Shown one piece after another: positions 1-64,000 of a stretch of DNA of 64,000 nucleotides (positions within the stretch are counted from its first letter, which is position 1; each line of letters opens with the position of its first letter). A program made the translations under genes and the position numbers. Under the pieces are notes generated by a model. The model was not told the origin of the DNA. It ran no database searches and was given only the letters and a program-made list of their open reading frames with translations. The stretch spans positions 4,714 to 68,713 of the forward strand of contig JAGBFD010000070.1 in NCBI GenBank assembly GCA_017936645.1, written 5' to 3'. This DNA comes from Clostridia bacterium (GTDB lineage Bacteria; Bacillota; Clostridia; Oscillospirales; Acutalibacteraceae).

Positions 1-180
1 ACAAATGCGACGGAAGAGCAATGGAAAGAACACTTTGCAATACCGCTTCGCACAGGACGTGTTCCCGGCGAAACGCTTGACTTTTTCATCATCTGTCCCC
101 TTGCAGAAGAAGCAGACAAAGGTGAATGGAAAAAAAGCAAACTTGAAAAAGTGAAAGAATATATGTTGGAACAGTTGTAA
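1..180 (+). CDS. 3' end of a CDS starting upstream of the window (last 59 codons); product not identifiable
   Basis: Frame 1 is open from base 1 to TAA at 178-180 (...KGEWKKSKLEKVKEYMLEQL*). It is followed by the promoter region of the next gene. Confidence 0.4.
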   Translation, partial: TNATEEQWKEHFAIPLRTGRVPGETLDFFIICPLAEEADKGEWKKSKLEKVKEYMLEQL

Positions 181-196
181 TTTCTTTAATTTACTA

Positions 197-225
197 TTGC
201 AATTTAAATCATTAAAGTATATAAT
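197..225 (+). promoter_or_regulatory. sigma-A-type promoter for the aminotransferase gene
   Basis: TTGCAA (197-202), 17-nt spacer, TATAAT (220-225), about 35 nt upstream of ATG 261. Confidence 0.5.
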
Positions 226-260
226 TTTGTATGTAATTTTCCGAAATGGAGGAATTTATC

Positions 261-1478
261 ATGGATATTATCAAAACAGCTGACAGAATGAAAAATGTTC
301 ACTCAGACATCAGAGGTCCTTTGTTCGTCGAAGCAATGGATATGAGAGCAAGAGGAATCGATGTTTTGAGACTTAATACAGGTAACCCTGCTACTTTTGG
401 ATTTAAGCTTCCCAAGAGTCTTGAGGATGCTTTGAAGGGTAACGAGCAGAAAGGTGTCGCTTACTGTGATTTCAAGGGTATGCCTGATGCGAGAGAGGCT
501 ATCTGTGAATACGAAAAGACAAAGGGCATTGAAGGAATCGTACCTGACGATGTGTTCATCGGTAACGGTGTAAGTGAGGTTGTAAACTTTGCTCTTATGC
601 CTCTTCTCAATGACGGTGACGAGGTTCTCGTCCCCTCACCCAGCTATTCACTCTGGGGTAACTCTGTTTACCTTGCAAGCGGCAATCCAGTATTCTATAC
701 TTGCGATGAGAAAAGCAACTGGTATCCTGATATCGCTGACATCCGTTCAAAGGTTACTTCAAAGACAAAGGCAATCGTAATCATCAACCCCAACAACCCG
801 ACAGGTGCTCTTTACCCGAAAGAGATTCTCCTTGAAATCGTTCAGATCGCAAGAGAAAACGGACTTATCATTTTCTCTGATGAGATCTATGACAGACTTG
901 TTATGGACGGACTTGAGCATATTTCTACTGCTTCACTTGCTCCCGATATCCCCGTTGTCACAATGAACGGTCTTTCAAAGTCGCATCTTGTATGCGGTTT
1001 CCGTTGCGGTTGGATGGTTCTCAGCGGTCCCCGTGAGCTTACTGCTGAATACCGCAAGGGTATCATTCAGATGACCTCACTTCGCCTTTGTGCCAATACT
1101 CTTCCTCAGCTTGTAATCCCTGCTGCTATGGCTGATATGGAGACTCCGCGTTCAATGATCGTTCCCGGCGGACGAATCTACGAGCAGAGAGAGGCTACCT
1201 GCTCAGAGCTTGAAAAGATTGACGGTATTACATTTGTAAAGAACAGTGCAGCTTTCTACCTCTTCCCGAAGCTTGATGTTAAGAAATTCAACATCACGGA
1301 TGATAAGAAATTTGCATGGGATCTTCTCCACGCTACAAACATTCTTCTTATCCCCGGCAGCGGATTTGACTGGAAAGAGCCTGACCATTTCCGTATCGTT
1401 ATGCTTCCTGAGGCTGAAGAGCTTCGTGCAGCTATGAGACGTATGGGCGAATTCCTTGACGGATATAAGCAGAAATAA
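261..1478 (+). CDS. PLP-dependent class I/II aminotransferase (alanine/aspartate aminotransferase-like)
   Basis: The ORF track gives 246..1478. GGAGG at 248-252 lies 8 nt before ATG 261, so 261 is preferred. NPNNPTG and SKSHLVCGFRCGW (PLP-lysine block) are typical of fold-type I aminotransferases. Confidence 0.85.
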   Translation: MDIIKTADRMKNVHSDIRGPLFVEAMDMRARGIDVLRLNTGNPATFGFKLPKSLEDALKGNEQKGVAYCDFKGMPDAREAICEYEKTKGIEGIVPDDVFIGNGVSEVVNFALMPLLNDGDEVLVPSPSYSLWGNSVYLASGNPVFYTCDEKSNWYPDIADIRSKVTSKTKAIVIINPNNPTGALYPKEILLEIVQIARENGLIIFSDEIYDRLVMDGLEHISTASLAPDIPVVTMNGLSKSHLVCGFRCGWMVLSGPRELTAEYRKGIIQMTSLRLCANTLPQLVIPAAMADMETPRSMIVPGGRIYEQREATCSELEKIDGITFVKNSAAFYLFPKLDVKKFNITDDKKFAWDLLHATNILLIPGSGFDWKEPDHFRIVMLPEAEELRAAMRRMGEFLDGYKQK

Positions 1479-1490
1479 TTGAAGATAAAA

Positions 1491-1524
1491 ACGGTGCAAC
1501 CGATCGGTTGCACCGTAAATTTTT
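1491..1524. terminator. bidirectional rho-independent terminator between convergent genes
   Basis: Perfect palindrome ACGGTGCAACCGA/TCGGTTGCACCGT (1491-1516), flanked by an A-run upstream and AAATTTTT downstream. Confidence 0.8.
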
Positions 1525-1527
1525 GTC

Positions 1528-3012
1528 TCAGCATTTAATTACGGAAGATAACTTTTCAGCTAAACCTTTTAAACTGAAATCAAATCCTCCCGAAACACTT
1601 TTTGCCTTAATGATTGAATAACCGTCGCTTCTGCCGAGTTTATCAGTAGAAATATCTTCGATTTTTCCGATAAGCTTTGCAAAGGTCTCAGTCTGCTCTG
1701 TCATAAAGTCGATATCAAATTTTTCCATCTCGTGACTGTCGCTCACGACACAAAGATAATACGGAGCAGGGACAAGACTTATTTCCGGTATACCCATTGT
1801 AAAGAAATTCTGCCCTTCTCCGAAATGTAAGGCATTATGTCCTCGAAGGGTCATTGTACGGACTGTATTTCTGTCTTTTACGGTATCGATATAGAGCTCA
1901 TCCATAAACTTGTTTCCTGTATAAACGAGGTCAATTTCAGGCTGACCTGTGCATACATATTCACCGTCAATGTCACGCCATTCTTTGCATCCTAAATGCT
2001 CGATTGTCAGGTTCGCAACACACTTGAAATGATCGCCCTTTCCATCCCACAGGTTACGGTGCATTGCAAGCCACCGTGATACAGACTGAAAAGAGCCTGT
2101 CCGGATGTCCTTGAATTTCGGCAAACGAAAATGCCCCGTTGTAAACAGAAAGATATGTGTTCTTTCAGGTTCAGTTTCTTTCATGTTTTTCATAAGCTCC
2201 AGAAGAGCAATCGGTCCGTTTTCTTCAATGCAGTTTGTACCATCAGTATGTGTGTTTATAATTACGCTTTCCCTTTTATTTTTCCCCTTAATGATACAAT
2301 AAAAACTTTCCGTATATGCGTACTCTTCGACATTTGCCTCAAGAACGAGTCTTGCTTTTTTATGCTTTACGGCAGCTTCTTCAAGCCTTTTTCCGTTAGT
2401 TTCGTTTACCCATAGCATAGGTATTTTCTGATAGTCAGAAATAAACGAAAGATACTGCCCTTCAACCATGTCATCATGAAGACCTTTCCAGATGAGTATG
2501 ACAGCTTTGGCTTTACTTAGTTTGGATATAACACCGTAAAAGCACTGAACAAAACTTGTTATTACGGGACCTTCATACTTTTTTTCAAGCACAACGTCTT
2601 CAGGATAGCTTGAACGTTTATCAAAAGCAATTTCACTTGGCAGAAAATTTATATTGTTAACATTAAAAACAGCAATTTTACCTTTCGTTCTCGGGATATC
2701 TTTTACACTCGTTACATATACCAGTTCTTCAGTTATACCTTCGACATCTGTTTCTCCTGAGTAAGGATAGGCAGAAGAAACGGGTATATTGATTCTTTCT
2801 TTTCCTTCAATTATTTCAATGGAGGATGATTTTTCTTCCCAACGTCTGAACCTGAACGGGTCGGAATAGATCTGAATGTTGTTTTTTGATATTTCTTGTT
2901 TCAGCCAGTTTATGAAATCATTGTGTCCTTTGCTTCCTGTAAGTCTTGTACCGAAGGAATTCATAATGTTCATTCCTTCGAGCAAGTTTTCTTTGGAAAT
3001 ATTGAATTTCAT
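1528..3012 (-). CDS. M28/PA-domain peptidase-like protein, function uncertain
   Basis: 494-aa ORF. The N-terminal FGTRLTGSKGHNDFINWLKQE and the INTHTDG, TTGHF and EHLGC blocks resemble the metal-ligand blocks of M28-type aminopeptidases. Judged by eye only. Confidence 0.4.
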   Translation of the reverse strand: MKFNISKENLLEGMNIMNSFGTRLTGSKGHNDFINWLKQEISKNNIQIYSDPFRFRRWEEKSSSIEIIEGKERINIPVSSAYPYSGETDVEGITEELVYVTSVKDIPRTKGKIAVFNVNNINFLPSEIAFDKRSSYPEDVVLEKKYEGPVITSFVQCFYGVISKLSKAKAVILIWKGLHDDMVEGQYLSFISDYQKIPMLWVNETNGKRLEEAAVKHKKARLVLEANVEEYAYTESFYCIIKGKNKRESVIINTHTDGTNCIEENGPIALLELMKNMKETEPERTHIFLFTTGHFRLPKFKDIRTGSFQSVSRWLAMHRNLWDGKGDHFKCVANLTIEHLGCKEWRDIDGEYVCTGQPEIDLVYTGNKFMDELYIDTVKDRNTVRTMTLRGHNALHFGEGQNFFTMGIPEISLVPAPYYLCVVSDSHEMEKFDIDFMTEQTETFAKLIGKIEDISTDKLGRSDGYSIIKAKSVSGGFDFSLKGLAEKLSSVIKC

Positions 3013-3027
3013 TTTTCTTTCCTTTCT

Positions 3028-3189
3028 TTAAAATAAGCCGGCAAAAAACTCTGCAACCGGAGCGATAACAAAGTGTTGCAAAGCGATCCCGGGTGTTGAT
3101 AAAAAGCCGAGTATAATGGCAAAGTCTACAGAAATATAGTCGGCTATAGAATTAAATGCCGTATTCAAAGTATCAAATATCGACTCCAC
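3028..3189 (-). CDS. 53-aa hydrophobic, acidic small protein with no Lys or Arg, probably membrane-associated
   Basis: The track shows a 103-aa ORF (3028..3339), but AGGAAAGGAGGG sits 6-7 nt upstream of GTG at 3189. Product: MESIFDTLNTAFNSIADYISVDFAIILGFLSTPGIALQHFVIAPVAEFFAGLF. It ends 15 nt before the next gene. Confidence 0.5.
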   Translation of the reverse strand: MESIFDTLNTAFNSIADYISVDFAIILGFLSTPGIALQHFVIAPVAEFFAGLF

Positions 3190-3430
3190 GAAGTGCCCTC
3201 CTTTCCTGAAAAGTGCAGTCTTTAATATTTCCGAAATCAAAGCAGTATATTTAGTTTCAGAAATAAAAAAGTGCGACCACCAAAGCAGTCGAACAAAAAA
3301 ACGCAAACTCCGATAGTCATCATATAATTGATGCAACAAAGCAGTCGTCTGTTTTTTTCGCTAAAAATGCACCGCCTCCTTTCAGGTTGATTTTTTGCTC
3401 TCATTATGTAGTCAGTCAATATGTATTCAA

Positions 3431-4318
3431 TCAGCCCTTGAGCTTGCCGCCCTTCATTTTGATGAGTTCACGGTAGCTGATAAGCTCTACACCGTGATCC
3501 TTGAGATACTTATGAACATACGGGTCCTTCATAAGCTCGTATTCCCATACTCTGTCCTGCCATCTTGAGGTGATGCCTTTAAGCTCGTCACACTCAACGG
3601 ACGGATGCACGAATGTTTCAGTTACACCGTCTTCAGGAATATTTGTCCAGATTTTAAGAATAGTATCACGGTAAACCTCGTAGCTTACACGCATATCGTC
3701 ATTCCAATCAGGGAAGAGAAGATAATCAGGAATAACAACATCGTACTTTTTACCCCAACGCTTTGAAAGCAGAGTAACTGCAGCATAGAGGAAGTACGGT
3801 GTTCCGTTCGGACAGATACGCTTATCGTGCTTTGTATAAAGTCGGTAAGCATAGCCGTACTCACCGCAGACGCGAAGAGTCATCTTTGAAAGTCCGAGTC
3901 TGCCGGTATAGTGACCGTAAAGCGAGCCCATATGGTTATCTGTATGAGAAGGTTTCATGCCCCAGCTGTGTGCAAGGTCGATCTGAGCTCTGATCTCAGC
4001 TTCAAGATCTTCATAAGAAGCATTCTTCTCAACCTGATCACTTTCGTGCCACATATAACCTGCTTCGTCCATAAGAGTCTTACCTCTCGTAAGAGGCTTC
4101 CAGCGGTACTCGCCCCACTCACTTGTCATAGTAAGGTGAACACCGATAGCATACTCAGGATGTGCATTTGAAAACTCAACTGCAGCCTTAGCAGCGGGAC
4201 AAGGTATCATAACGGTAGCTGACTTGAGCCAACCGCCCTCAAAAAGTTCGTTTACAGCTTCATTGGCAGCGTTACACATTCCGTAATCGTCTGCATTAAC
4301 AATAAGATACTTAGGCAT
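3431..4318 (-). CDS. YdjC/ChbG-family carbohydrate deacetylase
   Basis: N-terminal LIVNADDYGMCNAANEAV and the later HLTMTSEW and HTDNHMG blocks are typical of the YdjC (ChbG/HpnK) family. Confidence 0.75.
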   Translation of the reverse strand: MPKYLIVNADDYGMCNAANEAVNELFEGGWLKSATVMIPCPAAKAAVEFSNAHPEYAIGVHLTMTSEWGEYRWKPLTRGKTLMDEAGYMWHESDQVEKNASYEDLEAEIRAQIDLAHSWGMKPSHTDNHMGSLYGHYTGRLGLSKMTLRVCGEYGYAYRLYTKHDKRICPNGTPYFLYAAVTLLSKRWGKKYDVVIPDYLLFPDWNDDMRVSYEVYRDTILKIWTNIPEDGVTETFVHPSVECDELKGITSRWQDRVWEYELMKDPYVHKYLKDHGVELISYRELIKMKGGKLKG

Positions 4319-4354
4319 AATTTAAATCCTTCCTTTTGGAAAATCAACAGTATA

Positions 4355-4382
4355 ATTATACCACAAGTGGTAAAAAAATCAA
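4355..4382 (-). promoter_or_regulatory. sigma-A-type promoter for the YdjC-family gene
   Basis: On the minus strand: TTGATT (4382-4377), 16-nt spacer, TGGTATAAT extended -10 (TATAAT = 4360-4355). Confidence 0.5.
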
Positions 4383-4408
4383 TATAAACGATAAAGTGCA
4401 AATTTTGT

Positions 4409-5218
4409 TTATTTTGCATAAAGTGAACCGATGACCCAATTTCTGAATCTGCACGGAAACACCTTGCAAAGAATACAAACAAATTTATAACTCAGACCTA
4501 TGGCATAGACGGGTTTGACTCGGGATCTAAGCGCAATTTTAGCGATGTACTTGCCTGCCGTTTCGGGTTTCATCCCCTTCTGCTCATCACGCTCCATACC
4601 TGCAACACTTTTTGAAATCCTGCCGTTGTAGATACTGTCACCCTCAAAGGTTTTCTTCCTCGCCTGAGTAAACTCAGTACAGATATCGCCCGGCTGAATC
4701 GCAGTAACGGATATATTGAAGGGTCTGAGCTCATTTGCCAAAGCACAGGTATATGATTCGACAGCCGCCTTTGATGCGGAATAATAAGTCTGAAAAGGAA
4801 TGTGTGCAACAGCAGCAACGGAGCTGATATTGACAATCCTTCCGCCGTTATTTTCTCTCATATAAGGTATGACAGCTTTATTGACGTTCACCATACCGAA
4901 GAAATTCACATCAAACTGTGACTTTGCATCTTCAAGGGAAGTGAATTCAACCGCACCTGAGATACCATAGCCTGCACAGTTTATGACAATGTCAATCCTG
5001 CCCTGCTTGTCATATACATCTCTGACGGCAGATATAACGTTTTCTTCATCGGTTACATCAACTCTCAGATGATTGACCTTTTCAGCGGCAATATCACGTC
5101 TGCTGAAATCGTAAACCACGCAGTTTTCTTTCAAAAGTGCATCCGCTGTCGCACGGCCTATACCTGAATTGGCACCCGTTATGATTACAACTTTTCTTTC
5201 CATTAAATTCACCGTCAT
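4409..5218 (-). CDS. short-chain dehydrogenase/reductase (SDR)
   Basis: TGANSGIGRATA Rossmann motif, NISS and YSASKAAV catalytic motif. The ATGA start/stop overlap with the upstream gene is at 5215-5218. ATG 5203 (MERKVV) is an alternative start. Confidence 0.85.
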   Translation of the reverse strand: MTVNLMERKVVIITGANSGIGRATADALLKENCVVYDFSRRDIAAEKVNHLRVDVTDEENVISAVRDVYDKQGRIDIVINCAGYGISGAVEFTSLEDAKSQFDVNFFGMVNVNKAVIPYMRENNGGRIVNISSVAAVAHIPFQTYYSASKAAVESYTCALANELRPFNISVTAIQPGDICTEFTQARKKTFEGDSIYNGRISKSVAGMERDEQKGMKPETAGKYIAKIALRSRVKPVYAIGLSYKFVCILCKVFPCRFRNWVIGSLYAK

Positions 5219-7659
5219 CTCTCAATGCGGATTGTTTTGATTTCCCAGGGTCTGAAACGCAATGTGTTATCCTTAACTTCAGCGATCTTTTTACCGAGCA
5301 GATCAGTTTCGTCCGTAACATTTCCGATTGAAGGTTTGAAATAAGCAATGCCATCTTCATCTGAATAGTTACAGAAACGTACAAGAATGTCGTCCTCATC
5401 ACAGTACATGGTAGTCATAAGGATCTCGCCTTTTTCAACCCTGAAATCAGCAAAACTGAAGCAATCGGTGCTTCCGTTTGCAACAACTTTTACACTCGGA
5501 GTATAGTTGTATAAATATGCCGAACGCTGAATCTGTGCCTCACTTACCGTTGAATCAAAAGTGCTGAGAGCAAATTCGCTTTTATACACACCGTCAAGAA
5601 TTCTCGTTCCGCACATATAAAGATTAGAATACAACAAAGGTATTTCAACACGGTTACCCTGAATCAAAGAGCCCATACATCCGCGATTGAATACAGCTAT
5701 CCCCTTCTGAGTATCACGAAGCCATATTCCATAGATACCTTCCATATATGTAGTCGAGTCGAAAGACTCTTCAGCACTTACAGGTGTGTCAACAAGTATA
5801 AAATCCTTATCGTACCAATAATCTTCAGTTTTGCGTACATCCCCGCTCCACTCGCAGATTGAATACGGCAGATCTCTGACCATCTTTCTGCTCTTTTCAA
5901 GGCAGGTGTTCAGTACAAAATTAAGTTTTTCTTCGTGTCTGTGACCGTCGACAGTCAATGATTTCATCAGACCGTTGAATACACCTGTTCGTCCTACGTG
6001 TTCACCGTGTAATTCAAAGTGGGATTTACAGTCGATCCTCAGACTGTCTGAATTAAAACGCATCTCAAATCTGTACGGGATTCCGCCTATTTCACCATTC
6101 TGAACAGCGACAGCTCCGAAAGCTGATATATTAATGTTCCAGACACCTTCTGAACGGTAATTGACATCTTCCACACAAGCTGTAAACAGTTCGCCGTCAC
6201 CGTTGTCAATAAGACGGCAGTTATCTTTTACACTTTCAAGGTATACGATGCCTTTTTCGTTAACCTTCATTCTGTAGGCAGGAGTTGTAAGTTCGCCTGT
6301 TGCGGCATCCCAGCTACACACAGAATCAGCCTTTTCTTCGTCATTCACCGCAACAAGCGAATAATTTTTAACAGTAAAAGCCGGAATCTCGGCGTGAACT
6401 CTCAGAATGTATCCATCACCTGATTCGATGATTTCGCTTTCAACCTTTTTGTCACCGTCAAATACACAATATCTGTCTGAAGCCTTCACTTCGAGCCACT
6501 CATCAACATCGAAAGAATGAGTATTGACTATAAGTAACGCTTCACCCTCACCGTCAACAAAATAATTTTCAATCACATTTAAAGCTTCGCATTTTACTGA
6601 ATCTGATGCTGCAAGTGAAGTAGGAATAAACCTGCGTGAAAGGTCCAAAAGACCGCAGATCGTGACATCATGGTGCTGTGCAGCAAGAGCATATTTCCAC
6701 GCTTCATCAAGCTTTTCTTTAAAAGACGGAGCACCCAAAAGACTTGCAAGTGCACCTAATTTTTCAGCCTGAACCGAAGCTGCTTCAGCTGCTCTTACAC
6801 CGTTAAAAATCTCGTTGCCGCAATATCCCCACGGCATCTGGATATGGAAATCATTGTCCGTTGTTCTGAGTTCATCCTCAGCTTTTCCGTAAATTTCGGG
6901 TATTTCCTCAAGGAGAATGTACTGACAGTTATCTTTTTCAAGTGTCATTTTTGTGAAATCTTCAATCGGCTGAGTGAGATCGTCATATCTCGACATAAGA
7001 AGCGGCGAATATTTCTCAAACATTTCGCTGAATTCTTCGACAGACTGTACTGTTTCGTGGTCACTTGGCCAACGTGACATAATCCAGTTATCCAAAGTAG
7101 TGCAGTTAAAGCCTCTACCTTCTTTATCATATGTAGGTACTGACGGAATTTCTGAACCATCCTTTCCGATCCAACGACCCCAGGCCGAATCGAATGTGCG
7201 CGGATAGCCGTAACCCATTACGTGTGAGCGGAAAATTGCCGCTTCATGTCCTGTAAGCTTTAAAAGCTGCGGAGTCTGATTGTTAAGGGCATACTCAGAA
7301 ATCGCATACACAGACGGTGTTTTGCCGAAATATTCAAGATTGGTACGCACAGCATAAGTCAGCTGTCTTGCATTTGATTCTTCTGAAATAGTGAGAGACA
7401 AAGGCTGGCCGTAAGTAGTAGCACCGAGACCGACCCTGTCAGGATACTTTTCAAGAAGCTCCCTGATCATATCAACAACTTCCGGATCGCATCTCGAAAA
7501 CTCATCAAAAGTGAATGATTCATAGTCAAGACCGATCTTTAATTTCGGATATATCTCCATCCAGACCGCAATATCTTTAAGTCTTGGTTTGACTTCATCC
7601 TTCCACAAAACATATCCGCCGTGATCATATGTCAACAAGTATAACTTTTTATCTTTCAT
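5215..7659 (-). CDS. GH38-like (alpha-mannosidase superfamily) glycoside hydrolase, divergent
   Basis: 814 aa. AAAGGAG lies 7 nt before the ATG. AAQHHDVTICG (about 6652-6684) matches the GH38 central HHD.I.G block. The N-terminal block is LLTYDHGGYVLW (about 7604-7639) rather than the canonical H.HxDxGW. Confidence 0.45.
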   Translation of the reverse strand: MKDKKLYLLTYDHGGYVLWKDEVKPRLKDIAVWMEIYPKLKIGLDYESFTFDEFSRCDPEVVDMIRELLEKYPDRVGLGATTYGQPLSLTISEESNARQLTYAVRTNLEYFGKTPSVYAISEYALNNQTPQLLKLTGHEAAIFRSHVMGYGYPRTFDSAWGRWIGKDGSEIPSVPTYDKEGRGFNCTTLDNWIMSRWPSDHETVQSVEEFSEMFEKYSPLLMSRYDDLTQPIEDFTKMTLEKDNCQYILLEEIPEIYGKAEDELRTTDNDFHIQMPWGYCGNEIFNGVRAAEAASVQAEKLGALASLLGAPSFKEKLDEAWKYALAAQHHDVTICGLLDLSRRFIPTSLAASDSVKCEALNVIENYFVDGEGEALLIVNTHSFDVDEWLEVKASDRYCVFDGDKKVESEIIESGDGYILRVHAEIPAFTVKNYSLVAVNDEEKADSVCSWDAATGELTTPAYRMKVNEKGIVYLESVKDNCRLIDNGDGELFTACVEDVNYRSEGVWNINISAFGAVAVQNGEIGGIPYRFEMRFNSDSLRIDCKSHFELHGEHVGRTGVFNGLMKSLTVDGHRHEEKLNFVLNTCLEKSRKMVRDLPYSICEWSGDVRKTEDYWYDKDFILVDTPVSAEESFDSTTYMEGIYGIWLRDTQKGIAVFNRGCMGSLIQGNRVEIPLLYSNLYMCGTRILDGVYKSEFALSTFDSTVSEAQIQRSAYLYNYTPSVKVVANGSTDCFSFADFRVEKGEILMTTMYCDEDDILVRFCNYSDEDGIAYFKPSIGNVTDETDLLGKKIAEVKDNTLRFRPWEIKTIRIER

Positions 7660-7682
7660 AATAACACTCCTTTGCTTTTATG

Positions 7683-7711
7683 AGTATATCACCACACTTT
7701 TTTATTGTCAA
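7683..7711 (-). promoter_or_regulatory. promoter of the GH38-like/SDR operon
   Basis: On the minus strand: TTGACA (7711-7706), 17 nt, TATACT (7688-7683). Confidence 0.5.
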
Positions 7712-7734
7712 TGTTAATAAAACTTTATAAAAAA

Positions 7735-7763
7735 TTGACAATGTATTATAAAATTGCTACAAT
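7735..7763 (+). promoter_or_regulatory. promoter of the PHP-MFS operon
   Basis: TTGACA (7735-7740), 17 nt, TACAAT (7758-7763). It is back-to-back with the minus-strand promoter. Confidence 0.5.
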
Positions 7764-7793
7764 TAATTCAATATACAATCAGGAGCTGAGATT

Positions 7794-8546
7794 ATGTTTT
7801 TAACTCGCGGAATTTATGACATAGATGAACTCGCACACTACAATTTACACATACACACTAACTTTTCAGGTTGTGCAAAACCTGAAATGAGCTTTGAAAA
7901 TATCGTTTCAGCCGCTAAACAAGCAGGTCTTGAGATGATAGCTCTCTGTGACCATATTTATAAGCCTGAAGACCTCAAGGAATTCAACGAGAATTGTAAA
8001 ATCCTGAGGAAGAAAAGGGATGAGCTTGATTCTGATATAAAAATCCTGATCGGCGGTGAGTTCTCGTGCTACGGTACGGATAAGTACACTCTGAAAGGTC
8101 TTGATTTTGAAACCGAATACAGACTTTATGCACAGAATCATTTTCACGTTAAAGGCTGGGAACAACCGGATGTGATCACACCCGAGAACTACAAAGAACT
8201 GACCAAAGCCATGCTCAGAAATCTTTTAAAAGATAAAGCCGCTGATACGATCGCTCATCCTCTTAACGGCAAATATCTCACCAAAAGTACAGGTTGGAGC
8301 AATGAGGCTGTGGGAAGCTGCTGGACAGATAATGAAATCGGTGATATCCTGACCGATGCTTATAACAACGAATGTGCTTTTGAATTAAACACAGGTGCTG
8401 TCCTCGCGGATGCACCTTTAGCAAGAAGAATGTATAACATCGGCAAGGAAATCGGTGCTGTATTTACACTCGGAACAGATGCACATACGTTAGAGAGTGT
8501 CGATCCAAAAAGAATCCTGGATGAAGTAAAAAGAGTATTGCTGTAA
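7794..8546 (+). CDS. PHP-domain metal-dependent phosphoesterase (histidinol-phosphatase family)
   Basis: NLHIHTNFSGCA, ALCDHIY and GTDAHT motifs. AGGAG lies 8 nt upstream of the ATG. Confidence 0.7.
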   Translation: MFLTRGIYDIDELAHYNLHIHTNFSGCAKPEMSFENIVSAAKQAGLEMIALCDHIYKPEDLKEFNENCKILRKKRDELDSDIKILIGGEFSCYGTDKYTLKGLDFETEYRLYAQNHFHVKGWEQPDVITPENYKELTKAMLRNLLKDKAADTIAHPLNGKYLTKSTGWSNEAVGSCWTDNEIGDILTDAYNNECAFELNTGAVLADAPLARRMYNIGKEIGAVFTLGTDAHTLESVDPKRILDEVKRVLL

Positions 8547-8559
8547 AGGAGCTGTATAT

Positions 8560-10056
8560 ATGGCGACAAAAGTAATCACAAAAGAAAAGAGTATAAAACT
8601 GCAGAAGAAGTATGAAAAAGAAATTCTGAAATGGGAAAAAGAAAAAGCAAAACCAAAGGGCAGATATTATTTCGCTTATCTCGTTTTCATCATCACTCTT
8701 ATATATGCTACCGATGAAATTGCTTCACAGATAGGAACATTGATGAAAACTGAAATCGCAAACGATCTTCTCGCTTCTTTCGGTGAAAGATCGGGTACAT
8801 TTCTCGATCTCCTCTCAATACTTATCGTTCCCTTTCAGGCAATAGGTCTTCTGTACCGTCCGCTTGCAGACCGTTGGGGACGCAAGACCTTCCTTGTTAT
8901 CAACACTTTCGGAATGAGCTTTGCTCTGTTTGTAATCTTTTTATCAAACTATCTTGAACCGTACTTCAGCTTTTTTCCCTTATTCAGTCTGATTTGCTAT
9001 TTCCTGGGTGCTTGTATGGTTCAGTTTTTCATACCGCACGATATGCACGTCGTGTACATTATGGAATCTTCTCCGTCAAAGCACCGAGGCAAAGTGTATT
9101 CGTCAATCAAATTTATAGCAAATATATCAGTAATGCTCGTTCCCGTTCTCAGAAGAGCACTTATGGAATCAGCTGCGGAGTGGCACAAAGTCTTTTTAAT
9201 TCCGGCAATCGTCGGACTGGTTTCCAGCTTCATAGCTCTTCTGACAGCAAGAGAAACTGATTCATTCATCGAATCACGTCTGCGTTATCTCAGAATGACA
9301 GACGAAGAAAGAGAAGCCGAAAAGAAAAAGAAAGATGTACAAAACGCGCAGGGCGGTCTTATCCCCGCACTTAAGTTCGCAATGAAACACAAACAGCTTC
9401 GTTGGCTTTACATAACCTCATCGATAGTTAATATCGGATTTATCGGCACGGTAAACTATCAGGTCATTATGACCTACGGCTACGCTCAGCATCACGTAAA
9501 AGAAGGACTGTTTGCAACACTTGAAGCCGCACTTGAAGCAGTAAGCATCGGTGACGTAACCACAGCATTGTTTATGTTCCCCGTCGGCTGCGCTGTTTCA
9601 CAGGTTATAATGGGATTCATCTCTGACATCAAGGGTAGAAAAACTGCTGCAATCGTAACCGCAGTAAACTGTATGATAGCATTTTTAACATTCACGGTCG
9701 GCTCATCACTCGGTTGGAATCCTACTCTCGTAGGCTTCCTGTGCGGTGCAAGCATCGGAAGCTACTATTCAACCAATGACGTTCTTATTATGATGATCGG
9801 TGAATCCTCGCCCACAAACCTTCGTTCTTCGACTATGTCGGCACAATTCCTCGTTACAGCTGTAGGATTTGCGTTATCATATATAGTCGGCATTGGTGTT
9901 CCGCTTATTACAGGACTCGGAAACACGATTATCGGCATTGTTTCACTTGCACTTCTTGTTCCGGGATTTATCGGAGCTTTCTTTGCACTTATGTTTAAAA
10001 CTCACGATACAAAAGGAATTGATATGGATACCGTTACAGGTTGCGAATGGGATTGA
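8560..10056 (+). CDS. MFS transporter with a Lys-rich N-terminal cytoplasmic extension
   Basis: 498 aa with about 12 hydrophobic segments. The RPLADRWGRK loop matches the MFS signature. AAGGAG RBS present. Confidence 0.7.
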   Translation: MATKVITKEKSIKLQKKYEKEILKWEKEKAKPKGRYYFAYLVFIITLIYATDEIASQIGTLMKTEIANDLLASFGERSGTFLDLLSILIVPFQAIGLLYRPLADRWGRKTFLVINTFGMSFALFVIFLSNYLEPYFSFFPLFSLICYFLGACMVQFFIPHDMHVVYIMESSPSKHRGKVYSSIKFIANISVMLVPVLRRALMESAAEWHKVFLIPAIVGLVSSFIALLTARETDSFIESRLRYLRMTDEEREAEKKKKDVQNAQGGLIPALKFAMKHKQLRWLYITSSIVNIGFIGTVNYQVIMTYGYAQHHVKEGLFATLEAALEAVSIGDVTTALFMFPVGCAVSQVIMGFISDIKGRKTAAIVTAVNCMIAFLTFTVGSSLGWNPTLVGFLCGASIGSYYSTNDVLIMMIGESSPTNLRSSTMSAQFLVTAVGFALSYIVGIGVPLITGLGNTIIGIVSLALLVPGFIGAFFALMFKTHDTKGIDMDTVTGCEWD

Positions 10057-10078
10057 TTTGATAAAATATCGCAAAAAA

Positions 10079-10117
10079 TGAAGTTGCTCCATAAAAGAGC
10101 AACTTCATTTTCTGTTT
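10079..10117. terminator. bidirectional terminator between convergent genes
   Basis: Stem TGAAGTTGCTC/GAGCAACTTCA (10079-10107), A-run before and TTTTCTGTTT after. Confidence 0.75.
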
Positions 10118-10128
10118 CAACATATTTA

Positions 10129-11220
10129 TCAAAGTGTAGAAATAATTTCTTTAAACTCATGGGATTCTCTGAAATCTTCTGACAATGGATATTTTTCAGT
10201 TAAAAGCTCCTTTATCTGCATTTTAGCAACATAAGTAGTACCTAAAGTGTGCTTGTCAAATTTATTACCTTCAAACATTACTGAGTGCATGGTTGTAATC
10301 CTATCCATATCATCAAACTTGATAGCAAGGTCACACATTTTTTTAAAGTTTTTCAATGCGTTAGCATTATCACCGATTTTGAAATATCTTACACCTAAAT
10401 GTCCGTAATTGTACATTACTGTACGCCACATCTTACCGTAATGCCCGTCATCATAAACAAAATTTAAAAAGTCAAGTTCTGCTTTGAAAGCTGAAAGCAC
10501 CCATTCGTCAGAGAAGCTTCTGTCATAGAAAAAGCCATTATAGTGAAAATAATGAGAATACACCGTATTGAGCAACAAAAACTGTTCTTCAAGTGTGTCC
10601 ATTATTATCTCATCGCCATTCGGATAATTTTCGGGGTAATAAAAACAGAACATTTCCTGACCGTCTCTCATTCTTGGCATTTCTTTTATGATTTTCTCAC
10701 AGTCCTCAAATGTTATACCGCTTCCTTCTTTTTCTGAAAGACCTTTGTAGAGTTCAGCGATATGTCTTTTGGCAGAAATGCGTATTTTGTCATTGTTGCA
10801 GTTCTGCTTGATGTTTTCATATATTGCAATTATCTTTGCAACATTTTCGGGTGTATTTTCTTTGAAATGAACAAGACAAGACATATATCTCAAAAGAATA
10901 CGAAAATCATTAGGAAACTTTTCTTTGAGCTTATTTATTATTTCCAATTTCAATTCTTTGTCTCTGATATTATCATAAGCTTCAAGTTCTTTGATTATTT
11001 CAGCCTCGTCTTCTGCTCTGTTAACACCAAGCAGCTCATCGACACTTACCTTGAAAAAACCTGCAATTTCAGGAAGAATTGTAATGTCGGGATAACTTTC
11101 TCCGCGTTCCCAATTGCTGATGCTTTGAGAAGTAACACCTAAAAACTCCGAAAGGTTTTCTTGCGTAAGTCCTTTTTCAAGCCTTAATCTTTTTATATTT
11201 TCGCTTAAGTAAATAGTCAT
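10129..11220 (-). CDS. XRE-family HTH regulator with a long helical repeat (TPR-like) C-terminal domain
   Basis: N-terminal LRLEKGLTQENLSEFLGVTSQSISNWERGESYPDI is a canonical XRE HTH. About 290 further residues are helix-rich and show no enzyme motifs. Confidence 0.75.
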   Translation of the reverse strand: MTIYLSENIKRLRLEKGLTQENLSEFLGVTSQSISNWERGESYPDITILPEIAGFFKVSVDELLGVNRAEDEAEIIKELEAYDNIRDKELKLEIINKLKEKFPNDFRILLRYMSCLVHFKENTPENVAKIIAIYENIKQNCNNDKIRISAKRHIAELYKGLSEKEGSGITFEDCEKIIKEMPRMRDGQEMFCFYYPENYPNGDEIIMDTLEEQFLLLNTVYSHYFHYNGFFYDRSFSDEWVLSAFKAELDFLNFVYDDGHYGKMWRTVMYNYGHLGVRYFKIGDNANALKNFKKMCDLAIKFDDMDRITTMHSVMFEGNKFDKHTLGTTYVAKMQIKELLTEKYPLSEDFRESHEFKEIISTL

Positions 11221-11287
11221 TTTCTATCACCTCTGATTAGATTTGTTGACCGGTCTATACACATAATATAGTATCAAAAGATAAAAA

Positions 11288-11306
11288 ACAATAAAGCATT
11301 TATTGT
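11288..11306. promoter_or_regulatory. perfect palindrome upstream of the XRE/TPR regulator gene, candidate operator
   Basis: ACAATAAA-GCA-TTTATTGT (8-bp arms). It overlaps the -35 zone of an extended -10 promoter (TGATACTAT; TACTAT = 11273-11268, minus strand). Confidence 0.3.
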
Positions 11307-11340
11307 AAACAACTAAAGTAACTCTTGAAAAAAACAAAAA

Positions 11341-11388
11341 AACAGCTATATCACTAATATCCGTTTGAGATATTTTGATACAGCTGTT
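11341..11388 (-). terminator. terminator downstream of the YitT-family gene
   Basis: Arms AACAGCTATATC/GATACAGCTGTT. The minus-strand transcript is followed by TTTTTTTGTTTTT (11340-11328). Confidence 0.65.
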
Positions 11389-11395
11389 TAATTTT

Positions 11396-12310
11396 TTAAT
11401 CTCCTGCCGCAGGTGGTGTGAAGCCTTTTCCAAGGATCTCGTTTGCTTCTGTAAGAACGACAAACGAGTCAGGGTCAAGTTCTTTTACTTTTTTTCGTAT
11501 TTTGGGTATCTCGTGGCTTCTTGCGGCAACGATTACAAGCTCATTCGTATCGCCTGTGTAACCGCCCTTGCCTTCGATTATAGTTGCACCTCTTTTACAG
11601 GCTTCGGTTATCATCTTTGCTATCTCATCACCTTTTTTAGTGAAGATATAAAGCATTTTGCCGCTTCCCGTACCGTAGAGAATGTGATCCATAACTTCAG
11701 AGCTTGCAAAAATAAGTATCGCCGCATACATAGCACTGTCAACACTCTTGAATACAATAGCAGCAGTTATAACAACAGCAGCATCGCAGACAAGAATCAT
11801 AGTACCCATAGTCATATGAGGCCAGATTTTTTTAAGTAATCTGCCGAGGACATCCGTACCGCCCGAAGTTGCACCGCGGACAATAATCAATGCAATTCCT
11901 GCACCGCACATAGCACCGCAGAAAAGAGAAGCGAGCAGCTTGTCGCCTGTATAAGCACCGATAAATCCTGCATCCATAACAGCAGCAACACCGTCGATAC
12001 AAAGTGACAGCACAACGGTCGTCCACAATGTTTTAAGAGTAAATGCCTTTCCTATGAATATCCAGGCAAGGATTATCAGCGGGACATTGAGTACCAATCC
12101 GGTAAGACCTACAGGAAGCTGAGGCACAAGATAATTTATTATGATAGCAAGACCCGTAATTCCGCTTTGTGCAATGTTATTGGGTATCGCAAAAATATTT
12201 ACACCTGCAGCATACAGCAAACATCCGAAAAGATAATATACATTATCAATTGCAAACTCTTTTATACTGAAATTTTTAAAAACAGATTTGATGCTTTCAC
12301 CCTTTTTCAA
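11396..12310 (-). CDS. YitT-family membrane protein (DUF2179-type C-terminal domain)
   Basis: Five or six TM segments plus a C-terminal soluble domain, as in YitT. GGAGG lies 7 nt before TTG 12310, which is preferred over the track start 12334 (also TTG). Confidence 0.7.
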   Translation of the reverse strand: MKKGESIKSVFKNFSIKEFAIDNVYYLFGCLLYAAGVNIFAIPNNIAQSGITGLAIIINYLVPQLPVGLTGLVLNVPLIILAWIFIGKAFTLKTLWTTVVLSLCIDGVAAVMDAGFIGAYTGDKLLASLFCGAMCGAGIALIIVRGATSGGTDVLGRLLKKIWPHMTMGTMILVCDAAVVITAAIVFKSVDSAMYAAILIFASSEVMDHILYGTGSGKMLYIFTKKGDEIAKMITEACKRGATIIEGKGGYTGDTNELVIVAARSHEIPKIRKKVKELDPDSFVVLTEANEILGKGFTPPAAGD

Positions 12311-12323
12311 TTTCAAGCCTCCG

Positions 12324-12716
12324 TTAAGCTTCAATAATATAAAACAGCTCTTTGATTCTGTCTATCTCATCTGAAAGATACAAGTAGCCGATAAGAGCTT
12401 CAAAACCCGTAGCCATATGATAATCGCTCTGAGATGCATTCTTAGGCAAGTGTCCCGATTTTGCGTTTCTTCCGCGTTTGTAGACAGATGTCTCTTTTTC
12501 GGTAAGATGCGGAAGCAATTTTTCAACGAATCCTGCCTGTGCAGATGCTTTAACTTTCTGAACAGCAAGATTGTGAAGATCATTAGCAGGTCGGTTTGCT
12601 TCACATATAAGAGTTTCTCTTACAAGCAAATCAAAAACAGTATCACCTATAAATGCAAGTGTCAGAGGACTTAACTCGTTCGGTTTTATATCTTTTTCTT
12701 TAAATAATCTTTCCAT
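12324..12716 (-). CDS. mrnC: mini-ribonuclease III
   Basis: 130 aa. LAFIGDTVFDLLVRE and ATGFEALIGYLYL are RNase III-like signature blocks of Mini-III. Confidence 0.85.
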   Translation of the reverse strand: MERLFKEKDIKPNELSPLTLAFIGDTVFDLLVRETLICEANRPANDLHNLAVQKVKASAQAGFVEKLLPHLTEKETSVYKRGRNAKSGHLPKNASQSDYHMATGFEALIGYLYLSDEIDRIKELFYIIEA

Positions 12717-12723
12717 TTTTCAA

Positions 12724-13995
12724 TTACGGCACGAAGTCAAATTCAAGGTCATAAATGACAACCGTGTCGCCTTCCTGTATTCCTTTTTCTTCAAGTGCAT
12801 CTATGATACCGCTTGACTGCAAGACTCTCTGAAAATACTGCAATGACTCATAATCATCAAGATCGGTTCTCTGCAATATCTTAAGAAGCCATTCACCTTC
12901 AACAAAGTACATATCATCTTCGACAGTAATGGTGAATTTACCGCTGCTGTTCTTTTCGAAGAATTCGGCAGGAATCTCTTCCTTCTCATATTTTTTGATA
13001 GGAGGCAGAGTTGCAAGCTTTGCGGCAACAGCATTAATAACCTCCTGTGTGCCCTCAACTATCGGTGCACACATCGTAAAATACTGATAACCTCTTTCAG
13101 TAAAGTACTTTTCGAGTTTTTCAAGCTGTTCGTCAGTCGCAAGATCAATTTTATTGCCTACGACAATCTGCGGCAGGTCCTTCATATCAGGATTGAACTT
13201 GACAAGTTCAGCGTTGATAGTGTTGAAGTCTTCAATAGGATCTCTGCCTTCACTGCCTGCAGCATCAATAATATGCACAAGCAGACGGCAACGCTCAACA
13301 TGGCGAAGGAACTCGTGGCCAAGTCCTATTCCATCGCTCGCACCTTCAATGAGTCCCGGTATATCCGCCATAACAAAAGAATTACCCTCACCCATTGAAA
13401 CGACACCGAGAACGGGAGTAAGTGTTGTGAAGTGGTAATCGGCAATAATCGGTTTTGCCTGGCTGACTACTGAGATAAGCGTTGACTTTCCGACATTAGG
13501 AAATCCGAGCAGACCTACATCAGCGAGGAGCTTGAGTTCAAGACTTACCTCCCACTCTTCACCCGGCACACCGGGCTTAGAAAAACGTGGAGCCTGTCTT
13601 GTAGGTGTAGCAAAATGTGCATTACCCCATCCGCCTCTGCCGCCTTTTGCAGCAATGAACTCATAATCGTCAGACATATCCGCCATAACCTTACCGCTTT
13701 GTATCTCACGGATAACAGTACCTCTCGGAACTTCAATTATAAGATCCTCGCCTCTCCTGCCGCTTCTGCGACCGGTCTGACCGGGTTCACCGTTAGGCGC
13801 CTTGTAATTTCTCTTGTAACGGAAATCAGCAAGAGTGGCAAGATTATCATTAACTTTAAAAACGATATTTCCGCCTCTGCCGCCGTCGCCACCGTCAGGA
13901 CCACCTGCGGCAACATACTTTTCACGGTGGAAAGCGACAGCTCCGTTACCGCCGTCGCCCGCTTTGATTTTAATTTTCGCTATGTCTACAAACAT
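12724..13995 (-). CDS. obg: GTPase Obg/CgtA
   Basis: MFVDIAKIKIKAGDGGNGAVAFHREKY Obg fold, GFPNVGKST P-loop, DIPG and NKID motifs, and a C-terminal TGS-like/OCT domain. Confidence 0.95.
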   Translation of the reverse strand: MFVDIAKIKIKAGDGGNGAVAFHREKYVAAGGPDGGDGGRGGNIVFKVNDNLATLADFRYKRNYKAPNGEPGQTGRRSGRRGEDLIIEVPRGTVIREIQSGKVMADMSDDYEFIAAKGGRGGWGNAHFATPTRQAPRFSKPGVPGEEWEVSLELKLLADVGLLGFPNVGKSTLISVVSQAKPIIADYHFTTLTPVLGVVSMGEGNSFVMADIPGLIEGASDGIGLGHEFLRHVERCRLLVHIIDAAGSEGRDPIEDFNTINAELVKFNPDMKDLPQIVVGNKIDLATDEQLEKLEKYFTERGYQYFTMCAPIVEGTQEVINAVAAKLATLPPIKKYEKEEIPAEFFEKNSSGKFTITVEDDMYFVEGEWLLKILQRTDLDDYESLQYFQRVLQSSGIIDALEEKGIQEGDTVVIYDLEFDFVP

Positions 13996-14016
13996 AGTAA
14001 CTGTACCTCTGAAATC

Positions 14017-14670
14017 TTATTTTAACTCAGCTCTTGCAGCCTTGATATTTTCAACAAACTGCTTAGCTGTCTCAGTAATCTTTTTATAATCGCCTGTATT
14101 GGCACCTGCTGTAAGTGATGAACCTGCACCGACTGCTACGGCACCTGCCCTGATCCATTCACCGACATTATTTACGTCAACACCGCCTGTCGGCATCATC
14201 TTAGCATAGGGAATCGGACCTCTGATATCTTTTATAATCTTCGGGCCGAAAAGGTCTCCGGGGAAAACTTTGAGAATGTCTGCACCGTTTTCCATAGCAA
14301 TAACACCTTCACGTACCGTCATAATACCCGGCATCATCGCGACTCTGTAGCGGTTGCACATTTTAAGTGTTTCAAGATCAAGATACGGACTTACGATATA
14401 CTGTGCACCGCTGAGCATCGCTATACGTGCCGTCGCAGCATCCATAACTGTACCTGCACCGAGTATGATGTCATTTTCATCATATTTCTTTGCAAGTTCT
14501 TCAATTACTCTGTCAGCGTGAGGAACTGTGAATGTAAGCTCAATAGCGGCAACTCCGCCTTCCATACAGGCGTCCACAATTCTCTCTGCTTTATCTGTGC
14601 TTTCGGCACGAACAACAGCAACAATGCCGCAGTCCTGTATTCTGGTTAAAATTCTTTCTTTATCCATCAT
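14017..14670 (-). CDS. eda: 2-dehydro-3-deoxy-phosphogluconate (KDPG) aldolase
   Basis: 217 aa. IVAVVRA..., IELTFT and the GA..VSPY and KVFPG blocks are typical of Eda-type class I aldolases. Confidence 0.85.
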   Translation of the reverse strand: MMDKERILTRIQDCGIVAVVRAESTDKAERIVDACMEGGVAAIELTFTVPHADRVIEELAKKYDENDIILGAGTVMDAATARIAMLSGAQYIVSPYLDLETLKMCNRYRVAMMPGIMTVREGVIAMENGADILKVFPGDLFGPKIIKDIRGPIPYAKMMPTGGVDVNNVGEWIRAGAVAVGAGSSLTAGANTGDYKKITETAKQFVENIKAARAELK

Positions 14671-14679
14671 GATTACTCC

Positions 14680-15777
14680 TTATCTCTGTACTCTCGCACC
14701 TGCACCGCTGACAATTCTTTCGACTTCAGCTTTACTTGCCATTGAAGTGTCGCCGGGAGTTGTCATAGCAAGTGCACCGTGAGCTACACCGTAATTAACC
14801 GCTGTCTGTGCATCGCCTGTAGTCATAAGACCGTAAACCAGTCCTGATGCAAAGCTGTCTCCTCCGCCTACGCGGTCATATATCTCAAGAGCCGGAAGCT
14901 CAAGACCTTTATATATCTTTCCGTCTGCCCAGCAGATTGCACTCCAGTCGTTGACTGTAGCCGTTTTGACAGTACGAAGCGTTGTTGCGATTACTTTAAA
15001 GTTAGGATAAACCTTTACCGCATTTTCAATCATCTTGAAATATCCGTCAAGGTTCAGTTCCTTAAGATTTTCGTCATTACCTTCGACTTCAAGACCGAGA
15101 CAAGCCGTAAAATCTTCTTCATTGCCGATCATAACATCGATGTATTTTGCAATCTCCTTATTGACCTGCTGTGCTTTTTCTTTACCGCCGATATCCTTCC
15201 AGAGTGAAGGACGGTAATTAAGGTCATAAGAAACTATCGTTCCGTATTTTTTAGCAGCCTTGACAGCTTCAATAACAACCTCTGCAGTAGTGTCTGAAAG
15301 TGCGGCAAAAATACCGCCTGTATGAAGCCATCTTACACCGAGAGTGCCAAAGATATAGTCCCAGTCAATATCTCCTGCTTTGAGCTGAGAAGCTGCTGTA
15401 TTGCCTCTGTCAGAAACACCGACAGCTCCTCTTATACCGTAACCTCTTTCGGTGAAATTGAGTCCGTTACGTACAGTTCTGCCGATACCGTCATATTTAA
15501 CCCATTTTATCAACGAAGTATCAACTCCGCCCTGAAGAATAAAATCCTCAACAAGGCGACCGACTTCATTGTCGGCAAAAGCCGTGACAACAGATGTCTT
15601 AAGTCCGAAGCATCTTCTGAGTCCCCGTGCAACGTTATACTCACCGCCGCCTTCCCATACGCGGAAGTTTCTGGCTGTTTTTATCCTTCCGTCGCCCGGA
15701 TCAAGTCTGAGCATAACCTCGCCGAGTGAAATCATATCAAAAGTGCATTCATTCTGCTCTCTTAATTTCAAATCCAT
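14680..15777 (-). CDS. kdgK: 2-dehydro-3-deoxygluconokinase (PfkB family)
   Basis: PfkB motifs GEVMLR...GG and a C-terminal GGGDSFASG. AAAGGA lies about 9 nt before ATG 15777, which is preferred over the TTG at 15786. Confidence 0.8.
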   Translation of the reverse strand: MDLKLREQNECTFDMISLGEVMLRLDPGDGRIKTARNFRVWEGGGEYNVARGLRRCFGLKTSVVTAFADNEVGRLVEDFILQGGVDTSLIKWVKYDGIGRTVRNGLNFTERGYGIRGAVGVSDRGNTAASQLKAGDIDWDYIFGTLGVRWLHTGGIFAALSDTTAEVVIEAVKAAKKYGTIVSYDLNYRPSLWKDIGGKEKAQQVNKEIAKYIDVMIGNEEDFTACLGLEVEGNDENLKELNLDGYFKMIENAVKVYPNFKVIATTLRTVKTATVNDWSAICWADGKIYKGLELPALEIYDRVGGGDSFASGLVYGLMTTGDAQTAVNYGVAHGALAMTTPGDTSMASKAEVERIVSGAGARVQR

Positions 15778-15782
15778 ATAAA

Positions 15783-16799
15783 TCAATCCTTTCTTCTGAA
15801 TTTCTTAAACGGTCTTGTAATATAAAAAATTATCATAGTCGGATCTTTAACCATTCTTGCAAATTCGTACAGATGCCTTGATTTGAAGAAAGGTATGAAA
15901 AGCTTTTTTATTTTTGCATCAATGTCATCGTTATTTTTAAAATCTTCAAGCCACTTGTCACCTATACGCTTACTCTCTCTCATTACATACTTCTGTGCAG
16001 GCGTACCGATCGAATTGGTTCTGTTGTAGAATATTGTCTGATACAAATACTGAAGACAGTATGCTCTGAGAAAGCTGCATTCTGAATCTCTGAGAAACTC
16101 ACAAAGGTCATCAAACGACAGTGTAATAGAAAACTTGCTCTCTGAGAAACCGGAAGTAACTGAAGAATTTTCACGTGTATAGTAATAATAAAGAGTAAGG
16201 TCAACTATAGCTGTTTTCATTCCCGTAGCCAATAAACGTATGATATAATTAGCATCTTCACCGTTAGCTATTCCTACAGGAAAACGAGCTTTCAAGGCAT
16301 CCTCACGTTTAAAAAGCTTGGCGCATGAAGATTTACCTATGACATTGCCGTTAACCGTTTTGAACAGCTCCTCGTGCGAAGCGTCATGACAATCATAAGA
16401 TTCGATCAGTGGCATCTCCTCATCAAGCTCATAGGTTGATTTCTGATGTCCCGATACCATACCGTAATCGTTTTCTTCGATACATTTAACGAGTATCTCA
16501 ACCGCTTGGTTATGCATATAATCATCACCGTCGATGAACATAATGTATTCACCGCGGGCTGACTCAAGACCCTTGTTACGTGCAGCAGAAACACCTGCAT
16601 TTTCCTGATAAATATATCTGATACGGCTGTCAGACTTAAGAAGTTCGCCTATAACCTGTGCAGAACTATCAGTACTTCCGTCATCAACGCAGATAACTTC
16701 GATGTTTTTGTAGGTCTGACTTAATATACTTTTAATGCAATGTTCTATATAATCTTCGAGATTGTAAACCGGTATAATTACGCTTACCATAGCAGACAT
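15783..16799 (-). CDS. family 2 glycosyltransferase
   Basis: VSVIIPVYNLEDYIEHCIKSILSQTYKNIEVICVDDGSTDSS and FIDGDD (DxD). The stop (15783-15785) lies 5 nt upstream of the kdgK ATG. Confidence 0.85.
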   Translation of the reverse strand: MSAMVSVIIPVYNLEDYIEHCIKSILSQTYKNIEVICVDDGSTDSSAQVIGELLKSDSRIRYIYQENAGVSAARNKGLESARGEYIMFIDGDDYMHNQAVEILVKCIEENDYGMVSGHQKSTYELDEEMPLIESYDCHDASHEELFKTVNGNVIGKSSCAKLFKREDALKARFPVGIANGEDANYIIRLLATGMKTAIVDLTLYYYYTRENSSVTSGFSESKFSITLSFDDLCEFLRDSECSFLRAYCLQYLYQTIFYNRTNSIGTPAQKYVMRESKRIGDKWLEDFKNNDDIDAKIKKLFIPFFKSRHLYEFARMVKDPTMIIFYITRPFKKFRRKD

Positions 16800-16828
16800 G
16801 CTGCCACCTCACTCAATTAATTAATGAA

Positions 16829-17680
16829 TTATACGCCCGAATATGCATTGAAACCGCCGTCAACAGCGATTGTAGTACCTGTAACGAAGCCTGAATACTC
16901 TTTGTCGCAAAGGAACAGAAGTGCACCTGAAAGCTCTTCCGGCTCGCCGAATCTTCCCATAGGAGTAGCCGCAAGAATTTTACCTGTTCTTGCCGTAGGA
17001 GTGCCGTCTTCATTCCATAAAAGTGTCTTGTTTTGCTGAGTGGAGAAAAATCCCGGAGCTATAGCATTTACACGGATACCCATTTCGGCAAAATGTACCG
17101 CCATAAACTGTGTAAAGTTTGCGACAGCAGCCTTAGCTGCAGAATATGCCGGAATCTTTGTAAGAGGACGGAATGCGTTCATAGATGTAACCATAACGAT
17201 ACAGCTGTCCTCTTTCAAAGCCATATCTCTTGCAAAAATCTGAGTCGGAATAAGTGTGCCGAGGAAATTGAGATTAAAAACAAAAGAAATACCCTGAGGA
17301 TCAAGATCAAAGAAAGTCTTGACATTTTCATCCTTTTCTATAAGGTCAATTTTTTCAAGTGTTTCTTTTGTGGTTGTGCCCTTGGGATTATTGCCGCCTG
17401 CACCGTTGAGAAGGATATCACAAGTGCCGAGTTTTTCAGCAACGATATCTCTTGCAGTCTTCATACTTTCAGGCTCAAGCACGTTGCAACCTACAGCAAT
17501 AGCCGTGCCTCCGTCAGCGACTATCTCATAAGCAACCTTCTGAGCGGCAGCTTCATTAAGGTCGAGTACAGCCACTTTAACACCCTGCTTTGCAAGTGTC
17601 TTTGCAAAACCTGAGCAGAGTACTCCGCCTCCACCTGTTATTACTGCAACTTTATCTTTAAGACTTTTATGCTCTGTCAT
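16829..17680 (-). CDS. uxuB: SDR-type D-mannonate oxidoreductase (fructuronate reductase)-like
   Basis: VITGGGGVLCSGFAK, the NGAGGNNP insertion and YSAAKAAV are characteristic of the SDR-type UxuB group (B. subtilis YjmF type). It is adjacent to uxuA. Confidence 0.65.
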   Translation of the reverse strand: MTEHKSLKDKVAVITGGGGVLCSGFAKTLAKQGVKVAVLDLNEAAAQKVAYEIVADGGTAIAVGCNVLEPESMKTARDIVAEKLGTCDILLNGAGGNNPKGTTTKETLEKIDLIEKDENVKTFFDLDPQGISFVFNLNFLGTLIPTQIFARDMALKEDSCIVMVTSMNAFRPLTKIPAYSAAKAAVANFTQFMAVHFAEMGIRVNAIAPGFFSTQQNKTLLWNEDGTPTARTGKILAATPMGRFGEPEELSGALLFLCDKEYSGFVTGTTIAVDGGFNAYSGV

Positions 17681-17696
17681 AATAAATTCCTCCGTA

Positions 17697-18758
17697 TTAC
17701 TTTGACTTTTCTACAGCTTCCCACAGACCGTTGAGGTAAGCAGCACCAAGTGCTCTGTCGTAAAGGCCGTAACCCGGTCGTGCTACTTCGCCCCAGATCA
17801 TTCTGCCGTGATCAGGTCTGATATATCCGTCAAAGCCTGCATCCTGCAGAGCCTTGACAATTTCGTACATATCAAGTGATCCGTCTTCTGAGAGATGAGA
17901 TGTTTCGTTAAACCAGCTTTCACGGATTTTAATATTTCTCAAATGAGCAAAATAAATCCTGTCACCTACCTCACGAATCATCGCAGGAAGATCATTTTTA
18001 CTGCTTGCACCCAATGATCCGGTACAGAACGTAAGACCGTTATACGGAGAATCCACGAGTTTAAGGAACTTTCTGATATCTTCAATATTCTTGATGATAC
18101 GCGGAAGACCAAATATATCCCACGGCGGATCGTCAGGATGAATAGCCATTCTGACATCACACTCTTCACAAACGGGAATAATCTCTTCAAGGAAATGCTT
18201 GAGATTATTCCACATATCATCAGCAGTTATATTCTTGTATTTTTCAAACAGCTCTTTAATCTCGCCCATACGTTCAGTTTCCCAACCCGGCATAGCGTAA
18301 CCGTTGGAATTATCATCAATCTCTCTGAACATATCTTCAGGACTCTTGCCTTCAACCTGAACACCGTTATAACTCAGACAGGTGGCACCGTTACCCATAT
18401 CCATGGCGAGATCAGTTCTTGTCCAGTCAAAAACAGGCATAAAGTTATAACAAATCACCTTCACTCCTGCTTTTGCGAGATTGCGGATGCTTGTCTTATA
18501 ATTTTCAATATACATGTCAGCCGTAGGTGCACCGAGTTTGATGTCCTCATGAACATTAACACTTTCAATGCACTCCATTGTAAGCCCTGCAGCCTCAATT
18601 TCTTTTTTCATATCCATTATCATATCAAGAGGCCATGCCTCAACTGCAGGTAAAGCGTGAAGTGCTGGTACTACACCGACAACACCGGGAACCTGTCTTA
18701 TTTGTTCAAGTGATACGGTATCCTTTTCTTTACCGAACCATCTCATCGTCATCTGCAT
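17697..18758 (-). CDS. uxuA: mannonate dehydratase
   Basis: MQMTMRWFGKEKDTVSLEQIRQVPGV matches the UxuA N-terminus (MxMTFRWYG...). The length of 353 aa is typical. Confidence 0.9.
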   Translation of the reverse strand: MQMTMRWFGKEKDTVSLEQIRQVPGVVGVVPALHALPAVEAWPLDMIMDMKKEIEAAGLTMECIESVNVHEDIKLGAPTADMYIENYKTSIRNLAKAGVKVICYNFMPVFDWTRTDLAMDMGNGATCLSYNGVQVEGKSPEDMFREIDDNSNGYAMPGWETERMGEIKELFEKYKNITADDMWNNLKHFLEEIIPVCEECDVRMAIHPDDPPWDIFGLPRIIKNIEDIRKFLKLVDSPYNGLTFCTGSLGASSKNDLPAMIREVGDRIYFAHLRNIKIRESWFNETSHLSEDGSLDMYEIVKALQDAGFDGYIRPDHGRMIWGEVARPGYGLYDRALGAAYLNGLWEAVEKSK

Positions 18759-18762
18759 AAGA

Positions 18763-19776
18763 TCAATCCTTCTTCAAATATACTTTATCTCCCTTTTCGG
18801 AAGACTCAAAAATCGCCAGAAATTCTTCAACAGCTTTTCCGCCTTCAATGGCATCTATCGGGAACTTTCTGTCATTTTCAATACAATCATAGAAATCACT
18901 GATAAGAGAACCGTGACCCTTTCCCCAATAATTTTTTCCTATAATGTCTGTGTTATCCGCAAGATGAAGCTGTTCAATATCCCCGTCGATGATAACATAA
19001 GCATTATCGCCTTCAAGGCGAAGTGTCGCCTTCTCGCAGACAATATCAATAATGACAGGCAAATTTTTTGAAAATGCTGTCGTTGCATTATAAAGACCTT
19101 TAACACCGTTTTCATACTCAAAGATAGCGTGAACAGTATCCTCAACCTCTATCAGATCCTTAAGATGATCCGTAAAAACATGTCCTGTTACGCACTTTGT
19201 TTTCTGCCCTGAAACATACCTCATAAGATCCTGAGTATGAATTGCCTGATTCACGGCAACTCCGCCTCCCTCTTTCAGGAGCGTACCGTGCCAGTCATCG
19301 CTGTAATAGTCAGCATCCCTGAACCAATGAACAGTAGAGCGCACCGCCTCAACCTTTCCGTATACTTCTCTGTCCACAAGATCCTTTACAATGAGTGCAG
19401 ACTCATTGTATCTGTTCTGAAAGCACACACCGAAAACAGCTTCACTCAAAAGCTGAGCCATACGAAGCTGTGACAGACCTTCCTGAGAAATAGCACACGG
19501 CTTTTCGCAAAGCACATTAATACCTTCACTCAGAGCCTTCACAGACATAGGCACATGCAGATAATGCGGTGTACAGATGTGAACGCTGTCAGGCTTATCC
19601 TCTCGAAGCATCGTATCAAAATCATAGTAAGCCGTACAGCCGTACCTGAGTGCGGCTGCATCTGCTTTTTCTTTTACGATGTCGACAACTGATGAAATTG
19701 TAACTGATTCCATCTCACTAAGAGCTTTAAGATGCAACTGAGAAACTCCGCCACATCCTACAACAGAAACTCTCAT
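18763..19776 (-). CDS. Gfo/Idh/MocA-family NAD(P)-dependent oxidoreductase
   Basis: MRVSVVGCGGVSQLHL Rossmann start and a CEKP motif. 337 aa. Confidence 0.85.
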   Translation of the reverse strand: MRVSVVGCGGVSQLHLKALSEMESVTISSVVDIVKEKADAAALRYGCTAYYDFDTMLREDKPDSVHICTPHYLHVPMSVKALSEGINVLCEKPCAISQEGLSQLRMAQLLSEAVFGVCFQNRYNESALIVKDLVDREVYGKVEAVRSTVHWFRDADYYSDDWHGTLLKEGGGVAVNQAIHTQDLMRYVSGQKTKCVTGHVFTDHLKDLIEVEDTVHAIFEYENGVKGLYNATTAFSKNLPVIIDIVCEKATLRLEGDNAYVIIDGDIEQLHLADNTDIIGKNYWGKGHGSLISDFYDCIENDRKFPIDAIEGGKAVEEFLAIFESSEKGDKVYLKKD

Positions 19777-19792
19777 AATATACCCCCGATTA

Positions 19793-21814
19793 TCAGTAAG
19801 TACTGCTCATATCCTCATTTACAACCGAAACGACATCTTCTTTTGCCTTTGAAGAAGCAACTTTCTTCATAAGAAGATCATAAAACTTATCTTCATCGAT
19901 CGGAAGATCAACTGTCTCACCTGTCCAGCTTGAATAGTGAGCTGCATTTGAGATCATAAGGCCCTTGATTCCTTCTTCACCGTTTGCTACAAGCGGAGAA
20001 CCGAAAAGAATGTGATCGGCAAATGCATTAAGAACACCTGTATGCTGATCGTTGATTCCGTCTGTCTCAACATCGATCTCCTTGACTTCAATATTTGTAA
20101 ATCCGTCTTTACAATTTGCTATATTCTCAGGAAGAGACTCAGCAAGCTCGTAAAGAGTGATCTTTCTTCCCTCTTCGCATACAAGTTTAGCCTTGTCCAT
20201 TGTGATTTCAAGTCTGTTTGAGCCGGGATAATCACCCGTAGTTGTTATAAACACGCCTGTAGCACCATTCGGATACTCAGCGTAAATAGTTACATCATCT
20301 TCGACTTCTATATCGTGCCATTTTCCTTCATGGCAGAATGCGCGGATTTTTGAAGGCATACCGCACAGCCACTGCCAGAGGTCAAGCTGATGCGGTGACT
20401 GGTTAAGCAGAACACCGCCGCCTTCACCTACCCAGGTAGCACGCCATCCGCCTGAGTTGTAGTAAGCCTGTGTACGGTACCAGTCCGTGATAATCCAGTT
20501 TACACGTCTGATCTCACCGTATTCTTTACTGTCAACGATTTCTTTGATCTTTCTGTAAACACAATTCGTTCGCTGATTGAACATCATTGCAAAAGTCTTA
20601 TCCTGTTTTGCTGCAAATTCGTTCATTTCACGCACCTGCTTTGTATAAACACCTGCAGGCTTTTCGGAAACTGCATGAAGTCCGTTTTTAAGGGCTTCGA
20701 TAACAAGAGGAGGATGGAAGTAATGAGGTACACAGATGATCACTGCATCAACCTCACCGCTTTCGATAAGCTCCGTGGCTGTATTGTATCTCTTAGCCCA
20801 CGGGAGATTCTTTTCAGACCACTCAAGCTTTTCGGGAACGATATCAGCAACAGCCGTAACTCGCATTTCCCTTATTTCTCCGTTAAGGAAATTCTTAGCA
20901 TGGGCAGTACCCATATTACCCATACCTATGATGCCGAAACGGATAGGCTGAACCTCTTGTACAACCTTGTGCATAGCATCTGCTGCCGCCTTGAATGACT
21001 CGGCATGAGAAGCGTATGTATGTGCTTTCATAGCATTTTCAACATCGTCCGTAACCTCAAGGTTTGAAAGTCCGTCAAACACATTAAGATGCGGTTCAAG
21101 TGAAAGTACAGCAACCTGCTTGCGCTTGTCAAACTTTTTAAGGATCTCGACAAGGTTGCCTTCACCCTCACCTGCCGGAACAACCTCTGCACTGTTATAA
21201 AGAGCATCCTTGATATGGAAATATTCGATATATTCTTCAAGTAAATCATAAGCCTTTAAAGTATCCACACCGCACTGAATGAAGTTAGCGGGATCAAAAA
21301 CAGCTCTGAGCTTACCTTCACAAGCTTCAAGAACATCAAGACAACGCTCTGCCGTATCACCGTAGATACCTTTTTCATTTTCGTGACAGCAGATAAGTCC
21401 GTTTTCGTCAGCATAGTCAACAAAAGCCTTTACACGACGGATAACTTCATCCCTGTACTCGTTATAATCATCACCTTCATCGAAGTAAAAGCTGAACATT
21501 CTGATATACTTAGCTTCAAGAATCTTTGCAACTTCAACCGTATTTCTGAACGCTTCGAAGTGAGGTTCAAAATCATCTTTTATATTAATTTTACCATAGC
21601 CCGAACCTATAGAAGAAACCTTCATTCCCTCTTTATCTATCTCAGCTTTCATTTCCTTCGCCTGCTCGACGGTAAGGTTATTGATACTGAGATCCGGTCC
21701 GAAACCTCTTAACTCCATATGAGAAATTCCGTTAAGCTTACACGCAGACATCTGACCGCCTATGGTAGCTTCACCTGATTCATCACAAAATGCGGAAAAA
21801 ATAAAATGTGCCAT
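19793..21814 (-). CDS. fusion protein: xylose-isomerase-like TIM-barrel (sugar phosphate isomerase/epimerase fold) joined to a Gfo/Idh/MocA oxidoreductase
   Basis: The N-terminal half has HMELRG, YIRMFSF, CHENEKG, FDPANF, HIKD and LEPH blocks. The C-terminal half starts at VQPIRFGIIGMGNMGTAHAKNF and contains SEKP. AAAGGGG RBS lies before ATG 21814. The track start 21859 lies at or upstream of the predicted transcription start. Confidence 0.8.
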   Translation of the reverse strand: MAHFIFSAFCDESGEATIGGQMSACKLNGISHMELRGFGPDLSINNLTVEQAKEMKAEIDKEGMKVSSIGSGYGKINIKDDFEPHFEAFRNTVEVAKILEAKYIRMFSFYFDEGDDYNEYRDEVIRRVKAFVDYADENGLICCHENEKGIYGDTAERCLDVLEACEGKLRAVFDPANFIQCGVDTLKAYDLLEEYIEYFHIKDALYNSAEVVPAGEGEGNLVEILKKFDKRKQVAVLSLEPHLNVFDGLSNLEVTDDVENAMKAHTYASHAESFKAAADAMHKVVQEVQPIRFGIIGMGNMGTAHAKNFLNGEIREMRVTAVADIVPEKLEWSEKNLPWAKRYNTATELIESGEVDAVIICVPHYFHPPLVIEALKNGLHAVSEKPAGVYTKQVREMNEFAAKQDKTFAMMFNQRTNCVYRKIKEIVDSKEYGEIRRVNWIITDWYRTQAYYNSGGWRATWVGEGGGVLLNQSPHQLDLWQWLCGMPSKIRAFCHEGKWHDIEVEDDVTIYAEYPNGATGVFITTTGDYPGSNRLEITMDKAKLVCEEGRKITLYELAESLPENIANCKDGFTNIEVKEIDVETDGINDQHTGVLNAFADHILFGSPLVANGEEGIKGLMISNAAHYSSWTGETVDLPIDEDKFYDLLMKKVASSKAKEDVVSVVNEDMSSTY

Positions 21815-21863
21815 TGTAATTGCCCCTTTATTGTAAATTGGTGTCCATATTAAACACATTGGA

Positions 21864-21872
21864 ATTATATCA
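21864..21872 (-). promoter_or_regulatory. extended -10 promoter element for the mannonate/KDG operon
   Basis: On the minus strand: TGATATAAT (TATAAT = 21869-21864) with a weak -35 (TTTATT). It lies about 50 nt upstream of ATG 21814. Confidence 0.4.
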
Positions 21873-21916
21873 CAAATTCATCAAAAAATAAAGTATTTAA
21901 TCTGCAAAAATAAAGA

Positions 21917-21945
21917 AAAGTGTCCCAAAAAAAGGAACACTTTTT
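21917..21945 (-). terminator. rho-independent terminator after the 209-aa membrane protein gene
   Basis: The minus-strand RNA reads AAAAGTGTTCC-TTTTTTT-GGGACACTTTT and is followed by CTTTATTTTT. Confidence 0.75.
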
Positions 21946-21956
21946 CGTCATATTCA

Positions 21957-22586
21957 TCAACTTATAAAACAATCTTTGTTTTCACGGATATATGAAGCTA
22001 CTGTGCGGTAAACAGCATCACCGTCATTGGCAATAATTTCCTTATAAGATGCGTCTGATTCTTCAATGACTTTATTGTCAATAGATGTGGTTTCGTCGTT
22101 TTCATCAAACATAATGTACTCTTTTACAAAGAGTTCCGAAACTTCTCCACCTATCACATCACGAACCGCTTCAGCTGAAACCGAAAGAAGCGGCTCACCA
22201 TTTGCACGGAAAAACTCTGATAGTCCTTTTTTGCTGTCTTCAAATACGTAACCGAGAGCATATGCATACTGTTCAGGCTGTGAAAGCTTTTTGAAATCCG
22301 CATTCATATCAGAAGATTTTTCAAGACGCTGCTGTACATTGGCACATATTCCGATGATCAGTCTGTAGTCATCTTTATCCTGTGCAAAAGTGCTGTCATC
22401 TACTGTTCTGAACTCTTCTCTGAGAGCCTTTTCTCTCTGAAGATCTGCAAGGATACGTTCCCTTTCCGCATTCCTTTTTCTGCCTGAAAGCATCGCCATT
22501 ATACACACAAAAACAGTAAGTATAACAAGCAAAGCCAACGCTAATCCCGCATACCAATGAGTCGAAATATACTCAAAAAAGCCCAT
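21957..22586 (-). CDS. N-terminally membrane-anchored protein of unknown function (DUF4375/DMP19-like C-terminal region?)
   Basis: One TM segment (AGLALALLVILTVFVCIMAML). LSQPEQYAYALGYVFEDSKKGLSEFF resembles the DMP19-type helical domain. It starts 2 nt after the rsmI stop. Confidence 0.4.
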   Translation of the reverse strand: MGFFEYISTHWYAGLALALLVILTVFVCIMAMLSGRKRNAERERILADLQREKALREEFRTVDDSTFAQDKDDYRLIIGICANVQQRLEKSSDMNADFKKLSQPEQYAYALGYVFEDSKKGLSEFFRANGEPLLSVSAEAVRDVIGGEVSELFVKEYIMFDENDETTSIDNKVIEESDASYKEIIANDGDAVYRTVASYIRENKDCFIS

Positions 22587-22588
22587 AA

Positions 22589-23416
22589 TTATTCTCCTAT
22601 CAGTTGTTTGTATATGTCGCCTTTTTTATAGCCTGAAACCTTTGCAGCCTGTTTTGCCGCTTCGCTGACGGACATTCCGTTTTCCACACTCTGTTTTGCT
22701 AAATTCACGGCATCTTCAAGTGTGATTTCTTCGTCTACAGTTACTGCTTCGGCACCGTGGATCACAAGCACTATCTCACCCTTAAGTCCGCCTTCACCGT
22801 AATCCTCCGCAGCTTTTGACAAGGTAGTCCTGATGACCTGCTCATGAAGCTTTGTTATCTCACGGACTATCGCAATTTCTCTGTCCCCGAAGGTCGAAAA
22901 CATATCCTTGAGTGTAGCGCCCAACTTATGAGGTGCTTCGTAAAAAAGCATAGTTCTCGTTTCATTTTTCAAGGAATCAAGATGTTCCCTGCGACTTGGT
23001 TTATTAACACTCAGAAAACCTTCAAAAGTGAACCTGCCGGAAGGCATACCTGACAAAGCAAGCGCAGTAGTAAAAGCACAGGGACCGGGAACAGACTCCA
23101 CCTTAATACCGTTTTCGTGGCAGAGCTTGACGAGATCCTCACCCGGGTCGGATATTGCCGGCATTCCTGCATCCGTTACAAGAGCACAGCTCTCACCGCT
23201 GAGAATACGTGAAACTATCATTTCACCTCGTTCACGTCGATTATGTTCAAAATAGCTGACCATATTCTTTTTTATTCCGAAATGATTTAACAATTTAAGT
23301 GTAACACGTGTATCTTCCGCTGCTATAAAATCACACTCACTGAGTGTTTCTACAGCTCTTGGTGAAAAATCCCCAAGATTACCTATAGGTGTTCCCACAA
23401 CATACAGTTTACTCAC
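22589..23416 (-). CDS. rsmI: 16S rRNA (cytidine1402-2'-O)-methyltransferase
   Basis: LYVVGTPIGNLGDFSPRAVETL and AAEDTR blocks (tetrapyrrole-methylase fold of RsmI/YabC). There is a 4-nt overlap with the upstream methyltransferase gene, as in the B. subtilis yabB..yabC neighbourhood. Confidence 0.9.
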   Translation of the reverse strand: MSKLYVVGTPIGNLGDFSPRAVETLSECDFIAAEDTRVTLKLLNHFGIKKNMVSYFEHNRRERGEMIVSRILSGESCALVTDAGMPAISDPGEDLVKLCHENGIKVESVPGPCAFTTALALSGMPSGRFTFEGFLSVNKPSRREHLDSLKNETRTMLFYEAPHKLGATLKDMFSTFGDREIAIVREITKLHEQVIRTTLSKAAEDYGEGGLKGEIVLVIHGAEAVTVDEEITLEDAVNLAKQSVENGMSVSEAAKQAAKVSGYKKGDIYKQLIGE

Positions 23417-24147
23417 TTTCCGTTCTCCTTGTATTCACCGTAAATATTGATAACTTCCTCAGACAACTCACCGTTTTCACCATACATAACAAGCATCGGT
23501 TCAACATTAAGATACGGTTTACTGCCTTTTTTCCCTTCTATCAGAAACAGCCAGGGACGTGTATCAGGACGTTTCACTACGAATCTGAGGCGTTTCGGCT
23601 CAATCCCCGCTTCTTTCATTGCAATAATCGTGTCGCTGAGTCTCTCAGGTCTGTTGCACATACAGAGTCTTCCTCCGAAATTCAGCAGATGTGCCGCAGC
23701 GGCAGTAACATCCGAAAGATTACACTCAACCTCGTGCCTTGCGATAAGCTCAGCAACACATGCACTCTTTATACCGCTTTCAGCGGCTTTATAAGGCGGA
23801 TTCATCGAAACAACATCCATTGTTGCGTGTTCAAAAACCGACTTAATGTCCCGCAGATCGTGATTGATAAACGTCACTTTTTCCTGAGCACAACTGAGTT
23901 CAGCGGACTCGCAGGCTTGTTCGTATCCCTTTTTTTGAAGTTCAACTCCCCAGATGTGCTTTGCACAGCCGTTACGATACCACAGCATAGGAATAATCCC
24001 GCAACCCGTTCCGAAATCACAGGCATTTTCCTTACGCTTGGGTGAAGTGAAATCAGCAAGTAACACAGCATCCGTTCCGAAGCTGTGTTCATCAGAAACA
24101 GCAACGCTCACACCTGAACCAAGATATTCTTTGCGGTATTCTGCCAT
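23413..24147 (-). CDS. SAM-dependent methyltransferase, tRNA1(Val) (adenine37-N6)-methyltransferase-like (YabB/YfiC type)
   Basis: DFGTGCGIIP (motif I) and MNPPYK (NPPY motif IV). It shows synteny with rsmI. Confidence 0.7.
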   Translation of the reverse strand: MAEYRKEYLGSGVSVAVSDEHSFGTDAVLLADFTSPKRKENACDFGTGCGIIPMLWYRNGCAKHIWGVELQKKGYEQACESAELSCAQEKVTFINHDLRDIKSVFEHATMDVVSMNPPYKAAESGIKSACVAELIARHEVECNLSDVTAAAAHLLNFGGRLCMCNRPERLSDTIIAMKEAGIEPKRLRFVVKRPDTRPWLFLIEGKKGSKPYLNVEPMLVMYGENGELSEEVINIYGEYKENGK

Positions 24148-24189
24148 AAAATCACCTCAGGAATTTATTATACTACCAAAAGAAAAATA

Positions 24190-24227
24190 TGTCAAAAAGA
24201 AAAACAGGGCGGACCAAGTCCACCCTG
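24190..24227 (-). terminator. terminator of the ferredoxin gene
   Basis: The minus-strand RNA reads CAGGGTGGAC-TTG-GTCCGCCCTG (24227-24205) and is followed by TTTTTCTTTTT. Confidence 0.8.
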
Positions 24228-24241
24228 CCTGTTAAATTTGA

Positions 24242-24412
24242 TTATTCCTCAACGGGAGCAGCAACCGGGCAAGCGTCTGCACAAGCACCGCATGATACAC
24301 AAGCATCAGCGTCGATCTCATACTTGCCGTCGCCTTCAGCGATAGCACCTACCGGGCACTCAGCCTCACATGCACCGCAAGAGATGCAATCATCAGTAAT
24401 TTTAAATGCCAT
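24242..24412 (-). CDS. fdx: 2x[4Fe-4S] clostridial-type ferredoxin (56 aa)
   Basis: This gene is below the 60-aa cutoff of the ORF track. GGAGGATGG RBS present. Product: MAFKITDDCISCGACEAECPVGAIAEGDGKYEIDADACVSCGACADACPVAAPVEE, with two CxxCxxCxxxCP motifs. Confidence 0.9.
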   Translation of the reverse strand: MAFKITDDCISCGACEAECPVGAIAEGDGKYEIDADACVSCGACADACPVAAPVEE

Positions 24413-24444
24413 TTTGTCCATCCTCCTTGTCCAAATTTGACACT

Positions 24445-24472
24445 ATTGTAACATAACAACGAAAAAAAGCAA
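24445..24472 (-). promoter_or_regulatory. promoter of the ferredoxin gene
   Basis: On the minus strand: TTGCTT (24472-24467), 16 nt, TGTTACAAT (TACAAT = 24450-24445). Confidence 0.5.
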
Positions 24473-24489
24473 TAGTTTTACAAAAAAAT

Positions 24490-25443
24490 TTATAGAATTT
24501 CTACATCAGAATAATAATTTTTTAATATTTCTTCATAATCTGAACCTTGCCTTGCCATGTAATCAGCACCGTACTGACTCATTCCGACCATATGTCCGTT
24601 TCCTTTTACGGTTATCGTCACCCCCTCTTTGTCACTCTTTATATCAAAGCAACAGCTGTTCAGGTTTAATATATTTCTGAAATCAACAGAAGATACCTTG
24701 CAGCCGCAAACAGTTACGTTCAATACGTATCCGCTTGCTGTTTTTTCGACATCCCCAATCCATTTTTCCCTGTCATTATCAAGCTCGACACCGTCGATTT
24801 TTTCAATTGAAGATCTGAACTCATCATAAGACAGTTTGACTTCTGTAGCATAATACGTACAAAGGCGGTCCCCCGGACTCTCGACCTGTCTGAGATACGG
24901 TATATCTTTTTTCCATACTGTCTCAGCACTTTCAGTTTTTCCGCTGTTCAGGTCATGGTAAGCAGCAAGGATCGGCTTCTTATCGTAGCAAATTACTTTT
25001 CCTTCTACAGAATCAGCAATTTCATTGAACTTTCGCTCATTTTCTTCAAATTTTTCACCCCATTTTTCTTTCCTTTCTCCAAGGTCAAGATACCCCTGAT
25101 AGGAATCAGGATCATCACTGATGTCCGCTCCGTTAAGGTCGTCAGGGTTGTCCTTCTGCTTGATATATAAGGCGTAAGTATATGCGGCGACCGCCTGAGC
25201 TTTCAGTGCTTCATCGTGACAGTCAGGATCCATTTCGGCTGCGAGAACTCCTACTATGTACTCCTTCGGTGTCAACATATCCACACGTCCGTTTTCACTT
25301 TTCATAACACTTATACTGTCATTTTCCGTCACAGAAGCTTCAGTAACATTTTCGGGTTCATCAGCCTCATATTTCATAATCAGCAATGGTATAAGAAGCA
25401 TTGAAATTGTAAGCAAAGAGCAAATATAAAAGTTTCTTTTCAT
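24490..25443 (-). CDS. spoIID: stage II sporulation protein D (SpoIID/LytB-domain lytic transglycosylase)
   Basis: N-terminal TM segment. AQAVAAYTYALY, ...AAYHDLNSGKTE... and GHMVGMSQYGADYMARQG are SpoIID signature blocks. Confidence 0.85.
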   Translation of the reverse strand: MKRNFYICSLLTISMLLIPLLIMKYEADEPENVTEASVTENDSISVMKSENGRVDMLTPKEYIVGVLAAEMDPDCHDEALKAQAVAAYTYALYIKQKDNPDDLNGADISDDPDSYQGYLDLGERKEKWGEKFEENERKFNEIADSVEGKVICYDKKPILAAYHDLNSGKTESAETVWKKDIPYLRQVESPGDRLCTYYATEVKLSYDEFRSSIEKIDGVELDNDREKWIGDVEKTASGYVLNVTVCGCKVSSVDFRNILNLNSCCFDIKSDKEGVTITVKGNGHMVGMSQYGADYMARQGSDYEEILKNYYSDVEIL

Positions 25444-25513
25444 TTTTCGTTCCTCCTACAGAATACTATGCAGACAAGCATAAAATAATTACCCTTATTT
25501 ATATGCAATTTTC

Positions 25514-25543
25514 TTGACTTTGCAATGCATTATATAGTATAAT
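25514..25543 (+). promoter_or_regulatory. promoter of the citrate synthase operon
   Basis: TTGACT (25514-25519), 18 nt, TATAAT (25538-25543). Confidence 0.5.
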
Positions 25544-25572
25544 GTTCTGAAATATTATTTGGCGGTGAAACT

Positions 25573-26994
25573 ATGGGATCTTATTTAACTCCTATCACAA
25601 ACGAAAACGTAGAGTTTCTCGTAGAAGAACTCTGTAAACATAACAAAATCAATCCGGATTATTTCGGAAGATACGGTGTAAAGCGCGGTCTGCGTAATTC
25701 AGACGGTACCGGCGTTATGGCAGGACTGACAAAGATCAGCTCTGTTGACGGTTACTACATTGATGACGGTGAAAGAGTGCCGAAAGAAGGTCATCTTTTC
25801 TACCGTGGTGTGGATATGACTGACATCGTAAAAAACTGTCAGGCAGAAAACCGATTCGGTTTTGAAGAAGTCACCTGGCTGCTCATCTTCGGTTCACTCC
25901 CGACTACACGTCAGCTTCAGAAGTTCAGCGAAATACTTGCTGAGTGCAGAAATCTCCCTGAAGATTTTATCGAAGATATGATTATGAAGGCTCCTTCGCC
26001 GAATATCATGAATAAAATCACACGATCGGTACTTGCTCTCTACTCTTACGATGAAAACCCTGATGATCTTTCGATAGAAAATGTCATCAGACAGTCTATC
26101 CAGATAATTGCACAGATTCCGGTAATCATGTCATATGCGTACCAAGTTAAAAGACGACACTACTATAAAAAGAGTATGTACATCCATCCGACAAAGCCGA
26201 ATCATGCCACGGCTGAAGCAGTTCTCCACTCGATGCGTTCCAACAAGACTTTTACTGACGAAGAAGCAAAGCTTCTCGACCTCTGTCTGATGGTGCACGC
26301 AGAGCACGGCGGCGGTAACAACTCAACTTTTGCCACAAGGGTACTTACCTCAAGCGGAACTGACACATACGCTTCCTTCGCTGCTGCTATCGGCGCACTC
26401 AAAGGACCTAAACACGGTGGTGCAAACATCAAAGTTTCCGAAATGATGAATCACATTATGGAAGGTGTAGATGACTTTACAAATGAAGGTCAGGTTGCCG
26501 ATTTCCTTGAAAAGATCATCAAAAAGGAAGCGGGCGACCATTCCGGACTTATCTACGGTATGGGTCACGCAGTTTACACGCTTTCTGACCCCAGGGCAAA
26601 AATTCTCAAAGAAGAAGCTCGCAAATTTGCTCAGAAAACAGGTTTCGAAGACAGATTCAACCTTATAGACACTGTTGAGCGTCTCACTCCTGAGGTTTTC
26701 CTTAAAGTCAAAGGCAGCAAAAAACCCATCTGTGCAAATGTTGATATGTACTCCGGTCTTATCTATGAAATGCTTCAGATCCCTGAGGACATTTACACAC
26801 CTCTTTTCACAACTGCAAGAATTGCCGGTTGGTCTGCTCACCGCATTGAAGAACTTATGACAGGCGGCAGAATCATACGTCCTGCTTACAAGAGTGTGTC
26901 AACTAAGAGAAATTACATTCCCATAGACGAAAGAATTGACACATTCACTCTTGACCCCAACTATATACCTGCAGAAGAAAGGATACTCAAGTAA
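25573..26994 (+). CDS. citrate (or 2-methylcitrate) synthase
   Basis: HAEHGGGNNSTF and GMGHAVYT blocks correspond to the catalytic His regions of the citrate synthase family. 473 aa. Confidence 0.85.
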   Translation: MGSYLTPITNENVEFLVEELCKHNKINPDYFGRYGVKRGLRNSDGTGVMAGLTKISSVDGYYIDDGERVPKEGHLFYRGVDMTDIVKNCQAENRFGFEEVTWLLIFGSLPTTRQLQKFSEILAECRNLPEDFIEDMIMKAPSPNIMNKITRSVLALYSYDENPDDLSIENVIRQSIQIIAQIPVIMSYAYQVKRRHYYKKSMYIHPTKPNHATAEAVLHSMRSNKTFTDEEAKLLDLCLMVHAEHGGGNNSTFATRVLTSSGTDTYASFAAAIGALKGPKHGGANIKVSEMMNHIMEGVDDFTNEGQVADFLEKIIKKEAGDHSGLIYGMGHAVYTLSDPRAKILKEEARKFAQKTGFEDRFNLIDTVERLTPEVFLKVKGSKKPICANVDMYSGLIYEMLQIPEDIYTPLFTTARIAGWSAHRIEELMTGGRIIRPAYKSVSTKRNYIPIDERIDTFTLDPNYIPAEERILK

Positions 26995-26995
26995 A

Positions 26996-27883
26996 ATGAA
27001 TACTTCAACAAAAAACAACAGTCTTTTTTTGAAAATTCCGGTTCTTTCCGCTTTTGCGGCAATTCTTATAGCTGTTCCTCTGAGAATATTTCAGTATCTC
27101 AAGCTTATTGATCCTTCTACCGGTTTCTACAACGAAAAAGATTTTTCTGTAATCATACTTTACGCTATCCTCGTAATAGTTATGATACTCTCTATTGTAT
27201 TACCGTACCTTAAACACAAGACTATTCAACCTGTCAGCGTTGAGAAAAGCTCTAAAGTTTTTCTTGCAGTTTCACTTTTGATGGCACTTGGTACTGCAAT
27301 CGATGCCGTAGGCCTGATTACTGATTTTGTAGATCTTATTTCGGATGTACCGCAGTACATTGACAGAAAATCACTTACTGAATATATTTCTGCTCAGGGA
27401 GGTACACTTATCCTGATTCAGGGTGTATTTGCCATCATTTCAGCTTTCTATTTTGTTATTTCAGGCCTTTCCGCTCTTAACGAGAAGATGAAAGCTAAGT
27501 TCAAAATCCTCGCTTTAAGCCCGGTTGTATGGTGTGTGTTCAGATTACTTCTCAGATTCAAGAGAACAATTGCATTTATAAACGTTTCAGATCTTCTTCT
27601 TGAACTCTTTGCAATCGTTTTTGCCATGGTATTTTTCCTTGCTATCGCTCAGATCAGAGCAAAGATTGATGCCGACAGTATTTTCTGGAAGATATTTGCT
27701 TACGGTATACCGACAGCAGTCCTTGCCGTAGTCTGCTTCCTTCCGCGTTTCATTCTTCTCATTACAGGAAACAGTGAAATGATAAACGCTCTTCATCCCA
27801 TATATGCAAGTGACCTTACACTCGCAATATATGCCGGATACATCTGTATTTCTTCACTCAAATCCGAACCGAAGGAATCCTAA
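26996..27883 (+). CDS. polytopic membrane protein of unknown function
   Basis: ATG 26996 lies 1 nt after the citrate synthase stop, with AGAAAGGA upstream. About 8 hydrophobic segments and no recognisable motif. The track start 26936 would overlap the preceding gene. Confidence 0.55.
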   Translation: MNTSTKNNSLFLKIPVLSAFAAILIAVPLRIFQYLKLIDPSTGFYNEKDFSVIILYAILVIVMILSIVLPYLKHKTIQPVSVEKSSKVFLAVSLLMALGTAIDAVGLITDFVDLISDVPQYIDRKSLTEYISAQGGTLILIQGVFAIISAFYFVISGLSALNEKMKAKFKILALSPVVWCVFRLLLRFKRTIAFINVSDLLLELFAIVFAMVFFLAIAQIRAKIDADSIFWKIFAYGIPTAVLAVVCFLPRFILLITGNSEMINALHPIYASDLTLAIYAGYICISSLKSEPKES

Positions 27884-27912
27884 GAACAAACCACTTTGAC
27901 AGAGGTCAGTCT

Positions 27913-28845
27913 ATGTTTTTTGAAAATGTTAAAATCGCTGCACAACAGGTAGGGATTCTTTATTTGATAGTCCTTGTCGGTTTGGTTAGTGATAAAATCG
28001 GTGTATTTACCGAAAAAACTGCAAAAGCTTGTACAGATCTGCTTTTTTATATAATCACGCCCTGTGTAATCATCAATTCATTCCTTGTACAGGAATTCAC
28101 TAAAGAAACAGGTATCAAGCTCCTTATCGCAGCCGGGTGCGGATTTCTTATGCACTTTGTAGCTATTGTACTGAATATCCCCTTATACCGTAAAGGGAAT
28201 ACGGAGCATAATATTCTTTTCAGATACAGTTCCATTTATGGTAACGTCGGATATATGACGTTACCGCTGACAGAGGCTATTCTCGGCAGCGAAGGAGTTT
28301 TCTATTGTTCAGCAGTTGTAATGGCATTCAATACAGTTTCGTTCACTCACGGCGTATACATTATGAACAACAGCGGTGGCAAGTTTGATATAAAAAAACT
28401 GGTGTTCAATCCGGGAGTTATCTCCGTTCTCATCGGGCTTCCTCTGTTCCTTCTTAAAGTCGATCTTCCGACAATAATCAATCAGCCGGTCACTTATCTT
28501 GCTTCAATGCAGACCCCTGTAGCTATGTTGATTTTCGGAACATTCCTTGCTCATACAAAACTCAACGATATCTTCAGATATAAAAAGATTTTGCTTGTAA
28601 CGTTAATGAAGCTTATTGTTCTTCCTGCTGCTATGATAGGTATCTACTATCTGCTCGGTCTTTCAGGCACTTTGCTCACAGCACTCAGCATATCAGCTTG
28701 TGCTCCCACAGCCAACAACACCGTTATGTTCGCTGCAAAGTATAACAAAGATACTGGTCTTGCGGCGCAAATAGTCGCAATCGTCAGCTTCATATCCGTA
28801 ATAACAATGCCGCTTATCATTGCGGCCGTCCAGACTATAGCATAA
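27913..28845 (+). CDS. AEC-family (auxin efflux carrier) transporter
   Basis: 310 aa with 10 TM-like segments. The N-terminal ...ILYLIVLVGL...DKIGVF... pattern is typical of the AEC/malate permease family. Confidence 0.7.
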   Translation: MFFENVKIAAQQVGILYLIVLVGLVSDKIGVFTEKTAKACTDLLFYIITPCVIINSFLVQEFTKETGIKLLIAAGCGFLMHFVAIVLNIPLYRKGNTEHNILFRYSSIYGNVGYMTLPLTEAILGSEGVFYCSAVVMAFNTVSFTHGVYIMNNSGGKFDIKKLVFNPGVISVLIGLPLFLLKVDLPTIINQPVTYLASMQTPVAMLIFGTFLAHTKLNDIFRYKKILLVTLMKLIVLPAAMIGIYYLLGLSGTLLTALSISACAPTANNTVMFAAKYNKDTGLAAQIVAIVSFISVITMPLIIAAVQTIA

Positions 28846-28849
28846 TACT

Positions 28850-29650
28850 ATGATAAATGAAATACTATCAAGATACGCACCCGTTTACGGTTACTGTCCT
28901 TTTGAAAAGCTCAATAATGCTCTTATAGAATGCAGAGCCAAAAACAGACTTCCGTCAGATTCCAAAAGCATCATAGTACTACTCTTCCCCTACTATCTTG
29001 GAGATGATGCCTACGAAGGCTCAGACATATCCAAGTACGCTGTCGTACCTGACTATCATGACACGATCACAGCGATACTTAACAAAGCTTCTCAGGAGCT
29101 CGAAGAGGCTTATCCTGATGAAGAGTTTGTAGTTTTCACCGATAATTCTCCGATACCTGAAGTGAAAGCAGCGATGTATGCAGGACTCGGTGTACGTGGA
29201 CTTAACGGTCTTTTCATTACAGAGAAATTCGGCTCGTGGGTATTCATAGGTGAGATAGTTACGACATTGGCTCTTGAATATCCTGATATCAAAGATAACA
29301 GTATCAACTGCATCGGATGCAAAAAATGTGTAACTGCCTGTCCCACAAAGGCAATCAGTGAAAAAGGTATCATTACAGAACGTTGTCTTTCTTACATTAC
29401 TCAGAAAAAAGGTGAACTCACCGACGAACAAATAAATCTTATAAAATCTTCAGGATGTGCCTGGGGATGCGACATATGCCAGAATATATGTCCTATGAAC
29501 AAAAACTGTGCTTCACAGCCGATTGATGCCTTTTTAAACGGGGCTGAAATCAAAGCACGGACAGATTCAGATATCTCCGGCAGAGCATATGCCTGGAGAG
29601 GTAAAAAAGTTATACAACGTAACCTTGCAATTTTAGAAGAAAAAAGGTAG
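28850..29650 (+). CDS. epoxyqueuosine reductase (QueG)-like Fe-S protein, short form
   Basis: CIGCKKCVTACP and CDICQNICP ferredoxin-like motifs follow a DUF1730-like N-terminal domain. 266 aa, shorter than canonical QueG. Confidence 0.55.
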   Translation: MINEILSRYAPVYGYCPFEKLNNALIECRAKNRLPSDSKSIIVLLFPYYLGDDAYEGSDISKYAVVPDYHDTITAILNKASQELEEAYPDEEFVVFTDNSPIPEVKAAMYAGLGVRGLNGLFITEKFGSWVFIGEIVTTLALEYPDIKDNSINCIGCKKCVTACPTKAISEKGIITERCLSYITQKKGELTDEQINLIKSSGCAWGCDICQNICPMNKNCASQPIDAFLNGAEIKARTDSDISGRAYAWRGKKVIQRNLAILEEKR

Positions 29651-29659
29651 GTGCTGATT

Positions 29660-29983
29660 ATGAAACTTATTATTGCAATTATCAACAGTGACGATTCCCA
29701 GAACGTTCTGAGTGAGGTAACAAAAGCCGGTTTCTATGCTACAAAGCTCTCGACAACAGGTGGATTTCTCCGTGCCGGAAACCTCACGCTGCTCATGGGT
29801 GTCGAAGACGATAAGGTTGACGATCTCCTTGAAATTTTACGTAAAAACTGCAGAAAAAGGCAGGAACTCACTCCTATCATGCCCTCTATAGAAGGAGCTG
29901 TGATGCCTGCAATACCGGTAGAAATAACTGTCGGCGGTGCTACAGTTTTCGTAATCGATGTAGAGCAGTTTCATAAAATGTAA
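29660..29983 (+). CDS. darA: PII-like cyclic-di-AMP receptor DarA (YaaQ)
   Basis: MKLIIAIINSDDS...KLSTTGGFLRAGNLTLLMGVED...VGGATVFVIDVEQFHKM aligns end to end with B. subtilis DarA as I recall it. It shows darA-holB-yaaT synteny. Confidence 0.9.
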   Translation: MKLIIAIINSDDSQNVLSEVTKAGFYATKLSTTGGFLRAGNLTLLMGVEDDKVDDLLEILRKNCRKRQELTPIMPSIEGAVMPAIPVEITVGGATVFVIDVEQFHKM

Positions 29984-30001
29984 CGGAGCAAACCGGAATA
30001 T

Positions 30002-30865
30002 ATGAACGAAAATGTTTTCAACTCCGTCAAGGAGCTTATAAAAAAAAGTAAACTGCCACACGCAATTTTAATCGACGGCGGCAGTTCTTCAGAACGTGAT
30101 GAAGTCGCACTATACATCGCTTCATCATTTCTGTGCAATTCTGTGCTTCCCTGCGGAATGTGCAAGAATTGTATAAAAATAAATAACGGTTCACACCCTG
30201 ACGTGATAATTACAGACCCCGGGCTTATGAATGAAAAAACATTCAAGGTCAATGTTGTAAGAGATATCAGGAAGGATGTGTATGTACTTCCTAACGAGTC
30301 CAAGTATAAGGTATACATCCTCAAGGGTGCAGATAAAATGAACGCATCCGCACAGAATGCACTGCTCAAAACCCTTGAAGAACCTCCCTCATATGCAAGA
30401 TTCATTCTCCTGTGCGAATCCCGTTCAGCTATGCTCGAAACGATAATGTCACGTGTTACAGCCTTCGGTCTTGGCTCAGGCAGCGGTTCAGTTGAGAGCG
30501 AATATGAGACAAAAGCTGATAACCTTGCGAACGAACTTGCCATAGCTCTTAGTGAGGTCACTGAGCTTAGATTTATGCAACTTAGCTCGGCATTTGAAAA
30601 AGATAAGGATCTTTTCCCTCTTGTCCTTTCATCAATTCAACTGATTTTCCGCGATGCAGTTGCCATCAGTACAGGCAGCGATCTTATCCTCAGCAGCCAC
30701 GCTGACACAGCCCGTATTCTCGCATCAAAACTGTCTTTGAAGGCTTTGATCGGATTAGTCGGAAATACAGAAGAATTTTTCGAATGTCTTAATAAAAATG
30801 CAAATAAGAATCTGCTTATCACCCGTTTCTGCAGTGTTCTGAGAAACACAGCTTATGCAGGCTAA
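30002..30865 (+). CDS. holB: DNA polymerase III subunit delta'
   Basis: HAILIDG..., the zinc-module-like CNSVLPCGMCKNC, the HPDV and NALLKTLEEPP motifs, and synteny. Confidence 0.85.
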   Translation: MNENVFNSVKELIKKSKLPHAILIDGGSSSERDEVALYIASSFLCNSVLPCGMCKNCIKINNGSHPDVIITDPGLMNEKTFKVNVVRDIRKDVYVLPNESKYKVYILKGADKMNASAQNALLKTLEEPPSYARFILLCESRSAMLETIMSRVTAFGLGSGSGSVESEYETKADNLANELAIALSEVTELRFMQLSSAFEKDKDLFPLVLSSIQLIFRDAVAISTGSDLILSSHADTARILASKLSLKALIGLVGNTEEFFECLNKNANKNLLITRFCSVLRNTAYAG

Positions 30866-30896
30866 AGCAATACCAGATATACCAGGAGGTAACTCT

Positions 30897-31760
30897 ATGT
30901 CAAAAGTAGTAGGAATACGTTTTAAAGAGGTCGGTAAGATTTATTACTTCGATCCTCTTGATATTGATTTTAAAAAGGGTGACTTTGCTATCGTTGAAAC
31001 TGTCCGTGGTATTGAGTGCGGAGAGGTTGCGATGGAAAACAGAGATATTGATGACGAAGAAATCATCAAACCTCTCAAACCTATCATCCGCCTCGCAACT
31101 GCTGAAGATCTTGCTGTAGTAGAAAACAACAAGAAGAAAGAAAAAGATGCTTTTGAAATCTGTCTTAAAAAGATTGAAAACCACAAGCTTGATATGAAGC
31201 TCGTGGATGTTGAATATACTTTTGACGGCAGCAAAGTTCTTTTCTACTTCACTTCTGACGGCAGAGTTGACTTCCGTGAACTCGTAAAGGATCTCGCAAG
31301 TGTCTTTCGAATCAGAATTGAGCTTCGTCAGATAGGTGTCCGTGACGAATCAAAGATGAAGGGCGGACTCGGCATCTGCGGCAGACCCTTCTGCTGTAAC
31401 AGCTTTCTTGGTGACTTCCAGCCTGTTTCAATTAAAATGGCAAAGGAGCAGGGACTCTCTCTCAACCCGACAAAAATCAGCGGAACCTGCGGCAGACTCA
31501 TGTGCTGCCTTAAATACGAGCAGAATGCTTACGAACACCTGCTTCACATTACGCCGAAGGTCGGAGCAATCGTCGATACACCCCAAGGTAAGGGTTCAGT
31601 AGTTGAGGTAAACCTGCTCAAAGGAATGCTTAAAATACGTCTTGACAGATATCCTGATGCTGCTCCTGCTGTTTATCACAGAAAAGATGTTAAGCTCATC
31701 AAGGATAAAAGAATCACCGTTGACAAATCCGAACTTGACGCATTAAAAGATATAGAATAA
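30897..31760 (+). CDS. ricT: PSP1-domain protein RicT (YaaT)
   Basis: AGGAGG lies 8 nt before ATG 30897. The CGRPFCCNSFL and GTCGRLMCCLKYE cysteine blocks of PSP1/YaaT are present. It is downstream of holB. Confidence 0.9.
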   Translation: MSKVVGIRFKEVGKIYYFDPLDIDFKKGDFAIVETVRGIECGEVAMENRDIDDEEIIKPLKPIIRLATAEDLAVVENNKKKEKDAFEICLKKIENHKLDMKLVDVEYTFDGSKVLFYFTSDGRVDFRELVKDLASVFRIRIELRQIGVRDESKMKGGLGICGRPFCCNSFLGDFQPVSIKMAKEQGLSLNPTKISGTCGRLMCCLKYEQNAYEHLLHITPKVGAIVDTPQGKGSVVEVNLLKGMLKIRLDRYPDAAPAVYHRKDVKLIKDKRITVDKSELDALKDIE

Positions 31761-31765
31761 GCTGA

Positions 31766-31800
31766 ATGAGCTGTAAAAACTGTTCGTTTTTACAGCTCAT
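31766..31800. terminator. bidirectional terminator (15-bp perfect stem) between convergent genes
   Basis: ATGAGCTGTAAAAAC-TGTTC-GTTTTTACAGCTCAT. Confidence 0.8.
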
Positions 31801-31803
31801 TTC

Positions 31804-33009
31804 CTATCTTGTTAAACTGTTCGCAGCTGATTTCCCCGCAACTATTCCACTCGCCCATGCCCACTGAAGATTAAAGCCTCCGCAAGGTGCATCGACATCA
31901 AGGATTTCTCCCGCACAGTAAAGTCCGGGTATTTTCTTTGATTCAAGTGTTTTCATATCAAACTCATCATTGCAGACTCCGCCTATTGTAATCTGTGCAT
32001 TATCAAAACCTTTAGTACCCGTAACGGTAAACTCACAGTTTTTTAATATGTCCGCAAGTAAAACAATGTCCGTTTTTCTGAGTTCTTTAAGAGTAATATC
32101 CTGCCTCAAACCTGCATTTTTTATAATAAGATATCCGACTTTTCTCGGCATTATTCCGCAAAGTGCATCTTCAAGAAGCTGTCGTGGATTTCTTTCTGCT
32201 GCTCGTGCGATAAAATCATAAACTTTCTCTTTCTTTAAATCGGGTAATATATTGAGAAAACATCTGCAGTCATTATCCATGAGACTTCTGCTGACATCCA
32301 TAACAGCAATCCCCGAAAGTCCGTAATCAGCAAAAAGAACTTCTCCCGATGAGTGACTTATTTCTTTTCCGTTTTTCAGTCTCAGAGACACATCAGCCTT
32401 GACCCTTACGCCTTTAAGCGTTTTAAGATTCTCTTTGACAGTTAGCTGAACAAGGCCCGGATAAAGAGGTGTCATCCTATGACCGAACGCTTTCAACAAT
32501 CCGTATCCGCTGCCGTCAGAACCCTGTGACGGTGACGACTTTCCGCCTGATGAAACAATGAGCTTTCTGCACTTTATTTTACCGTCCGTCTCAAAAACTC
32601 CGCCTTTATTTATGACCGAGTTCACTTTTGTATCCGTCAAAACTTCGATGCCGAGATTCTCTGCCTCGAACCTCAGACAATCAAGGACACTTGCTGCGGT
32701 ATTGCTCATCGGATAGACTCTTGATTCATCATCCGCAACGCATTCAAGACCGATTGAAGAGAAGAAATCAATGATTTTTGCAGGAGGAAAACTATTCATA
32801 ACAGATGATACAGCTTTTGTGTTATAGCTACGCTGATCAGCGTTAAGATTGGTAATATTACACCTGCCGTTACCTGTAGCAAGAATCTTTTTACCCACCT
32901 TCGGCAAAGCCTCAATGATCAATACGGAGAGCTTACCGCAGGCTTTTTTTGCACTGATAGCCGCAGCAAGACCTGATGCACCGCCGCCGATTACAACTAT
33001 ATCATACAT
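31804..33009 (-). CDS. BaiN/YhiN-family FAD-dependent oxidoreductase (HI0933-like flavoprotein)
   Basis: GGAGGTG RBS lies before ATG 33009. YDIVVIGGGASGLAAA dinucleotide fold and a C-terminal LYCAGEILDVDAPCGGFNLQWAWASG block typical of this family. Confidence 0.8.
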   Translation of the reverse strand: MYDIVVIGGGASGLAAAISAKKACGKLSVLIIEALPKVGKKILATGNGRCNITNLNADQRSYNTKAVSSVMNSFPPAKIIDFFSSIGLECVADDESRVYPMSNTAASVLDCLRFEAENLGIEVLTDTKVNSVINKGGVFETDGKIKCRKLIVSSGGKSSPSQGSDGSGYGLLKAFGHRMTPLYPGLVQLTVKENLKTLKGVRVKADVSLRLKNGKEISHSSGEVLFADYGLSGIAVMDVSRSLMDNDCRCFLNILPDLKKEKVYDFIARAAERNPRQLLEDALCGIMPRKVGYLIIKNAGLRQDITLKELRKTDIVLLADILKNCEFTVTGTKGFDNAQITIGGVCNDEFDMKTLESKKIPGLYCAGEILDVDAPCGGFNLQWAWASGIVAGKSAANSLTR

Positions 33010-33093
33010 TATATCACCTCCGAACGCATTAATTTTATCATAAACCTTGTCTTTTAGCAATAATAATTTACCAAAGCTATTGGAGGAACGGTA

Positions 33094-33345
33094 ATGATAA
33101 TTGATTTATTTGCTGACTGCAGGACACCAAAAAAAATTAACAGAACGCTGACTGAAGAAACAGCTTGTGTCATACGTGAACTTGAAAAAACGTGGAAGCT
33201 TTTCAACGAAGTTACTGACCCGTATGAAACAGAGTCATTGATTTACAGAATGAAGGAGCTTGAAACACACTACAGTTTCCTTATCAAAGAAGCAAAGCTC
33301 GGTAAGGTACATAACCCCGGATTTTTCGGTGGTGCAGACATATGA
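33094..33345 (+). CDS. yaaL: YaaL-family protein (DUF2508)
   Basis: 83 aa. ...ELEKTWKLFNEVTDP...YSFLIKEAK resembles B. subtilis YaaL. It lies immediately upstream of bofA, as in Bacillus. Confidence 0.6.
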   Translation: MIIDLFADCRTPKKINRTLTEETACVIRELEKTWKLFNEVTDPYETESLIYRMKELETHYSFLIKEAKLGKVHNPGFFGGADI

Positions 33346-33596
33346 AAGTGTTAATCATAACAATAATAGTAATCGGAATGGCTGTTGTAATTTTTTCTAT
33401 GTTCAAAAGCGGCAGCTTTCTTAAAAATCTTTTCAGAACGGTAATTCAGGGTATAGCCTCGCTGCTCGCAGTAAACACCATAGGTCTGCTCACAGGGGTG
33501 ACAATCGCTCTGAACTGGTATACGGTTACAGCTATCAGCATTTTCGGAACACCTGCTTGTATTGCCCTTCTGCTGTCGGATACCTTATTCAGATAA
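33342..33596 (+). CDS. bofA: pro-sigma-K processing inhibitor BofA
   Basis: 84 aa with 2-3 TM segments. LLAVNTIGLLTGVTIALNWYTVTAISIFGTPACIALLL is BofA-like. There is a 4-nt overlap with yaaL. Confidence 0.8.
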   Translation: MKVLIITIIVIGMAVVIFSMFKSGSFLKNLFRTVIQGIASLLAVNTIGLLTGVTIALNWYTVTAISIFGTPACIALLLSDTLFR

Positions 33597-33669
33597 AACG
33601 TTAAGTTAACTGTTGTTTTTTGTGCGGATTTGATATATAATAGTGTTGTTTCCCTAAGGATGTGATTGT

Positions 33670-34491
33670 TTGAAAAAGAAAAAAAGATTTTCAAAACTCT
33701 TTTGTCTGTTTCTGATCATTTCGCTGTTGATTATATGGGGCTACAACAATCTGTCTCTCAGAACCGCCGAAACAACACTTACTACTGAAAAAGCAACAGA
33801 CGAAATCAGAATTGCACTCGTTTCTGATCTTCATTATTCAGTTTTCTATGACAATGATAAAGTAATACGCAGCATTGAAGAGACAAAACCTGATTTAATA
33901 TTTGTCCTTGGTGATATGTATTCGAGAGGTATGACAGAAAGAATTGACAGAGTTATCAATTTCTTAGACAGGCTTTCGGAAATCGCAGATGTGTATGCAG
34001 TCACGGGTGACCACGATTATGACGATGAATATAAGCAAGAGCTGAAAGCCCTTCAGAATGTTCATCTGCTTGATTATATTTACCGCGACATTGAGCTGAA
34101 AGGTACAAAGCTGAGAATTTACGGAATCGACAACGTGTATTTTTCAGACACATTTGACCTTGGTAATGAATTTGAAAAGCCGCCTGCTGACAGACTCAAC
34201 ATACTTCTGTCGCACATACCCTCAATGCCGCACTACGGTGATTTCGGCTTTGATTACATTTTCTGCGGTGATACTCACGGCGGAATGGTACGTTTACCCT
34301 GGTTTGGCGGACTGTACTATGACGGATACATCCTTCCGAAAATAACTTATAGCGGAATCATAACCGATAAAGGGTTATATGAATTTGAAAACACAAGTCT
34401 GTATGTTACGTCAGGGGTCGGAAACTATCCGCTTCCCTTACGCTTTAACAACAGACCGGAAATATGTTTAATTAAAATCAAAGGAGAGTAA
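33670..34491 (+). CDS. membrane-anchored calcineurin-like metallophosphoesterase
   Basis: TTG start with AAGGATG upstream. N-terminal TM segment and VSDLHY, GDMY, GDHD and GDTHGG phosphoesterase motifs. Confidence 0.75.
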   Translation: MKKKKRFSKLFCLFLIISLLIIWGYNNLSLRTAETTLTTEKATDEIRIALVSDLHYSVFYDNDKVIRSIEETKPDLIFVLGDMYSRGMTERIDRVINFLDRLSEIADVYAVTGDHDYDDEYKQELKALQNVHLLDYIYRDIELKGTKLRIYGIDNVYFSDTFDLGNEFEKPPADRLNILLSHIPSMPHYGDFGFDYIFCGDTHGGMVRLPWFGGLYYDGYILPKITYSGIITDKGLYEFENTSLYVTSGVGNYPLPLRFNNRPEICLIKIKGE

Positions 34492-34494
34492 GAA

Positions 34495-35340
34495 ATGAGT
34501 TACGCTGATAAATTGTTCATTGAAATGTGCACTGACATACTTAAAAACGGAACTGATACCAAGGGAGAAAAAGTACGTCCGGTCTGGGAAGACGGTACCC
34601 CCGCATACACTCAGAAGCTTTTCTGCGTTGTTAACAGATATGATCTGAAAAAAGAATTTCCGGCTCTTACACTCAGAAGAACAGCTTTCAAGTCGTGTGT
34701 TGATGAAATCCTCTGGATCTGGCAGAAGAAGTCAAACAACATCAATGAGCTGAACTCTCACATCTGGGATTCCTGGGCAGATGAAGACGGCAGTATCGGC
34801 AAGGCTTACGGATATCAGCTCGGAGTCAAGCACAAGTACAAAGAAGGTATGTTTGATCAGGTCGACAGAGTTATCTATGACCTGAAAAACAACCCGTTCA
34901 GCCGACGCATTATGACAAATATCTACAATCATCATGACCTTAGTGAAATGGGACTTTACCCTTGTGCTTACAGTATGACATTCAATGTTACACAGGGAGA
35001 AAACGGCAGACTCGTGCTCAACGGGATACTCAACCAGAGAAGTCAGGACGTACTTGCTGCAAACAACTGGAACGTCGTACAGTACAGCGTACTTCTGCAT
35101 ATGTTTGCTCAGGTATGCGATATGGAGATCGGTGAGCTCGTTCACGTCATAGCAGACGCTCATATCTATGACAGACATATCCCTGTTATCGAAGAGCTTA
35201 TCAAGCGTGAGCCTCTCGCTGCACCTACCTTTTGGATCAACCCTGAAATCAAGGATTTCTACGAATTCACGGTAGACGATTTCAGACTTGATAACTACGA
35301 AACTCATCCGCAGATCAAAAACATCCCTATTGCTGTGTGA
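34495..35340 (+). CDS. thyA: thymidylate synthase (B. subtilis ThyA type)
   Basis: ELLWIWQKKSNN, NPFSRR, YPCAYSMTFNV (catalytic Cys) and DAHIY blocks. Confidence 0.95.
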   Translation: MSYADKLFIEMCTDILKNGTDTKGEKVRPVWEDGTPAYTQKLFCVVNRYDLKKEFPALTLRRTAFKSCVDEILWIWQKKSNNINELNSHIWDSWADEDGSIGKAYGYQLGVKHKYKEGMFDQVDRVIYDLKNNPFSRRIMTNIYNHHDLSEMGLYPCAYSMTFNVTQGENGRLVLNGILNQRSQDVLAANNWNVVQYSVLLHMFAQVCDMEIGELVHVIADAHIYDRHIPVIEELIKREPLAAPTFWINPEIKDFYEFTVDDFRLDNYETHPQIKNIPIAV

Positions 35341-35350
35341 GGTAGCAAAA

Positions 35351-35839
35351 ATGAAGTTAATTGTTGCAGTTGATAAAGAATGGAATATCGGTAACAAAGG
35401 TGATCTCCTTTTCTATATCCCGGATGATCTTAAATTCTTCCGTTCTAAGACTATTGAAAAGGTCTGTGTAATGGGCAGAAAAACCCTTGATTCTTTCCCG
35501 AATTCCAAACCGCTGAAAAACAGAGTGAATATAGTCCTTTCGAGAAACAAGAATCTTGAGGTTGAGGGTGCGACTTTCGTATCAGACCTCGATGAACTTC
35601 AAAAAGAGCTCAAAAAGTACAATTCCGATGATGTGTATGTCATAGGTGGCGAATCAATTTACACAACGCTTCTTCCTATGTGCGATACAGCTGTCATAAC
35701 ACACATTGATGCTCTCGCTGAGGAAGCTGACAAAAAATTTCCCGTTCTCTCCCCTGACGAATGGTACGTAGCCGAAGATTCAGGCGAAAAGGAATGTAAC
35801 GGCTATAAATTCAGATGGTGTGAATATAAGAGAAAATAA
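35351..35839 (+). CDS. folA: dihydrofolate reductase
   Basis: ATG 35351 (MKLIVAVDKEWNIGNKGDLLF...GRKT...VIGGESIY). The track start 35288 overlaps thyA and lacks an RBS. Confidence 0.9.
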   Translation: MKLIVAVDKEWNIGNKGDLLFYIPDDLKFFRSKTIEKVCVMGRKTLDSFPNSKPLKNRVNIVLSRNKNLEVEGATFVSDLDELQKELKKYNSDDVYVIGGESIYTTLLPMCDTAVITHIDALAEEADKKFPVLSPDEWYVAEDSGEKECNGYKFRWCEYKRK

Positions 35840-35844
35840 AAAAT

Positions 35845-35873
35845 GCTCGGTTTAAACCGAGCGTTTTTCTTTT
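35845..35873 (+). terminator. terminator of the thyA-folA operon
   Basis: GCTCGGTTTAAACCGAGC followed by GTTTTTCTTTT. It overlaps the 3' end of the convergent gene. Confidence 0.75.
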
Positions 35874-36568
35874 ACAATATGTGCTGTGCTGTTGAGGTAA
35901 CAAAGCTCAATATCATATCCGTATGGTCCTGTATTTTCCTTATAAATTATAACTTTCGTAACTCCTGTATTTGAAAAAGCGGGATCAAAAAGTCTGGTAT
36001 CCTGTGCTTTGATTGCGTGGAGAAAAATATCGGTATTAAACCCACCGTGGGCAACACACATAACCTTTTCACCGTTATGATAGTGCATTTTCAGGTAAGA
36101 GATCACATTTTCTGCTCTTCTGCGGTGAGAATCCTGGTTTTGTCCGTCACCGTTAACGAGGTTTCCGCTGACATCAATCCCTTCGGGAGCAAGAATTCTG
36201 CCGTCAAACTCTTTATTAAGCTCTTCGAAAGTAACCGCTGAATAGTCCTCCCCAATGCCGCACTCTATAAGCCAGGGCATCGTGTAGATATACTTTTCAG
36301 AGCATTCGTTCTGCATAATCGCTTGATAAGCAGTCATAGTCGCTCTGCGCAACGGACTTGCATATACCGCATCAAATTTTACGTCCTTATAGTATTCTCC
36401 GAGTTGCTTTGCCTGATACATACCAAGCTCCGTAAGCGGAGGATTTACCCTCTGATCTCTTGTCAGCTCCTCTTCAGGGATACTGTAACCGCCTTTGACA
36501 TTTCCACAGGACTGACCGTGACGCACAATGTAGAGTTCCATCTCGATAATCGGTGTCTTCTTTTCCAT
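35852..36568 (-). CDS. histidine phosphatase family protein (phosphoglycerate mutase-like)
   Basis: LYIVRHGQSCGN (RHG motif), SPLRRA and AHGG blocks. Confidence 0.8.
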   Translation of the reverse strand: MEKKTPIIEMELYIVRHGQSCGNVKGGYSIPEEELTRDQRVNPPLTELGMYQAKQLGEYYKDVKFDAVYASPLRRATMTAYQAIMQNECSEKYIYTMPWLIECGIGEDYSAVTFEELNKEFDGRILAPEGIDVSGNLVNGDGQNQDSHRRRAENVISYLKMHYHNGEKVMCVAHGGFNTDIFLHAIKAQDTRLFDPAFSNTGVTKVIIYKENTGPYGYDIELCYLNSTAHIVKEKRSV

Positions 36569-36581
36569 ATTTTCACTTCCG

Positions 36582-37871
36582 TCAGTTTATTTTATAAGAT
36601 ACAGAGTTGATTTCAACAGTAAAAACAGAATTACTCAATACATCAGTATCAACTATGAATTTCGGATAAAGTTCTTTTGGGTCACAGTGCTCCGGATCTG
36701 TATGCGTATCAATAAAGCTGAAATCAATCGGCTCACCGTTTCGTTTTATCACAACGTTTCTCTTTTTCAGGTGATAAAAAACAGGTGAAGCCAGAACACA
36801 TTCTGTCACATTCTCTTTAACTTTCTTTGAGAGCTTCAGACTCCTTAGTGAGAGTATGTTTTTTCCTTCACAGCAGACCATAATCTCCCTCGGAGTGTTT
36901 ACGACAGTACAGCCTCCCCTGCGCTTAAGCCAATAATGCATATGTTCTATACTCACCGAAGGATGCAGTACGATGGTATCAGCATCCATTCTTGAAAGAA
37001 GAGAGTCAATACGTCTGTTGGCTTTTTTCCATTCGTCACCCTGCAGATGCAAAGGGAAAAATTTATTATCCATCAGTTTCCAACGGAAATCATTGAAAAC
37101 TATACCCTGAAAATATGCAGGGACTTTTCCCGGGAAAGAATCAAACAAATCTTCATAAAGCTTCATTGAAGTTTCAAAAATATGTTCGGGTGAAAACTGA
37201 GTGGAAACAACGCTGTTTATATTGCTGCGGTTATACACATACTCACCCTTATCGCAGAAACCGATTTTCATTTTTCTGCGAAGAATTTCACAGCAGTACT
37301 TCTCGTCTTCATGCTTGATGGTATCAAATTTAACATTATTTTCTCTCAGATTTTTGACACAGACATTCATATGAGTCTGTGTTATAAATCTGTTTTTCGG
37401 ATCATTCAGGTCATATACTCCCGTTTTTAGAAGAGTCATATAGCGGTAGTGCACAATCGTCGGTTTTTCGTTATAATACTGGACAATTCTGTATGTTACG
37501 AGATCCACCTCATCGTACACAGAATCAAAAAAACTGCATACACTCTCAATCGTTTCGGGCTTTACAGTATCATCGGAATCAAGGTAAAAAATGTACTTAC
37601 CCTCTGCCCTGTCCAAGGCGAAATTTCTCGCCTGTGAAGCACCTTCATTGACCTTTGTATATAGAAATACATTGTCATATTTTTCAGCGTACACCCTGCA
37701 GAGCTCTTCACTTGAATCAGTCGAGCCGTCGTTTATAAGAAGAATCTGCATTTTATCAAACTCAATCGTCTGATTAAGTAAAGACTGCATACACAAATCA
37801 ATGTACTTTTCTACATTGTATACGGGAATGACCACACTCACAAGGTACTTGAAATCAGCCAACGAAGTCAC
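36582..37871 (-). CDS. family 2 glycosyltransferase with a roughly 200-aa C-terminal extension
   Basis: VSVVIPVYNVEKYIDLCMQSLLNQT, INDGSTDSS and YLDSDD. Confidence 0.85.
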   Translation of the reverse strand: MTSLADFKYLVSVVIPVYNVEKYIDLCMQSLLNQTIEFDKMQILLINDGSTDSSEELCRVYAEKYDNVFLYTKVNEGASQARNFALDRAEGKYIFYLDSDDTVKPETIESVCSFFDSVYDEVDLVTYRIVQYYNEKPTIVHYRYMTLLKTGVYDLNDPKNRFITQTHMNVCVKNLRENNVKFDTIKHEDEKYCCEILRRKMKIGFCDKGEYVYNRSNINSVVSTQFSPEHIFETSMKLYEDLFDSFPGKVPAYFQGIVFNDFRWKLMDNKFFPLHLQGDEWKKANRRIDSLLSRMDADTIVLHPSVSIEHMHYWLKRRGGCTVVNTPREIMVCCEGKNILSLRSLKLSKKVKENVTECVLASPVFYHLKKRNVVIKRNGEPIDFSFIDTHTDPEHCDPKELYPKFIVDTDVLSNSVFTVEINSVSYKIN

Positions 37872-38901
37872 CTCCGAGAAGCTTGCGACTCAGTTTACAG
37901 CCGAATTTTTTCAAAAAGCCGTCCTTGCGGCAGTAAAACTTATAGTGAAGCCATGCACCTATACACTTTTTAAGCATATCTATACCGTATTTCCCTGAAT
38001 AAAAGTTTCTTACAACTGCATCGGGGACCATTGGCAGAGTTACCTCACGGTAATAGATGTGTGAACCGATGAATTTAAAATCAGCATAAACCGAATTTTC
38101 ATCACACAGCATATCTGTATCAACACCGTAGGCCGATCTGATCCAAGAAAGAAGAAGCGTATCATCCCGGAATTCATTCACGACAGCTTTGATTACGCTG
38201 AAAATATTCTCGTTCATCGCAGGAAGAAGTGCCGAAAAAACCGCACTTACAAAGAAAACCGTCGCTGATGTGTCTGCAGTCAGTCTGAATGCATTGGCAT
38301 ACTGCGAAAGATACAAAATCGACTCATCAGAACTAAATCCGTAATCACCATCAGAATACAGCAAAACTTCTCTGAGAAAAGTAAAGCTGTCATAGCGGTA
38401 ATAATCTGCAAGAAAAAGCATAATCGCAAGAGTATCCGACCCGCAAAGAACCAACGGATTTTTCCTTACAACATCACAGGAAACCAAGTGATTGAAATAC
38501 ACGGGCTTCGTGCCGATATCCTCACTTGAAAAGTTCCCCGTGAAAGCCTGACTGCATTCACCGTTATTGATAATACCTGCATTGCACACCGCAGATCTGC
38601 CTGCAGAAGCAACAATAAGCTTTTCTAAAGCATCAGGTGAAAAAATAACGTTTTCGTCAGAAAACATCATAAACTTACCTTTGACAGCATTTATTGCCGC
38701 ATTAAGTGCTTCGGTTTTATTGTCTGATGAGACTATCGAAACAAACTGCGAATACTCATTATTTACATTCAATTCACCTGAATTGTCGCATACCAACAGT
38801 TCGATATTAAGATTTCCCGTAAATAACGAGCTGCAGAACCTGTTGAATTTTTCAGCAGATGAAACTTCAGGCAAAATTATACTAACATTTACAGACGACA
38901 T
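37855..38901 (-). CDS. divergent GT2-like glycosyltransferase
   Basis: AAGGGTGG RBS lies before ATG 38901. VSIILPE...LLVCDNSG...FSDENV is a degenerate GT-A pattern. The 3' end overlaps the next GT2 gene by 17 nt. Confidence 0.5.
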   Translation of the reverse strand: MSSVNVSIILPEVSSAEKFNRFCSSLFTGNLNIELLVCDNSGELNVNNEYSQFVSIVSSDNKTEALNAAINAVKGKFMMFSDENVIFSPDALEKLIVASAGRSAVCNAGIINNGECSQAFTGNFSSEDIGTKPVYFNHLVSCDVVRKNPLVLCGSDTLAIMLFLADYYRYDSFTFLREVLLYSDGDYGFSSDESILYLSQYANAFRLTADTSATVFFVSAVFSALLPAMNENIFSVIKAVVNEFRDDTLLLSWIRSAYGVDTDMLCDENSVYADFKFIGSHIYYREVTLPMVPDAVVRNFYSGKYGIDMLKKCIGAWLHYKFYCRKDGFLKKFGCKLSRKLLGGDFVG

Positions 38902-39060
38902 ATAAAAACCACCCTTTCGAGTCTTACTTGATAATTGTAACACAGTCAACGTAATTATTCAAGAAACAAGACTGATTAAGAGTTTTTTATTTTCTCAGGC
39001 ATTTGGATGAAAAATACTGACATAATTTAAAAATACGGTCAAGGAAATATTGTTTTTTAC

Positions 39061-39089
39061 TTGATAAATTTACCAATAATGGTATAATA
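39061..39089 (+). promoter_or_regulatory. strong sigma-A-type promoter of metG
   Basis: TTGATA (39061-39066), 17 nt, TATAAT (39084-39089). The AGGAGGG RBS follows. Confidence 0.6.
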
Positions 39090-39119
39090 ATTCTATATGT
39101 AAATTCAGGAGGGATTTCC

Positions 39120-41063
39120 ATGAATAAAGGAAAATACTATATAACTACAGCCATTGCGTACACTTCACGCAAACCTCATATCGGTAACTCTTACGAAATC
39201 GTTATGACAGATGCACTTGCACGCTATAAGAGAATGCAGGGTTATGACGTTTTCTTCCAGACCGGTACTGATGAACACGGTCAGAAAATTGAAGAAATCG
39301 CAAAAGAGGCAGGTATCACACCGAAGGAGCACGTTGACAAGGTAGCAGGTGAAATCAAGGATATCTGTGACCTTCTTAACACAACGTATGATAAATTTAT
39401 CCGTACAACTGATGACTACCACGAAAAGGTAGTTCAGAAGATTTTCAAAAAGCTGTATGAACAGGGTGACATCTACAAGAGTGAGTACGAAGGAATGTAC
39501 TGCACACCCTGCGAATCTTTCTGGACTGAGTCTCAGCTCGTTGACGGTAAATGTCCTGACTGCGGTCGTGACGTAAAACCCGCAAGAGAAGAGGCGTATT
39601 TCCTCAGGCTTTCAAAGTATCAGAAGCAGCTTGAAGAGTACATTGAGAATAACGAAAACTTCATCTACCCCGAAAGCCGCAAAAAAGAAATGCTTAACAA
39701 TTTCATCAAACCCGGCCTTCAGGATCTTTGCGTATCCCGTACATCTTTCAAATGGGGTATCCCTGTAGATTTCGACCCGAATCATGTAGTTTACGTATGG
39801 ATTGATGCTCTTACAAACTACATCACAGGCATAGGATATGATCCGGACGGTTCAAGTGATATGTACAAAAAATACTGGCCGGCTGATGTCCACGTAATCG
39901 GTAAGGACATCGTAAGATTCCACACCATTTACTGGCCTATTATGCTTATGGCACTCGGTGAGCCGCTTCCAAAGCAGGTATTCGGCCACCCGTGGCTTCT
40001 CTTCGGTGCAGACAAGATGTCAAAATCAAGAGGCAACGTTATCTATGCAGATGACCTCGTTGAGCTTTTCGGTGTTGACGCTGTGAGATACTATCTCCTT
40101 TCGGAGATGCCGTACACTTCTGACGGTTCAATCACATACGAGACAATCATCGAAAGATACAACTCTGACCTTGCAAACACACTCGGCAACCTTGTTAACC
40201 GTACCGTTGCTATGACAAACAAATACTTCGGCGGAGAAGTTATGTCCGCTGACGTTACAGAGGATATCGATAATGAGCTTAAGACTCTTGCAGTTGATAC
40301 TGTCAAAAAGGTTGACAAACTCTTCAGCGAATACCGTGTAAGTGACACACTTGAAGCTATCTTCGCTCTTGCAAAGCGTTGCAACAAGTACATTGACGAA
40401 ACAATGCCGTGGGCACTCGCAAAGGACGAAGAAAAGAAAGCAAGACTCGGTACTGTTCTTTACAATCTCCTTGAAGGTATCCGTTTCACAGCAGTACTCC
40501 TCTCACCCTTTATGCCTGAAACTGCACAGAAGATTTTCGATCAGCTCAATACAGACGTCACATCTTATGAAAGTCTCGAAGCTTTCGGCGGACTCAAAGT
40601 CGGTACAAATGTAGGCACAGCTACACCTCTCTTCGGCAGAATTGATGCAAACGAAATGTTTGAAAAGATCGAAGCTAAGAGAAAGGCTCAGGAAGCAGCT
40701 GAAAAGAAAGAAGAGAGACCTGAAATAGTCGGTCTCGCTCAGATCGGTATCGATGACTTCGCTAAAGTTGAATTAAGAGTGGCTGAAATCAAGGACTGTG
40801 AGCCTGTCAAAAAAGCAAAGAAGCTTCTTAAGCTTACTCTTGATGACGGCACAGATACTCCGAGAACCGTCGCAAGCGGCATCGCTAAATGGTACAAGCC
40901 CGAGGACCTTATCGGTAAAAAAGTCATACTTGTAGCAAATCTCAAGCCGGCTGTTCTCTGCGGTGTTGAAAGCTGCGGCATGATCCTTGCAGCCGACTGT
41001 GCGGAAGATGATGTAAAAGTTATCTTCGTAGATGATATGCCTGCAGGAGCAAGAATAAGATAA
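39120..41063 (+). CDS. metG: methionine--tRNA ligase with a C-terminal tRNA-binding (EMAP/Trbp111-like) domain
   Basis: HIGNSY (HIGH), KMSKSRGN (KMSKS) and a CxxC...CPDCG zinc knuckle. 647 aa. Confidence 0.95.
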   Translation: MNKGKYYITTAIAYTSRKPHIGNSYEIVMTDALARYKRMQGYDVFFQTGTDEHGQKIEEIAKEAGITPKEHVDKVAGEIKDICDLLNTTYDKFIRTTDDYHEKVVQKIFKKLYEQGDIYKSEYEGMYCTPCESFWTESQLVDGKCPDCGRDVKPAREEAYFLRLSKYQKQLEEYIENNENFIYPESRKKEMLNNFIKPGLQDLCVSRTSFKWGIPVDFDPNHVVYVWIDALTNYITGIGYDPDGSSDMYKKYWPADVHVIGKDIVRFHTIYWPIMLMALGEPLPKQVFGHPWLLFGADKMSKSRGNVIYADDLVELFGVDAVRYYLLSEMPYTSDGSITYETIIERYNSDLANTLGNLVNRTVAMTNKYFGGEVMSADVTEDIDNELKTLAVDTVKKVDKLFSEYRVSDTLEAIFALAKRCNKYIDETMPWALAKDEEKKARLGTVLYNLLEGIRFTAVLLSPFMPETAQKIFDQLNTDVTSYESLEAFGGLKVGTNVGTATPLFGRIDANEMFEKIEAKRKAQEAAEKKEERPEIVGLAQIGIDDFAKVELRVAEIKDCEPVKKAKKLLKLTLDDGTDTPRTVASGIAKWYKPEDLIGKKVILVANLKPAVLCGVESCGMILAADCAEDDVKVIFVDDMPAGARIR

Positions 41064-41830
41064 TGTATAAGCATATTTTCGATACACACGCTCACTACGA
41101 TGACATAAAATTTGACGAGGACAGAGATGAACTTTTAAAGAATCTCCCTGAAAGCGGAGTTGAATTTGTTATCAACTGCGGTTGTGATCTCAGATCCTGC
41201 GAGAAGACGATTTCAATATGTGACAGCTTTGATTACTTCTACTGTGCACTCGGCATTCATCCGAGCGAAATCAATGATAACAGCGATGCTGAGCTTGAAA
41301 AAATCAAGGAAATGTGTTCCTATCAAAAATGTGTCGCCGTAGGTGAAATCGGACTTGACTATCACTACGATTTCGTACCGAAGGATAAACAGCTTGATTT
41401 TTTTGAAAAGCAGTTACAGTTTGCTGTTGAGGCAAAGCTGCCGGTCATAGTTCACGACCGTGAGGCACACGAGGATACATTGAATCTGCTGAAAAAGTAC
41501 AGACCCGAAGGTGTACTTCACTGTTTTTCAGGCAGCGTCGAAATAGCAAAGGAGATTATAAAACTCGGAATGTATATCGGTCTCGGCGGTGCAGTTACAT
41601 TCAAAAATGCACGAAAGCCGCTTGAAGTTGCCAAATATCTTCCCGAAGACAGGCTTCTGCTTGAAACAGACTGTCCGTATATGGCTCCCGTGCCGTTCAG
41701 AGGCAAACGCTGTACTTCAGATATGATAGCGATGACATCAGAGAAAATCGCTGAAGTCAGAAACGCTGACACTCAGCAAGTCATTGATTCTGCTAAGGAG
41801 AATGCTTTCAGACTTTTTAATATCAGATAA
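41063..41830 (+). CDS. tatD: TatD-family metal-dependent hydrolase (YabD)
   Basis: FDTHAHY, GEIGLDYHY, VIVHDREAH and ETDCPY motifs. There is a 1-nt TAATG overlap with metG, matching the B. subtilis metS-yabD order. Confidence 0.9.
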   Translation: MYKHIFDTHAHYDDIKFDEDRDELLKNLPESGVEFVINCGCDLRSCEKTISICDSFDYFYCALGIHPSEINDNSDAELEKIKEMCSYQKCVAVGEIGLDYHYDFVPKDKQLDFFEKQLQFAVEAKLPVIVHDREAHEDTLNLLKKYRPEGVLHCFSGSVEIAKEIIKLGMYIGLGGAVTFKNARKPLEVAKYLPEDRLLLETDCPYMAPVPFRGKRCTSDMIAMTSEKIAEVRNADTQQVIDSAKENAFRLFNIR

Positions 41831-41836
41831 GTTAAG

Positions 41837-41867
41837 AAAACCCACGACCGTAGAAAGTCGTGGGTTT
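41837..41867. terminator. bidirectional terminator
   Basis: AAAACCCACGAC-CGTAGAAA-GTCGTGGGTTT followed by CATTTCT. Confidence 0.75.
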
Positions 41868-41875
41868 CATTTCTG

Positions 41876-43273
41876 CTATTTAGCTATCTTTTCTTTTTCC
41901 TTGGCTGAAACTTCATTATGTGCCGACGGAGCTCCAATTTTCTTAAAAAGCTGTTCATACGGCATAAGCATACCCTCATTCATTTTATTGCCCATTTTAG
42001 AGAGTATTTTCTCATTTGACAGCATCATACCCACACCGTACATCATAAGCGTCTTACCTTTTTTCTTTTGCGGGAAATCGTAGATACCCTGCTTTTTATA
42101 GAACTTATGGTCAGCACGCATCATTCCTCGCATCTGATAGATAAGGTCACGAAATATTTTCATACCGCCCACTCCCCAGAAATTCTGCGGTGCGGTGTGC
42201 TTTGTCTCAAGTGCGAACGTAAGTGATTTAGCAAGGTCGTCAATCTGCTTATCGGTGTCATATTCATCTGTTGCGACACCTGCAAGGAAATTACCTCCCG
42301 TTTCGCAACGTGCCTCAATGACGGTTCTGAGATTATTTTCAGCCGAGTAATTACCCGAAACAAGATAGCCGACAGGCATACCGACGGTTACTGTTCTGTG
42401 ACCGTTACAGAAATTACGGTCATCGTACATTTTGAACCTTGAACCCATAGAATGATCAGATATTCTGAACGCATAAACGATCGCATCGGCTTTCTGAATA
42501 TTCTCACGCAGGAACTTGTCGAAACCGTCCTTATACACACACTTCTCGCTCACGGCACAGCGGAAGCATCCGAGGCATCCTCCCGCAAGAGGATATTCTG
42601 AGATATTGACAATACGCGTTTCGTAACCGAAAACACTCTGAAAACGTGCTATCATCCTGCTGAGATTTGAATTTTTCTCAGTTTCATCCGTGAGGATAAT
42701 TATATCCTTACCCTTGTTTTTACCCTTATTAGTTTCGTACAAAGTTGCAGGTACGCAGTCGTATGTCAACTCACTACTAGGTGCTATGGTATATACTTTC
42801 TCTGCAACAGACCAAAGAAAACGCTCAAAGAATTTTTCTGCATCCTTTCTCCCCTTTTCTTCGAGCAGGTCTTCCATATCTGCTGAAAGACCGCGGATAT
42901 ATTTCATACCCATATCAAGTGAATTTTCTTCGATATACTTGTGTGCTGTGATATCGTAGAAATGCTTCGACGTAGAAATCTGCGTAGCATACTTATCCTT
43001 AACATTGACACCGTTTTCCTTCATAAGCTCTATAAAGCGATGGAGCTGTGACGGTGCAAGAAAAGTGTATACGGGATATGAAAAAAGGATCGCATCTGCA
43101 CTTTCAAGAAGATCCGATGCTTTTGAAAAATCCTTTTCAAGGGTTTTTATTTTCTGACCTGCGTGAATTACTGAAAACTCGTGATCGGGATATTTAATTT
43201 CAAGATAGTGTACTGTCTGAAGAGTTATACTGTATTTGCCCTTCGGACTGCCGTTTACAACTACAATTTTCAT
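41876..43273 (-). CDS. tandem flavodoxin-like (NADPH-dependent FMN reductase fold) protein with an iron-sulfur flavoprotein-type Cys motif
   Basis: MKIVVVNGSPKGK...SYPVY in the first half. GKDIIILTD...GGCLGCFRCAVSEKC (CX2CX2CX5C, about 42540-42580) in the second half. ATG 43273 has AGGA 8 nt upstream. Confidence 0.6.
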   Translation of the reverse strand: MKIVVVNGSPKGKYSITLQTVHYLEIKYPDHEFSVIHAGQKIKTLEKDFSKASDLLESADAILFSYPVYTFLAPSQLHRFIELMKENGVNVKDKYATQISTSKHFYDITAHKYIEENSLDMGMKYIRGLSADMEDLLEEKGRKDAEKFFERFLWSVAEKVYTIAPSSELTYDCVPATLYETNKGKNKGKDIIILTDETEKNSNLSRMIARFQSVFGYETRIVNISEYPLAGGCLGCFRCAVSEKCVYKDGFDKFLRENIQKADAIVYAFRISDHSMGSRFKMYDDRNFCNGHRTVTVGMPVGYLVSGNYSAENNLRTVIEARCETGGNFLAGVATDEYDTDKQIDDLAKSLTFALETKHTAPQNFWGVGGMKIFRDLIYQMRGMMRADHKFYKKQGIYDFPQKKKGKTLMMYGVGMMLSNEKILSKMGNKMNEGMLMPYEQLFKKIGAPSAHNEVSAKEKEKIAK

Positions 43274-43394
43274 ATTCAACATCCTGACTATACAATTTTG
43301 AAATATTGTAACATAATTCTACAGTAAATTCAAATTTAATTAAACTGTTGATACACTGAGCTGTTTCTGCTATAATCACAAGGGAGTTGAGACA

Positions 43395-43880
43395 ATGAGT
43401 AAAACAGACTACGAAAAAATGTACAAAACAATTTTCGATACCTTAGGTGATCTGACACCGCTTACTGTCGACTGCGGTGTACTGTGTGACGGTGCGTGCT
43501 GTAAGGGTGATCAGCAGACAGGTATGAGACTTTTCCCTCACGAAAAAAGTTGTCTTGCGATAACTGAAACAGAATCGGGTGAAAGGCTGGCAGTATGCAA
43601 CGGTACGTGCGACAGAAATGAACGTCCCCTCGCCTGCAGGATTTTTCCTTTTTTTCCGACAATTGACGAAAGCGGAAAAATATTCGTTGAGCCGGACTAC
43701 AGAGCCGCAAGACTTTGTCCGCTCATTTCACATAGCGATGAAATCGTATTTGACCCGAAGTTTTTCAAAGCACTGAAAAAGGTCGGTAAAATCCTTGCAA
43801 AAGACAGCGAATGCAAGAATTATCTTTATAAAGTTACGGAAGAAATTGATATGTACTACAGCTTTTTATCAAAAGAATAA
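43395..43880 (+). CDS. YkgJ-family cysteine-cluster protein (putative Zn/Fe-S binding)
   Basis: DCGVLCDGACCKG plus the later CNGTCD and ACRIFPFFP blocks. Confidence 0.55.
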   Translation: MSKTDYEKMYKTIFDTLGDLTPLTVDCGVLCDGACCKGDQQTGMRLFPHEKSCLAITETESGERLAVCNGTCDRNERPLACRIFPFFPTIDESGKIFVEPDYRAARLCPLISHSDEIVFDPKFFKALKKVGKILAKDSECKNYLYKVTEEIDMYYSFLSKE

Positions 43881-43943
43881 ACTGTTGAAACCGACACTTT
43901 GTTATGATATAATGAACAAAAATCAAGGATGGGAGAAATCATA

Positions 43944-44483
43944 ATGACAGAATATCAGAAAAAAATCAAAAGAGTTATAATAACGGAAGACGAAATAGCC
44001 GCAAAAATCAAGGAAATCGGTAAAGAAATCGACAAAATCTACGACGGTCGTCCCATCCTTCTCGTAAGCGTTCTTAAGGGTGCTTTTGTATTTATGGCCG
44101 ACATCTGCAGAGCCGTTTCAGTTCCTTGCGAAATCGGATTTATGTGTGCCAAAAGCTACTATCAAGGCACAGTATCAACAGGTATTGTTAACATCACAAT
44201 GGATCTTGATCAGGATGTAAAGGACTATCACGTTGTAATAGTCGAGGATATTATCGACACAGGAAGAACGCTCAAGGATGTAGTAAAGCTCCTCAAGGCA
44301 CGTAACCCTCTTTCTCTGCATGTTGTTACACTGCTTGATAAGCCTGACAGAAGACTGGTTGAAATAGAGCCTGACTGGGCACTTTTCACAATTCCTGATT
44401 TCTTCGTTATCGGTTACGGACTTGACTGTGGCGAGCTTTATCGTAGCCTCCCGTACATAGCCGAATATAATACTGAAGTGTAA
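43944..44483 (+). CDS. hpt: hypoxanthine phosphoribosyltransferase
   Basis: GGGAG lies 8 nt before ATG 43944. VVIVEDIIDTGRTL is the PRPP-binding motif, and the C-terminal FVIGYGLD is present. Confidence 0.95.
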   Translation: MTEYQKKIKRVIITEDEIAAKIKEIGKEIDKIYDGRPILLVSVLKGAFVFMADICRAVSVPCEIGFMCAKSYYQGTVSTGIVNITMDLDQDVKDYHVVIVEDIIDTGRTLKDVVKLLKARNPLSLHVVTLLDKPDRRLVEIEPDWALFTIPDFFVIGYGLDCGELYRSLPYIAEYNTEV

Positions 44484-44487
44484 AGAA

Positions 44488-44518
44488 AAACCTGCCTAAA
44501 CGGGCAGGTTTAATTTTT
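44488..44518. terminator. bidirectional terminator after hpt
   Basis: AAACCTGCC-TAAACG-GGCAGGTTT followed by AATTTTTT. Confidence 0.8.
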
Positions 44519-45007
44519 TCAGTTTTCAAAATCGAGAATCACAAGCTCATTACCCTGTGATTTTATAATTTTTACAATATCGTCAAAGCTGAGCCATACG
44601 GTTGCATCGTGCTCATTGGGATGAACGCCGAGCTTTTCACAGCCTTCAAGCTTTTTGTCAAGCACAACCGTTACTAAGTGGTCAGCATCATTGAGAATAC
44701 CAAGCGGAGAAACACAGCCTGCTGTCACGCCAAGATACTTTTCAAGTCTTTCGGCAGACGCAAAACTTACCTTGCCTGCTTCAAGCTTAGTGCCGATTTC
44801 TTTAAGATTTACACGGGTATCATTATCTGCGGTGATAAGAAAATGCTTTTTACCTTTATGGTCACGGATGAAAAGATTTTTACAGATTGTGCCGAGCTTA
44901 TCAAGACCCTCAGCCTGCATCTCCTCCATTGTGTAAACAGGAGCGTGGTCTGTTACCTCGTATTTGATATTTTGACTATTCAAAAATTCATATACTTTAT
45001 TTTTCAT
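44519..45007 (-). CDS. YbaK/ProX-type aminoacyl-tRNA editing (deacylase) domain protein
   Basis: 162 aa. ...CKNLFIRD.KGKKHFL...GCVSPLG... is the pattern of prolyl-tRNA-synthetase-associated editing domains. Confidence 0.7.
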   Translation of the reverse strand: MKNKVYEFLNSQNIKYEVTDHAPVYTMEEMQAEGLDKLGTICKNLFIRDHKGKKHFLITADNDTRVNLKEIGTKLEAGKVSFASAERLEKYLGVTAGCVSPLGILNDADHLVTVVLDKKLEGCEKLGVHPNEHDATVWLSFDDIVKIIKSQGNELVILDFEN

Positions 45008-45026
45008 AATTTCACCTTATTTAAAA

Positions 45027-45053
45027 AGTGCCTTATAAAAACTATAAGGCACT
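45027..45053 (-). terminator. terminator after the CofE-like gene
   Basis: The minus-strand RNA reads AGTGCCTTATA-GTTTT-TATAAGGCACT and is followed by TTTTT. Confidence 0.75.
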
Positions 45054-45063
45054 TGAAATTTTA

Positions 45064-46257
45064 TCAATCTGTTGTGTAGTTGTCAAAATAGCCCTGGATA
45101 AATACGATCGGTGTGCCCTTATCACCTGAACCTGATGTAAGGTCACAGAGCGAACCGATAAGGTCAGTAAGTCTTCTCGGTGTTGTACCCTCTGAAGCCA
45201 TCTTACCTACAAGGTTGTCATCCTTTTCCTGAATCTTACCCTTGATTGCTTCCTTGAGTTCATCACCTGAAAGGTCAGCAAATTCATTGTCTGCAAGATA
45301 CTTGAGCTTAAGCTCATTGGGTGTACCTTCAAGACCGCTTGTGTATGCAGGAGAAACTACGGGGTCAGCAAGCTCCCAAATCTTACCTACAGGATCCTTG
45401 AAAGCACCGTCACCATAGACCATAACTTCAATCTTCTTACCTGTAGCTTCAAAGAGTTTCTTCTGAATTGCATCAACTACGGGCTGACAGTCGCGCGGGA
45501 AGAGCTTAACCTTGTCTTCAGTTGCTTTGTTTGAGCCTAAGAGACCGTAATCAGCATTGTAGCCGCTTCCGTTTACCGGTGCATTAAGAATTTCATCAAG
45601 TCCGTAAACTATCTCTGCACCTGTAGCCTTGAGGATTCTCTTAGTACGTGCTCTTGTATGGATATCACAGTTGATAACATTTTTTGTATAGTCAAGGATT
45701 GCTTTTGCGTTGTTTGCGAAGATTATCTCACAATCAGCACCGCACTCACGGACAAGACTTTCATAATATTCAACATAGTCAACGCCTGTAAATGTATGCT
45801 TTTCATAACCAAAGAGTTCACGGTACTTTGCAGTTGAAAGTACATCCTTGTACGGGTCAACACCCTTCTCGTCGACAGCATCCATAGAAATAAGGTGGTT
45901 ACCAACCTCATCAGAAGGATAAGAAAGCATAATTACAACTTTCTTTGCGCCCTTTGCAATACCGCGAAGGCAGATCGCAAAACGGTTACGGCTGAGGATC
46001 GGGAAAATAACACCGACTGTTTCGCCGCCGAACTTAGCCTTTACGTCAGCTGCTATATCATCAACAGTTGCGTAGTTACCCTGCGCTCTTGCGACAATAG
46101 CCTCTGTCATTGCAACGATGTCTCGGTCATTAAACTTAAAACCGTCATCTTCTGCTGCTTCAAGGACAGAGCTTGTAACGATCTCAACGATATCGTCGCC
46201 TTCTTTGATGATCGGGGCTCTGACACCACGTGAAACTGTACCTATCATACGACTCAT
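45064..46257 (-). CDS. F420-0:gamma-glutamyl ligase (CofE)-family protein, long form; substrate unknown
   Basis: AAAGGAG lies 9 nt before ATG 46257, and the track start 46353 lies upstream of the predicted promoter. GVRAPIIKEGDD..., YGDGAFKD and CDLTSGSGDKGTPIVFIQG resemble CofE family blocks. Confidence 0.6.
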   Translation of the reverse strand: MSRMIGTVSRGVRAPIIKEGDDIVEIVTSSVLEAAEDDGFKFNDRDIVAMTEAIVARAQGNYATVDDIAADVKAKFGGETVGVIFPILSRNRFAICLRGIAKGAKKVVIMLSYPSDEVGNHLISMDAVDEKGVDPYKDVLSTAKYRELFGYEKHTFTGVDYVEYYESLVRECGADCEIIFANNAKAILDYTKNVINCDIHTRARTKRILKATGAEIVYGLDEILNAPVNGSGYNADYGLLGSNKATEDKVKLFPRDCQPVVDAIQKKLFEATGKKIEVMVYGDGAFKDPVGKIWELADPVVSPAYTSGLEGTPNELKLKYLADNEFADLSGDELKEAIKGKIQEKDDNLVGKMASEGTTPRRLTDLIGSLCDLTSGSGDKGTPIVFIQGYFDNYTTD

Positions 46258-46312
46258 TATGAACAACTCCTTTGTACACGCAAAAGCATATACACAAATT
46301 TTACGACTATAA

Positions 46313-46341
46313 ATTATATCACCATAAAACCTGATTTTCAA
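46313..46341 (-). promoter_or_regulatory. promoter of the CofE-like gene
   Basis: On the minus strand: TTGAAA (46341-46336), 17 nt, TATAAT (46318-46313). Confidence 0.55.
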
Positions 46342-46378
46342 TATTTTTTTCAAAATTTTTCAAAAAAAAATATCAGGC

Positions 46379-46561
46379 TTAATTTTTAAAAAGGTAATTA
46401 AACATCTTCCCCGGATTCTCCAGAAAACGTCTGGTAACCGGTTTAGTCAGTTTTAATCTGTTATTTTTAAGAAATTTAACAACCGGCAAATCATAAATGT
46501 AATTTTCTTTCGGAATTTCGCTGTCAATAAAAAGCTCTTTAACATAAAGATCCGTAATCAT
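46379..46561 (-). pseudogene. 60-codon ORF resembling the decayed 5' end of a P-loop (COG3910/AAA-type) ATPase gene
   Basis: GAGGTG RBS present. ...YIYDLPVVKFLKNNRLKLTKPVTRRFLENPGKMF... parallels the N-terminus of the small 'predicted ATPase' family (...YPF.IP.IK.L..L.F..PVTFFVGENGSGKSTLLE). The Walker A is degenerate and the ORF stops right after it. No coding sequence follows. Confidence 0.3.
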
Positions 46562-46693
46562 ATCATCACCTCACAAGACAAGTTTACCACATAACAGTGA
46601 GAAAACAATAACGATTATCCTGCCCGAACAGCTCAAGTCCCTTATAAAGGACAAACGACAGATAACTGACGTACCTGCCGCTTGTTTGCTGTA

Positions 46694-49090
46694 TTATTTT
46701 TTGATTTTCTTAGCTTTCTTTTCAGCCAGACGACGTTCCTTGTCTGCCTGCTTTTCTGCTGCTTCCTTCTTCTGGGCTTCAAGTGCAGCTGCATCCTCAG
46801 CCTCGATACGAGCCTTAGCTTCATCATAAAGAGAAGCAAGCTCCTCGTAATGAGTGTAATTTTCCTTCTGTTTGAGCATCTTTTCTGCATCAAGATACGG
46901 CTTTGCCGCACGTGCAAAAGCAGCATGAACTTCCATTTCTGACTTTGATTTTTTCTGCCACTCAGCCTTCTTTGCCTTTTCAGCTTTGATAAGAGGCTTG
47001 ATTCGTGCAACTTCAGCCTTATTCTTTGCCTTTTTAGCCTCATCCTGCTTCTGATAAAGCTCACGGATCTTTTCGTCGCAAGCATCCTCAGCATCGTAGT
47101 AACTTTCAAGGACTGCATAGTCAGGCTGAACAAAGTCTGAAAGTGACTTGTAATTTGCATCTATAGCTGTACGAGAAATGAGCTTGTGTCTTGCAACCTC
47201 GATTGCAAAGCTGCGGAGCTCTTTTTCGTGGTCGTTAGTCTTGGGCATCTTCTTTGCATTTGAGAGCTCTGTTTTAAGTGCATTTCTGTCTGCATTGAAA
47301 AGTCCGGCAAGACCTGCTTTGTAAATAGGCTCGTTGATTTCAAGCTTGATCTTATATTCCTCACTTGCGAACTTGTCGATTTCAGCACGGACAAGCTTAG
47401 CAATTTCGATCTCTTCATTGTACTTACGAGCTTCTTTATAAGCTTTTTTGTCTGCTCTCTTATCTTTCTTTGATACCGGAACCTTCTCCTTATTTTCAAG
47501 AGCTTCTGCATCACGGATATAGTCGATTGCCTCAACAAGAGTACGGTCATTCGTTACTCCGTTACCAAAGTCCTCGAACATGGCACGGATTTTAAGGATA
47601 CGGATGATACTCTTATGCTGAACTTCTTTAATGTCATAGAAGAGATACGGCACCATATTAAGGAATGCACCGGCAGCAGCCATAAGGATAAGTGCACCGA
47701 TAACCTTTTTTAGAAGACCCGGTTCACCTGTTGTGACATCAAGGATGTCATACGGTGATTCATAGCCGTTGCCTTCCTTGATACCATAGCTTTCGTATAC
47801 GAACGGAAGAACTGAGGATGTTACAAGTGTTACTACGTTACCTATCGTCTGAACTGTTGCAAACATTCCGTCAATACGCTCACCTGTTCTGTACTGATGA
47901 TAGTCACGGATATCTGCCTGAATTGCCGGAGTTGTAATCTGTTCAAAAGCACCGAAAAGATAGTTGATGTAAACGCAGACTGCAAGCCACCAGATGCTTG
48001 TTCTGTTAATTCCCATTGCAAGGATACAGATAACGTTCATCGTATTGACACCGACAAGAACCTTCTTCTTGCCGAGTGCTCTGATGCAGAACGGAGCGAG
48101 AATCATACCCCACATCGAAGCATTACCGATTACAGTAAAGAGCAATCCGTACACTTTACCGCTACATGCGTGACCGTAGTTATAAGTCCATGACAAAATG
48201 TTGCCGTATGATGACTCAAGGAAGCCAAGCCAACCTGCAAGTGCGATAATCCAGAAGTACTTGTTCTTAGCAACTGAACGGAAAGCATCTCTGAAATTAA
48301 CCTGTACAACTCGCGTTTTTGCCTGAACGATTTTTTCTTTGGTATGTGCATAAACAATTGCAGTCAGAACAACACCGAGGACCGCAAAGATAGGATAGCA
48401 GACACGGTAAACCTTGATGTCATACATATCGTTATCCGTAAGGAAATCAGCAACTGCAGGAACAACTGCATTTGCAATTGACGGAGCGAGTGAATAGACA
48501 ACACTCTTGATAGCAAGAACGTCCGTTCTCTCCTGAGTATTCGGAGAAAGAACGTGAATAAGATTTGTATAGGAGTCCTGGAAGAAGTTAAAGAAAAACT
48601 GGAGCAACAAGTTGAAGATTAGAACAACCGCCAGTTTTGCTATATAACCGCCTTCAAATCCGAGTATATGCATTGGGAAAAGGCTGTAAAGCAAGTTGTA
48701 CGGGAAATATACATATCCTAAAACAACGAGCACTGTCGGAATACCCATTGAAATCAGATATGGTCTGTACTTACCTGCTTTATTTCTCGTGTTGTCAATC
48801 ATATTGGCTCTGACAGCAGTCAAAGGAATATTGGCAAGTGTAGAGATAATATAAAGGATATACATATGTGTAGGAGATACACCGATTGCACCACCGACAA
48901 TCATATTGTTGGTATTAACAATGAGATGACTTCCCATGTAAATGATGAAATATGCACCTATACCACCACCGGCATAAGCCGCAATTTCCTTGAAGGTCAT
49001 GTAGCGACCCGGCATAGGAATCTTCCAGTACACTTTAAGGTCTGAAAGCAATCCGCCTGCCTTCTGAACTAAACCCTTCTTTCCAGACAA
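46694..49090 (-). CDS. GPH-family (MelB-like) glycoside/cation symporter with a roughly 310-aa charged C-terminal extension
   Basis: TTG start with AAAGGGG RBS. About 12 TM segments lie within aa 1-485, with a GPH-like N-terminus (MTFKEIAAYAGGGIG...). Residues 486-798 are K/E/A-rich and predicted helical. Confidence 0.75.
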   Translation of the reverse strand: MSGKKGLVQKAGGLLSDLKVYWKIPMPGRYMTFKEIAAYAGGGIGAYFIIYMGSHLIVNTNNMIVGGAIGVSPTHMYILYIISTLANIPLTAVRANMIDNTRNKAGKYRPYLISMGIPTVLVVLGYVYFPYNLLYSLFPMHILGFEGGYIAKLAVVLIFNLLLQFFFNFFQDSYTNLIHVLSPNTQERTDVLAIKSVVYSLAPSIANAVVPAVADFLTDNDMYDIKVYRVCYPIFAVLGVVLTAIVYAHTKEKIVQAKTRVVQVNFRDAFRSVAKNKYFWIIALAGWLGFLESSYGNILSWTYNYGHACSGKVYGLLFTVIGNASMWGMILAPFCIRALGKKKVLVGVNTMNVICILAMGINRTSIWWLAVCVYINYLFGAFEQITTPAIQADIRDYHQYRTGERIDGMFATVQTIGNVVTLVTSSVLPFVYESYGIKEGNGYESPYDILDVTTGEPGLLKKVIGALILMAAAGAFLNMVPYLFYDIKEVQHKSIIRILKIRAMFEDFGNGVTNDRTLVEAIDYIRDAEALENKEKVPVSKKDKRADKKAYKEARKYNEEIEIAKLVRAEIDKFASEEYKIKLEINEPIYKAGLAGLFNADRNALKTELSNAKKMPKTNDHEKELRSFAIEVARHKLISRTAIDANYKSLSDFVQPDYAVLESYYDAEDACDEKIRELYQKQDEAKKAKNKAEVARIKPLIKAEKAKKAEWQKKSKSEMEVHAAFARAAKPYLDAEKMLKQKENYTHYEELASLYDEAKARIEAEDAAALEAQKKEAAEKQADKERRLAEKKAKKIKK

Positions 49091-49295
49091 AACTTCAACC
49101 CCTTTTTGTTATTTGATGTGCATCGATATCCGCATACACATCGCTCTTTTATATACTGATATATTATAACATAACACGTATTTTTTAGCTACAGTTAAAT
49201 GGTAAAAGAGAAAAATTTGTATAATATAACGATTGACGGTTGAAAATTTAGTGTATTTTGACAAACCTTTTTTCTCTTATTCAATTCAAAGTCTA

Positions 49296-49324
49296 TTGAC
49301 TGATCAATGTCTTTTTTGTATTAT
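49296..49324 (+). promoter_or_regulatory. promoter of the GH3 gene
   Basis: TTGACT (49296-49301), 17 nt, TATTAT (49319-49324). Confidence 0.5.
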
Positions 49325-49353
49325 AGAATTAAATAACAGTAAGGGGTGTTTTA

Positions 49354-51966
49354 ATGGATCGTAAGTTCAAAAAATTATTATCGGTTATCCTTGCAATAGT
49401 TATAGCCACATCAATCTTTCCGCACGCTTTTGCGATGAGTGGTGATATCGACCCTGCTATCATCGCTGAAACTTCGCAGACAGCCATTCAGATTGAGTCT
49501 GAGGGTATCGTACTTCTCAAAAACGAAGAGAATGTTCTCCCGCTTGAAGGGAAAAAACTCAACGTTTTCGGTGCGGGTTCAGTCTGTCCTTTTATCGGTG
49601 GTTCAGGCTCAGGCAGCGTTATTTCAGAAGATCCTGTTACCTTCTATGATGCTCTTGACGATGCGGGTATCGAATACAACACCGAGCTTCGTGCACTTTA
49701 CGAAAAGTATTGCGACACATCCGCTACCCCGAAGACTGACAACACTGTTATCAACAATCTTCTTGCTCTCATGTTTGCAAAAAGCTCACTTGACGAGCTT
49801 GATCCCCGTAAACTTACCGATGAACTTATGAGTTCAGCAAAGTCTTACTCAGATACGGCAGTTATCGTCATCAGCAGAACAAGTGCTGAGGGTACTGACC
49901 TGACTGAAGAAGTGCTTCAGCTCAAAGAAGAAGAAATAGAACTTCTCGAAAAAGCTGATACGACTTTTGAAAATATCATCATTCTTTTCAACACAGCAAA
50001 CATTATGGAAATGGGTTGGCTTGATGAGTACGAGCACATCAAAGCAGCAGCTTTGATATGGATTCCCGGTGAATTCGGTATGACTGCCGTCGCTCGTGTG
50101 CTCAACGGTGAGGTTAACCCTTCGGGAAAGCTTGCAGACACCGTTGCTTACAAGATAAGCGATCATCCGTCAAACGTATGCTTCGGCGATAATAAGTATG
50201 ACGGATCACTCTCAGATTACTACGTTGAATATCTTGAGGGTATTTACGTAGGTTACCGTTATTTTGAAACTTTTGCAAAAGACAAGGTTCAGTATCCGTT
50301 CGGCTACGGTCTTTCATACACTACTTTTGAAAAAGAACTCGTCAACTATGATACTGACAACGGAGTAATAGAAGTTGATGTCAGAATCACAAATACGGGC
50401 AGCAGAATCGGTAAGGAAACTGCACAGATTTATTACAGTGCACCGTATACCGACGGCGGTATTGAAAAAAGTGCCATCTGCCTTGGCGGATACGCTAAGA
50501 CTGATATCCTTGCTCCCGGTGAAAGTCAGACTCTCACAGTAGCTTTCGAGGCTGACGATATGGCTTCATACGATCACAAGAACAATCAGGCCTGGGTACT
50601 TGAAAAAGGAACATACGAAATCATTCTCGGAGACAATGTCAGAGAGCATATCGACAGCTTTGACTATGTAGTCGATGAAGATAAAGTGATCAAGTACGAT
50701 GACGTAACAGGTACAGAAATCACAAACCGTTTTAGTGATGTATACAACGATTTTCCTGTCCTTTCCAGAGCGGAAGGTACTGAGAATTTCCCCGTTTTCA
50801 GAGAACTTGAAGCTGACGATGATGTCAAGAACGTCGATAAGCTGCCTGAACCTCAGACAGAGGGTGACGCTCCTAAAATGGGCGTTGAGTACGATGAAGT
50901 CATCACTCTTCAGGATGTATACGAGGACGAAACCCTCTGGGATGCTTTCCTTGACCAGCTCACTCTTGATGAGATGACATATATGGTAATCGATGGTGGC
51001 TACAACACAAGAGGCGTTGAGCGTCTCGGCATACCTGCTACGTGGGATAATGACGGACCGTCAAGCATCAAGGGACAGAACGGTCTCGTTTACGATGACA
51101 GCGGTACTGCATATCCCTGTGCTACTGCCCTCGCCTGCACGTGGAATGTCGAACTTGCTGAAGAATTCGGTAAAGGTGTAGGCAAAGAAGCAAAGGATAT
51201 GGGTACTGACGTGTGGTACGCTCCGGGTGCAAACATTCACCGTAACCCGCGAGGCGGCAGAAACTTCGAGTATTACTCTGAAGATCCCCTTCTTTCAGGT
51301 AAAATGGCTGCAGCGGTTATCCGCGGTTGCAGTTCGCAGAACCTCGTTGTTACAATCAAACATTTCGTTATGAACGATCAGGAATCACATCGTGAAGGTG
51401 TATTCACATGGGCTGACGAGCAGACAATGAGAGAAATATATCTCAAAGCTTTTGAGATACCTGTAAAAGAATCAGACTGTAAGGGTGTTATGTCAGCATT
51501 CAACCGTCTCGGTCTTAACTGGTGCGGTGCAAGCTCGGCTCTTCTCAATGATGTTCTCCGCGGAGAATGGGGATTTGAAGGTTTTGTAGTTTCTGACTAC
51601 TCATGGAACTTTACAGGTTCAGGTTATATGAGTCCCGTTTTAGCAGTATACAACGGTAACGACACGATACTGACAGGCATCTGGGCAGTCAATGTAATCT
51701 CACACGTAGCAGCAGTCAAATCCGCTTATCACAGAGATCCTGTAGGGTTCGGCAACGCATTACGTCAGGCCTGCAAAAACCTGTGCATTATGAAGATGAG
51801 TACAAAAGCATTCCTTGAACCCTATGAATATGACGGTTCGCTCGGAAGTTTCCTTGAAAGCCCTGACGAATGGGAATTTGAAAAGCCGTATATCTGGTCA
51901 GGTATCAGATACCTGCTCAACAACGTCGCAAATGTAATCATTTTCCTTGTAGGTAAAATACTTTAA
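49354..51966 (+). CDS. family 3 glycoside hydrolase (beta-glucosidase/xylosidase type) with permuted domain order and a signal peptide
   Basis: Signal-like MDRKFKKLLSVILAIVIATSIFPHAFA. The GH3 C-domain blocks IVLLKNEENVLPL and PFGYGLSYTTFE and an Fn3-like block (VDVRITNTGSRIGKETAQIYY) come first. The catalytic-domain blocks KHFVMNDQE (51358-51384) and GFVVSDY (Asp at 51595-51597) come last. Confidence 0.85.
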   Translation: MDRKFKKLLSVILAIVIATSIFPHAFAMSGDIDPAIIAETSQTAIQIESEGIVLLKNEENVLPLEGKKLNVFGAGSVCPFIGGSGSGSVISEDPVTFYDALDDAGIEYNTELRALYEKYCDTSATPKTDNTVINNLLALMFAKSSLDELDPRKLTDELMSSAKSYSDTAVIVISRTSAEGTDLTEEVLQLKEEEIELLEKADTTFENIIILFNTANIMEMGWLDEYEHIKAAALIWIPGEFGMTAVARVLNGEVNPSGKLADTVAYKISDHPSNVCFGDNKYDGSLSDYYVEYLEGIYVGYRYFETFAKDKVQYPFGYGLSYTTFEKELVNYDTDNGVIEVDVRITNTGSRIGKETAQIYYSAPYTDGGIEKSAICLGGYAKTDILAPGESQTLTVAFEADDMASYDHKNNQAWVLEKGTYEIILGDNVREHIDSFDYVVDEDKVIKYDDVTGTEITNRFSDVYNDFPVLSRAEGTENFPVFRELEADDDVKNVDKLPEPQTEGDAPKMGVEYDEVITLQDVYEDETLWDAFLDQLTLDEMTYMVIDGGYNTRGVERLGIPATWDNDGPSSIKGQNGLVYDDSGTAYPCATALACTWNVELAEEFGKGVGKEAKDMGTDVWYAPGANIHRNPRGGRNFEYYSEDPLLSGKMAAAVIRGCSSQNLVVTIKHFVMNDQESHREGVFTWADEQTMREIYLKAFEIPVKESDCKGVMSAFNRLGLNWCGASSALLNDVLRGEWGFEGFVVSDYSWNFTGSGYMSPVLAVYNGNDTILTGIWAVNVISHVAAVKSAYHRDPVGFGNALRQACKNLCIMKMSTKAFLEPYEYDGSLGSFLESPDEWEFEKPYIWSGIRYLLNNVANVIIFLVGKIL

Positions 51967-51973
51967 TAGTTCG

Positions 51974-52012
51974 ACAGCATCGATTCCTTACGGTTTCGAT
52001 GCTGTTTTAATT
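51974..52012 (+). terminator. terminator of the GH3 gene
   Basis: ACAGCATCGA...TCGATGCTGT stem followed by TTTAATT. Confidence 0.7.
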
Positions 52013-52069
52013 GAAAAATTTGTCAGATTGTGATACTATAGTGTAAACTATTCTTTAAGGGGTATTCAG

Positions 52070-53176
52070 GTGAAGACTGTTATTTCTTTCATAAAAAAAG
52101 AAGCTGTACTTTTTATCTCGCTTCTTTGTGCGGCAGCTACGATGTTTTTGGTTCCGCCCGATGCTCAGTATATCGGCTACATAGATATGCACGTTCTTTC
52201 GTTACTTTTATGCCTCATGGCGGTCGTCGCAGGTTTTCAGAGCTGCGGGATTTTCAGATGGCTTACATATGTGATACTGAAGCATTGCAAAAGAGGTAAG
52301 GTGCTTGGTCTGATACTTGTTCTCCTGCCCTTTTTCAGCTCAATGCTCGTGACAAACGATGTGGCGTTACTCGTTTTTGTACCGTTTACCGTAGGTCTGC
52401 TCACTGAAATGAAATGCACAAAAGCTGTCATTCCAATCCTTGTTCTTCAGACAGTCGGTGCTAATCTCGGCAGTATGGCAACCCCCGTAGGCAATCCGCA
52501 GAATCTGTTTTTATACTCTGAGTATAATCTCTCGATAGCTGAGTTTTTCTGCACCATGCTCCCTCTCACGGCTATAAGTCTTCTCACTCTGAGTATCGCT
52601 TCCCTGCCCGTCCTACCAAAAAAACTTACTGACATCAGACTTGATGCAGAAAAAATCAAAAATCCCATTAAGCTGACAGTTTACGCTGTTCTTTTTATAG
52701 TCTGCCTTCTGACGGTATTTCACGTAATTCATTTCGGAATTATGTTAGGAATAATAGTTATATCTATAGCGATAACAGATCGAAGAATTTTAGCAAAGCC
52801 CGATTATGCACTTTTAGCTACTTTCGTATGCTTCTTCATCGTATCAGGCAACCTCGGCAGAATCGACGCTGTGAATATATTTTTAAAGAATCTGCTTGAA
52901 AAAAGCACTTTACTCACAGCTGCGGGAGCAAGTCAGATTATAAGTAACGTACCTGCCGCGGTATTGCTTTCAGGATTTACGGATAATTGGAAAGAGCTGA
53001 TTGAAGGAGTCAACATCGGCGGTCTCGGTACTCCGATAGCTTCCCTTGCAAGTCTTATAACGCTGAAGCTGTACCTTCGTTTGGAAAACGCAAAGCCCGG
53101 AAAATTCATTCTTGTTTTCCTTGCTGTAAATGCTGTAGGACTTGCAATATTATTGACAATGACACTGATATTTTAA
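52070..53176 (+). CDS. ArsB/NhaD-superfamily (CitMHS/SLC13-like) anion permease
   Basis: GTG start. 368 aa, all hydrophobic. VTNDVALLVFVPF and GSMATPVGNPQNLFLYS are typical of this permease superfamily. Confidence 0.6.
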   Translation: MKTVISFIKKEAVLFISLLCAAATMFLVPPDAQYIGYIDMHVLSLLLCLMAVVAGFQSCGIFRWLTYVILKHCKRGKVLGLILVLLPFFSSMLVTNDVALLVFVPFTVGLLTEMKCTKAVIPILVLQTVGANLGSMATPVGNPQNLFLYSEYNLSIAEFFCTMLPLTAISLLTLSIASLPVLPKKLTDIRLDAEKIKNPIKLTVYAVLFIVCLLTVFHVIHFGIMLGIIVISIAITDRRILAKPDYALLATFVCFFIVSGNLGRIDAVNIFLKNLLEKSTLLTAAGASQIISNVPAAVLLSGFTDNWKELIEGVNIGGLGTPIASLASLITLKLYLRLENAKPGKFILVFLAVNAVGLAILLTMTLIF

Positions 53177-53180
53177 AAAT

Positions 53181-53218
53181 ACCCTTTGAACAAGCTTCTT
53201 GAGCACAGTTCAAAGGGT
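53181..53218. terminator. bidirectional terminator between convergent genes
   Basis: ACCCTTTGAAC...GTTCAAAGGGT (11-bp arms), A-run before and T-rich after. Confidence 0.7.
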
Positions 53219-53224
53219 GTTAAT

Positions 53225-54646
53225 TTATTTTACATAATCTATAATATATTCATCTATTTTCATGCTGTTACTCTCATCGTCATAAGCGACGTAATAAAAC
53301 CGATATTTCCCGCTTTCTTCCGGCAGTTCATTAATCTGTTTTGTATCGACATTATACACAATGAAATATCTGCCTTTATAAAATTCAGAAAAAGGAGAAG
53401 TTATTCCTATGAGATCGTTCGGTACACTCTTTAACCAAATGGAGTTCTGTTCGATTTCTTTTTCAAAATCTTCAACATCGGTTTCGACAAAGTAAACATC
53501 GCTGGTATAATAAATAAAACCTCTGCTGTTCGTTTGCTCACTGTCGGACAAATTCTGAGTATCGATCTGCTTTGTTTCCGGAAAATCAATATCAAGAGCT
53601 TCTTCAACCTTAACTATTGCTGTATCGCTATGGTCATACATTTCAGCAGTCTGAAATGTACCTATACCGTAAATGCACAAAAGAACGGTAAAAATAATAC
53701 CTGCGACAATATTCTTTTTACACCTATATCCTCGTTTTTTAAAGATTATGCCCGCTATCAGCGAAGCTACCGGAATCGGAAGAACAACAAAAAACGCCCA
53801 GGGACTTTGAAAAAAGATATGACTTTCTGACATAATCGTTCCGATAATCATAGAGAAAAATAACGACAGAAGCGATGCAACAAACAATACCATAAGTATG
53901 GTTTTATACAGCGTATATCTTTTTTCGGTCGTAACCGCATTTTCCTTTGAGTAATTCTTCATCAGGAAGAACATACTGTTTGCTTTCAATGATTCTTTCC
54001 GCAGGACGAAGGCACCTCCATCAACTGAAAGCAAAAGATAATTACCCATATAACGAATTTTATCAATCTTTTCAAAATTATATTGATATTTTGCTCTGAA
54101 TTCTCCATTTTTTAAAACCACTACCGTGAAATAATTCTCATAAACATTGAATTCATACGCAGAACCGAGCAATCTGTTTTTAACCGTCTTGAAACTCCTG
54201 TAGTTAAAAACAGCAGCTCTAATCAGCGAAAACGTTATCGCAATAAAAACGCCAAATATTATTGCCACTCCCGGAAATGTTTCCTGAGCATAATCCATAG
54301 AACCGAAAAAGAAAAAAGTGACTACTAATGTAATTATAAACCGTGTGATCAACGGTTTGTTAATAAGCCTTGAAAGTTTATTAATCTCACTTTTTGAGTA
54401 GCTCATAAAATATGATTCTAAAGGAATATCCGTATCTTCTTTTATATCACCGGCACAACCTAAAAGTTCATCGACAGAAACCTCAAAGATTTCTTTTAAC
54501 CTGATAAGATTATCAATCGTAGGAACTGTCTGATCCTTTTCCCACAAGCTGACAGTCTGTCTGCTGACCAAAAGTTTTTGGCCTAATTCCTCCTGAGACA
54601 AGCCGAGTTTTTTTCTGTAAAAATTTATTCTTTCACCTGTTGTCAC
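53225..54646 (-). CDS. membrane-tethered XRE-family HTH protein (HTH + YcxB/bPH-like + multi-TM + C-terminal extracytoplasmic domain)
   Basis: GTG start with AAAGGGGG RBS. N-terminal RKKLGLSQEELGQKLLVSRQTVSLWEKDQTVPTIDNLIRL, at least 5 hydrophobic segments, and a roughly 130-aa C-terminal soluble domain. Confidence 0.7.
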   Translation of the reverse strand: MTTGERINFYRKKLGLSQEELGQKLLVSRQTVSLWEKDQTVPTIDNLIRLKEIFEVSVDELLGCAGDIKEDTDIPLESYFMSYSKSEINKLSRLINKPLITRFIITLVVTFFFFGSMDYAQETFPGVAIIFGVFIAITFSLIRAAVFNYRSFKTVKNRLLGSAYEFNVYENYFTVVVLKNGEFRAKYQYNFEKIDKIRYMGNYLLLSVDGGAFVLRKESLKANSMFFLMKNYSKENAVTTEKRYTLYKTILMVLFVASLLSLFFSMIIGTIMSESHIFFQSPWAFFVVLPIPVASLIAGIIFKKRGYRCKKNIVAGIIFTVLLCIYGIGTFQTAEMYDHSDTAIVKVEEALDIDFPETKQIDTQNLSDSEQTNSRGFIYYTSDVYFVETDVEDFEKEIEQNSIWLKSVPNDLIGITSPFSEFYKGRYFIVYNVDTKQINELPEESGKYRFYYVAYDDESNSMKIDEYIIDYVK

Positions 54647-54669
54647 GAGTGTATCCCCCTTTACACTAC

Positions 54670-54698
54670 ATTATAATATCTTACGTCAAAAAAGCCAA
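54670..54698 (-). promoter_or_regulatory. promoter of the membrane-tethered XRE gene
   Basis: On the minus strand: TTGGCT (54698-54693), 17 nt, TATAAT (54675-54670). Confidence 0.45.
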
Positions 54699-54708
54699 GC
54701 ACTATTTA

Positions 54709-54723
54709 CTTGACTTTGTCAAG
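54709..54723. promoter_or_regulatory. perfect palindrome CTTGAC-NNN-GTCAAG just upstream of the -35, candidate operator
   Basis: CTTGACTTTGTCAAG at 54709-54723, 10 nt from the -35 hexamer of the XRE gene promoter. Confidence 0.3.
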
Positions 54724-54760
54724 CAGCTCTTGCATCACTCATTTTACTGCTATCAAAGAA

Positions 54761-54791
54761 AAAGAGTTCGGCCTCAAAGGCTGAACTCTTT
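54761..54791 (-). terminator. terminator after the zinc-ribbon/propeller gene
   Basis: The minus-strand RNA reads AAAGAGTTCAGCC-TTTGA-GGCCGAACTCTTT and is followed by TTCTTTG. Confidence 0.75.
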
Positions 54792-54805
54792 CTGATTATA
54801 TTAAG

Positions 54806-56308
54806 TTAAAACGCTCTGCCGTCAAATTCAACCTTGCCGTCGGGAGTGATTACTACGCTGTAGGTGTCCATCATATTTTCCCAGTTTGCATTGTACTGCA
54901 GTACATAATTTCCGTTGATGATCTGTATAATCGGTTTATCAGCACCGGTAGATGAATCTGAAATCTCAGCCGTAAGATTAGCTGTCCACAAAACTTCGCC
55001 CATAAGGTCAGTCTTCATTACCGCATCGGACTTTCCGGGTGAAACAAGGAGAATTCCGTCTTTCAGTTTACGGATATCATATTTCGCTCCGACATACTTC
55101 GGTTCCATCTCATTTTCACCTGTTTTCGCATTGAGGATATACATACTGCCGTTAGCAACGAGATAGATATGATTTGCAGTATAGTCAAGTACGGCAGTCG
55201 TGGTCCGGTCAAACTCTCTGCTCCATATCTTTTTCAGATTCCTGTCGTAGCATTCAAGTGTGTAAACCTCAAGGCTATGGTCAAATATCTGAAGATAAAA
55301 GTGTTCAAAATCTGCGGAGAAAGTAATCTTTCTCTCAACAGGCCATTCACTCTTGCAGTCAACGATTGAGCCGCCCAAACCTGCAAAAAATCTGTATTTT
55401 GTAAAGTTTGCATTGCTCTGATTGTCAAGCTCGGCTGTATAGTGCGATCCTTCAAAGAATTCATAATCGAAATCGCTGTCGGCTGAATCATCGTTCTTGG
55501 TGTATCTGATTTTTACGTCATCACCAAAAATATATCTCGCTAAAGTACGTATCTCTTCCATTGAGAACATAGGTTCTGACCAATCAAGATATGAAAAATA
55601 TATGTATCTGTTGACAAGGACTGTCGGCACGGTATAACTGGTTCCGTCGACTTCGTATTTGTTCACATTATCGTACTTACCGTAGACATATAATGAGTCG
55701 CCTTCCATTATACGTGTCTGAGTCTGTGCACCCTTGATGACGGCATATTCCTTAGTGGGCTGATAGTATCCGTCCTCCGTCTCAAATGCACCATATTCGA
55801 CAAGAAGAGTGTATTCCTTATCATTACTCTCGATAACTTTTGTCACATAGCAAAGGAAGCTTATCTGCGCTCCTTTATACACCTGCGGATAACGCTGTAA
55901 TGAGCTGTACGGAGCCTCAAAGTAGTCAGTATCAAAATACTCAACGAGAAGCTTCTGTGTATCAGTGAGCTTCGCTCCTTCACCTCTGAGCTTAACATTC
56001 ATAAGACCAAGATCATCGTCTGACTTTGCATCCTTCTCTTTGAATCCATCGCCTTCAGTCTGCGAAGACGAAACAGCATTGTTTTTGTTTTCCGCAAGCT
56101 TTTTCACCACTTTGGGAACAACAAGAACCGAAGTCACAACGATCGCCACAACGCATACAACCGCAATTACTGCGATAATTATCATTTTAGAACTTTTCTT
56201 TTGCTTTGGTGTTACCGCAATCTGATTTTCATCAATGAACTTACCCATACAATAAGGGCAGAATTTGCTCTCATCAGGAAGCTCTTTTCCGCAGAATTTG
56301 CATTGCAA
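54806..56308 (-). CDS. zinc-ribbon / single-TM / extracytoplasmic beta-propeller-like protein
   Basis: TTG start with GAGGAG RBS. (M)QCKFCGKELPDESKFCPYCMGKF zinc ribbon, TM segment MIIIAVIAVVCVVAIVVTSVLVV, and a C-terminal repetitive beta-strand-rich region. Confidence 0.65.
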   Translation of the reverse strand: MQCKFCGKELPDESKFCPYCMGKFIDENQIAVTPKQKKSSKMIIIAVIAVVCVVAIVVTSVLVVPKVVKKLAENKNNAVSSSQTEGDGFKEKDAKSDDDLGLMNVKLRGEGAKLTDTQKLLVEYFDTDYFEAPYSSLQRYPQVYKGAQISFLCYVTKVIESNDKEYTLLVEYGAFETEDGYYQPTKEYAVIKGAQTQTRIMEGDSLYVYGKYDNVNKYEVDGTSYTVPTVLVNRYIYFSYLDWSEPMFSMEEIRTLARYIFGDDVKIRYTKNDDSADSDFDYEFFEGSHYTAELDNQSNANFTKYRFFAGLGGSIVDCKSEWPVERKITFSADFEHFYLQIFDHSLEVYTLECYDRNLKKIWSREFDRTTTAVLDYTANHIYLVANGSMYILNAKTGENEMEPKYVGAKYDIRKLKDGILLVSPGKSDAVMKTDLMGEVLWTANLTAEISDSSTGADKPIIQIINGNYVLQYNANWENMMDTYSVVITPDGKVEFDGRAF

Positions 56309-56330
56309 AACCTATCACTCCTCTAAAATA

Positions 56331-56361
56331 CTAACCGATATCCTCAGAAGATATCGGTTAA
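56331..56361 (-). terminator. terminator after the zinc-ribbon/tandem-repeat gene
   Basis: Stem TTAACCGATATC/GATATCGGTTAG followed by TATTTTA on the minus strand. Confidence 0.65.
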
Positions 56362-56393
56362 AGTATAATATTATCTCGTTTTATTTACAAGTC

Positions 56394-57212
56394 TTATTCA
56401 GAAAAAATTGTGTCAAGAATATATTCAATATCCTCATCACTAAAGCTTTCACCTGCTATATCTACATATGTAATCTCAAATTCACTTGTATCTACATCTA
56501 CAGTAAACTGCATACATAAGTTTTCATATTCACCGTAATATTCACAGGTTCCGTTGAACTCAACGATTCTGTCGCCATCTTCTGAAATAAACGATTCCCA
56601 CTCAGGGTTCGCAAAGAAATCATCAAATGCTTCTTCAACAGTTTCATCCGGGAAATAATACATCGAGCCTTCCTTAACTATATCGACATACTTATCTGTA
56701 CCGTCTGCTTTTTGGGTATCAGCAAAAATCGTATCAAGAATATACTCAAGGTCATCATAGCCGAAGCTTTCACCTGCAATATCAACATACGTAATCTCAA
56801 ACTCGCCGGTTTCTTCGTCTACGGTAAACTGCATACATAAGTTTTCATCCTCACCGTAATACTCACACGTACCGTTGAACTCAACGATTCTGTCGCCATC
56901 TTCTGAAACAAACGATTCCCACTCAGGGTCTGCAAAGAAATTATCGAACGCTTCTTCAACAGTTTCATCCGGGAAATAATAAAGCGAGCCTTCCTGAACC
57001 ATATCGACATACTCATCTGACCCACCAGCTTTTCCGATCGCAGAGAATATACCGCCCAAAATAAGTACAGCTGCTATAAGAAGACATACACAGCCGACGA
57101 CTATACCGATAATTTTCTTTTTATTGTCCTTTTTCTGAGAGACCGATGCAGCACAAGCATCGCAAACCGTCATATTAGCCTGAAGTTCTTTTCCACAATT
57201 TTTACATTTCAT
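56394..57212 (-). CDS. zinc-ribbon / single-TM protein with two tandem copies of a roughly 100-aa acidic domain
   Basis: GGAGGAAAACAGA lies before the ATG. MKCKNCGKELQANMTVCDACAA zinc ribbon, TM segment IIGIVVGCVCLLIAAVLILGGIF, then aa 66-165 and 173-272 are near-identical. Confidence 0.7.
   Translation of the reverse strand: MKCKNCGKELQANMTVCDACAASVSQKKDNKKKIIGIVVGCVCLLIAAVLILGGIFSAIGKAGGSDEYVDMVQEGSLYYFPDETVEEAFDNFFADPEWESFVSEDGDRIVEFNGTCEYYGEDENLCMQFTVDEETGEFEITYVDIAGESFGYDDLEYILDTIFADTQKADGTDKYVDIVKEGSMYYFPDETVEEAFDDFFANPEWESFISEDGDRIVEFNGTCEYYGEYENLCMQFTVDVDTSEFEITYVDIAGESFSDEDIEYILDTIFSE
56397..57017 (-). repeat. in-frame tandem duplication, period 321 nt (2 copies, the second lacking the linker)
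   Basis: GTAAACTGCATACATAAGTTTTCAT occurs at 56503 and again at 56824, an offset of 321. The copies at 56697-57017 and 56397-56696 look about 85-90 percent identical by eye. Confidence 0.9.
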
Positions 57213-57283
57213 TCTGTTTTCCTCCGTTACTGATTATAAAAATTATTTTAATTTGCATTAAAAGAATTGTCATTACAGTTAAA

Positions 57284-57550
57284 TCAATTTTCAATAGCTT
57301 TGAAACCGTATTCGTTTTTGACCACAAAGTTCCTTATCATAAATCCGAACACACAAGCGACTGCTGCTATGACACCGCCTACAAAAGCGTTGTATGAAAG
57401 ATTGAATATAACCGTAAATAAGTCAACCAAAACCTGAATTACTGCTATTATCTCCCAAACCATAGCCTCAGTTTTATTATTTCTGACAATTTCAAAACCA
57501 AGTGATTCAAGACAACTCTTCCTTTCTGCATTTTGTGCGTTCAAAAACAT
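57284..57550 (-). CDS. possible small two-TM protein (88 aa from ATG 57550, or 59 aa from ATG 57463)
   Basis: Hydrophobic core MVWEIIAVIQVLVDLFTVIF...GGVIAAVACVFGFMI. Neither candidate start has a well-spaced SD, and the upstream ATG is part of a terminator U-tract. Confidence 0.35.
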   Translation of the reverse strand: MFLNAQNAERKSCLESLGFEIVRNNKTEAMVWEIIAVIQVLVDLFTVIFNLSYNAFVGGVIAAVACVFGFMIRNFVVKNEYGFKAIEN

Positions 57551-57614
57551 GACCGCTGACAGTATTTTACAACGTCAGCGGTCTGTTTGTCCTATGCAGA
57601 CTGCATAGGACAAA
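57551..57614 (-). terminator. two consecutive stable hairpins downstream of the kinase gene
   Basis: Hairpin B is TTTGTCCTATGCAG/CTGCATAGGACAAA (57586-57614). Hairpin A is GACCGCTGAC/GTCAGCGGTC (57551-57583), followed on the minus strand by ATGTTTTT. Confidence 0.6.
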
Positions 57615-57628
57615 ATAAAATTTTAGTG

Positions 57629-58327
57629 TTATAATTCTCTAAGAAGCTCCGTTACGGTAGGATATCTCTTATTGGGATCGAGGTTTATGCATTTTTCTAT
57701 CACCTTGCTGAATCTACCTTTGTAAAGATGCTTTGAAGGGTGCTCACCCGTAAGCATTATATTGAGCAAAATACCCATAGAAAAAACATCTGAACGAGGA
57801 TCCGTCTGGTTGATTCCGAACTGTTCAGGTGCAGCAAAACCTACAGTCCCTACAAACGAAGTATCAAGGGAACAGTAATGCTTATAAATCCTCGATGCGT
57901 CAAAATCAATCAGTTTCACGTTCCCGTAACTGTCTATCATAATATTTTCAGGTTTTATATCGCGGTGAATTATGTTTACGGAATGTAACGCTTCGAGTGC
58001 TGAGCACACTCCCCTTGCAACAGCCTTTGCACCTTTCAATGTGTAAAGACCACCGGAAAGAACATCTGCAACAGTAACGCCGTTAACGTACTCTTCTATA
58101 ACACGGCATTTGTCCCCTGTTCTTTCTACGCTGTACACTTTGGGCAGATTAGGATGTGAGATTCTGCTGAGCATTTCATAGACACATCCGTCAGACTCAA
58201 ACGTCTTAACTACAAGAGAAGTACCGAGTGTCTTATGACGAAGGACAATAACAGACTTTTCTTCAGTATTTTTCAAAGCCTTGACAAAGGCAAACTGCTC
58301 TGCAATAATATTTTCAAAATCGTTCAA
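57629..58327 (-). CDS. stand-alone Hanks-type Ser/Thr protein kinase domain, atypical
   Basis: TTG start. LVVK41, E51, HRDIKPEN (aa 121-128), DFD (141-143, instead of DFG) and AAPE (165-168). There is no glycine in the expected G-loop and no TM, PASTA or other sensor domain. Confidence 0.75.
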   Translation of the reverse strand: MNDFENIIAEQFAFVKALKNTEEKSVIVLRHKTLGTSLVVKTFESDGCVYEMLSRISHPNLPKVYSVERTGDKCRVIEEYVNGVTVADVLSGGLYTLKGAKAVARGVCSALEALHSVNIIHRDIKPENIMIDSYGNVKLIDFDASRIYKHYCSLDTSFVGTVGFAAPEQFGINQTDPRSDVFSMGILLNIMLTGEHPSKHLYKGRFSKVIEKCINLDPNKRYPTVTELLREL

Positions 58328-58357
58328 AAAATCACTTCCAAGAGGTTTAAATCAGGT

Positions 58358-58780
58358 ATGAAAAGCACAGATCAACTTATGAATGAATTAATGAAGGCAC
58401 ATAATATCAGCAACTACCTTAAAGAAAACAGTGTCTATATGATAAGCGATGAGTTGCCCACCTACTTAACAAATATACTCAAAAAGAAAAAGTTAGTCAA
58501 GTCTGCCGTGATTAAAAACTCTGAGCTTAGTGAAGTGATGGGATACCAGATATTTTCCGGCACAAGAAAACCTTCCAGAGATTCTCTGCTGAGCATATGT
58601 ATAGCTATGCAGCTTGATGTTGAGGAAACACAGGAAATTTTAAAAATCGCACAGTTTGCTTCTCTTTATCCCAAATCAAAGCGTGACTGTATTATCATTA
58701 ACGGCATAGCAACCGGCAAATCTGTCGCTCAGATCAATGAAACTCTCTACGAACTGAATGAAAATACAATAAACCAATGA
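58358..58780 (+). CDS. small HTH-domain protein (XRE-like), divergent from the kinase gene
   Basis: ATG 58358, whereas the track start 58235 would overlap the kinase gene by 93 nt. ...KNSELSEVMGYQIFSGTRKPSRDSLLSICIAMQLDVEETQEILK... is an HTH-like pattern. 140 aa. Confidence 0.55.
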   Translation: MKSTDQLMNELMKAHNISNYLKENSVYMISDELPTYLTNILKKKKLVKSAVIKNSELSEVMGYQIFSGTRKPSRDSLLSICIAMQLDVEETQEILKIAQFASLYPKSKRDCIIINGIATGKSVAQINETLYELNENTINQ

Positions 58781-58785
58781 AACTC

Positions 58786-58816
58786 TTCCCTGAATTATTT
58801 TCAGGGAAATTTTTTA
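58786..58816 (+). terminator. terminator of the HTH gene
   Basis: TTCCCTGAA-TTATT-TTCAGGGAA followed by ATTTTTTATT. Confidence 0.8.
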
Positions 58817-58883
58817 TTCTTCTTGTTTTAATCACATCATAGTGGTAAAATAGCAGTACCAAAAATACAAAAGGAAGATTTAT

Positions 58884-60191
58884 ATGCACAAAAAATTAGC
58901 TCTTACTCCTCCTATGGGATGGAACAGCTGGGACTGTTACGGTGCCGCTGTCAATGAAGAACAGCTTCTCGCCAATGCTGACTATATGGCTGAGCATCTC
59001 AAGGATTACGGTTGGGAATACATAGTTTGCGATATTCAATGGTCCGAACCGACAGCAAACAGCTTTTATTACCATTACTTTGCACCCCTTTGTATGGACG
59101 AATATTCACGTCTTATTCCGTCCGTTGAGCGTTTTCCTTCCTCTGAAGGTGGTAAAGGTTTTAAGCCTATCGCTGACTACATACATTCACTCGGACTTAA
59201 ATTCGGAATTCATATTATGAGAGGTATTCCCCGTCAGGCTGCCCATCAGAATACAAAAATCAAGTGTGAAGGCGTTACCGCACGTGATATAGCAAATCCC
59301 GCTTCAATCTGTTCCTGGAACCCTGATATGTACGGACTTTTTGCCGACCGTAAAGGTGCACAGGAGTACTACGATTCTATCTTTGAACTTTACGCTTCAT
59401 GGGGTGTGGATTATATCAAGTGTGACGACATCGCCAATACCGAAATTTACCCGCACAATCCTTATTCGGCAAAAAAAGAAATCGAAATGTTGCGCAAAGC
59501 CATAGATAAATGCGGCAGAGATATGGTTCTGAGTCTTTCTCCCGGACCCGCTCCCGTCTGTGAGCATGAACACCTCGCCGCAAACGCAAATATGTGGCGT
59601 ATGACAGGTGACTTCTGGGATGAATGGAGCAAACTCCACGCTATGTTTGAACGTTGTTTTGCCTGGCAGGAATATGTTCAGCCGGGTGCATGGCCTGACT
59701 GCGATATGCTCCCCCTCGGCAGAATTCAGAAAACAGAGGAACTGCCTGAATACAGAAACCGCTATACGCGTTTCACCCATGATGAACAGATTACAATGAT
59801 GACACTCTGGGGCATTTTCCGTTCTCCGCTTATGATGGGCGGTGAAATGCGTGAAAATGACGAATTCACACTTTCTTTGCTCCAAAACTCAGAGCTTATA
59901 GATATGCTCAGAAATTCAAGCGGTGCAAGGCAGTTCAGCCGTGAGGAAACTGACGGTAAAGGCGAAATCATCTGGACATCAAACGGTAAAAACTGCAAGT
60001 ACGTCGCTCTGTTTAACACAGATGAAAAAGAACGGGAAATTTATTTTGACATCTCTGATATCTCAATCAGCGGAGTCAATTACAGCGTACGTGATATGTG
60101 GAAGCACGAAGAGTATACCGTAACTGACAGCAATTTCTCTGCAAAGGTAAATCCGCACGGTGCAAGGCTTTTCAGAATCAATTTAAAATAA
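58884..60191 (+). CDS. GH27 alpha-galactosidase
   Basis: LALTPPMGWNSWDCYG and DYIKCDD (nucleophile region) are GH27 signatures. 435 aa with no signal peptide. Confidence 0.85.
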   Translation: MHKKLALTPPMGWNSWDCYGAAVNEEQLLANADYMAEHLKDYGWEYIVCDIQWSEPTANSFYYHYFAPLCMDEYSRLIPSVERFPSSEGGKGFKPIADYIHSLGLKFGIHIMRGIPRQAAHQNTKIKCEGVTARDIANPASICSWNPDMYGLFADRKGAQEYYDSIFELYASWGVDYIKCDDIANTEIYPHNPYSAKKEIEMLRKAIDKCGRDMVLSLSPGPAPVCEHEHLAANANMWRMTGDFWDEWSKLHAMFERCFAWQEYVQPGAWPDCDMLPLGRIQKTEELPEYRNRYTRFTHDEQITMMTLWGIFRSPLMMGGEMRENDEFTLSLLQNSELIDMLRNSSGARQFSREETDGKGEIIWTSNGKNCKYVALFNTDEKEREIYFDISDISISGVNYSVRDMWKHEEYTVTDSNFSAKVNPHGARLFRINLK

Positions 60192-60202
60192 AGTGATATA
60201 CG

Positions 60203-60234
60203 CCCCAACCCGCAGTTTTTCACAGCGGTTGGGG
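60203..60234 (+). terminator. terminator of the alpha-galactosidase gene
   Basis: CCCCAACCCGC...GCGGTTGGGG stem followed by a T-rich tract. Confidence 0.7.
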
Positions 60235-60319
60235 TATCATTTTATGATATACTTTATTTATTTTGTGAAATATTACAAAAAAGCTTTTTTCTTTTCTACA
60301 TCAATAATTTTCAATTTAA

Positions 60320-60348
60320 TTGAAAAGGGTCCTTTTTCATGTTAGAAT
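60320..60348 (+). promoter_or_regulatory. promoter of the second GPH symporter gene
   Basis: TTGAAA (60320-60325), 17 nt, TAGAAT (60343-60348) with an upstream TG. Confidence 0.5.
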
Positions 60349-60380
60349 ACCTTTGTGTAGAAATTTTCAGGAGGTTCACT

Positions 60381-61916
60381 ATGGGTATAAAACCAGCAAG
60401 ACATCCGGTCAAAAAAACAAAAAATCTCAAAAACAAGAATTACGTTCCGAAAAGTGAAGTTCAGGCTTATGCCATTGCTGCTTTAGGACAGGGTCTTGTT
60501 TACAGCTGTATGTCAAGTTACATAACTGACTACTACATGAATGTTCTTTACCTTACACCGATGTTCGTTATTCTCCTCATGCTTCTTGCACGAGTGTGGG
60601 ACGCAATCAACGACCCGATGATGGGTATGATTATGGACAGAAAGAGTACAAAATGGGGACGAATGAAGCCGTATCCTGTTTTCACGGCTATCCCTATCGC
60701 TGCTCTTACAATCCTTATGTTCGTTAACCCCGGCTTTGATACAAAGAATCAGAGCATATGGCTTTATATTTTTACGACAGTTGTTTACGTTGCATGGGGT
60801 ATGATATATACTGCCAGCGACGTTCCGTTCTGGAGTATGCCGAACGTTATGACGCCGAACGCAAAAGAACGCGGCAAAATCATCTCTTACGGTAAAACAG
60901 TAGGCGGAATAGGATCTGCTGTTACTGTCGCACTTCCTATCATAGTAGGTTACTTTGTGGCAGGAATGGATCTTGAAAAAGCGAACATCCTCAAGTATGC
61001 TATAATGGCAATTTCAATGGCTGTCATCGGTATGCCGTTATTCACTCTTTCTTCATTCAAGATCAAGGAAAGAATTCAGATCCCCGATGCGCAGAAACGA
61101 GCACCCGGTGAGCCCTCAACGCTTAAGAGAATCTTCACCTGTAAGCCTCTTATGCTCGTTGTACTTTCAGGTATGCTTTCATTCGGCAGATACATGCTTC
61201 AGGCTGCAGCTCCTCACGTTGCTCGTTATTCAGGATTCTACATCGGCAAGACTGCTCCGCAGACTGTAGATGAAATCAACTCAAACATTTCAACAGTTGC
61301 TCTTGTCATTCAGGTATGTGCAGCTGTCGGTATGTTCGGTGCAATGATTTTCCTTCCGAAGCTTTACAAAAAATTTGAGTACAAGCACATTATGATTGTC
61401 TCCTGCATTGGTGGTTTCATCGCAAGCTGCTGTACTCTCGTAGTAGGTTGGCTCACAAAGAATCTTCTCCTCTGCATCCCGTTTATGCTTATTTCTGCAA
61501 TTCCTCTCGGCGTTATCAATAACGTTTCATTTGCAATGGTATGTGACTGCCTTGACTTTATGGAATGGAAAACAGGATTCAGAAACAACGGACTCGGCTC
61601 TGCGTGTCAGTCATTTGTCAACAAAATCGGCAATGCATTTGCAACGGTTATGATCATACTTATGTATATGCTCGTTAAGATCGACGTGCAGAACCTCAAC
61701 GTAGGTTCAGGTCCCGAAGTTGTCGAAGCTATCAATAGCCTTGCTCCGACCCAGAACTTCGCTATGTTCTCTCTCGTTACAATCGTTCCGGGTATCAGCC
61801 TTCTTCTTTGTGCAATTCCCCTCTTCTTCTACGACCTTACAGGTGAAAAGAAGGAAAGAGTATTCTCAGAACTCGCAAAGCTCAGAAAGCAGCGCGGTAT
61901 CAATATCGACAACTGA
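60381..61916 (+). CDS. GPH-family (MelB-like) glycoside-pentoside-hexuronide:cation symporter
   Basis: AGGAGG lies 7 nt before ATG 60381. LLARVWDAINDPMMGMIMDR is the GPH signature region. About 12 TM segments. Confidence 0.85.
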   Translation: MGIKPARHPVKKTKNLKNKNYVPKSEVQAYAIAALGQGLVYSCMSSYITDYYMNVLYLTPMFVILLMLLARVWDAINDPMMGMIMDRKSTKWGRMKPYPVFTAIPIAALTILMFVNPGFDTKNQSIWLYIFTTVVYVAWGMIYTASDVPFWSMPNVMTPNAKERGKIISYGKTVGGIGSAVTVALPIIVGYFVAGMDLEKANILKYAIMAISMAVIGMPLFTLSSFKIKERIQIPDAQKRAPGEPSTLKRIFTCKPLMLVVLSGMLSFGRYMLQAAAPHVARYSGFYIGKTAPQTVDEINSNISTVALVIQVCAAVGMFGAMIFLPKLYKKFEYKHIMIVSCIGGFIASCCTLVVGWLTKNLLLCIPFMLISAIPLGVINNVSFAMVCDCLDFMEWKTGFRNNGLGSACQSFVNKIGNAFATVMIILMYMLVKIDVQNLNVGSGPEVVEAINSLAPTQNFAMFSLVTIVPGISLLLCAIPLFFYDLTGEKKERVFSELAKLRKQRGINIDN

Positions 61917-61970
61917 TAACATAATCAATGTACGGTTGCTCTTAAAACAACCCATACAATAAAACGAAAG

Positions 61971-62009
61971 AAACACGGATTGTTACATTTTCAGTAGCAA
62001 TCCGTGTTT
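61971..62009. terminator. bidirectional terminator between convergent genes
   Basis: AAACACGGATTG...CAATCCGTGTTT (12-bp arms) followed by TCTTTTA. Confidence 0.75.
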
Positions 62010-62013
62010 TCTT

Positions 62014-63312
62014 TTAAATAAACATAAGAAGAATCAATCCTCTTATAATTGCAAAGATATCGATTATACCATTCGTAATATACGTAAAGAAATCTATCAA
62101 CTTACCAAACGGTCTGAAGTCATAGTAACGCTCTCCGTATACACATTCGACAAGTTCGCCTTCATCACCTTCGATGTAATACGTTGATGCATAAGGTGAG
62201 TCTTCCCCATCAATTTTCATCGACTGCATATCATCAAGCGGGAAATAATAACCATCTTCGGCTATCAGATCAACATACACTAAGTATTCATAGCCCAGCT
62301 CTATAACCTCATTATCTGCGAGAGGTGCATTGAACATATCCTTCGAAGAGTAAATCTCAATCAATTTAACGTCCGCACCTTCCGGATATACTGTTGCAAC
62401 GTCATACAGGTCACTTATCTTCACACCGGGTCTCATTTCAAAGTTAACAGAAGCATAATTTATCTTATAATCTGAATCCAGAGCTTTGACTCTGGCACAT
62501 ACCGTTACGCAGCTTACGTCAGAATCAAATACATTACGGTATGAACCAAATGTATAATCACTCGTTTCAACATTATTAACCTTCAATGATTTAAATCCGG
62601 GAATCGGAAGTCTTGAAAATCTATCACTGACTACGTCAATGTAAATCAGGTACTCTTCACCGGCTTTGAAGTAGTCTGAATTATCTAAGGGACCGGCATC
62701 AACATCGTCGGCATCATAGGCTCTGACCGGAGACTCTGTGCCGTGATGTGCAATTTCCAAAGATAAATTATCTACCAAAATATATTTTTCCCAATCAGAC
62801 ACATTATAATCTGAATCCGGTTTTACATAAAGGCTCAGATCCTCTATTCTTTTGTAACCGTCAACAGAATCGGGTACACCTATCGTTACAGAAAACCACA
62901 TTTCAAGATAAGTGATTTCTTCACCGTTTTCACCAACGGTATTGATTATCTTATCGTCAGAAAAAATCCCGTTAACCGAAAACCAACCAGTAGTCAGGTA
63001 ATAGCCGTCCGATGCCTGCATTCGCAGAACCACTTCACATCTTTCACCGTTTTTATACTCGGTAATCTTTTTACCCGTATAATCATACGCCTCTATAATC
63101 GGGATGTCCTCTGACTCAAGGAATTCAAAACCATCTGTCTCAACGGTGATGTAGTCCTCATAATCTTCTACAGCAACCCCGCCAATATAGTAATCAAAAA
63201 GAACCGATGCAACCTCGAGCTTCAGGTCAGCCGCTGAGGCCGAAAAGCTGAACATTACAAACATTGTTACTGCCGACAGGCATACTGCCAGAAATTTCTT
63301 CGCTTTTTTCAT
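62014..63312 (-). CDS. secreted/cell-surface protein with three divergent internal repeats and a C-terminal hydrophobic anchor
   Basis: Signal peptide MKKAKKFLAVCLSAVTMFVMFSFSASA and C-terminal IIDIFAIIRGLILLMFI. A recurring block appears as EYKNGERCEVVLRMQASDGYYL, YFKAGEEYLIYIDVVSDRF and VIELGYEYLVYVDLIAEDGYYF. Confidence 0.6.
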   Translation of the reverse strand: MKKAKKFLAVCLSAVTMFVMFSFSASAADLKLEVASVLFDYYIGGVAVEDYEDYITVETDGFEFLESEDIPIIEAYDYTGKKITEYKNGERCEVVLRMQASDGYYLTTGWFSVNGIFSDDKIINTVGENGEEITYLEMWFSVTIGVPDSVDGYKRIEDLSLYVKPDSDYNVSDWEKYILVDNLSLEIAHHGTESPVRAYDADDVDAGPLDNSDYFKAGEEYLIYIDVVSDRFSRLPIPGFKSLKVNNVETSDYTFGSYRNVFDSDVSCVTVCARVKALDSDYKINYASVNFEMRPGVKISDLYDVATVYPEGADVKLIEIYSSKDMFNAPLADNEVIELGYEYLVYVDLIAEDGYYFPLDDMQSMKIDGEDSPYASTYYIEGDEGELVECVYGERYYDFRPFGKLIDFFTYITNGIIDIFAIIRGLILLMFI

Positions 63313-63379
63313 TGTTATATCTCCTTCTTATTTTTTATATCAAAGTCCTTATCGGACGGTGATACCTGTATATGAAAAA

Positions 63380-63415
63380 GGTATTATCAAAACAACACTC
63401 TGTTTTGATAATACC
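63380..63415 (-). terminator. terminator after the SGNH hydrolase gene
   Basis: The minus-strand RNA reads GGTATTATCAAAAC...GTTTTGATAATACC and is followed by TTTTTC. Confidence 0.8.
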
Positions 63416-63473
63416 ATCATATCTGGATATATAACATATCTGTAAAATCAATTTTAAATAAAAGTAAATTGCA

Positions 63474-64000
63474 TTAAACTCCGCTGACACAATCAACTCT
63501 GTTTATAAAACCTACCATTTCAAAATCCTTCGGATTATGACGGACGATATAGTCGATATAAGAATCGATCATCTCGGCAGTAAAAATATAACCTGACGGA
63601 TTCATATGGCCAAGCATAAAGAATTTCTCTCTGAATCTGTCATCATATACAGGACCGTACTCGCCGATATCTATAACATAAGCATTGTCAAAATACTCAG
63701 CAAGCTCGTACAATCCGTTTCTGACCGCAGCAGCATCAGCATCTCTTTTTCTGCCCGGTTCTTTCGGAAATGTAACAAAGAAAAACTTGGCATCAGGACT
63801 TATTTCCTTATATCTTGCAACTATAGCCGCATAATATCCGAGGAAAGTTTTGCTGTTTTCACGATAATCAGAGTTAATATCTTCGACAGAGCCGACAGGC
63901 ATTCCTGCATTGTAAACGTCGTTGACTCCAAGTGCGATTACATATGCTTGTGCCGCCTTTTCTTTATCCCAGAAGCCATTATCTTCTGCAAATGATTCGA
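63474..64000 (-). CDS. SGNH/GDSL-family hydrolase, 5' end beyond the window
   Basis: The frame stays open from 63902 up to the window edge (...ESFAEDNGFWDKEKAAQAYVIALGVNDVYNAGMPVG...). ALGVNDV is the SGNH block II/III pattern. The track ORF 63474..63902 is only the part after an internal Met. Confidence 0.65.
   Translation of the reverse strand, partial: ESFAEDNGFWDKEKAAQAYVIALGVNDVYNAGMPVGSVEDINSDYRENSKTFLGYYAAIVARYKEISPDAKFFFVTFPKEPGRKRDADAAAVRNGLYELAEYFDNAYVIDIGEYGPVYDDRFREKFFMLGHMNPSGYIFTAEMIDSYIDYIVRHNPKDFEMVGFINRVDCVSGV

Follow-up and report, generated by a model that had tools for sequence, protein, structure and literature searches.

A Putative Glucuronide-Cleaving Fusion Enzyme Heads a Sugar-Acid Operon in a Clostridia Genome

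A seven-gene Clostridia operon, judged by homology and gene order, probably joins a P2B11-type module, which would cleave glucuronides in the cytoplasm without hydrolysis, to the lower half of the Ashwell hexuronate pathway. Its first two genes would most likely cleave alpha- and beta-glucuronides through a 3-keto intermediate, with UxuB, UxuA, KdgK, and Eda using the product.

The window (the whole 64-kb stretch analyzed) holds the operon on its minus strand, from 21814 to 14017. The sequence-only reading had listed seven co-directional genes with named domains, and all seven ORFs and their domains were recovered. The intergenic gaps are, in order, 16, 4, 16, 29, 5, and 9 nt; the tight co-directional run stands, with its range now 4 to 29 nt and not 5 to 29 nt. 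The features are as follows.

21916..21944, minus strand: terminator-like hairpin with a T-run (11-bp stem, then CTTTATTTTT), ending the upstream 209-aa gene
21864..21872, minus strand: extended -10 promoter-like box TGATATAAT (TGnTATAAT), read from the sequence
19793-21814, minus strand: fusion protein of 673 aa (AP_endonuc_2 plus GFO_IDH_MocA N- and C-terminal domains)
20963..21814, minus strand: fusion N-terminal domain (aa 1-284), xylose-isomerase-like TIM barrel, counterpart of P2B11 Iso1
19793..20962, minus strand: fusion C-terminal domain (aa 285-673), Gfo/Idh/MocA (GFO) dehydrogenase, counterpart of P2B11 Oxido1
18763..19776, minus strand: GFO2, second Gfo/Idh/MocA oxidoreductase, counterpart of P2B11 Oxido2 by homology
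17697..18758, minus strand: UxuA, D-mannonate dehydratase (PF03786, 525 bits; NF003027, 498 bits, cutoff 191)
16829..17680, minus strand: SDR-type UxuB, D-mannonate oxidoreductase/fructuronate reductase family (NF006132, 421 bits, cutoff 281)
15783..16799, minus strand: GT2 glycosyltransferase, soluble GT-A enzyme with a DGDD motif (PF00535, 140 bits)
14680..15777, minus strand: KdgK, 2-keto-3-deoxygluconate kinase, PfkB family, long Thermotoga type (PF00294)
14017..14670, minus strand: Eda, KDPG/KHG aldolase (PF01081, 141 bits; NF005119, 290 bits, cutoff 238; TIGR01182, 180 bits, cutoff 156)
12724..13995, minus strand: obg GTPase, a possible read-through partner outside the pathway, 21 nt past eda with no terminator between

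The hairpin at 21944-21916 marks the 5′ boundary of the transcription unit. The extended -10 box reported upstream of the operon is present: the site at 21872-21864 matches TGnTATAAT exactly and is a putative promoter with a poor -35 region, missing from the list of a two-hexamer consensus scan. In line with the same reading, no convincing terminator was found within the operon, and the seven genes include no uxaC, transporter, or regulator; neither a transporter nor a regulator is linked to them. No terminator was found in the 21-nt gap between eda and obg, so the transcription unit may continue into obg; the eda-obg adjacency is kept in related loci. Queries with E. coli UxaC, UxaA, and ExuT (tblastn) gave zero matches across the whole 64-kb window, and no uxaC was found in the window or in the 6 kb beyond its end.

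The closest characterized system is the P2B11 cluster (Iso1, Oxido1, Oxido2, and Iso2) of a Collinsella-like gut bacterium, which cleaves thio- and O-glucuronides (Nasseri et al., bioRxiv 10.1101/2024.03.25.586180). Its Oxido1 glucuronide-3-dehydrogenase has a solved structure, PDB 8TDI, for which six pocket residues are named (bioRxiv 10.1101/2024.03.25.586180). The P2B11 enzymes split both alpha- and beta-glucuronides, not glucosides, and are activated by Mn or Co; both barrels have lyase activity, and Iso2 raised the reaction rate in vitro. One of our loci, L086, is the P2B11 cluster itself, with primers and termini matching the paper's supplement.

Pfam found the domains expected of the fusion, AP_endonuc_2 at aa 40-256 (76 bits) and both GFO_IDH_MocA domains at aa 306-652. 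The TIM domain is 36% identical to P2B11 Iso1 over its full length (E 3e-55), and the metal and catalytic residues H144/E145, D174, H200/K202/D203, and E240/H242 are invariant between them. An AF2 model of the barrel (pLDDT 87) has the TIM-barrel fold, and a fold search could not separate epimerases and dehydratases from it. The GFO domain is 46 to 50% identical to 8TDI/P2B11 Oxido1 (46% by blastp) and scores 355 bits against 8TDI (E 4e-105), with the next best solved structure at 114 bits. All six 8TDI pocket residues (N147, W179, R181, Y185, N205, and H209) are kept. The N terminus, with no obvious signal peptide on inspection, suggests a cytoplasmic protein. GFO2 is 38% identical to P2B11 Oxido2 (E 1e-62) and has the EKP motif and residues N124, W151, R153, Y157/158, N176, and H180 in common with Oxido1-type enzymes; the solved structures nearest to it are 3Q2I, 3Q2K, and 8TDI, and WbpB-type enzymes were also matched. 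We infer that the TIM domain acts as a metal-dependent 3-keto-glucuronide 1,2-lyase, probably doubling as the hydratase, and that GFO2 either interconverts 3-keto-glucuronate and glucuronate or helps recycle the cofactor.

Three of the four P2B11 proteins thus have counterparts here, in the same order (Iso1-Oxi1-Oxi2), with the Oxido1 pocket and the Iso1 metal and catalytic residues kept; both systems have cytoplasmic-looking proteins and sit among unrelated genes with no regulator. They differ in that Iso1 and Oxido1 are joined here as one protein, Iso2 is missing, and the module heads a uxuA, uxuB, kdgK, and eda operon, whereas the P2B11 contig carries an MFS_2 transporter and UxaC 3 to 4.6 kb downstream. 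The host here belongs to the Acutalibacteraceae (Clostridia) of animal guts, that of P2B11 to the Coriobacteriia.

A GFO oxidase paired with a xylose-isomerase-like TIM barrel for 3-keto-glycoside elimination had been suggested earlier, and strong homology to the in vitro-characterized Iso1, Oxido1, and Oxido2, together with the recurrent linkage to uxuB, uxuA, kdgK, and eda, supports this. The same domain types, GFO plus AP_endonuc_2, also occur in inositol catabolism (IolG/IolE/IolI) and in C-glycoside deglycosylation (DgpA/DgpBC). IolG is the top NCBIfam label by score, and IolI and IolE structures are among the fold matches of the barrel, but we consider it highly improbable that the first two genes serve either function. 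The matches to IolG reach 109 and 111 bits, short of the cutoff of 355; iolB, iolC, iolD, and iolJ are absent from the window (an IolC N-domain scored 116 bits, cutoff 300), and Pfam scans that jointly covered most window ORFs of ≥150 aa found no iol genes. DgpA structures score about 33 to 45 bits against the fusion GFO domain, far from the 355 bits of 8TDI, and about 49 to 66 bits against GFO2 (E 2e-7 to 3e-17); no DgpB/C-like sequence matched the barrel. Membership in either family was rejected, with IolG below cutoff and DgpA only distant. DgpA/DgpBC, an analogue named in the sequence-only reading, and the levoglucosan pair LGDH/LgdB do share the pairing of a GFO C3-dehydrogenase with xylose-isomerase-like TIM-barrel lyases/hydratases, yet their sequences are distant (LGDH 55 to 58 bits, cutoff 650) and their substrates and downstream genes are different.

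For the sister systems BT2156-2159 and AL1-4 of Bacteroides and Alistipes, a mechanism of oxidation, elimination, and hydration is established. They share with the P2B11-type module a GFO 3-dehydrogenase that binds NAD tightly, a TIM-barrel 1,2-lyase, a hydration step, re-reduction, and tolerance of both anomers. They differ in being periplasmic, in acting on neutral glucosides and mannosides, and in using a DUF1080 hydratase; no DUF1080 protein occurs at this locus, and at 33 bits, matches to the NCBIfam models BT_2158_fam and BT_2159_fam fall far short of their cutoffs (750 and 650). The sister enzymes also oxidize C-glycosides without cleaving them, which argues further against a C-glycoside role here.

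In the favored P2B11-type scheme, the C-terminal GFO domain would oxidize the glucuronosyl C3-OH with bound NAD+. The metal-dependent barrel would then take the C2 proton and eliminate the aglycone from either anomer, and probably hydrate the 2-hydroxy-3-keto-glucuronal to 3-keto-glucuronate. Reduction to D-glucuronate, either by this dehydrogenase in its NADH form or by GFO2, would make the cycle redox neutral. A UxaC encoded outside the window would convert glucuronate to fructuronate, from which UxuB would form mannonate, UxuA KDG, KdgK KDPG, and Eda pyruvate and glyceraldehyde-3-phosphate. UxuA, UxuB, and Eda all score above curated cutoffs of NCBIfam. KdgK exceeds the cutoff of no NCBIfam equivalog; among solved structures it is closest to T. 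maritima KdgK (2AFB, 191 bits). Its reading frame of 365 aa really begins with the ATG at 15777 rather than the TTG at 15786.

A search of related genomes for the same gene order, as proposed earlier, found it in independent metagenome-assembled genomes at fusion identities as low as ~70 to 74%; the arrangement is therefore not due to chance. Neighbors were counted in 80 species-level loci as genes within 8 kb downstream on the same strand, and these counts are lower bounds, many contigs ending nearby. The fusion occurs in at least 53 of the 80, mostly Acutalibacteraceae of animal guts, and is followed by GFO2 in 49. UxuB is the commonest neighbor of the module (at least 36 loci), with KdgK following in at least 16, UxuA in at least 13, and Eda in at least 8; UxaC is adjacent in 2. 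In the commonest layout, fusion, GFO2, and SDR stand together as a unit of three genes. Neither the window nor any fused-type locus has Iso2. Two unfused loci that retain an Iso2-type barrel, L086 and L082 (order LacI, Iso2-like, Iso1-like, Oxi1, UxaC), are seen beside UxaC; the other six Iso2-like loci have KdgK and neither UxaC nor SDR.

GT2 is probably a lineage-specific insertion and a passenger in the pathway. Its identity is only 40 to 73% among loci where UxuA is 89 to 98% identical, and in L032 and L083 it is absent and uxuB abuts kdgK. Related loci carry other inserted genes: LRR_5 occupies the uxuB-kdgK site, and a GH106-like gene separates kdgK from eda. The best solved relatives of GT2 are GalT1 (5HEA) and chondroitin synthase.

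The earlier suggestion of a glucuronide substrate is supported by the P2B11 homology and the recurrent linkage to uxuB, uxuA, kdgK, and eda. The module could instead act on another C6-anionic glycoside (a sulfoquinovoside or a glucoside with phosphate or sulfate at C6), on a mannuronide, or on a free sugar acid, the proximity of uxuAB-kdgK-eda reflecting shared regulation or chance. The P2B11 enzymes slowly cleave 6-phosphate, 6-sulfate, and sulfoquinovoside substrates, and 46 to 50% identity leaves room for specificity drift. We nevertheless regard this as quite unlikely: all six named pocket residues of the glucuronide enzyme are kept, the recurring partners are UxuB, UxuA, KdgK, Eda, and UxaC in several independent arrangements, and Pfam scans of most window ORFs found no sulfoquinovose or 6-phospho-sugar genes nearby. 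Relatives ~80% identical in the GFO domain occur in other contexts, which would favor another substrate: one arrangement is AraC, fusion, GFO2, and GH130, with GH4 and PTS EIIC upstream, and in another an unfused GFO1 lies beside GH3.

The claim that the first two genes replace UxaC is not supported. E. coli normally has uxuAB without uxaC, with uxaCA-exuT at a separate locus, and the separation here is alike. UxaC lies near related modules in three lineages (L082, L086, and L079, the last a cultured isolate of the fused type with UxaC 7 kb away). GFO2 keeps C3-dehydrogenase pocket residues, which fits 3-keto-glucuronate reduction to a glucuronate that still needs UxaC, and its match to 1,5-anhydrofructose reductase reaches only about 36 bits. 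The SDR scores above cutoff in the ordinary model of D-mannonate oxidoreductases, and absence from 64 kb means little, since sugar genes in the Acutalibacteraceae are scattered among housekeeping genes. A UxaC-independent entry, in which the fused module, GFO2, and SDR would lead directly to fructuronate or, by way of mannuronate, to mannonate, is on these grounds unlikely. Hydration of the enone could yield a metal-bound 2,3-enediol that passes to a 2-keto form or is re-protonated in the manno configuration, and GFO2 or the SDR would next reduce this to fructuronate or mannonate, with no need for a uronate isomerase. In its favor, UxaC is all that the operon lacks for the route from glucuronide to pyruvate and glyceraldehyde-3-phosphate; no uxaC was found within 10 kb of any window-type locus, an omission common to these loci, L032, and L083; UxaC-adjacent, Iso2-type loci are unfused while fused, Iso2-less systems carry the SDR; and C3 oxidation erases the C2 stereochemistry, the sister enzymes taking both glucosides and mannosides. 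UxuB rather than UxaC as the usual neighbor (36 versus 2 loci) is odd if the product is free glucuronate.

We favor glucuronide cleavage feeding the Ashwell pathway, with identity to characterized enzymes of just 36 to 50%, the absent Iso2, the unlinked transporter and regulator, the fold search that did not set the barrel apart from epimerases and dehydratases, the predominance of UxuB over UxaC as neighbor, and the lack of uxaC in the window counting against it. UxuB, UxuA, KdgK, and Eda of the E. coli pathway (uidA/uxaC/uxuAB/kdgK/eda) are all present and contiguous here. UxuB is, however, of the SDR rather than the long-chain mannitol-dehydrogenase type, UxaC is absent from the sequence examined, and the glucuronide would be opened by oxidation and elimination rather than by a GH2 beta-glucuronidase. 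The P2B11 enzyme set had recently been described; here close relatives of it, two of them fused, stand directly upstream of sugar-acid breakdown genes, and the Iso1-Oxido1 fusion would pass the labile 3-keto-glucuronide straight between active sites.

Seven closely packed ORFs run along the minus strand from 21814 to 14017, with successive gaps of 16, 4, 16, 29, 5, and 9 nt. The sequence-only reading had described seven co-directional genes with assigned domains, and these were confirmed using Pfam and NCBIfam with minor corrections, including the anticipated AP_endonuc_2 domain in the fusion and the Gfo/Idh/MocA oxidoreductase (GFO) N- and C-terminal domains in both the fusion and GFO2. The genes, in order of transcription, are as follows.

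19793-21814, minus strand: fusion of a TIM barrel and a GFO (GFO1), 673 aa; AP_endonuc_2 at aa 40-256, GFO_IDH_MocA N and C domains at aa 306-652 (Pfam)
18763-19776, minus strand: GFO2, 337 aa; GFO_IDH_MocA N and C domains
17697-18758, minus strand: UxuA; Pfam 525 bits, NF003027 498 bits (cutoff 191), TIGR00695 402 bits (cutoff 200)
16829-17680, minus strand: SDR-type UxuB; NF006132 421 bits (cutoff 281)
15783-16799, minus strand: GT2; PF00535 140 bits
14680-15777, minus strand: KdgK (PfkB kinase); 191 bits to T. maritima KdgK 2AFB
14017-14670, minus strand: Eda; NF005119 290 bits (cutoff 238), TIGR01182 cutoff also passed

For the fusion, the start codon is the ATG at 21814, with a good ribosome-binding site; the 673-aa protein is recorded identically in public assemblies, while a longer ORF from 21859 has no such record. 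KdgK starts at the ATG at 15777 (365 aa) and reached no equivalog cutoff among the NCBIfam profiles. A terminator-like hairpin of the upstream gene (21944-21916) is followed a short way on by an exact extended -10 box, TGATATAAT, at 21872-21864, and no convincing terminator was found inside the operon. The promoter-like box and the lack of internal terminators noted earlier were confirmed; the end of the unit is less sharp. The next gene, obg (12724-13995), lies 21 nt past eda with no terminator between, so eda transcription may extend into this essential GTPase gene, with a catabolic operon reading through into a housekeeping gene. The module adjoins obg in many related genomes, in several orientations. 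Both flanks are housekeeping (obg, mini-RNase III, and YitT on one side; rsmI-like, MTS, and SpoIID on the other), and Rfam and tRNA scans of the 64-kb window returned no match.

A sequence search of the PDB with the GFO half of the fusion returned 8TDI, "P2B11 glucuronide-3-dehydrogenase," at 355 bits (E 4e-105); the next structure scored 114 bits. P2B11 is a gut-metagenome fosmid, derived from a Collinsella-like organism, with genes Iso1, Oxido1, Oxido2, and Iso2 (Nasseri et al., bioRxiv 10.1101/2024.03.25.586180). Its four proteins together cleave alpha- and beta-glucuronides, though not glucosides, and act slowly on other 6-anionic glycosides, with activity raised by Mn2+ and Co2+. Oxido1 is the key enzyme and Oxido2 has merely a minor effect, and both barrels enhance the rate and have 3-keto-glycoside lyase activity (bioRxiv 10.1101/2024.03.25.586180).

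By blastp, the GFO1 domain is 46% identical to Oxido1 (E 5e-118), and all six residues of the 8TDI pocket (N147, W179, R181, Y185, N205, and H209) are identical in the fusion. The TIM domain is 36% identical to Iso1 over its full length (E 3e-55), and its motifs H-E, D, H-K-D, and E-P-H are invariant in the window, Iso1, and free and fused relatives. GFO2 is 38% identical to Oxido2 (E 1e-62), likewise lies directly downstream, and retains an EKP motif and the Oxido1 pocket residues. From these conserved residues, the window proteins are predicted to cleave alpha- and beta-glucuronides via a 3-keto intermediate, with Mn or Co and tightly bound NAD. The locus, which probably works as P2B11 does, carries three of the four P2B11 components (Oxido1, Iso1, and Oxido2) in the same gene order. 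It differs in that Iso1, a separate protein in P2B11, is fused to the N terminus of Oxido1, and in having no Iso2, the barrel that corresponds to AL1: searches by tblastn and blastp with the P2B11 Iso2 sequence gave no counterpart, whether in the window or among the fused-type loci, and Iso2-like proteins are confined to unfused loci. UxuA takes the place that Iso2 has in P2B11, and its barrel resembles AP_endonuc_2, but it was rejected as a substitute: it scores as a full UxuA and shares no similarity with Iso2.

The TIM domain was modeled by AF2 with a pLDDT of 87. Foldseek of this model against the PDB returned generic xylose-isomerase-like barrels at TM scores of about 0.7 (AsbF, IolI, ketose 3-epimerases, and UlaE), with the 2-hydroxy-3-keto-glucal hydratase 8RO4 at rank 50. 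Because the fold gives no functional resolution, the assignment of this domain is based on its sequence homology to Iso1.

Other families built on similar enzymes scored far under curated cutoffs or gave E values 60-90 orders of magnitude weaker than that of 8TDI. Against inositol catabolism, the two GFO enzymes scored 109 and 111 bits on IolG TIGR04380 (cutoff 355) and IolE scored 24 (cutoff 290). The sequence-only reading had named membership in inositol clades as one outcome that would count against it; neither enzyme belongs to one, and of the iolB, iolC, iolD, and iolJ genes that accompany IolG in inositol systems, none was found in Pfam scans covering most window ORFs of at least 150 aa. 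These scans likewise found no other iol gene and no second free TIM barrel. The BT2156-2159/AL1-4 system was rejected at 33 bits on the BT_2158 and BT_2159 families (cutoffs 750 and 650), and its DUF1080 hydratase was not seen in window scans. For the DgpA/DgpBC C-glycoside deglycosidase, the DgpA structures gave E values of 2e-7 to 3e-17, against 4e-105 for 8TDI, and the barrel had no sequence match to DgpB/C at E < 0.01. A levoglucosan (LGDH) reading also fell far under its curated cutoff. By these scores, the locus is placed outside the BT2156-2159, Dgp, LGDH, and Iol families.

A scan of GTDB species representatives gave pattern-confirmed relatives in at least 587 species, and the best 80 loci (designated by L numbers) were analyzed. 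These are 61-96% identical, the closest to the window organism being L006 at 96%, and nearly all are from Acutalibacteraceae or Oscillospiraceae metagenome-assembled genomes from ruminant, other-animal, and human guts. Window proteins were mapped onto the 80 loci; the resulting neighbor counts are lower bounds, as many contigs stop inside the locus. A TIM domain lies directly upstream of GFO1 in 55/80, and in at least 53 of these the two form a true fusion of about 673 aa; GFO2 lies downstream in 49/80. Near GFO1 are also a UxuB-type SDR (36/80), KdgK (16/80), UxuA (13/80), Eda (8/80), and GT2 (8/80). The remaining neighbors are mostly housekeeping genes, with linked transporters and regulators rare.

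The seven-gene order, for which a search of related genomes had been proposed, is found in relatives. In L003 and L004 the complete order, including the SpoIID-MTS-RsmI flank and obg, persists at 74% fusion identity; L021 and L023 (the latter at about 70% identity) keep the seven-gene core, with an inserted GH106-like gene, and not the upstream flank; and L032 and L083 contain the pathway genes with GT2 absent. Alternative layouts are a three-gene unit of fusion, GFO2, and SDR; an AraC, fusion, GFO2, and GH130 series; and unfused Oxido1 with or without separate barrels. A search of an all-protein representative library matched about 1000 clusters (50% identity) at E <= 1e-30; full-length TIM::GFO fusions, at 30-59% identity, make up at least 11 of them. 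Because it recurs across loci and clusters, the fusion is real, old, and common, and not an assembly artifact. Two library proteins, P0288 and P0251, have the reverse arrangement, with the GFO N-terminal and the TIM barrel C-terminal, and the two domain orders suggest independent fusion events.

Several relatives occur in other contexts. In L012-L019 and L047 (e.g., L015:4529-5545 and L014:5539-6927), fusions about 80% identical to that of the window follow an AraC regulator and precede GFO2 and a GH130 protein related to beta-1,2-mannobiose phosphorylase (under cutoff), with GH4, PTS EIIC, and an MFS_2 transporter upstream. GH4 enzymes are NAD/Mn-dependent oxidation-elimination glycosidases. 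In L024-L031, L037, and L040, an unfused Oxido1 homologue of about 385 aa (GFO1 at about 10001-11155; 63-66% identical) lacks any TIM barrel within 10 kb; its neighbors are GH3, an 820-aa protein without a Pfam match, and a Flg_new-repeat protein, with parAB, serS, and spoU around them. Unfused Oxido1 clusters L052, L060, L061, L064, L065, and L076 contain PHP-domain and nucleotidyl-transferase genes. The window itself has a second sugar-related cluster at 1528-10056, on both strands, which includes a 494-aa protein without a Pfam match and the following genes.

3431-4318: YdjC
4409-5218: SDR
5215-7659: 814-aa protein; weak GH38-C and GH57 matches, nothing more
7794-8546: PHP-domain protein
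8560-10056: MFS transporter

The GT2 gene is the one operon member that we do not place in the pathway. It encodes an ordinary soluble GT-A enzyme that has a DGDD motif and whose closest solved relatives (GalT1 and chondroitin synthase) are biosynthetic; it diverges much faster across loci than UxuA (40-73% versus 89-98% identity); and it is present in two copies in L023 and absent from L032 and L083. A pathway role was rejected on these grounds, and we regard GT2 as having been inserted into an ancestral uxuA-uxuB-kdgK-eda block. Other genes are found in this block. Between kdgK and eda, L021:9589-12705 and L023:17341-20415 encode a 1,038-aa GH106-like protein (alpha-L-rhamnosidase family), which hints at Rha-GlcA-capped substrates, e.g., arabinogalactan side chains. 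A 630-aa LRR_5 protein occupies the uxuB-kdgK site, between GT2 and kdgK, at L003:16043-17935, at L004:16062-17954, and in L022. Elsewhere in the window, at 36582-38949, the gene of another GT2 (429 aa) overlaps a 364-aa ORF without a Pfam match, in the company of the housekeeping genes thyA, metG, and tatD.

We propose that the GFO domain would oxidize a cytoplasmic glucuronide at C3 and that the fused barrel would remove the aglycone by metal-assisted 1,2-elimination and probably perform the hydration as well, a dual role for a single barrel. The fusion may channel intermediates. The product would be reduced to glucuronate by the NADH of the same enzyme or by GFO2, fructuronate would come from a UxaC encoded elsewhere, and UxuB, UxuA, KdgK, and Eda would carry it on to pyruvate and GAP. 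The last four, from the Ashwell isomerase pathway, are present in the operon, but UxaC is not: Escherichia coli UxaC, UxaA, and ExuT as tblastn queries had no match anywhere in the 64-kb window, and uxaC is also absent from the additional 6 kb beyond it on the 76-kb contig.

The sequence-only reading was that the fusion and GFO2 may replace UxaC and feed the KDG pathway. Extended to the SDR, that idea would make the fusion (without Iso2), GFO2, and the SDR a self-contained route from glucuronide or mannuronide to D-mannonate with no uronate isomerase. An aldose-to-ketose shift or C2 epimerization would come free from the enediol after C3 oxidation, elimination, and hydration; conceivably, the 2,3-enediol from hydration ketonizes to a 2-keto form or reprotonates with the manno configuration. 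Were this true, the operon would be a complete glucuronide-to-pyruvate pathway with new entry-step chemistry, and the choice of the SDR rather than UxaC as the module's habitual neighbor (36 loci versus 2) would be explained. The absence of uxaC within 10 kb of any window-type locus, or of L032 or L083, fits such a route, as does the fact that both systems with UxaC directly nearby are unfused and contain Iso2.

However, a uxu operon without uxaC is ordinary, because E. coli also keeps uxuAB apart from uxaCA-exuT, and GFO2 looks more like a C3 dehydrogenase than a C1/C2 reductase. Moreover, uxaC adjoins related modules in three lineages. L082 has the order LacI, Iso2-like, Iso1-like, Oxi1, and UxaC (614 bits on NF002794), and in the cultured fused-type isolate Acutalibacteraceae bacterium SVS042 (L079) uxaC lies 7 kb from the module, next to gcvH. 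The third is the P2B11 cluster itself, recovered as L086 (Oxido1 99% identical to 8TDI; termini matching the supplement's cloning primers), on whose contig UxaC and an MFS_2 transporter follow 3-4.6 kb downstream. Replacement of UxaC by the first two genes was thus not borne out and, with the bypass unproven, appears unlikely; the self-contained route to D-mannonate we likewise regard as improbable. We favor the reading in which UxaC is encoded elsewhere.

The region L086:4325-10162 contains GH3, the MFS_2 transporter, and UxaC less than 6 kb downstream of Iso2; the P2B11 paper states that no apparent transporter or regulator is nearby (bioRxiv 10.1101/2024.03.25.586180). The window's own MFS_2 genes (46694-49090 and 60339-61916) are merely 23-25% identical to the MFS on that contig and were rejected as module transporters, as they lie in other glycoside loci (GH3 and GH27). 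The first is a long MFS_2-containing ORF adjoining a permuted GH3 (49354-51966), in which GH3_C (aa 52-322) precedes the GH3 N domain (aa 556-750); the second is paired with a GH27 alpha-galactosidase (58884-60191).

The main mechanism is already published, and our search found nothing past the original paper on 3-keto-glucuronides or fused variants. The fused Iso1::Oxido1, the loss of Iso2, and the operon coupling to uxuA-uxuB-kdgK-eda were found in neither the source paper nor the searchable later literature. Glucuronide cleavage in the gut reactivates drugs and hormones and gives access to plant glucuronoxylan and arabinogalactan side chains, and present surveys of it work almost entirely through GH2-type beta-glucuronidase genes; surveys by CAZy family or GUS gene would miss this module, which in Acutalibacteraceae is usually one fused polypeptide without Iso2. 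The locus raises two questions: can a single barrel perform both elimination and hydration, and is UxaC bypassed? The oxidative route of P2B11 has so far been one fosmid studied in vitro without physiological context. The repeated placement of the module beside glucuronate catabolic genes is the first genomic argument that glucuronide catabolism is its natural job, and the locus gives the newly discovered non-hydrolytic glucuronide route a physiological setting and a broad phylogenetic range.

What the first reader, a model, noticed from the sequence alone, without database searches (positions are those of the whole stretch)
53225..58780. AT-rich accessory cluster of membrane-signalling-type genes: tethered XRE regulator, two zinc-ribbon/TM proteins, micro-TM ORF, atypical stand-alone kinase and HTH protein
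**Seen in sequence.** Six neighbouring genes have no metabolic signature and sit between two carbohydrate loci.
- An XRE-HTH::YcxB-like::multi-TM::C-terminal-domain protein.
- A zinc-ribbon::TM::beta-propeller-like protein.
- A zinc-ribbon::TM::two-copy repeat protein.
- A 59-88-aa two-TM ORF.
- A 232-aa kinase domain with no sensor.
- A 140-aa HTH protein transcribed head-to-head with the kinase.

The two zinc-ribbon heads are paralogous: M(Q/K)CK(F/N)CGKEL. Parts of the region, for example 53220-53300, are visibly more AT-rich than the flanks.

**Caveat.** Each gene is followed by its own hairpin, so this is not a single operon.

**Inference.**
- The cluster may be a cell-envelope sensing, phage-defence or abortive-infection-like module.
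- In that model, small cytoplasmic zinc-ribbon heads of membrane proteins dock or are phosphorylated by the sensor-less kinase.
- Output would go through the tethered XRE protein and/or the small HTH protein.
- I know of no described system with this composition.
Basis: inference. Interest (0 to 1): 0.6.

Follow-up and report, generated by a model that had tools for sequence, protein, structure and literature searches.

The report
Split receptor kinase module with regulator
Three of the six genes (a stripped-down Ser/Thr kinase, a small DNA-binding protein and zinc-ribbon membrane proteins) form a widespread, apparently undescribed signalling cassette of gut Clostridia that looks like a receptor kinase split into separate sensor and kinase proteins. 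The membrane-tethered XRE gene is an unrelated neighbour.

Summary
All six ORFs exist as described, in an Acutalibacteraceae gut MAG.

**What is conserved.** Only part of the cluster is a system.
- The 232-aa kinase has no Gly-rich loop but keeps HRDxKPEN, DFD and APE.
- The 140-aa XRE-like HTH protein sits beside it in 69 of 80 related loci. It also does so in 6 of 7 hits in other Bacillota families.
- Zinc-ribbon::TM::variable-ectodomain genes lie within 3 kb downstream in 62 of 71 loci, about 40-fold above background, in arrays of up to five.
- The same three parts also occur in another gene order (HTH, sensor, kinase). One-piece forms occur too: kinase-TM-ectodomain (some with LRR), kinase-ZnR-TM-ectodomain, and kinase-like::HTH.

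**Binding prediction.** A complex prediction places the head of gene B on the kinase's alphaD/alphaE/beta7-beta8 surface. The score is 0.74 against 0.42 for the best control. This is support, not proof.

**Best reading.** A split receptor Ser/Thr kinase with plug-in sensors and a dedicated regulator.

**What does not belong or hold.**
- The XRE-TM gene is not linked to the kinase.
- The micro-ORF is a remnant of a ZnR-3TM gene.
- A phage-defence role is not supported.
- Low GC is modest.

The scan found this module before on other DNA (e1-3018470, e1-4754057). I found no publication describing it.

The parts
58358..58780 (+). F: 140-aa XRE-like HTH protein, the dedicated partner of the kinase. 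Thr4 is near-invariant.
   Evidence: Adjacent to the kinase in 69 of 80 loci. The reverse association holds in 151 family genomes and in other Bacillota families. The model has pLDDT 93 with an XRE-type core. T4 is conserved in 92% of 130 representatives.
57629..58327 (-). E: 232-aa stand-alone Hanks-type Ser/Thr kinase with no Gly-rich loop. It has DFD in place of DFG.
   Evidence: Pfam Pkinase E 1.8e-38, matching from profile position 50. HRDxKPEN, DFD and APE are invariant. Best solved relative is PknB, E 2.7e-30.
58281..58309 (+). Promoter-like site for F (TTGACA-17-AATAAT with TG), embedded in kinase codons 7-16.
   Evidence: Both hexamers are invariant at DNA level, including synonymous sites, in the 10 nearest loci. 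They are not conserved in the wider set.
58472..58500 (-). Promoter-like site for the kinase (TTGACT-17-TATATT), embedded in codons about 39-48 of F.
   Evidence: The blocks GTCAAGTC and AAATATACT are invariant in the 10 nearest loci.
57547..57613 (-). Two tandem hairpins directly after the kinase stop codon. The second is followed by a U-run.
   Evidence: -39.1 kcal/mol, z -7.6.
57284..57550 (-). D: 88-aa two-TM ORF. It is a shortened relic of a 160-aa ZnR-3TM protein that follows the kinase in relatives.
   Evidence: BLASTP against the L039 protein: residues 20-65 match 30-79 (E 2e-8) and 70-88 match 136-154. The zinc-ribbon head is missing.
56394..57212 (-). C: ZnR::TM::two-repeat ectodomain protein with a generic, non-canonical head.
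   Evidence: Its ectodomain family lies downstream of the kinase in 7 related loci.
56331..56361 (-). Terminator-like hairpin after C.
54806..56308 (-). B: ZnR::TM::beta-domain plus propeller-like ectodomain protein. It carries the canonical head C..CG..LP.E..FCPYC and is the candidate sensor subunit.
   Evidence: Residues 1-41 are predicted to bind the kinase. Its ectodomain family lies downstream of the kinase in 9 related loci.
54760..54792 (-). Terminator-like hairpin with U-tract after B.
53225..54646 (-). A: membrane-tethered XRE-HTH protein with five predicted TM helices. It is a neighbour, not part of the module.
   Evidence: Absent between B and the transporter gene in L035. Long homologues occur in only 2 of 150 family genomes, neither with a kinase hit at E <= 1e-30. 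It has the lowest GC of the region, 35.0%.

Best explanation
Genes F, E, B and C, together with the relic D, are one copy of a conserved three-part signalling cassette of gut Clostridia. It is a receptor Ser/Thr kinase split into two polypeptides, plus a dedicated transcription factor.

**Proposed mechanism (inferred).**
- The membrane proteins carry a small cytoplasmic zinc ribbon, one TM helix and a highly variable outward-facing domain. They act as exchangeable sensors.
- The zinc-ribbon head docks on the C-lobe of the soluble kinase, at the alphaD, alphaD-alphaE loop, alphaE and beta7-beta8 turn. This surface corresponds to the docking groove of MAP kinases (from general knowledge of kinase structure).
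- Ligand binding outside changes kinase clustering or activity at the membrane.
- The kinase then acts on the XRE-like HTH protein. The near-invariant Thr4 is the candidate acceptor.
- The HTH protein in turn controls the head-to-head promoter pair and possibly other genes.

**Shown here.**
- The genetic linkage of the three parts.
- The existence of one-piece versions.
- Conserved catalytic residues.
- Promoter hexamers conserved at DNA level inside the coding regions.

**Predicted only.** The head-kinase contact.

**Inferred.** Sensing, phosphorylation of the HTH protein and the regulatory output.

The XRE-TM gene A is an unrelated, sporadically distributed neighbour.
For: **1. HTH-kinase linkage.**
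- The HTH gene lies next to the kinase in 69 of 80 genome loci.
- In 151 family genomes, nearly all strong HTH hits lie within 2 kb of a kinase hit.
- In other Bacillota families, 6 of 7 strong HTH hits are adjacent to a kinase of this family.

**2. ZnR-TM linkage.**
- ZnR::TM ORFs lie within 3 kb downstream on the same strand in 62 of 71 loci.
- Their density there is 4.25 per 10 kb, against 0.108 per 10 kb elsewhere in the same loci.
- They occur in tandem arrays of up to five, with at least 30 unrelated ectodomain clusters.

**3. Same parts in a different order.** In L008 the order is HTH, ZnR-TM, kinase, with 4-nt overlaps between genes.

**4. One-piece forms.**
- About 95 longer relatives (43-48% identity for the best) have the same G-loop-less DFD kinase. 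It is followed by one TM helix at about residue 235-248 and an ectodomain of 170-800 aa. Several ectodomains contain LRR_5.
- Five relatives are kinase-ZnR-TM-ectodomain.
- HTH genes sit directly upstream of one-piece kinases in L029 and L033.
- P0460, and partly P0435 and P0464, fuse a kinase-like domain to the HTH.

**5. Complex prediction.**
- Kinase plus B residues 1-41 plus Zn scored 0.74; the best of 3 controls scored 0.42.
- That mark was reached by 58 of 80 solved complexes and 2 of 110 mismatched pairs.
- The runs agree in at least 96% of contacts, and partner pLDDT is at least 71.
- Kinase contacts are residues 84, 89, 93-96, 98-99, 102-103, 131 and 133-135. Head contacts are residues 5-6, 8, 15-16 and 18-23.

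**6. Catalytic residues.** H121, R122, D123, K125, N128, D141, T156, G160, P167, E168, D176 and R178 are 97-100% conserved in both the split and the one-piece groups.

**7. Candidate acceptor.** T4 of the HTH protein is conserved in 92% of 130 representatives that are under 50% identical to each other.
Against: - No experiment exists for any member. Binding is predicted only, one control reached 0.42, and my own alignments and a Zn ligand differ from the calibration conditions.
- The predicted interface residues G93, Y95, G99 and G135 are at least 98% conserved only in the close split clade. In 35 more distant split kinases with canonical heads downstream they are A/G, F/L/Y, E and E/D. They are therefore not a universal docking signature.
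- The kinase lacks the Gly-rich loop. It has no conserved beta3 lysine: position 41 is L, R or I in most split members (K in the window's own kinase) and R or K in one-piece members. ATP binding is therefore unproven, and a scaffold role is possible.
- In this window each gene has its own terminator-like hairpin, so co-expression of B and C with the kinase is not assured.
- No phosphatase gene is in the locus.
- No ligand can be named for any ectodomain.
Confidence: 0.55

Rival explanations
1. Pseudokinase adaptor. The kinase-like protein does not phosphorylate anything. It acts as a scaffold that links the zinc-ribbon receptors to the HTH protein, for example by sequestering the regulator at the membrane and releasing it on signal.
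For: - There is no GxGxxG motif and no conserved beta3 lysine or alphaC glutamate.
- The kinase-like::HTH fusion P0460 has HMD and DYS in place of HRD and DFD.
- The predicted head contact lies on a docking surface.
Against: HRDxKPEN, the first Asp of DFD, APE and the activation-loop Thr are 97-100% conserved across both distant groups. This is not expected for a pure scaffold. K16, R30 and H31 are at least 97% conserved among 119 stand-alone kinases (K16 and R30 only 53-55% in one-piece forms) and could replace the canonical lysine.
Confidence: 0.15
2. The zinc-ribbon membrane proteins are outputs or substrates, not sensors. They would be surface proteins whose production or activity is controlled by the kinase/HTH pair.
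For: - They lie downstream of the kinase in the same orientation.
- Their ectodomains are very diverse and occur in tandem arrays, as seen for variable surface proteins.
- In this window they have their own terminators.
Against: - One-piece relatives have the ectodomain and the kinase in one chain with a single TM helix, which is the classical receptor layout.
- The head is predicted to sit on a docking surface, not in the active site.
- The cytoplasmic part is only about 40 residues.
Confidence: 0.15
3. Anti-phage defence or abortive-infection module in which the kinase acts like Stk2, PD-T4-6 or MADS Mad6.
For: - PADLOC kinase models match: mad6 at 1.3e-41 and PD-T4-6 at 7e-38.
- GC is slightly low.
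- The membrane paralogues are diversified.
Against: - The PADLOC matches cover only the generic kinase core (residues 51-199).
- None of the other five proteins matches a defence family beyond its HTH.
- No nuclease, NTPase or other effector gene is present.
- The locus is syntenic with L035 between the same sugar genes.
- Relatives are receptor-type kinases with LRR ectodomains.
Confidence: 0.07
4. HipBA-like toxin-antitoxin pair, with a kinase toxin and an XRE-HTH antitoxin.
For: - The pair is a kinase plus an XRE-type HTH protein.
- In some relatives the HTH gene comes first and overlaps the next gene.
- HTH-domain models of antitoxins match protein A, not F.
Against: - The kinase has the Hanks (Pkinase) fold, and no HipA family matched.
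- The genes are divergent here.
- Relatives are membrane-anchored or carry large ectodomains.
Confidence: 0.03
5. All six genes, including the tethered XRE protein A, form one system.
For: They are adjacent and share low GC.
Against: - A is absent from all 80 kinase loci apart from 4 HTH-only matches, and from the closest syntenic locus.
- Long homologues occur in only 2 of 150 family genomes, and neither showed a kinase hit at E <= 1e-30.
Confidence: 0.03

Closest known systems
PASTA-type Hanks receptor kinases of Gram-positive bacteria (PknB, PrkC, StkP)
   Same: It has the same kinase fold; PknB is the best solved match (E 2.7e-30). One-piece relatives have the same layout: cytoplasmic kinase, one TM helix, extracellular sensor.
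   Different: - There are no PASTA domains, no Gly-rich loop and no conserved beta3 lysine, and DFD replaces DFG.
- Here the sensor is a separate protein with a zinc-ribbon head.
- A dedicated XRE-like regulator gene is attached.
PknH-EmbR of Mycobacterium tuberculosis (receptor Ser/Thr kinase with an adjacent cognate transcription factor; from general knowledge)
   Same: A membrane receptor kinase is encoded next to the regulator it is thought to control.
   Different: EmbR is a SARP/FHA protein, whereas this regulator is a 140-aa XRE-type protein with no FHA domain. Here the kinase is split from its sensor. No homology beyond the kinase fold was tested.
Split BY-kinases of Firmicutes (CapA/CapB, TkmA/PtkA) versus one-piece Wzc (from general knowledge)
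   Same: The same evolutionary pattern applies: a membrane modulator and a cytosolic kinase are separate proteins in some lineages and one chain in others.
   Different: BY-kinases have an unrelated P-loop kinase fold, phosphorylate tyrosine, and have no zinc ribbon.
Listeria monocytogenes Lmo0618 (380-aa putative kinase; lead from earlier finding e1-3018470)
   Same: It is described as a putative protein kinase with a C-terminal membrane part. This is like the kinase-plus-3-TM relatives that pair with the HTH gene in this family. Its deletion lowered intracellular replication (PMC3091722).
   Different: I could not fetch its sequence, so homology to this family was not tested here. It has no separate zinc-ribbon sensor that I know of.
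BcrR-type membrane-bound XRE one-component regulators (comparison for gene A only; from general knowledge)
   Same: Both have an N-terminal XRE HTH followed by TM helices in one protein.
   Different: Homology beyond the HTH was not tested. A has an extra C-terminal domain of about 140 aa that matches no family.

Membership tests
Hanks-type (eukaryotic-like) Ser/Thr protein kinases, Pfam PF00069 | Match to the Pkinase profile above the gathering score | tested here: met
   132.9 bits against a cut-off of 31.7, but only profile positions 50-198 match.
Hanks-type (eukaryotic-like) Ser/Thr protein kinases, Pfam PF00069 | Catalytic loop HRDxKxxN, Mg-binding Asp of DFG, and the APE motif | tested here: met
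   H121, R122, D123, K125, N128, D141 (as DFD), P167 and E168 are invariant in 119 split and 95 one-piece relatives.
Hanks-type (eukaryotic-like) Ser/Thr protein kinases, Pfam PF00069 | Gly-rich loop GxGxxG | tested here: not met
   No GxGxxG lies N-terminal of HRD in the window protein or in nearly all relatives.
Hanks-type (eukaryotic-like) Ser/Thr protein kinases, Pfam PF00069 | beta3 (VAIK) lysine and alphaC glutamate | tested here: inconclusive
   The profile alignment to PknB puts I27 at K40. By position in the strand, K41 is present in the window protein, but this position is L, R or I in most split members. K16, R30 and H31 are at least 97% conserved in the stand-alone group and could substitute.
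XRE / HTH_3 transcription factors (gene F) | Sequence match to an HTH_3-type profile | tested here: not met
   No Pfam or NCBIfam family matches at E <= 0.1. A profile of 24 homologues hits the XRE protein 3op9 only at E 0.5.
XRE / HTH_3 transcription factors (gene F) | Five-helix XRE-type fold | tested here: met
   The model has pLDDT 93. The best Foldseek matches are all XRE-type regulators: ClgR, C.Esp1396I, DdrO and the CapH N-domain. TM is 0.57-0.76 relative to target and probability is 1.0, but E is about 0.06-0.2. Related Atlas clusters carry HTH_3, HTH_31 or HTH_26 in part of their members.
Zn_Ribbon_1, Pfam PF13240 (genes B and C) | Profile match above cut-off and two CxxC pairs | tested here: met
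   B scores 25.7 bits against a cut-off of 25 and has CxxC...CxxC. C has the four Cys but scores 20.1 bits, below the cut-off.
PASTA receptor kinases (PknB/PrkC/StkP) | Extracellular PASTA repeats in the same chain as the kinase | tested here: not met
   NF033483 matches at 128.6 bits against a cut-off of 450, over the kinase core only. No PASTA domain is found in E, B or C.
Anti-phage kinases (PD-T4-6, Stk2, MADS Mad6, BREX PglW) | Full-length match to the system's kinase model, plus the system's partner genes | tested here: not met
   PADLOC and NCBIfam matches cover only the kinase core. For example, MAD6 scores 94.6 bits against a cut-off of 460. No partner gene matches.
HipBA toxin-antitoxin | HipA-family kinase fold with an upstream hipB in the same operon | tested here: not met
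   No HipA family appears among the Pfam or NCBIfam hits, and the genes are divergent.
BamB/PQQ-like beta-propellers (ectodomain of B) | Closed multi-bladed propeller fold | tested here: inconclusive
   The top Foldseek hits are propellers (BamB, E 1.4e-6). However, TM is only 0.27-0.40, and the strand-rich part spans only about 210 residues.

The most novel reading that the evidence does not exclude
A previously unrecognised class of modular bacterial receptor-kinase systems. Interchangeable sensors tagged with a roughly 25-residue zinc ribbon plug into one shared kinase. The kinase lacks the Gly-rich loop, and the sensors bind through a MAP-kinase-like docking groove. The kinase then switches a dedicated XRE-type regulator by phosphorylating its N-terminal Thr4. 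The whole unit is wired through two promoters that lie inside each other's coding regions and give 5'-overlapping antisense transcripts.
Probability: 0.3. Interest if true: 0.75.

Novelty: new variant of a known kind. Interest (0 to 1): 0.6.

Why it matters
**Split architecture.** Bacterial Hanks-type kinases are usually studied as single-chain receptors (PASTA kinases) or as orphan soluble enzymes whose inputs are unknown. This cassette suggests a third layout. A soluble minimal kinase would receive input from separate, rapidly diversifying membrane sensors through a tiny zinc-ribbon adaptor, and would have its own transcription factor.

**Consequences if true.**
- It gives a concrete function to the very common 'zinc-ribbon plus TM plus unknown domain' proteins of Clostridia.
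- It explains how a kinase without a Gly-rich loop can be kept under strong selection.
- It offers a compact, testable signalling unit in abundant but uncultured gut and rumen bacteria.

**Abundance.** The HTH family has 186 clusters at E <= 1e-30 and 1820 at E <= 1e-10, counted among representatives clustered at 50% identity.

Tried and rejected
**Interface conservation as a docking test.** G93, Y95, G99 and G135 are conserved only in the close clade, not in distant split kinases. The result neither supports nor excludes the interface. Co-variation with the head subtype is possible but confounded by phylogeny.

**Embedded promoters beyond the close clade.** In the wider set of 27-38 loci the hexamer codons are not fixed, so the embedded promoters are a feature of the nearest 10 loci only.

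**Operator search.** No inverted repeat of at least 10 nt was found in 58150-58560.

**Expression.** Two metatranscriptome runs hold only two short contigs (210 and 212 nt, at least 99% alike), both over gene C. None covers the kinase or the HTH gene. Contigs in an RNA library do not show transcription, so nothing can be concluded.

**The look-up of encoding contigs.** I used loci L029, L033 and L008 instead.

**Literature.**
- No paper describes this cassette.
- C. difficile CD2148 is a different, TM-anchored kinase that lacks the catalytic Asp and Asn (PMC9674922).
- The bacterial STK atlas preprint (10.1101/2025.01.12.632604) names pseudokinase families, but I could not place this family among them.

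**Other steps that led nowhere.**
- A YcxB-like domain in A has no support.

Full report
**Observation**

- **A** (53225-54646, -) has an N-terminal HTH_3 domain (E 2.7e-14) and five predicted TM helices. Nothing supports a YcxB-like domain, and the rest of the protein matches no family.
- **B** (54806-56308, -) has a zinc ribbon (PF13240, just above cut-off) and one TM helix. Its ectodomain models well (pLDDT 86). The C-terminal half resembles BamB/PQQ-type propellers, but only loosely (E about 1e-6, TM about 0.3).
- **C** (56394-57212, -) has four Cys (the profile scores below cut-off), one TM helix and two 106-aa repeats that are 82% identical.
- **D** (57284-57550, -) has two predicted TM helices.
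- **E** (57629-58327, -) is a bare kinase domain.
- **F** (58358-58780, +) starts 30 nt from E, head to head.

Every gene is followed by a stable hairpin. The flanks are sugar genes: GH3 and a CitMHS transporter on one side, alpha-galactosidase and an MFS_2 transporter on the other.

GC is 38.2% against 42.2 +/- 1.8% for genome windows of equal size, which is the 2nd percentile. The low value comes mainly from A, D and F. The kinase and B are near the genome mean.

Source names attached to near-identical proteins place the genome in Acutalibacteraceae. The assembly is 68% complete.

**The kinase**

More than 100 clusters of proteins of about 232 aa share at least 55% identity with E.

- In an alignment of 20 members, HRDxKPEN, DFD (not DFG), APE and the activation-loop DT...GT are invariant. 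No GxGxxG is present.
- The best solved relative is PknB (E 2.7e-30). The profile alignment puts a hydrophobic residue at the VAIK lysine.
- By strand position, residue 41 is K in the window protein but L, R or I in most stand-alone members. It is R or K in longer relatives.
- K16, R30 and H31 are at least 97% conserved among 119 stand-alone kinases.
- Strict conservation of the C-lobe catalytic residues across distant groups argues for activity. The N-lobe is non-canonical, so activity remains unproven.

**Neighbourhood**

A scan of one genome per species returned 576 confirmed relatives, of which 80 loci were kept.

- The HTH gene F lies immediately upstream in 69 of 80 loci. Several of the remaining loci lack upstream flank.
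- In 151 genomes of the same family, almost every strong HTH-profile hit lies within 2 kb of a kinase hit. Most pairs are divergent and some are co-directional.
- In a sample of 300 genomes of the phylum, 7 carry the HTH family. In the five I checked, 6 of 7 HTH genes sit next to a kinase of this family.
- ZnR::TM ORFs lie within 3 kb downstream on the kinase strand in 62 of 71 loci with enough flank. Their density is 4.25 per 10 kb, against 0.108 per 10 kb elsewhere in the same loci. Fifty loci have the head type C..CG..LP.E..FCP.C that B carries.
- The ectodomains fall into one large cluster of 411-450-aa proteins (some with weak beta-helix matches), the B family, the C family and about 30 small clusters or singletons. 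Arrays of up to five paralogues occur.
- In the window's own genome only B combines the canonical head with a nearby TM helix.
- In L008 the same three parts occur in the order HTH, ZnR-TM, kinase, with 4-nt overlaps.

**What does not belong**

- Gene A gives only HTH-level matches in 4 of 80 loci. It is absent from L035, the closest locus. There the order is MFS, HTH, kinase, C, B, transporter, GH3.
- Homologues of A longer than the HTH occur in only 2 of 150 family genomes. Neither showed a kinase hit at E <= 1e-30.
- The alpha-galactosidase gene is also missing in L035.
- D aligns with two segments of a 160-aa ZnR-3TM protein that follows the kinase in L039 and L040. It lacks the zinc-ribbon head and an internal segment, so it is a shortened relic.

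**One-piece forms**

- Among longer relatives, about 95 of 120 have the same G-loop-less DFD kinase. It is followed by one TM helix at about residue 235-248 and an ectodomain of 170-800 aa. Several ectodomains contain LRR_5.
- Five relatives have a zinc ribbon between the kinase and the TM helix.
- Others carry a C-terminal 3-TM anchor and still pair with the HTH gene.
- HTH genes sit directly upstream of one-piece kinases in L029 and L033.
- The HTH profile also finds proteins in which a kinase-like domain is fused to the HTH: P0460, and partial forms P0435 and P0464.
- These fusions tie all three parts together. They identify the window's arrangement as the split version of a receptor kinase.

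**Predicted contact**

The kinase (alignment A1) was folded with residues 1-41 of B (alignment A3) and one zinc ion.

- The score was 0.74 against 0.42 for the best of three controls.
- That mark was reached by 58 of 80 solved complexes and 2 of 110 mismatched pairs.
- The runs agree in at least 96% of contacts, and partner pLDDT is at least 71.
- The counts hold only roughly, because my own alignments and a ligand were used.
- Kinase contacts are residues 84, 89, 93-96, 98-99, 102-103, 131 and 133-135. By the PknB alignment these are alphaD, the alphaD-alphaE loop, the start of alphaE and the beta7-beta8 turn. From general knowledge, these elements form the docking groove of MAP kinases.
- Head contacts include F16 and P18-K23.
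- G93, Y95, G99 and G135 are at least 98% conserved in close stand-alone kinases and variable in one-piece kinases. They also vary in distant stand-alone kinases that have canonical heads downstream. This test is therefore inconclusive.

**The HTH protein**

- It has no Pfam match.
- Its model (pLDDT 93) has nine helices. The central five match XRE-type regulators. Three N-terminal and two C-terminal helices are unmatched.
- T4 is among the 13 most conserved positions (92%) in 130 representatives under 50% identical to each other. It is a plausible phospho-acceptor by inference.

**Promoters**

- A TTGACA-17-AATAAT site for F lies in kinase codons 7-16.
- A TTGACT-17-TATATT site for the kinase lies in codons about 39-48 of F.
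- Both hexamer pairs are invariant at DNA level, including synonymous sites, in the 10 nearest loci, whose kinases are 56-77% identical to E. They are not fixed in the wider set.
- The predicted transcripts would overlap by about 150 nt at their 5' ends.

**Comparison and novelty**

- The system works like a Hanks-type receptor kinase with a cognate regulator. It is not a PASTA kinase, a HipBA pair or a known defence kinase (see the membership rows).
- Full-text searches found no description.
- The scan noted the same module on other DNA: e1-3018470 and e1-4754057. It also noted this stretch itself (e1-4085430).
- I re-tested the main claims of those notes here: the linkage, the split-versus-one-piece relation and the alternative gene order.

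**Verdict**

This is a real, conserved and apparently undescribed variant of receptor Ser/Thr kinase signalling. The six-gene system, the defence reading and the horizontal-origin signal are not supported.

Noticed in passing
window 58281-58309 (+) and 58472-58500 (-): Each of the two divergent genes carries the other's promoter-like hexamers inside its first 50 codons. The codons GTC AAG (Val-Lys) supply the -35 box in both. The hexamers are invariant at synonymous sites in the 10 nearest loci. The predicted transcripts overlap about 150 nt, 5' to 5'.
   Followed up: partly
G000:C168:3257-3577 (outside the window): The genome encodes a second protein, in an open frame of about 354 aa, that contains the same HTH-family domain (profile positions 28-133). 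This longer family occurs in about 25 of 151 family genomes, without a kinase hit listed beside it.
   Followed up: no
window 58884-60191 and 53225-54646: Compared with the closest syntenic locus L035, this genome has two extra genes. One is an alpha-galactosidase between the HTH gene and the MFS transporter. The other is the XRE-TM gene A between B and the CitMHS transporter.
   Followed up: partly
G000:C16:14192-31959 (outside the window): Four long Ser/Thr kinase genes (open frames of 642-1183 aa) lie within 18 kb on one contig of the same genome.
   Followed up: no
G000:C124:264-2353 (outside the window): Three tandem small ZnR-TM proteins with Pro/Gln-rich linkers carry a generic head type. 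No kinase was seen nearby in the own-genome kinase search.
   Followed up: no
P0460 (381 aa), P0435, P0464: In these metagenomic proteins a kinase-like domain is fused to the N-terminus of the HTH domain. It has HMD and DYS in place of HRD and DFD.
   Followed up: partly
window 56300-58900: Near-identical DNA (half or more of the sampled words) is present in 17 public runs of animal gut metagenomes. Several are labelled sheep or bovine. Logan contigs break repeatedly inside gene C, at its two 82%-identical repeats.
   Followed up: partly
L106 and L108 (Flavonifractor loci), about 7288-13287 and 10683-16682: Five consecutive ZnR::TM paralogues of 312-423 aa follow the kinase with gaps of a few bases. 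This is the largest sensor array seen.
   Followed up: no
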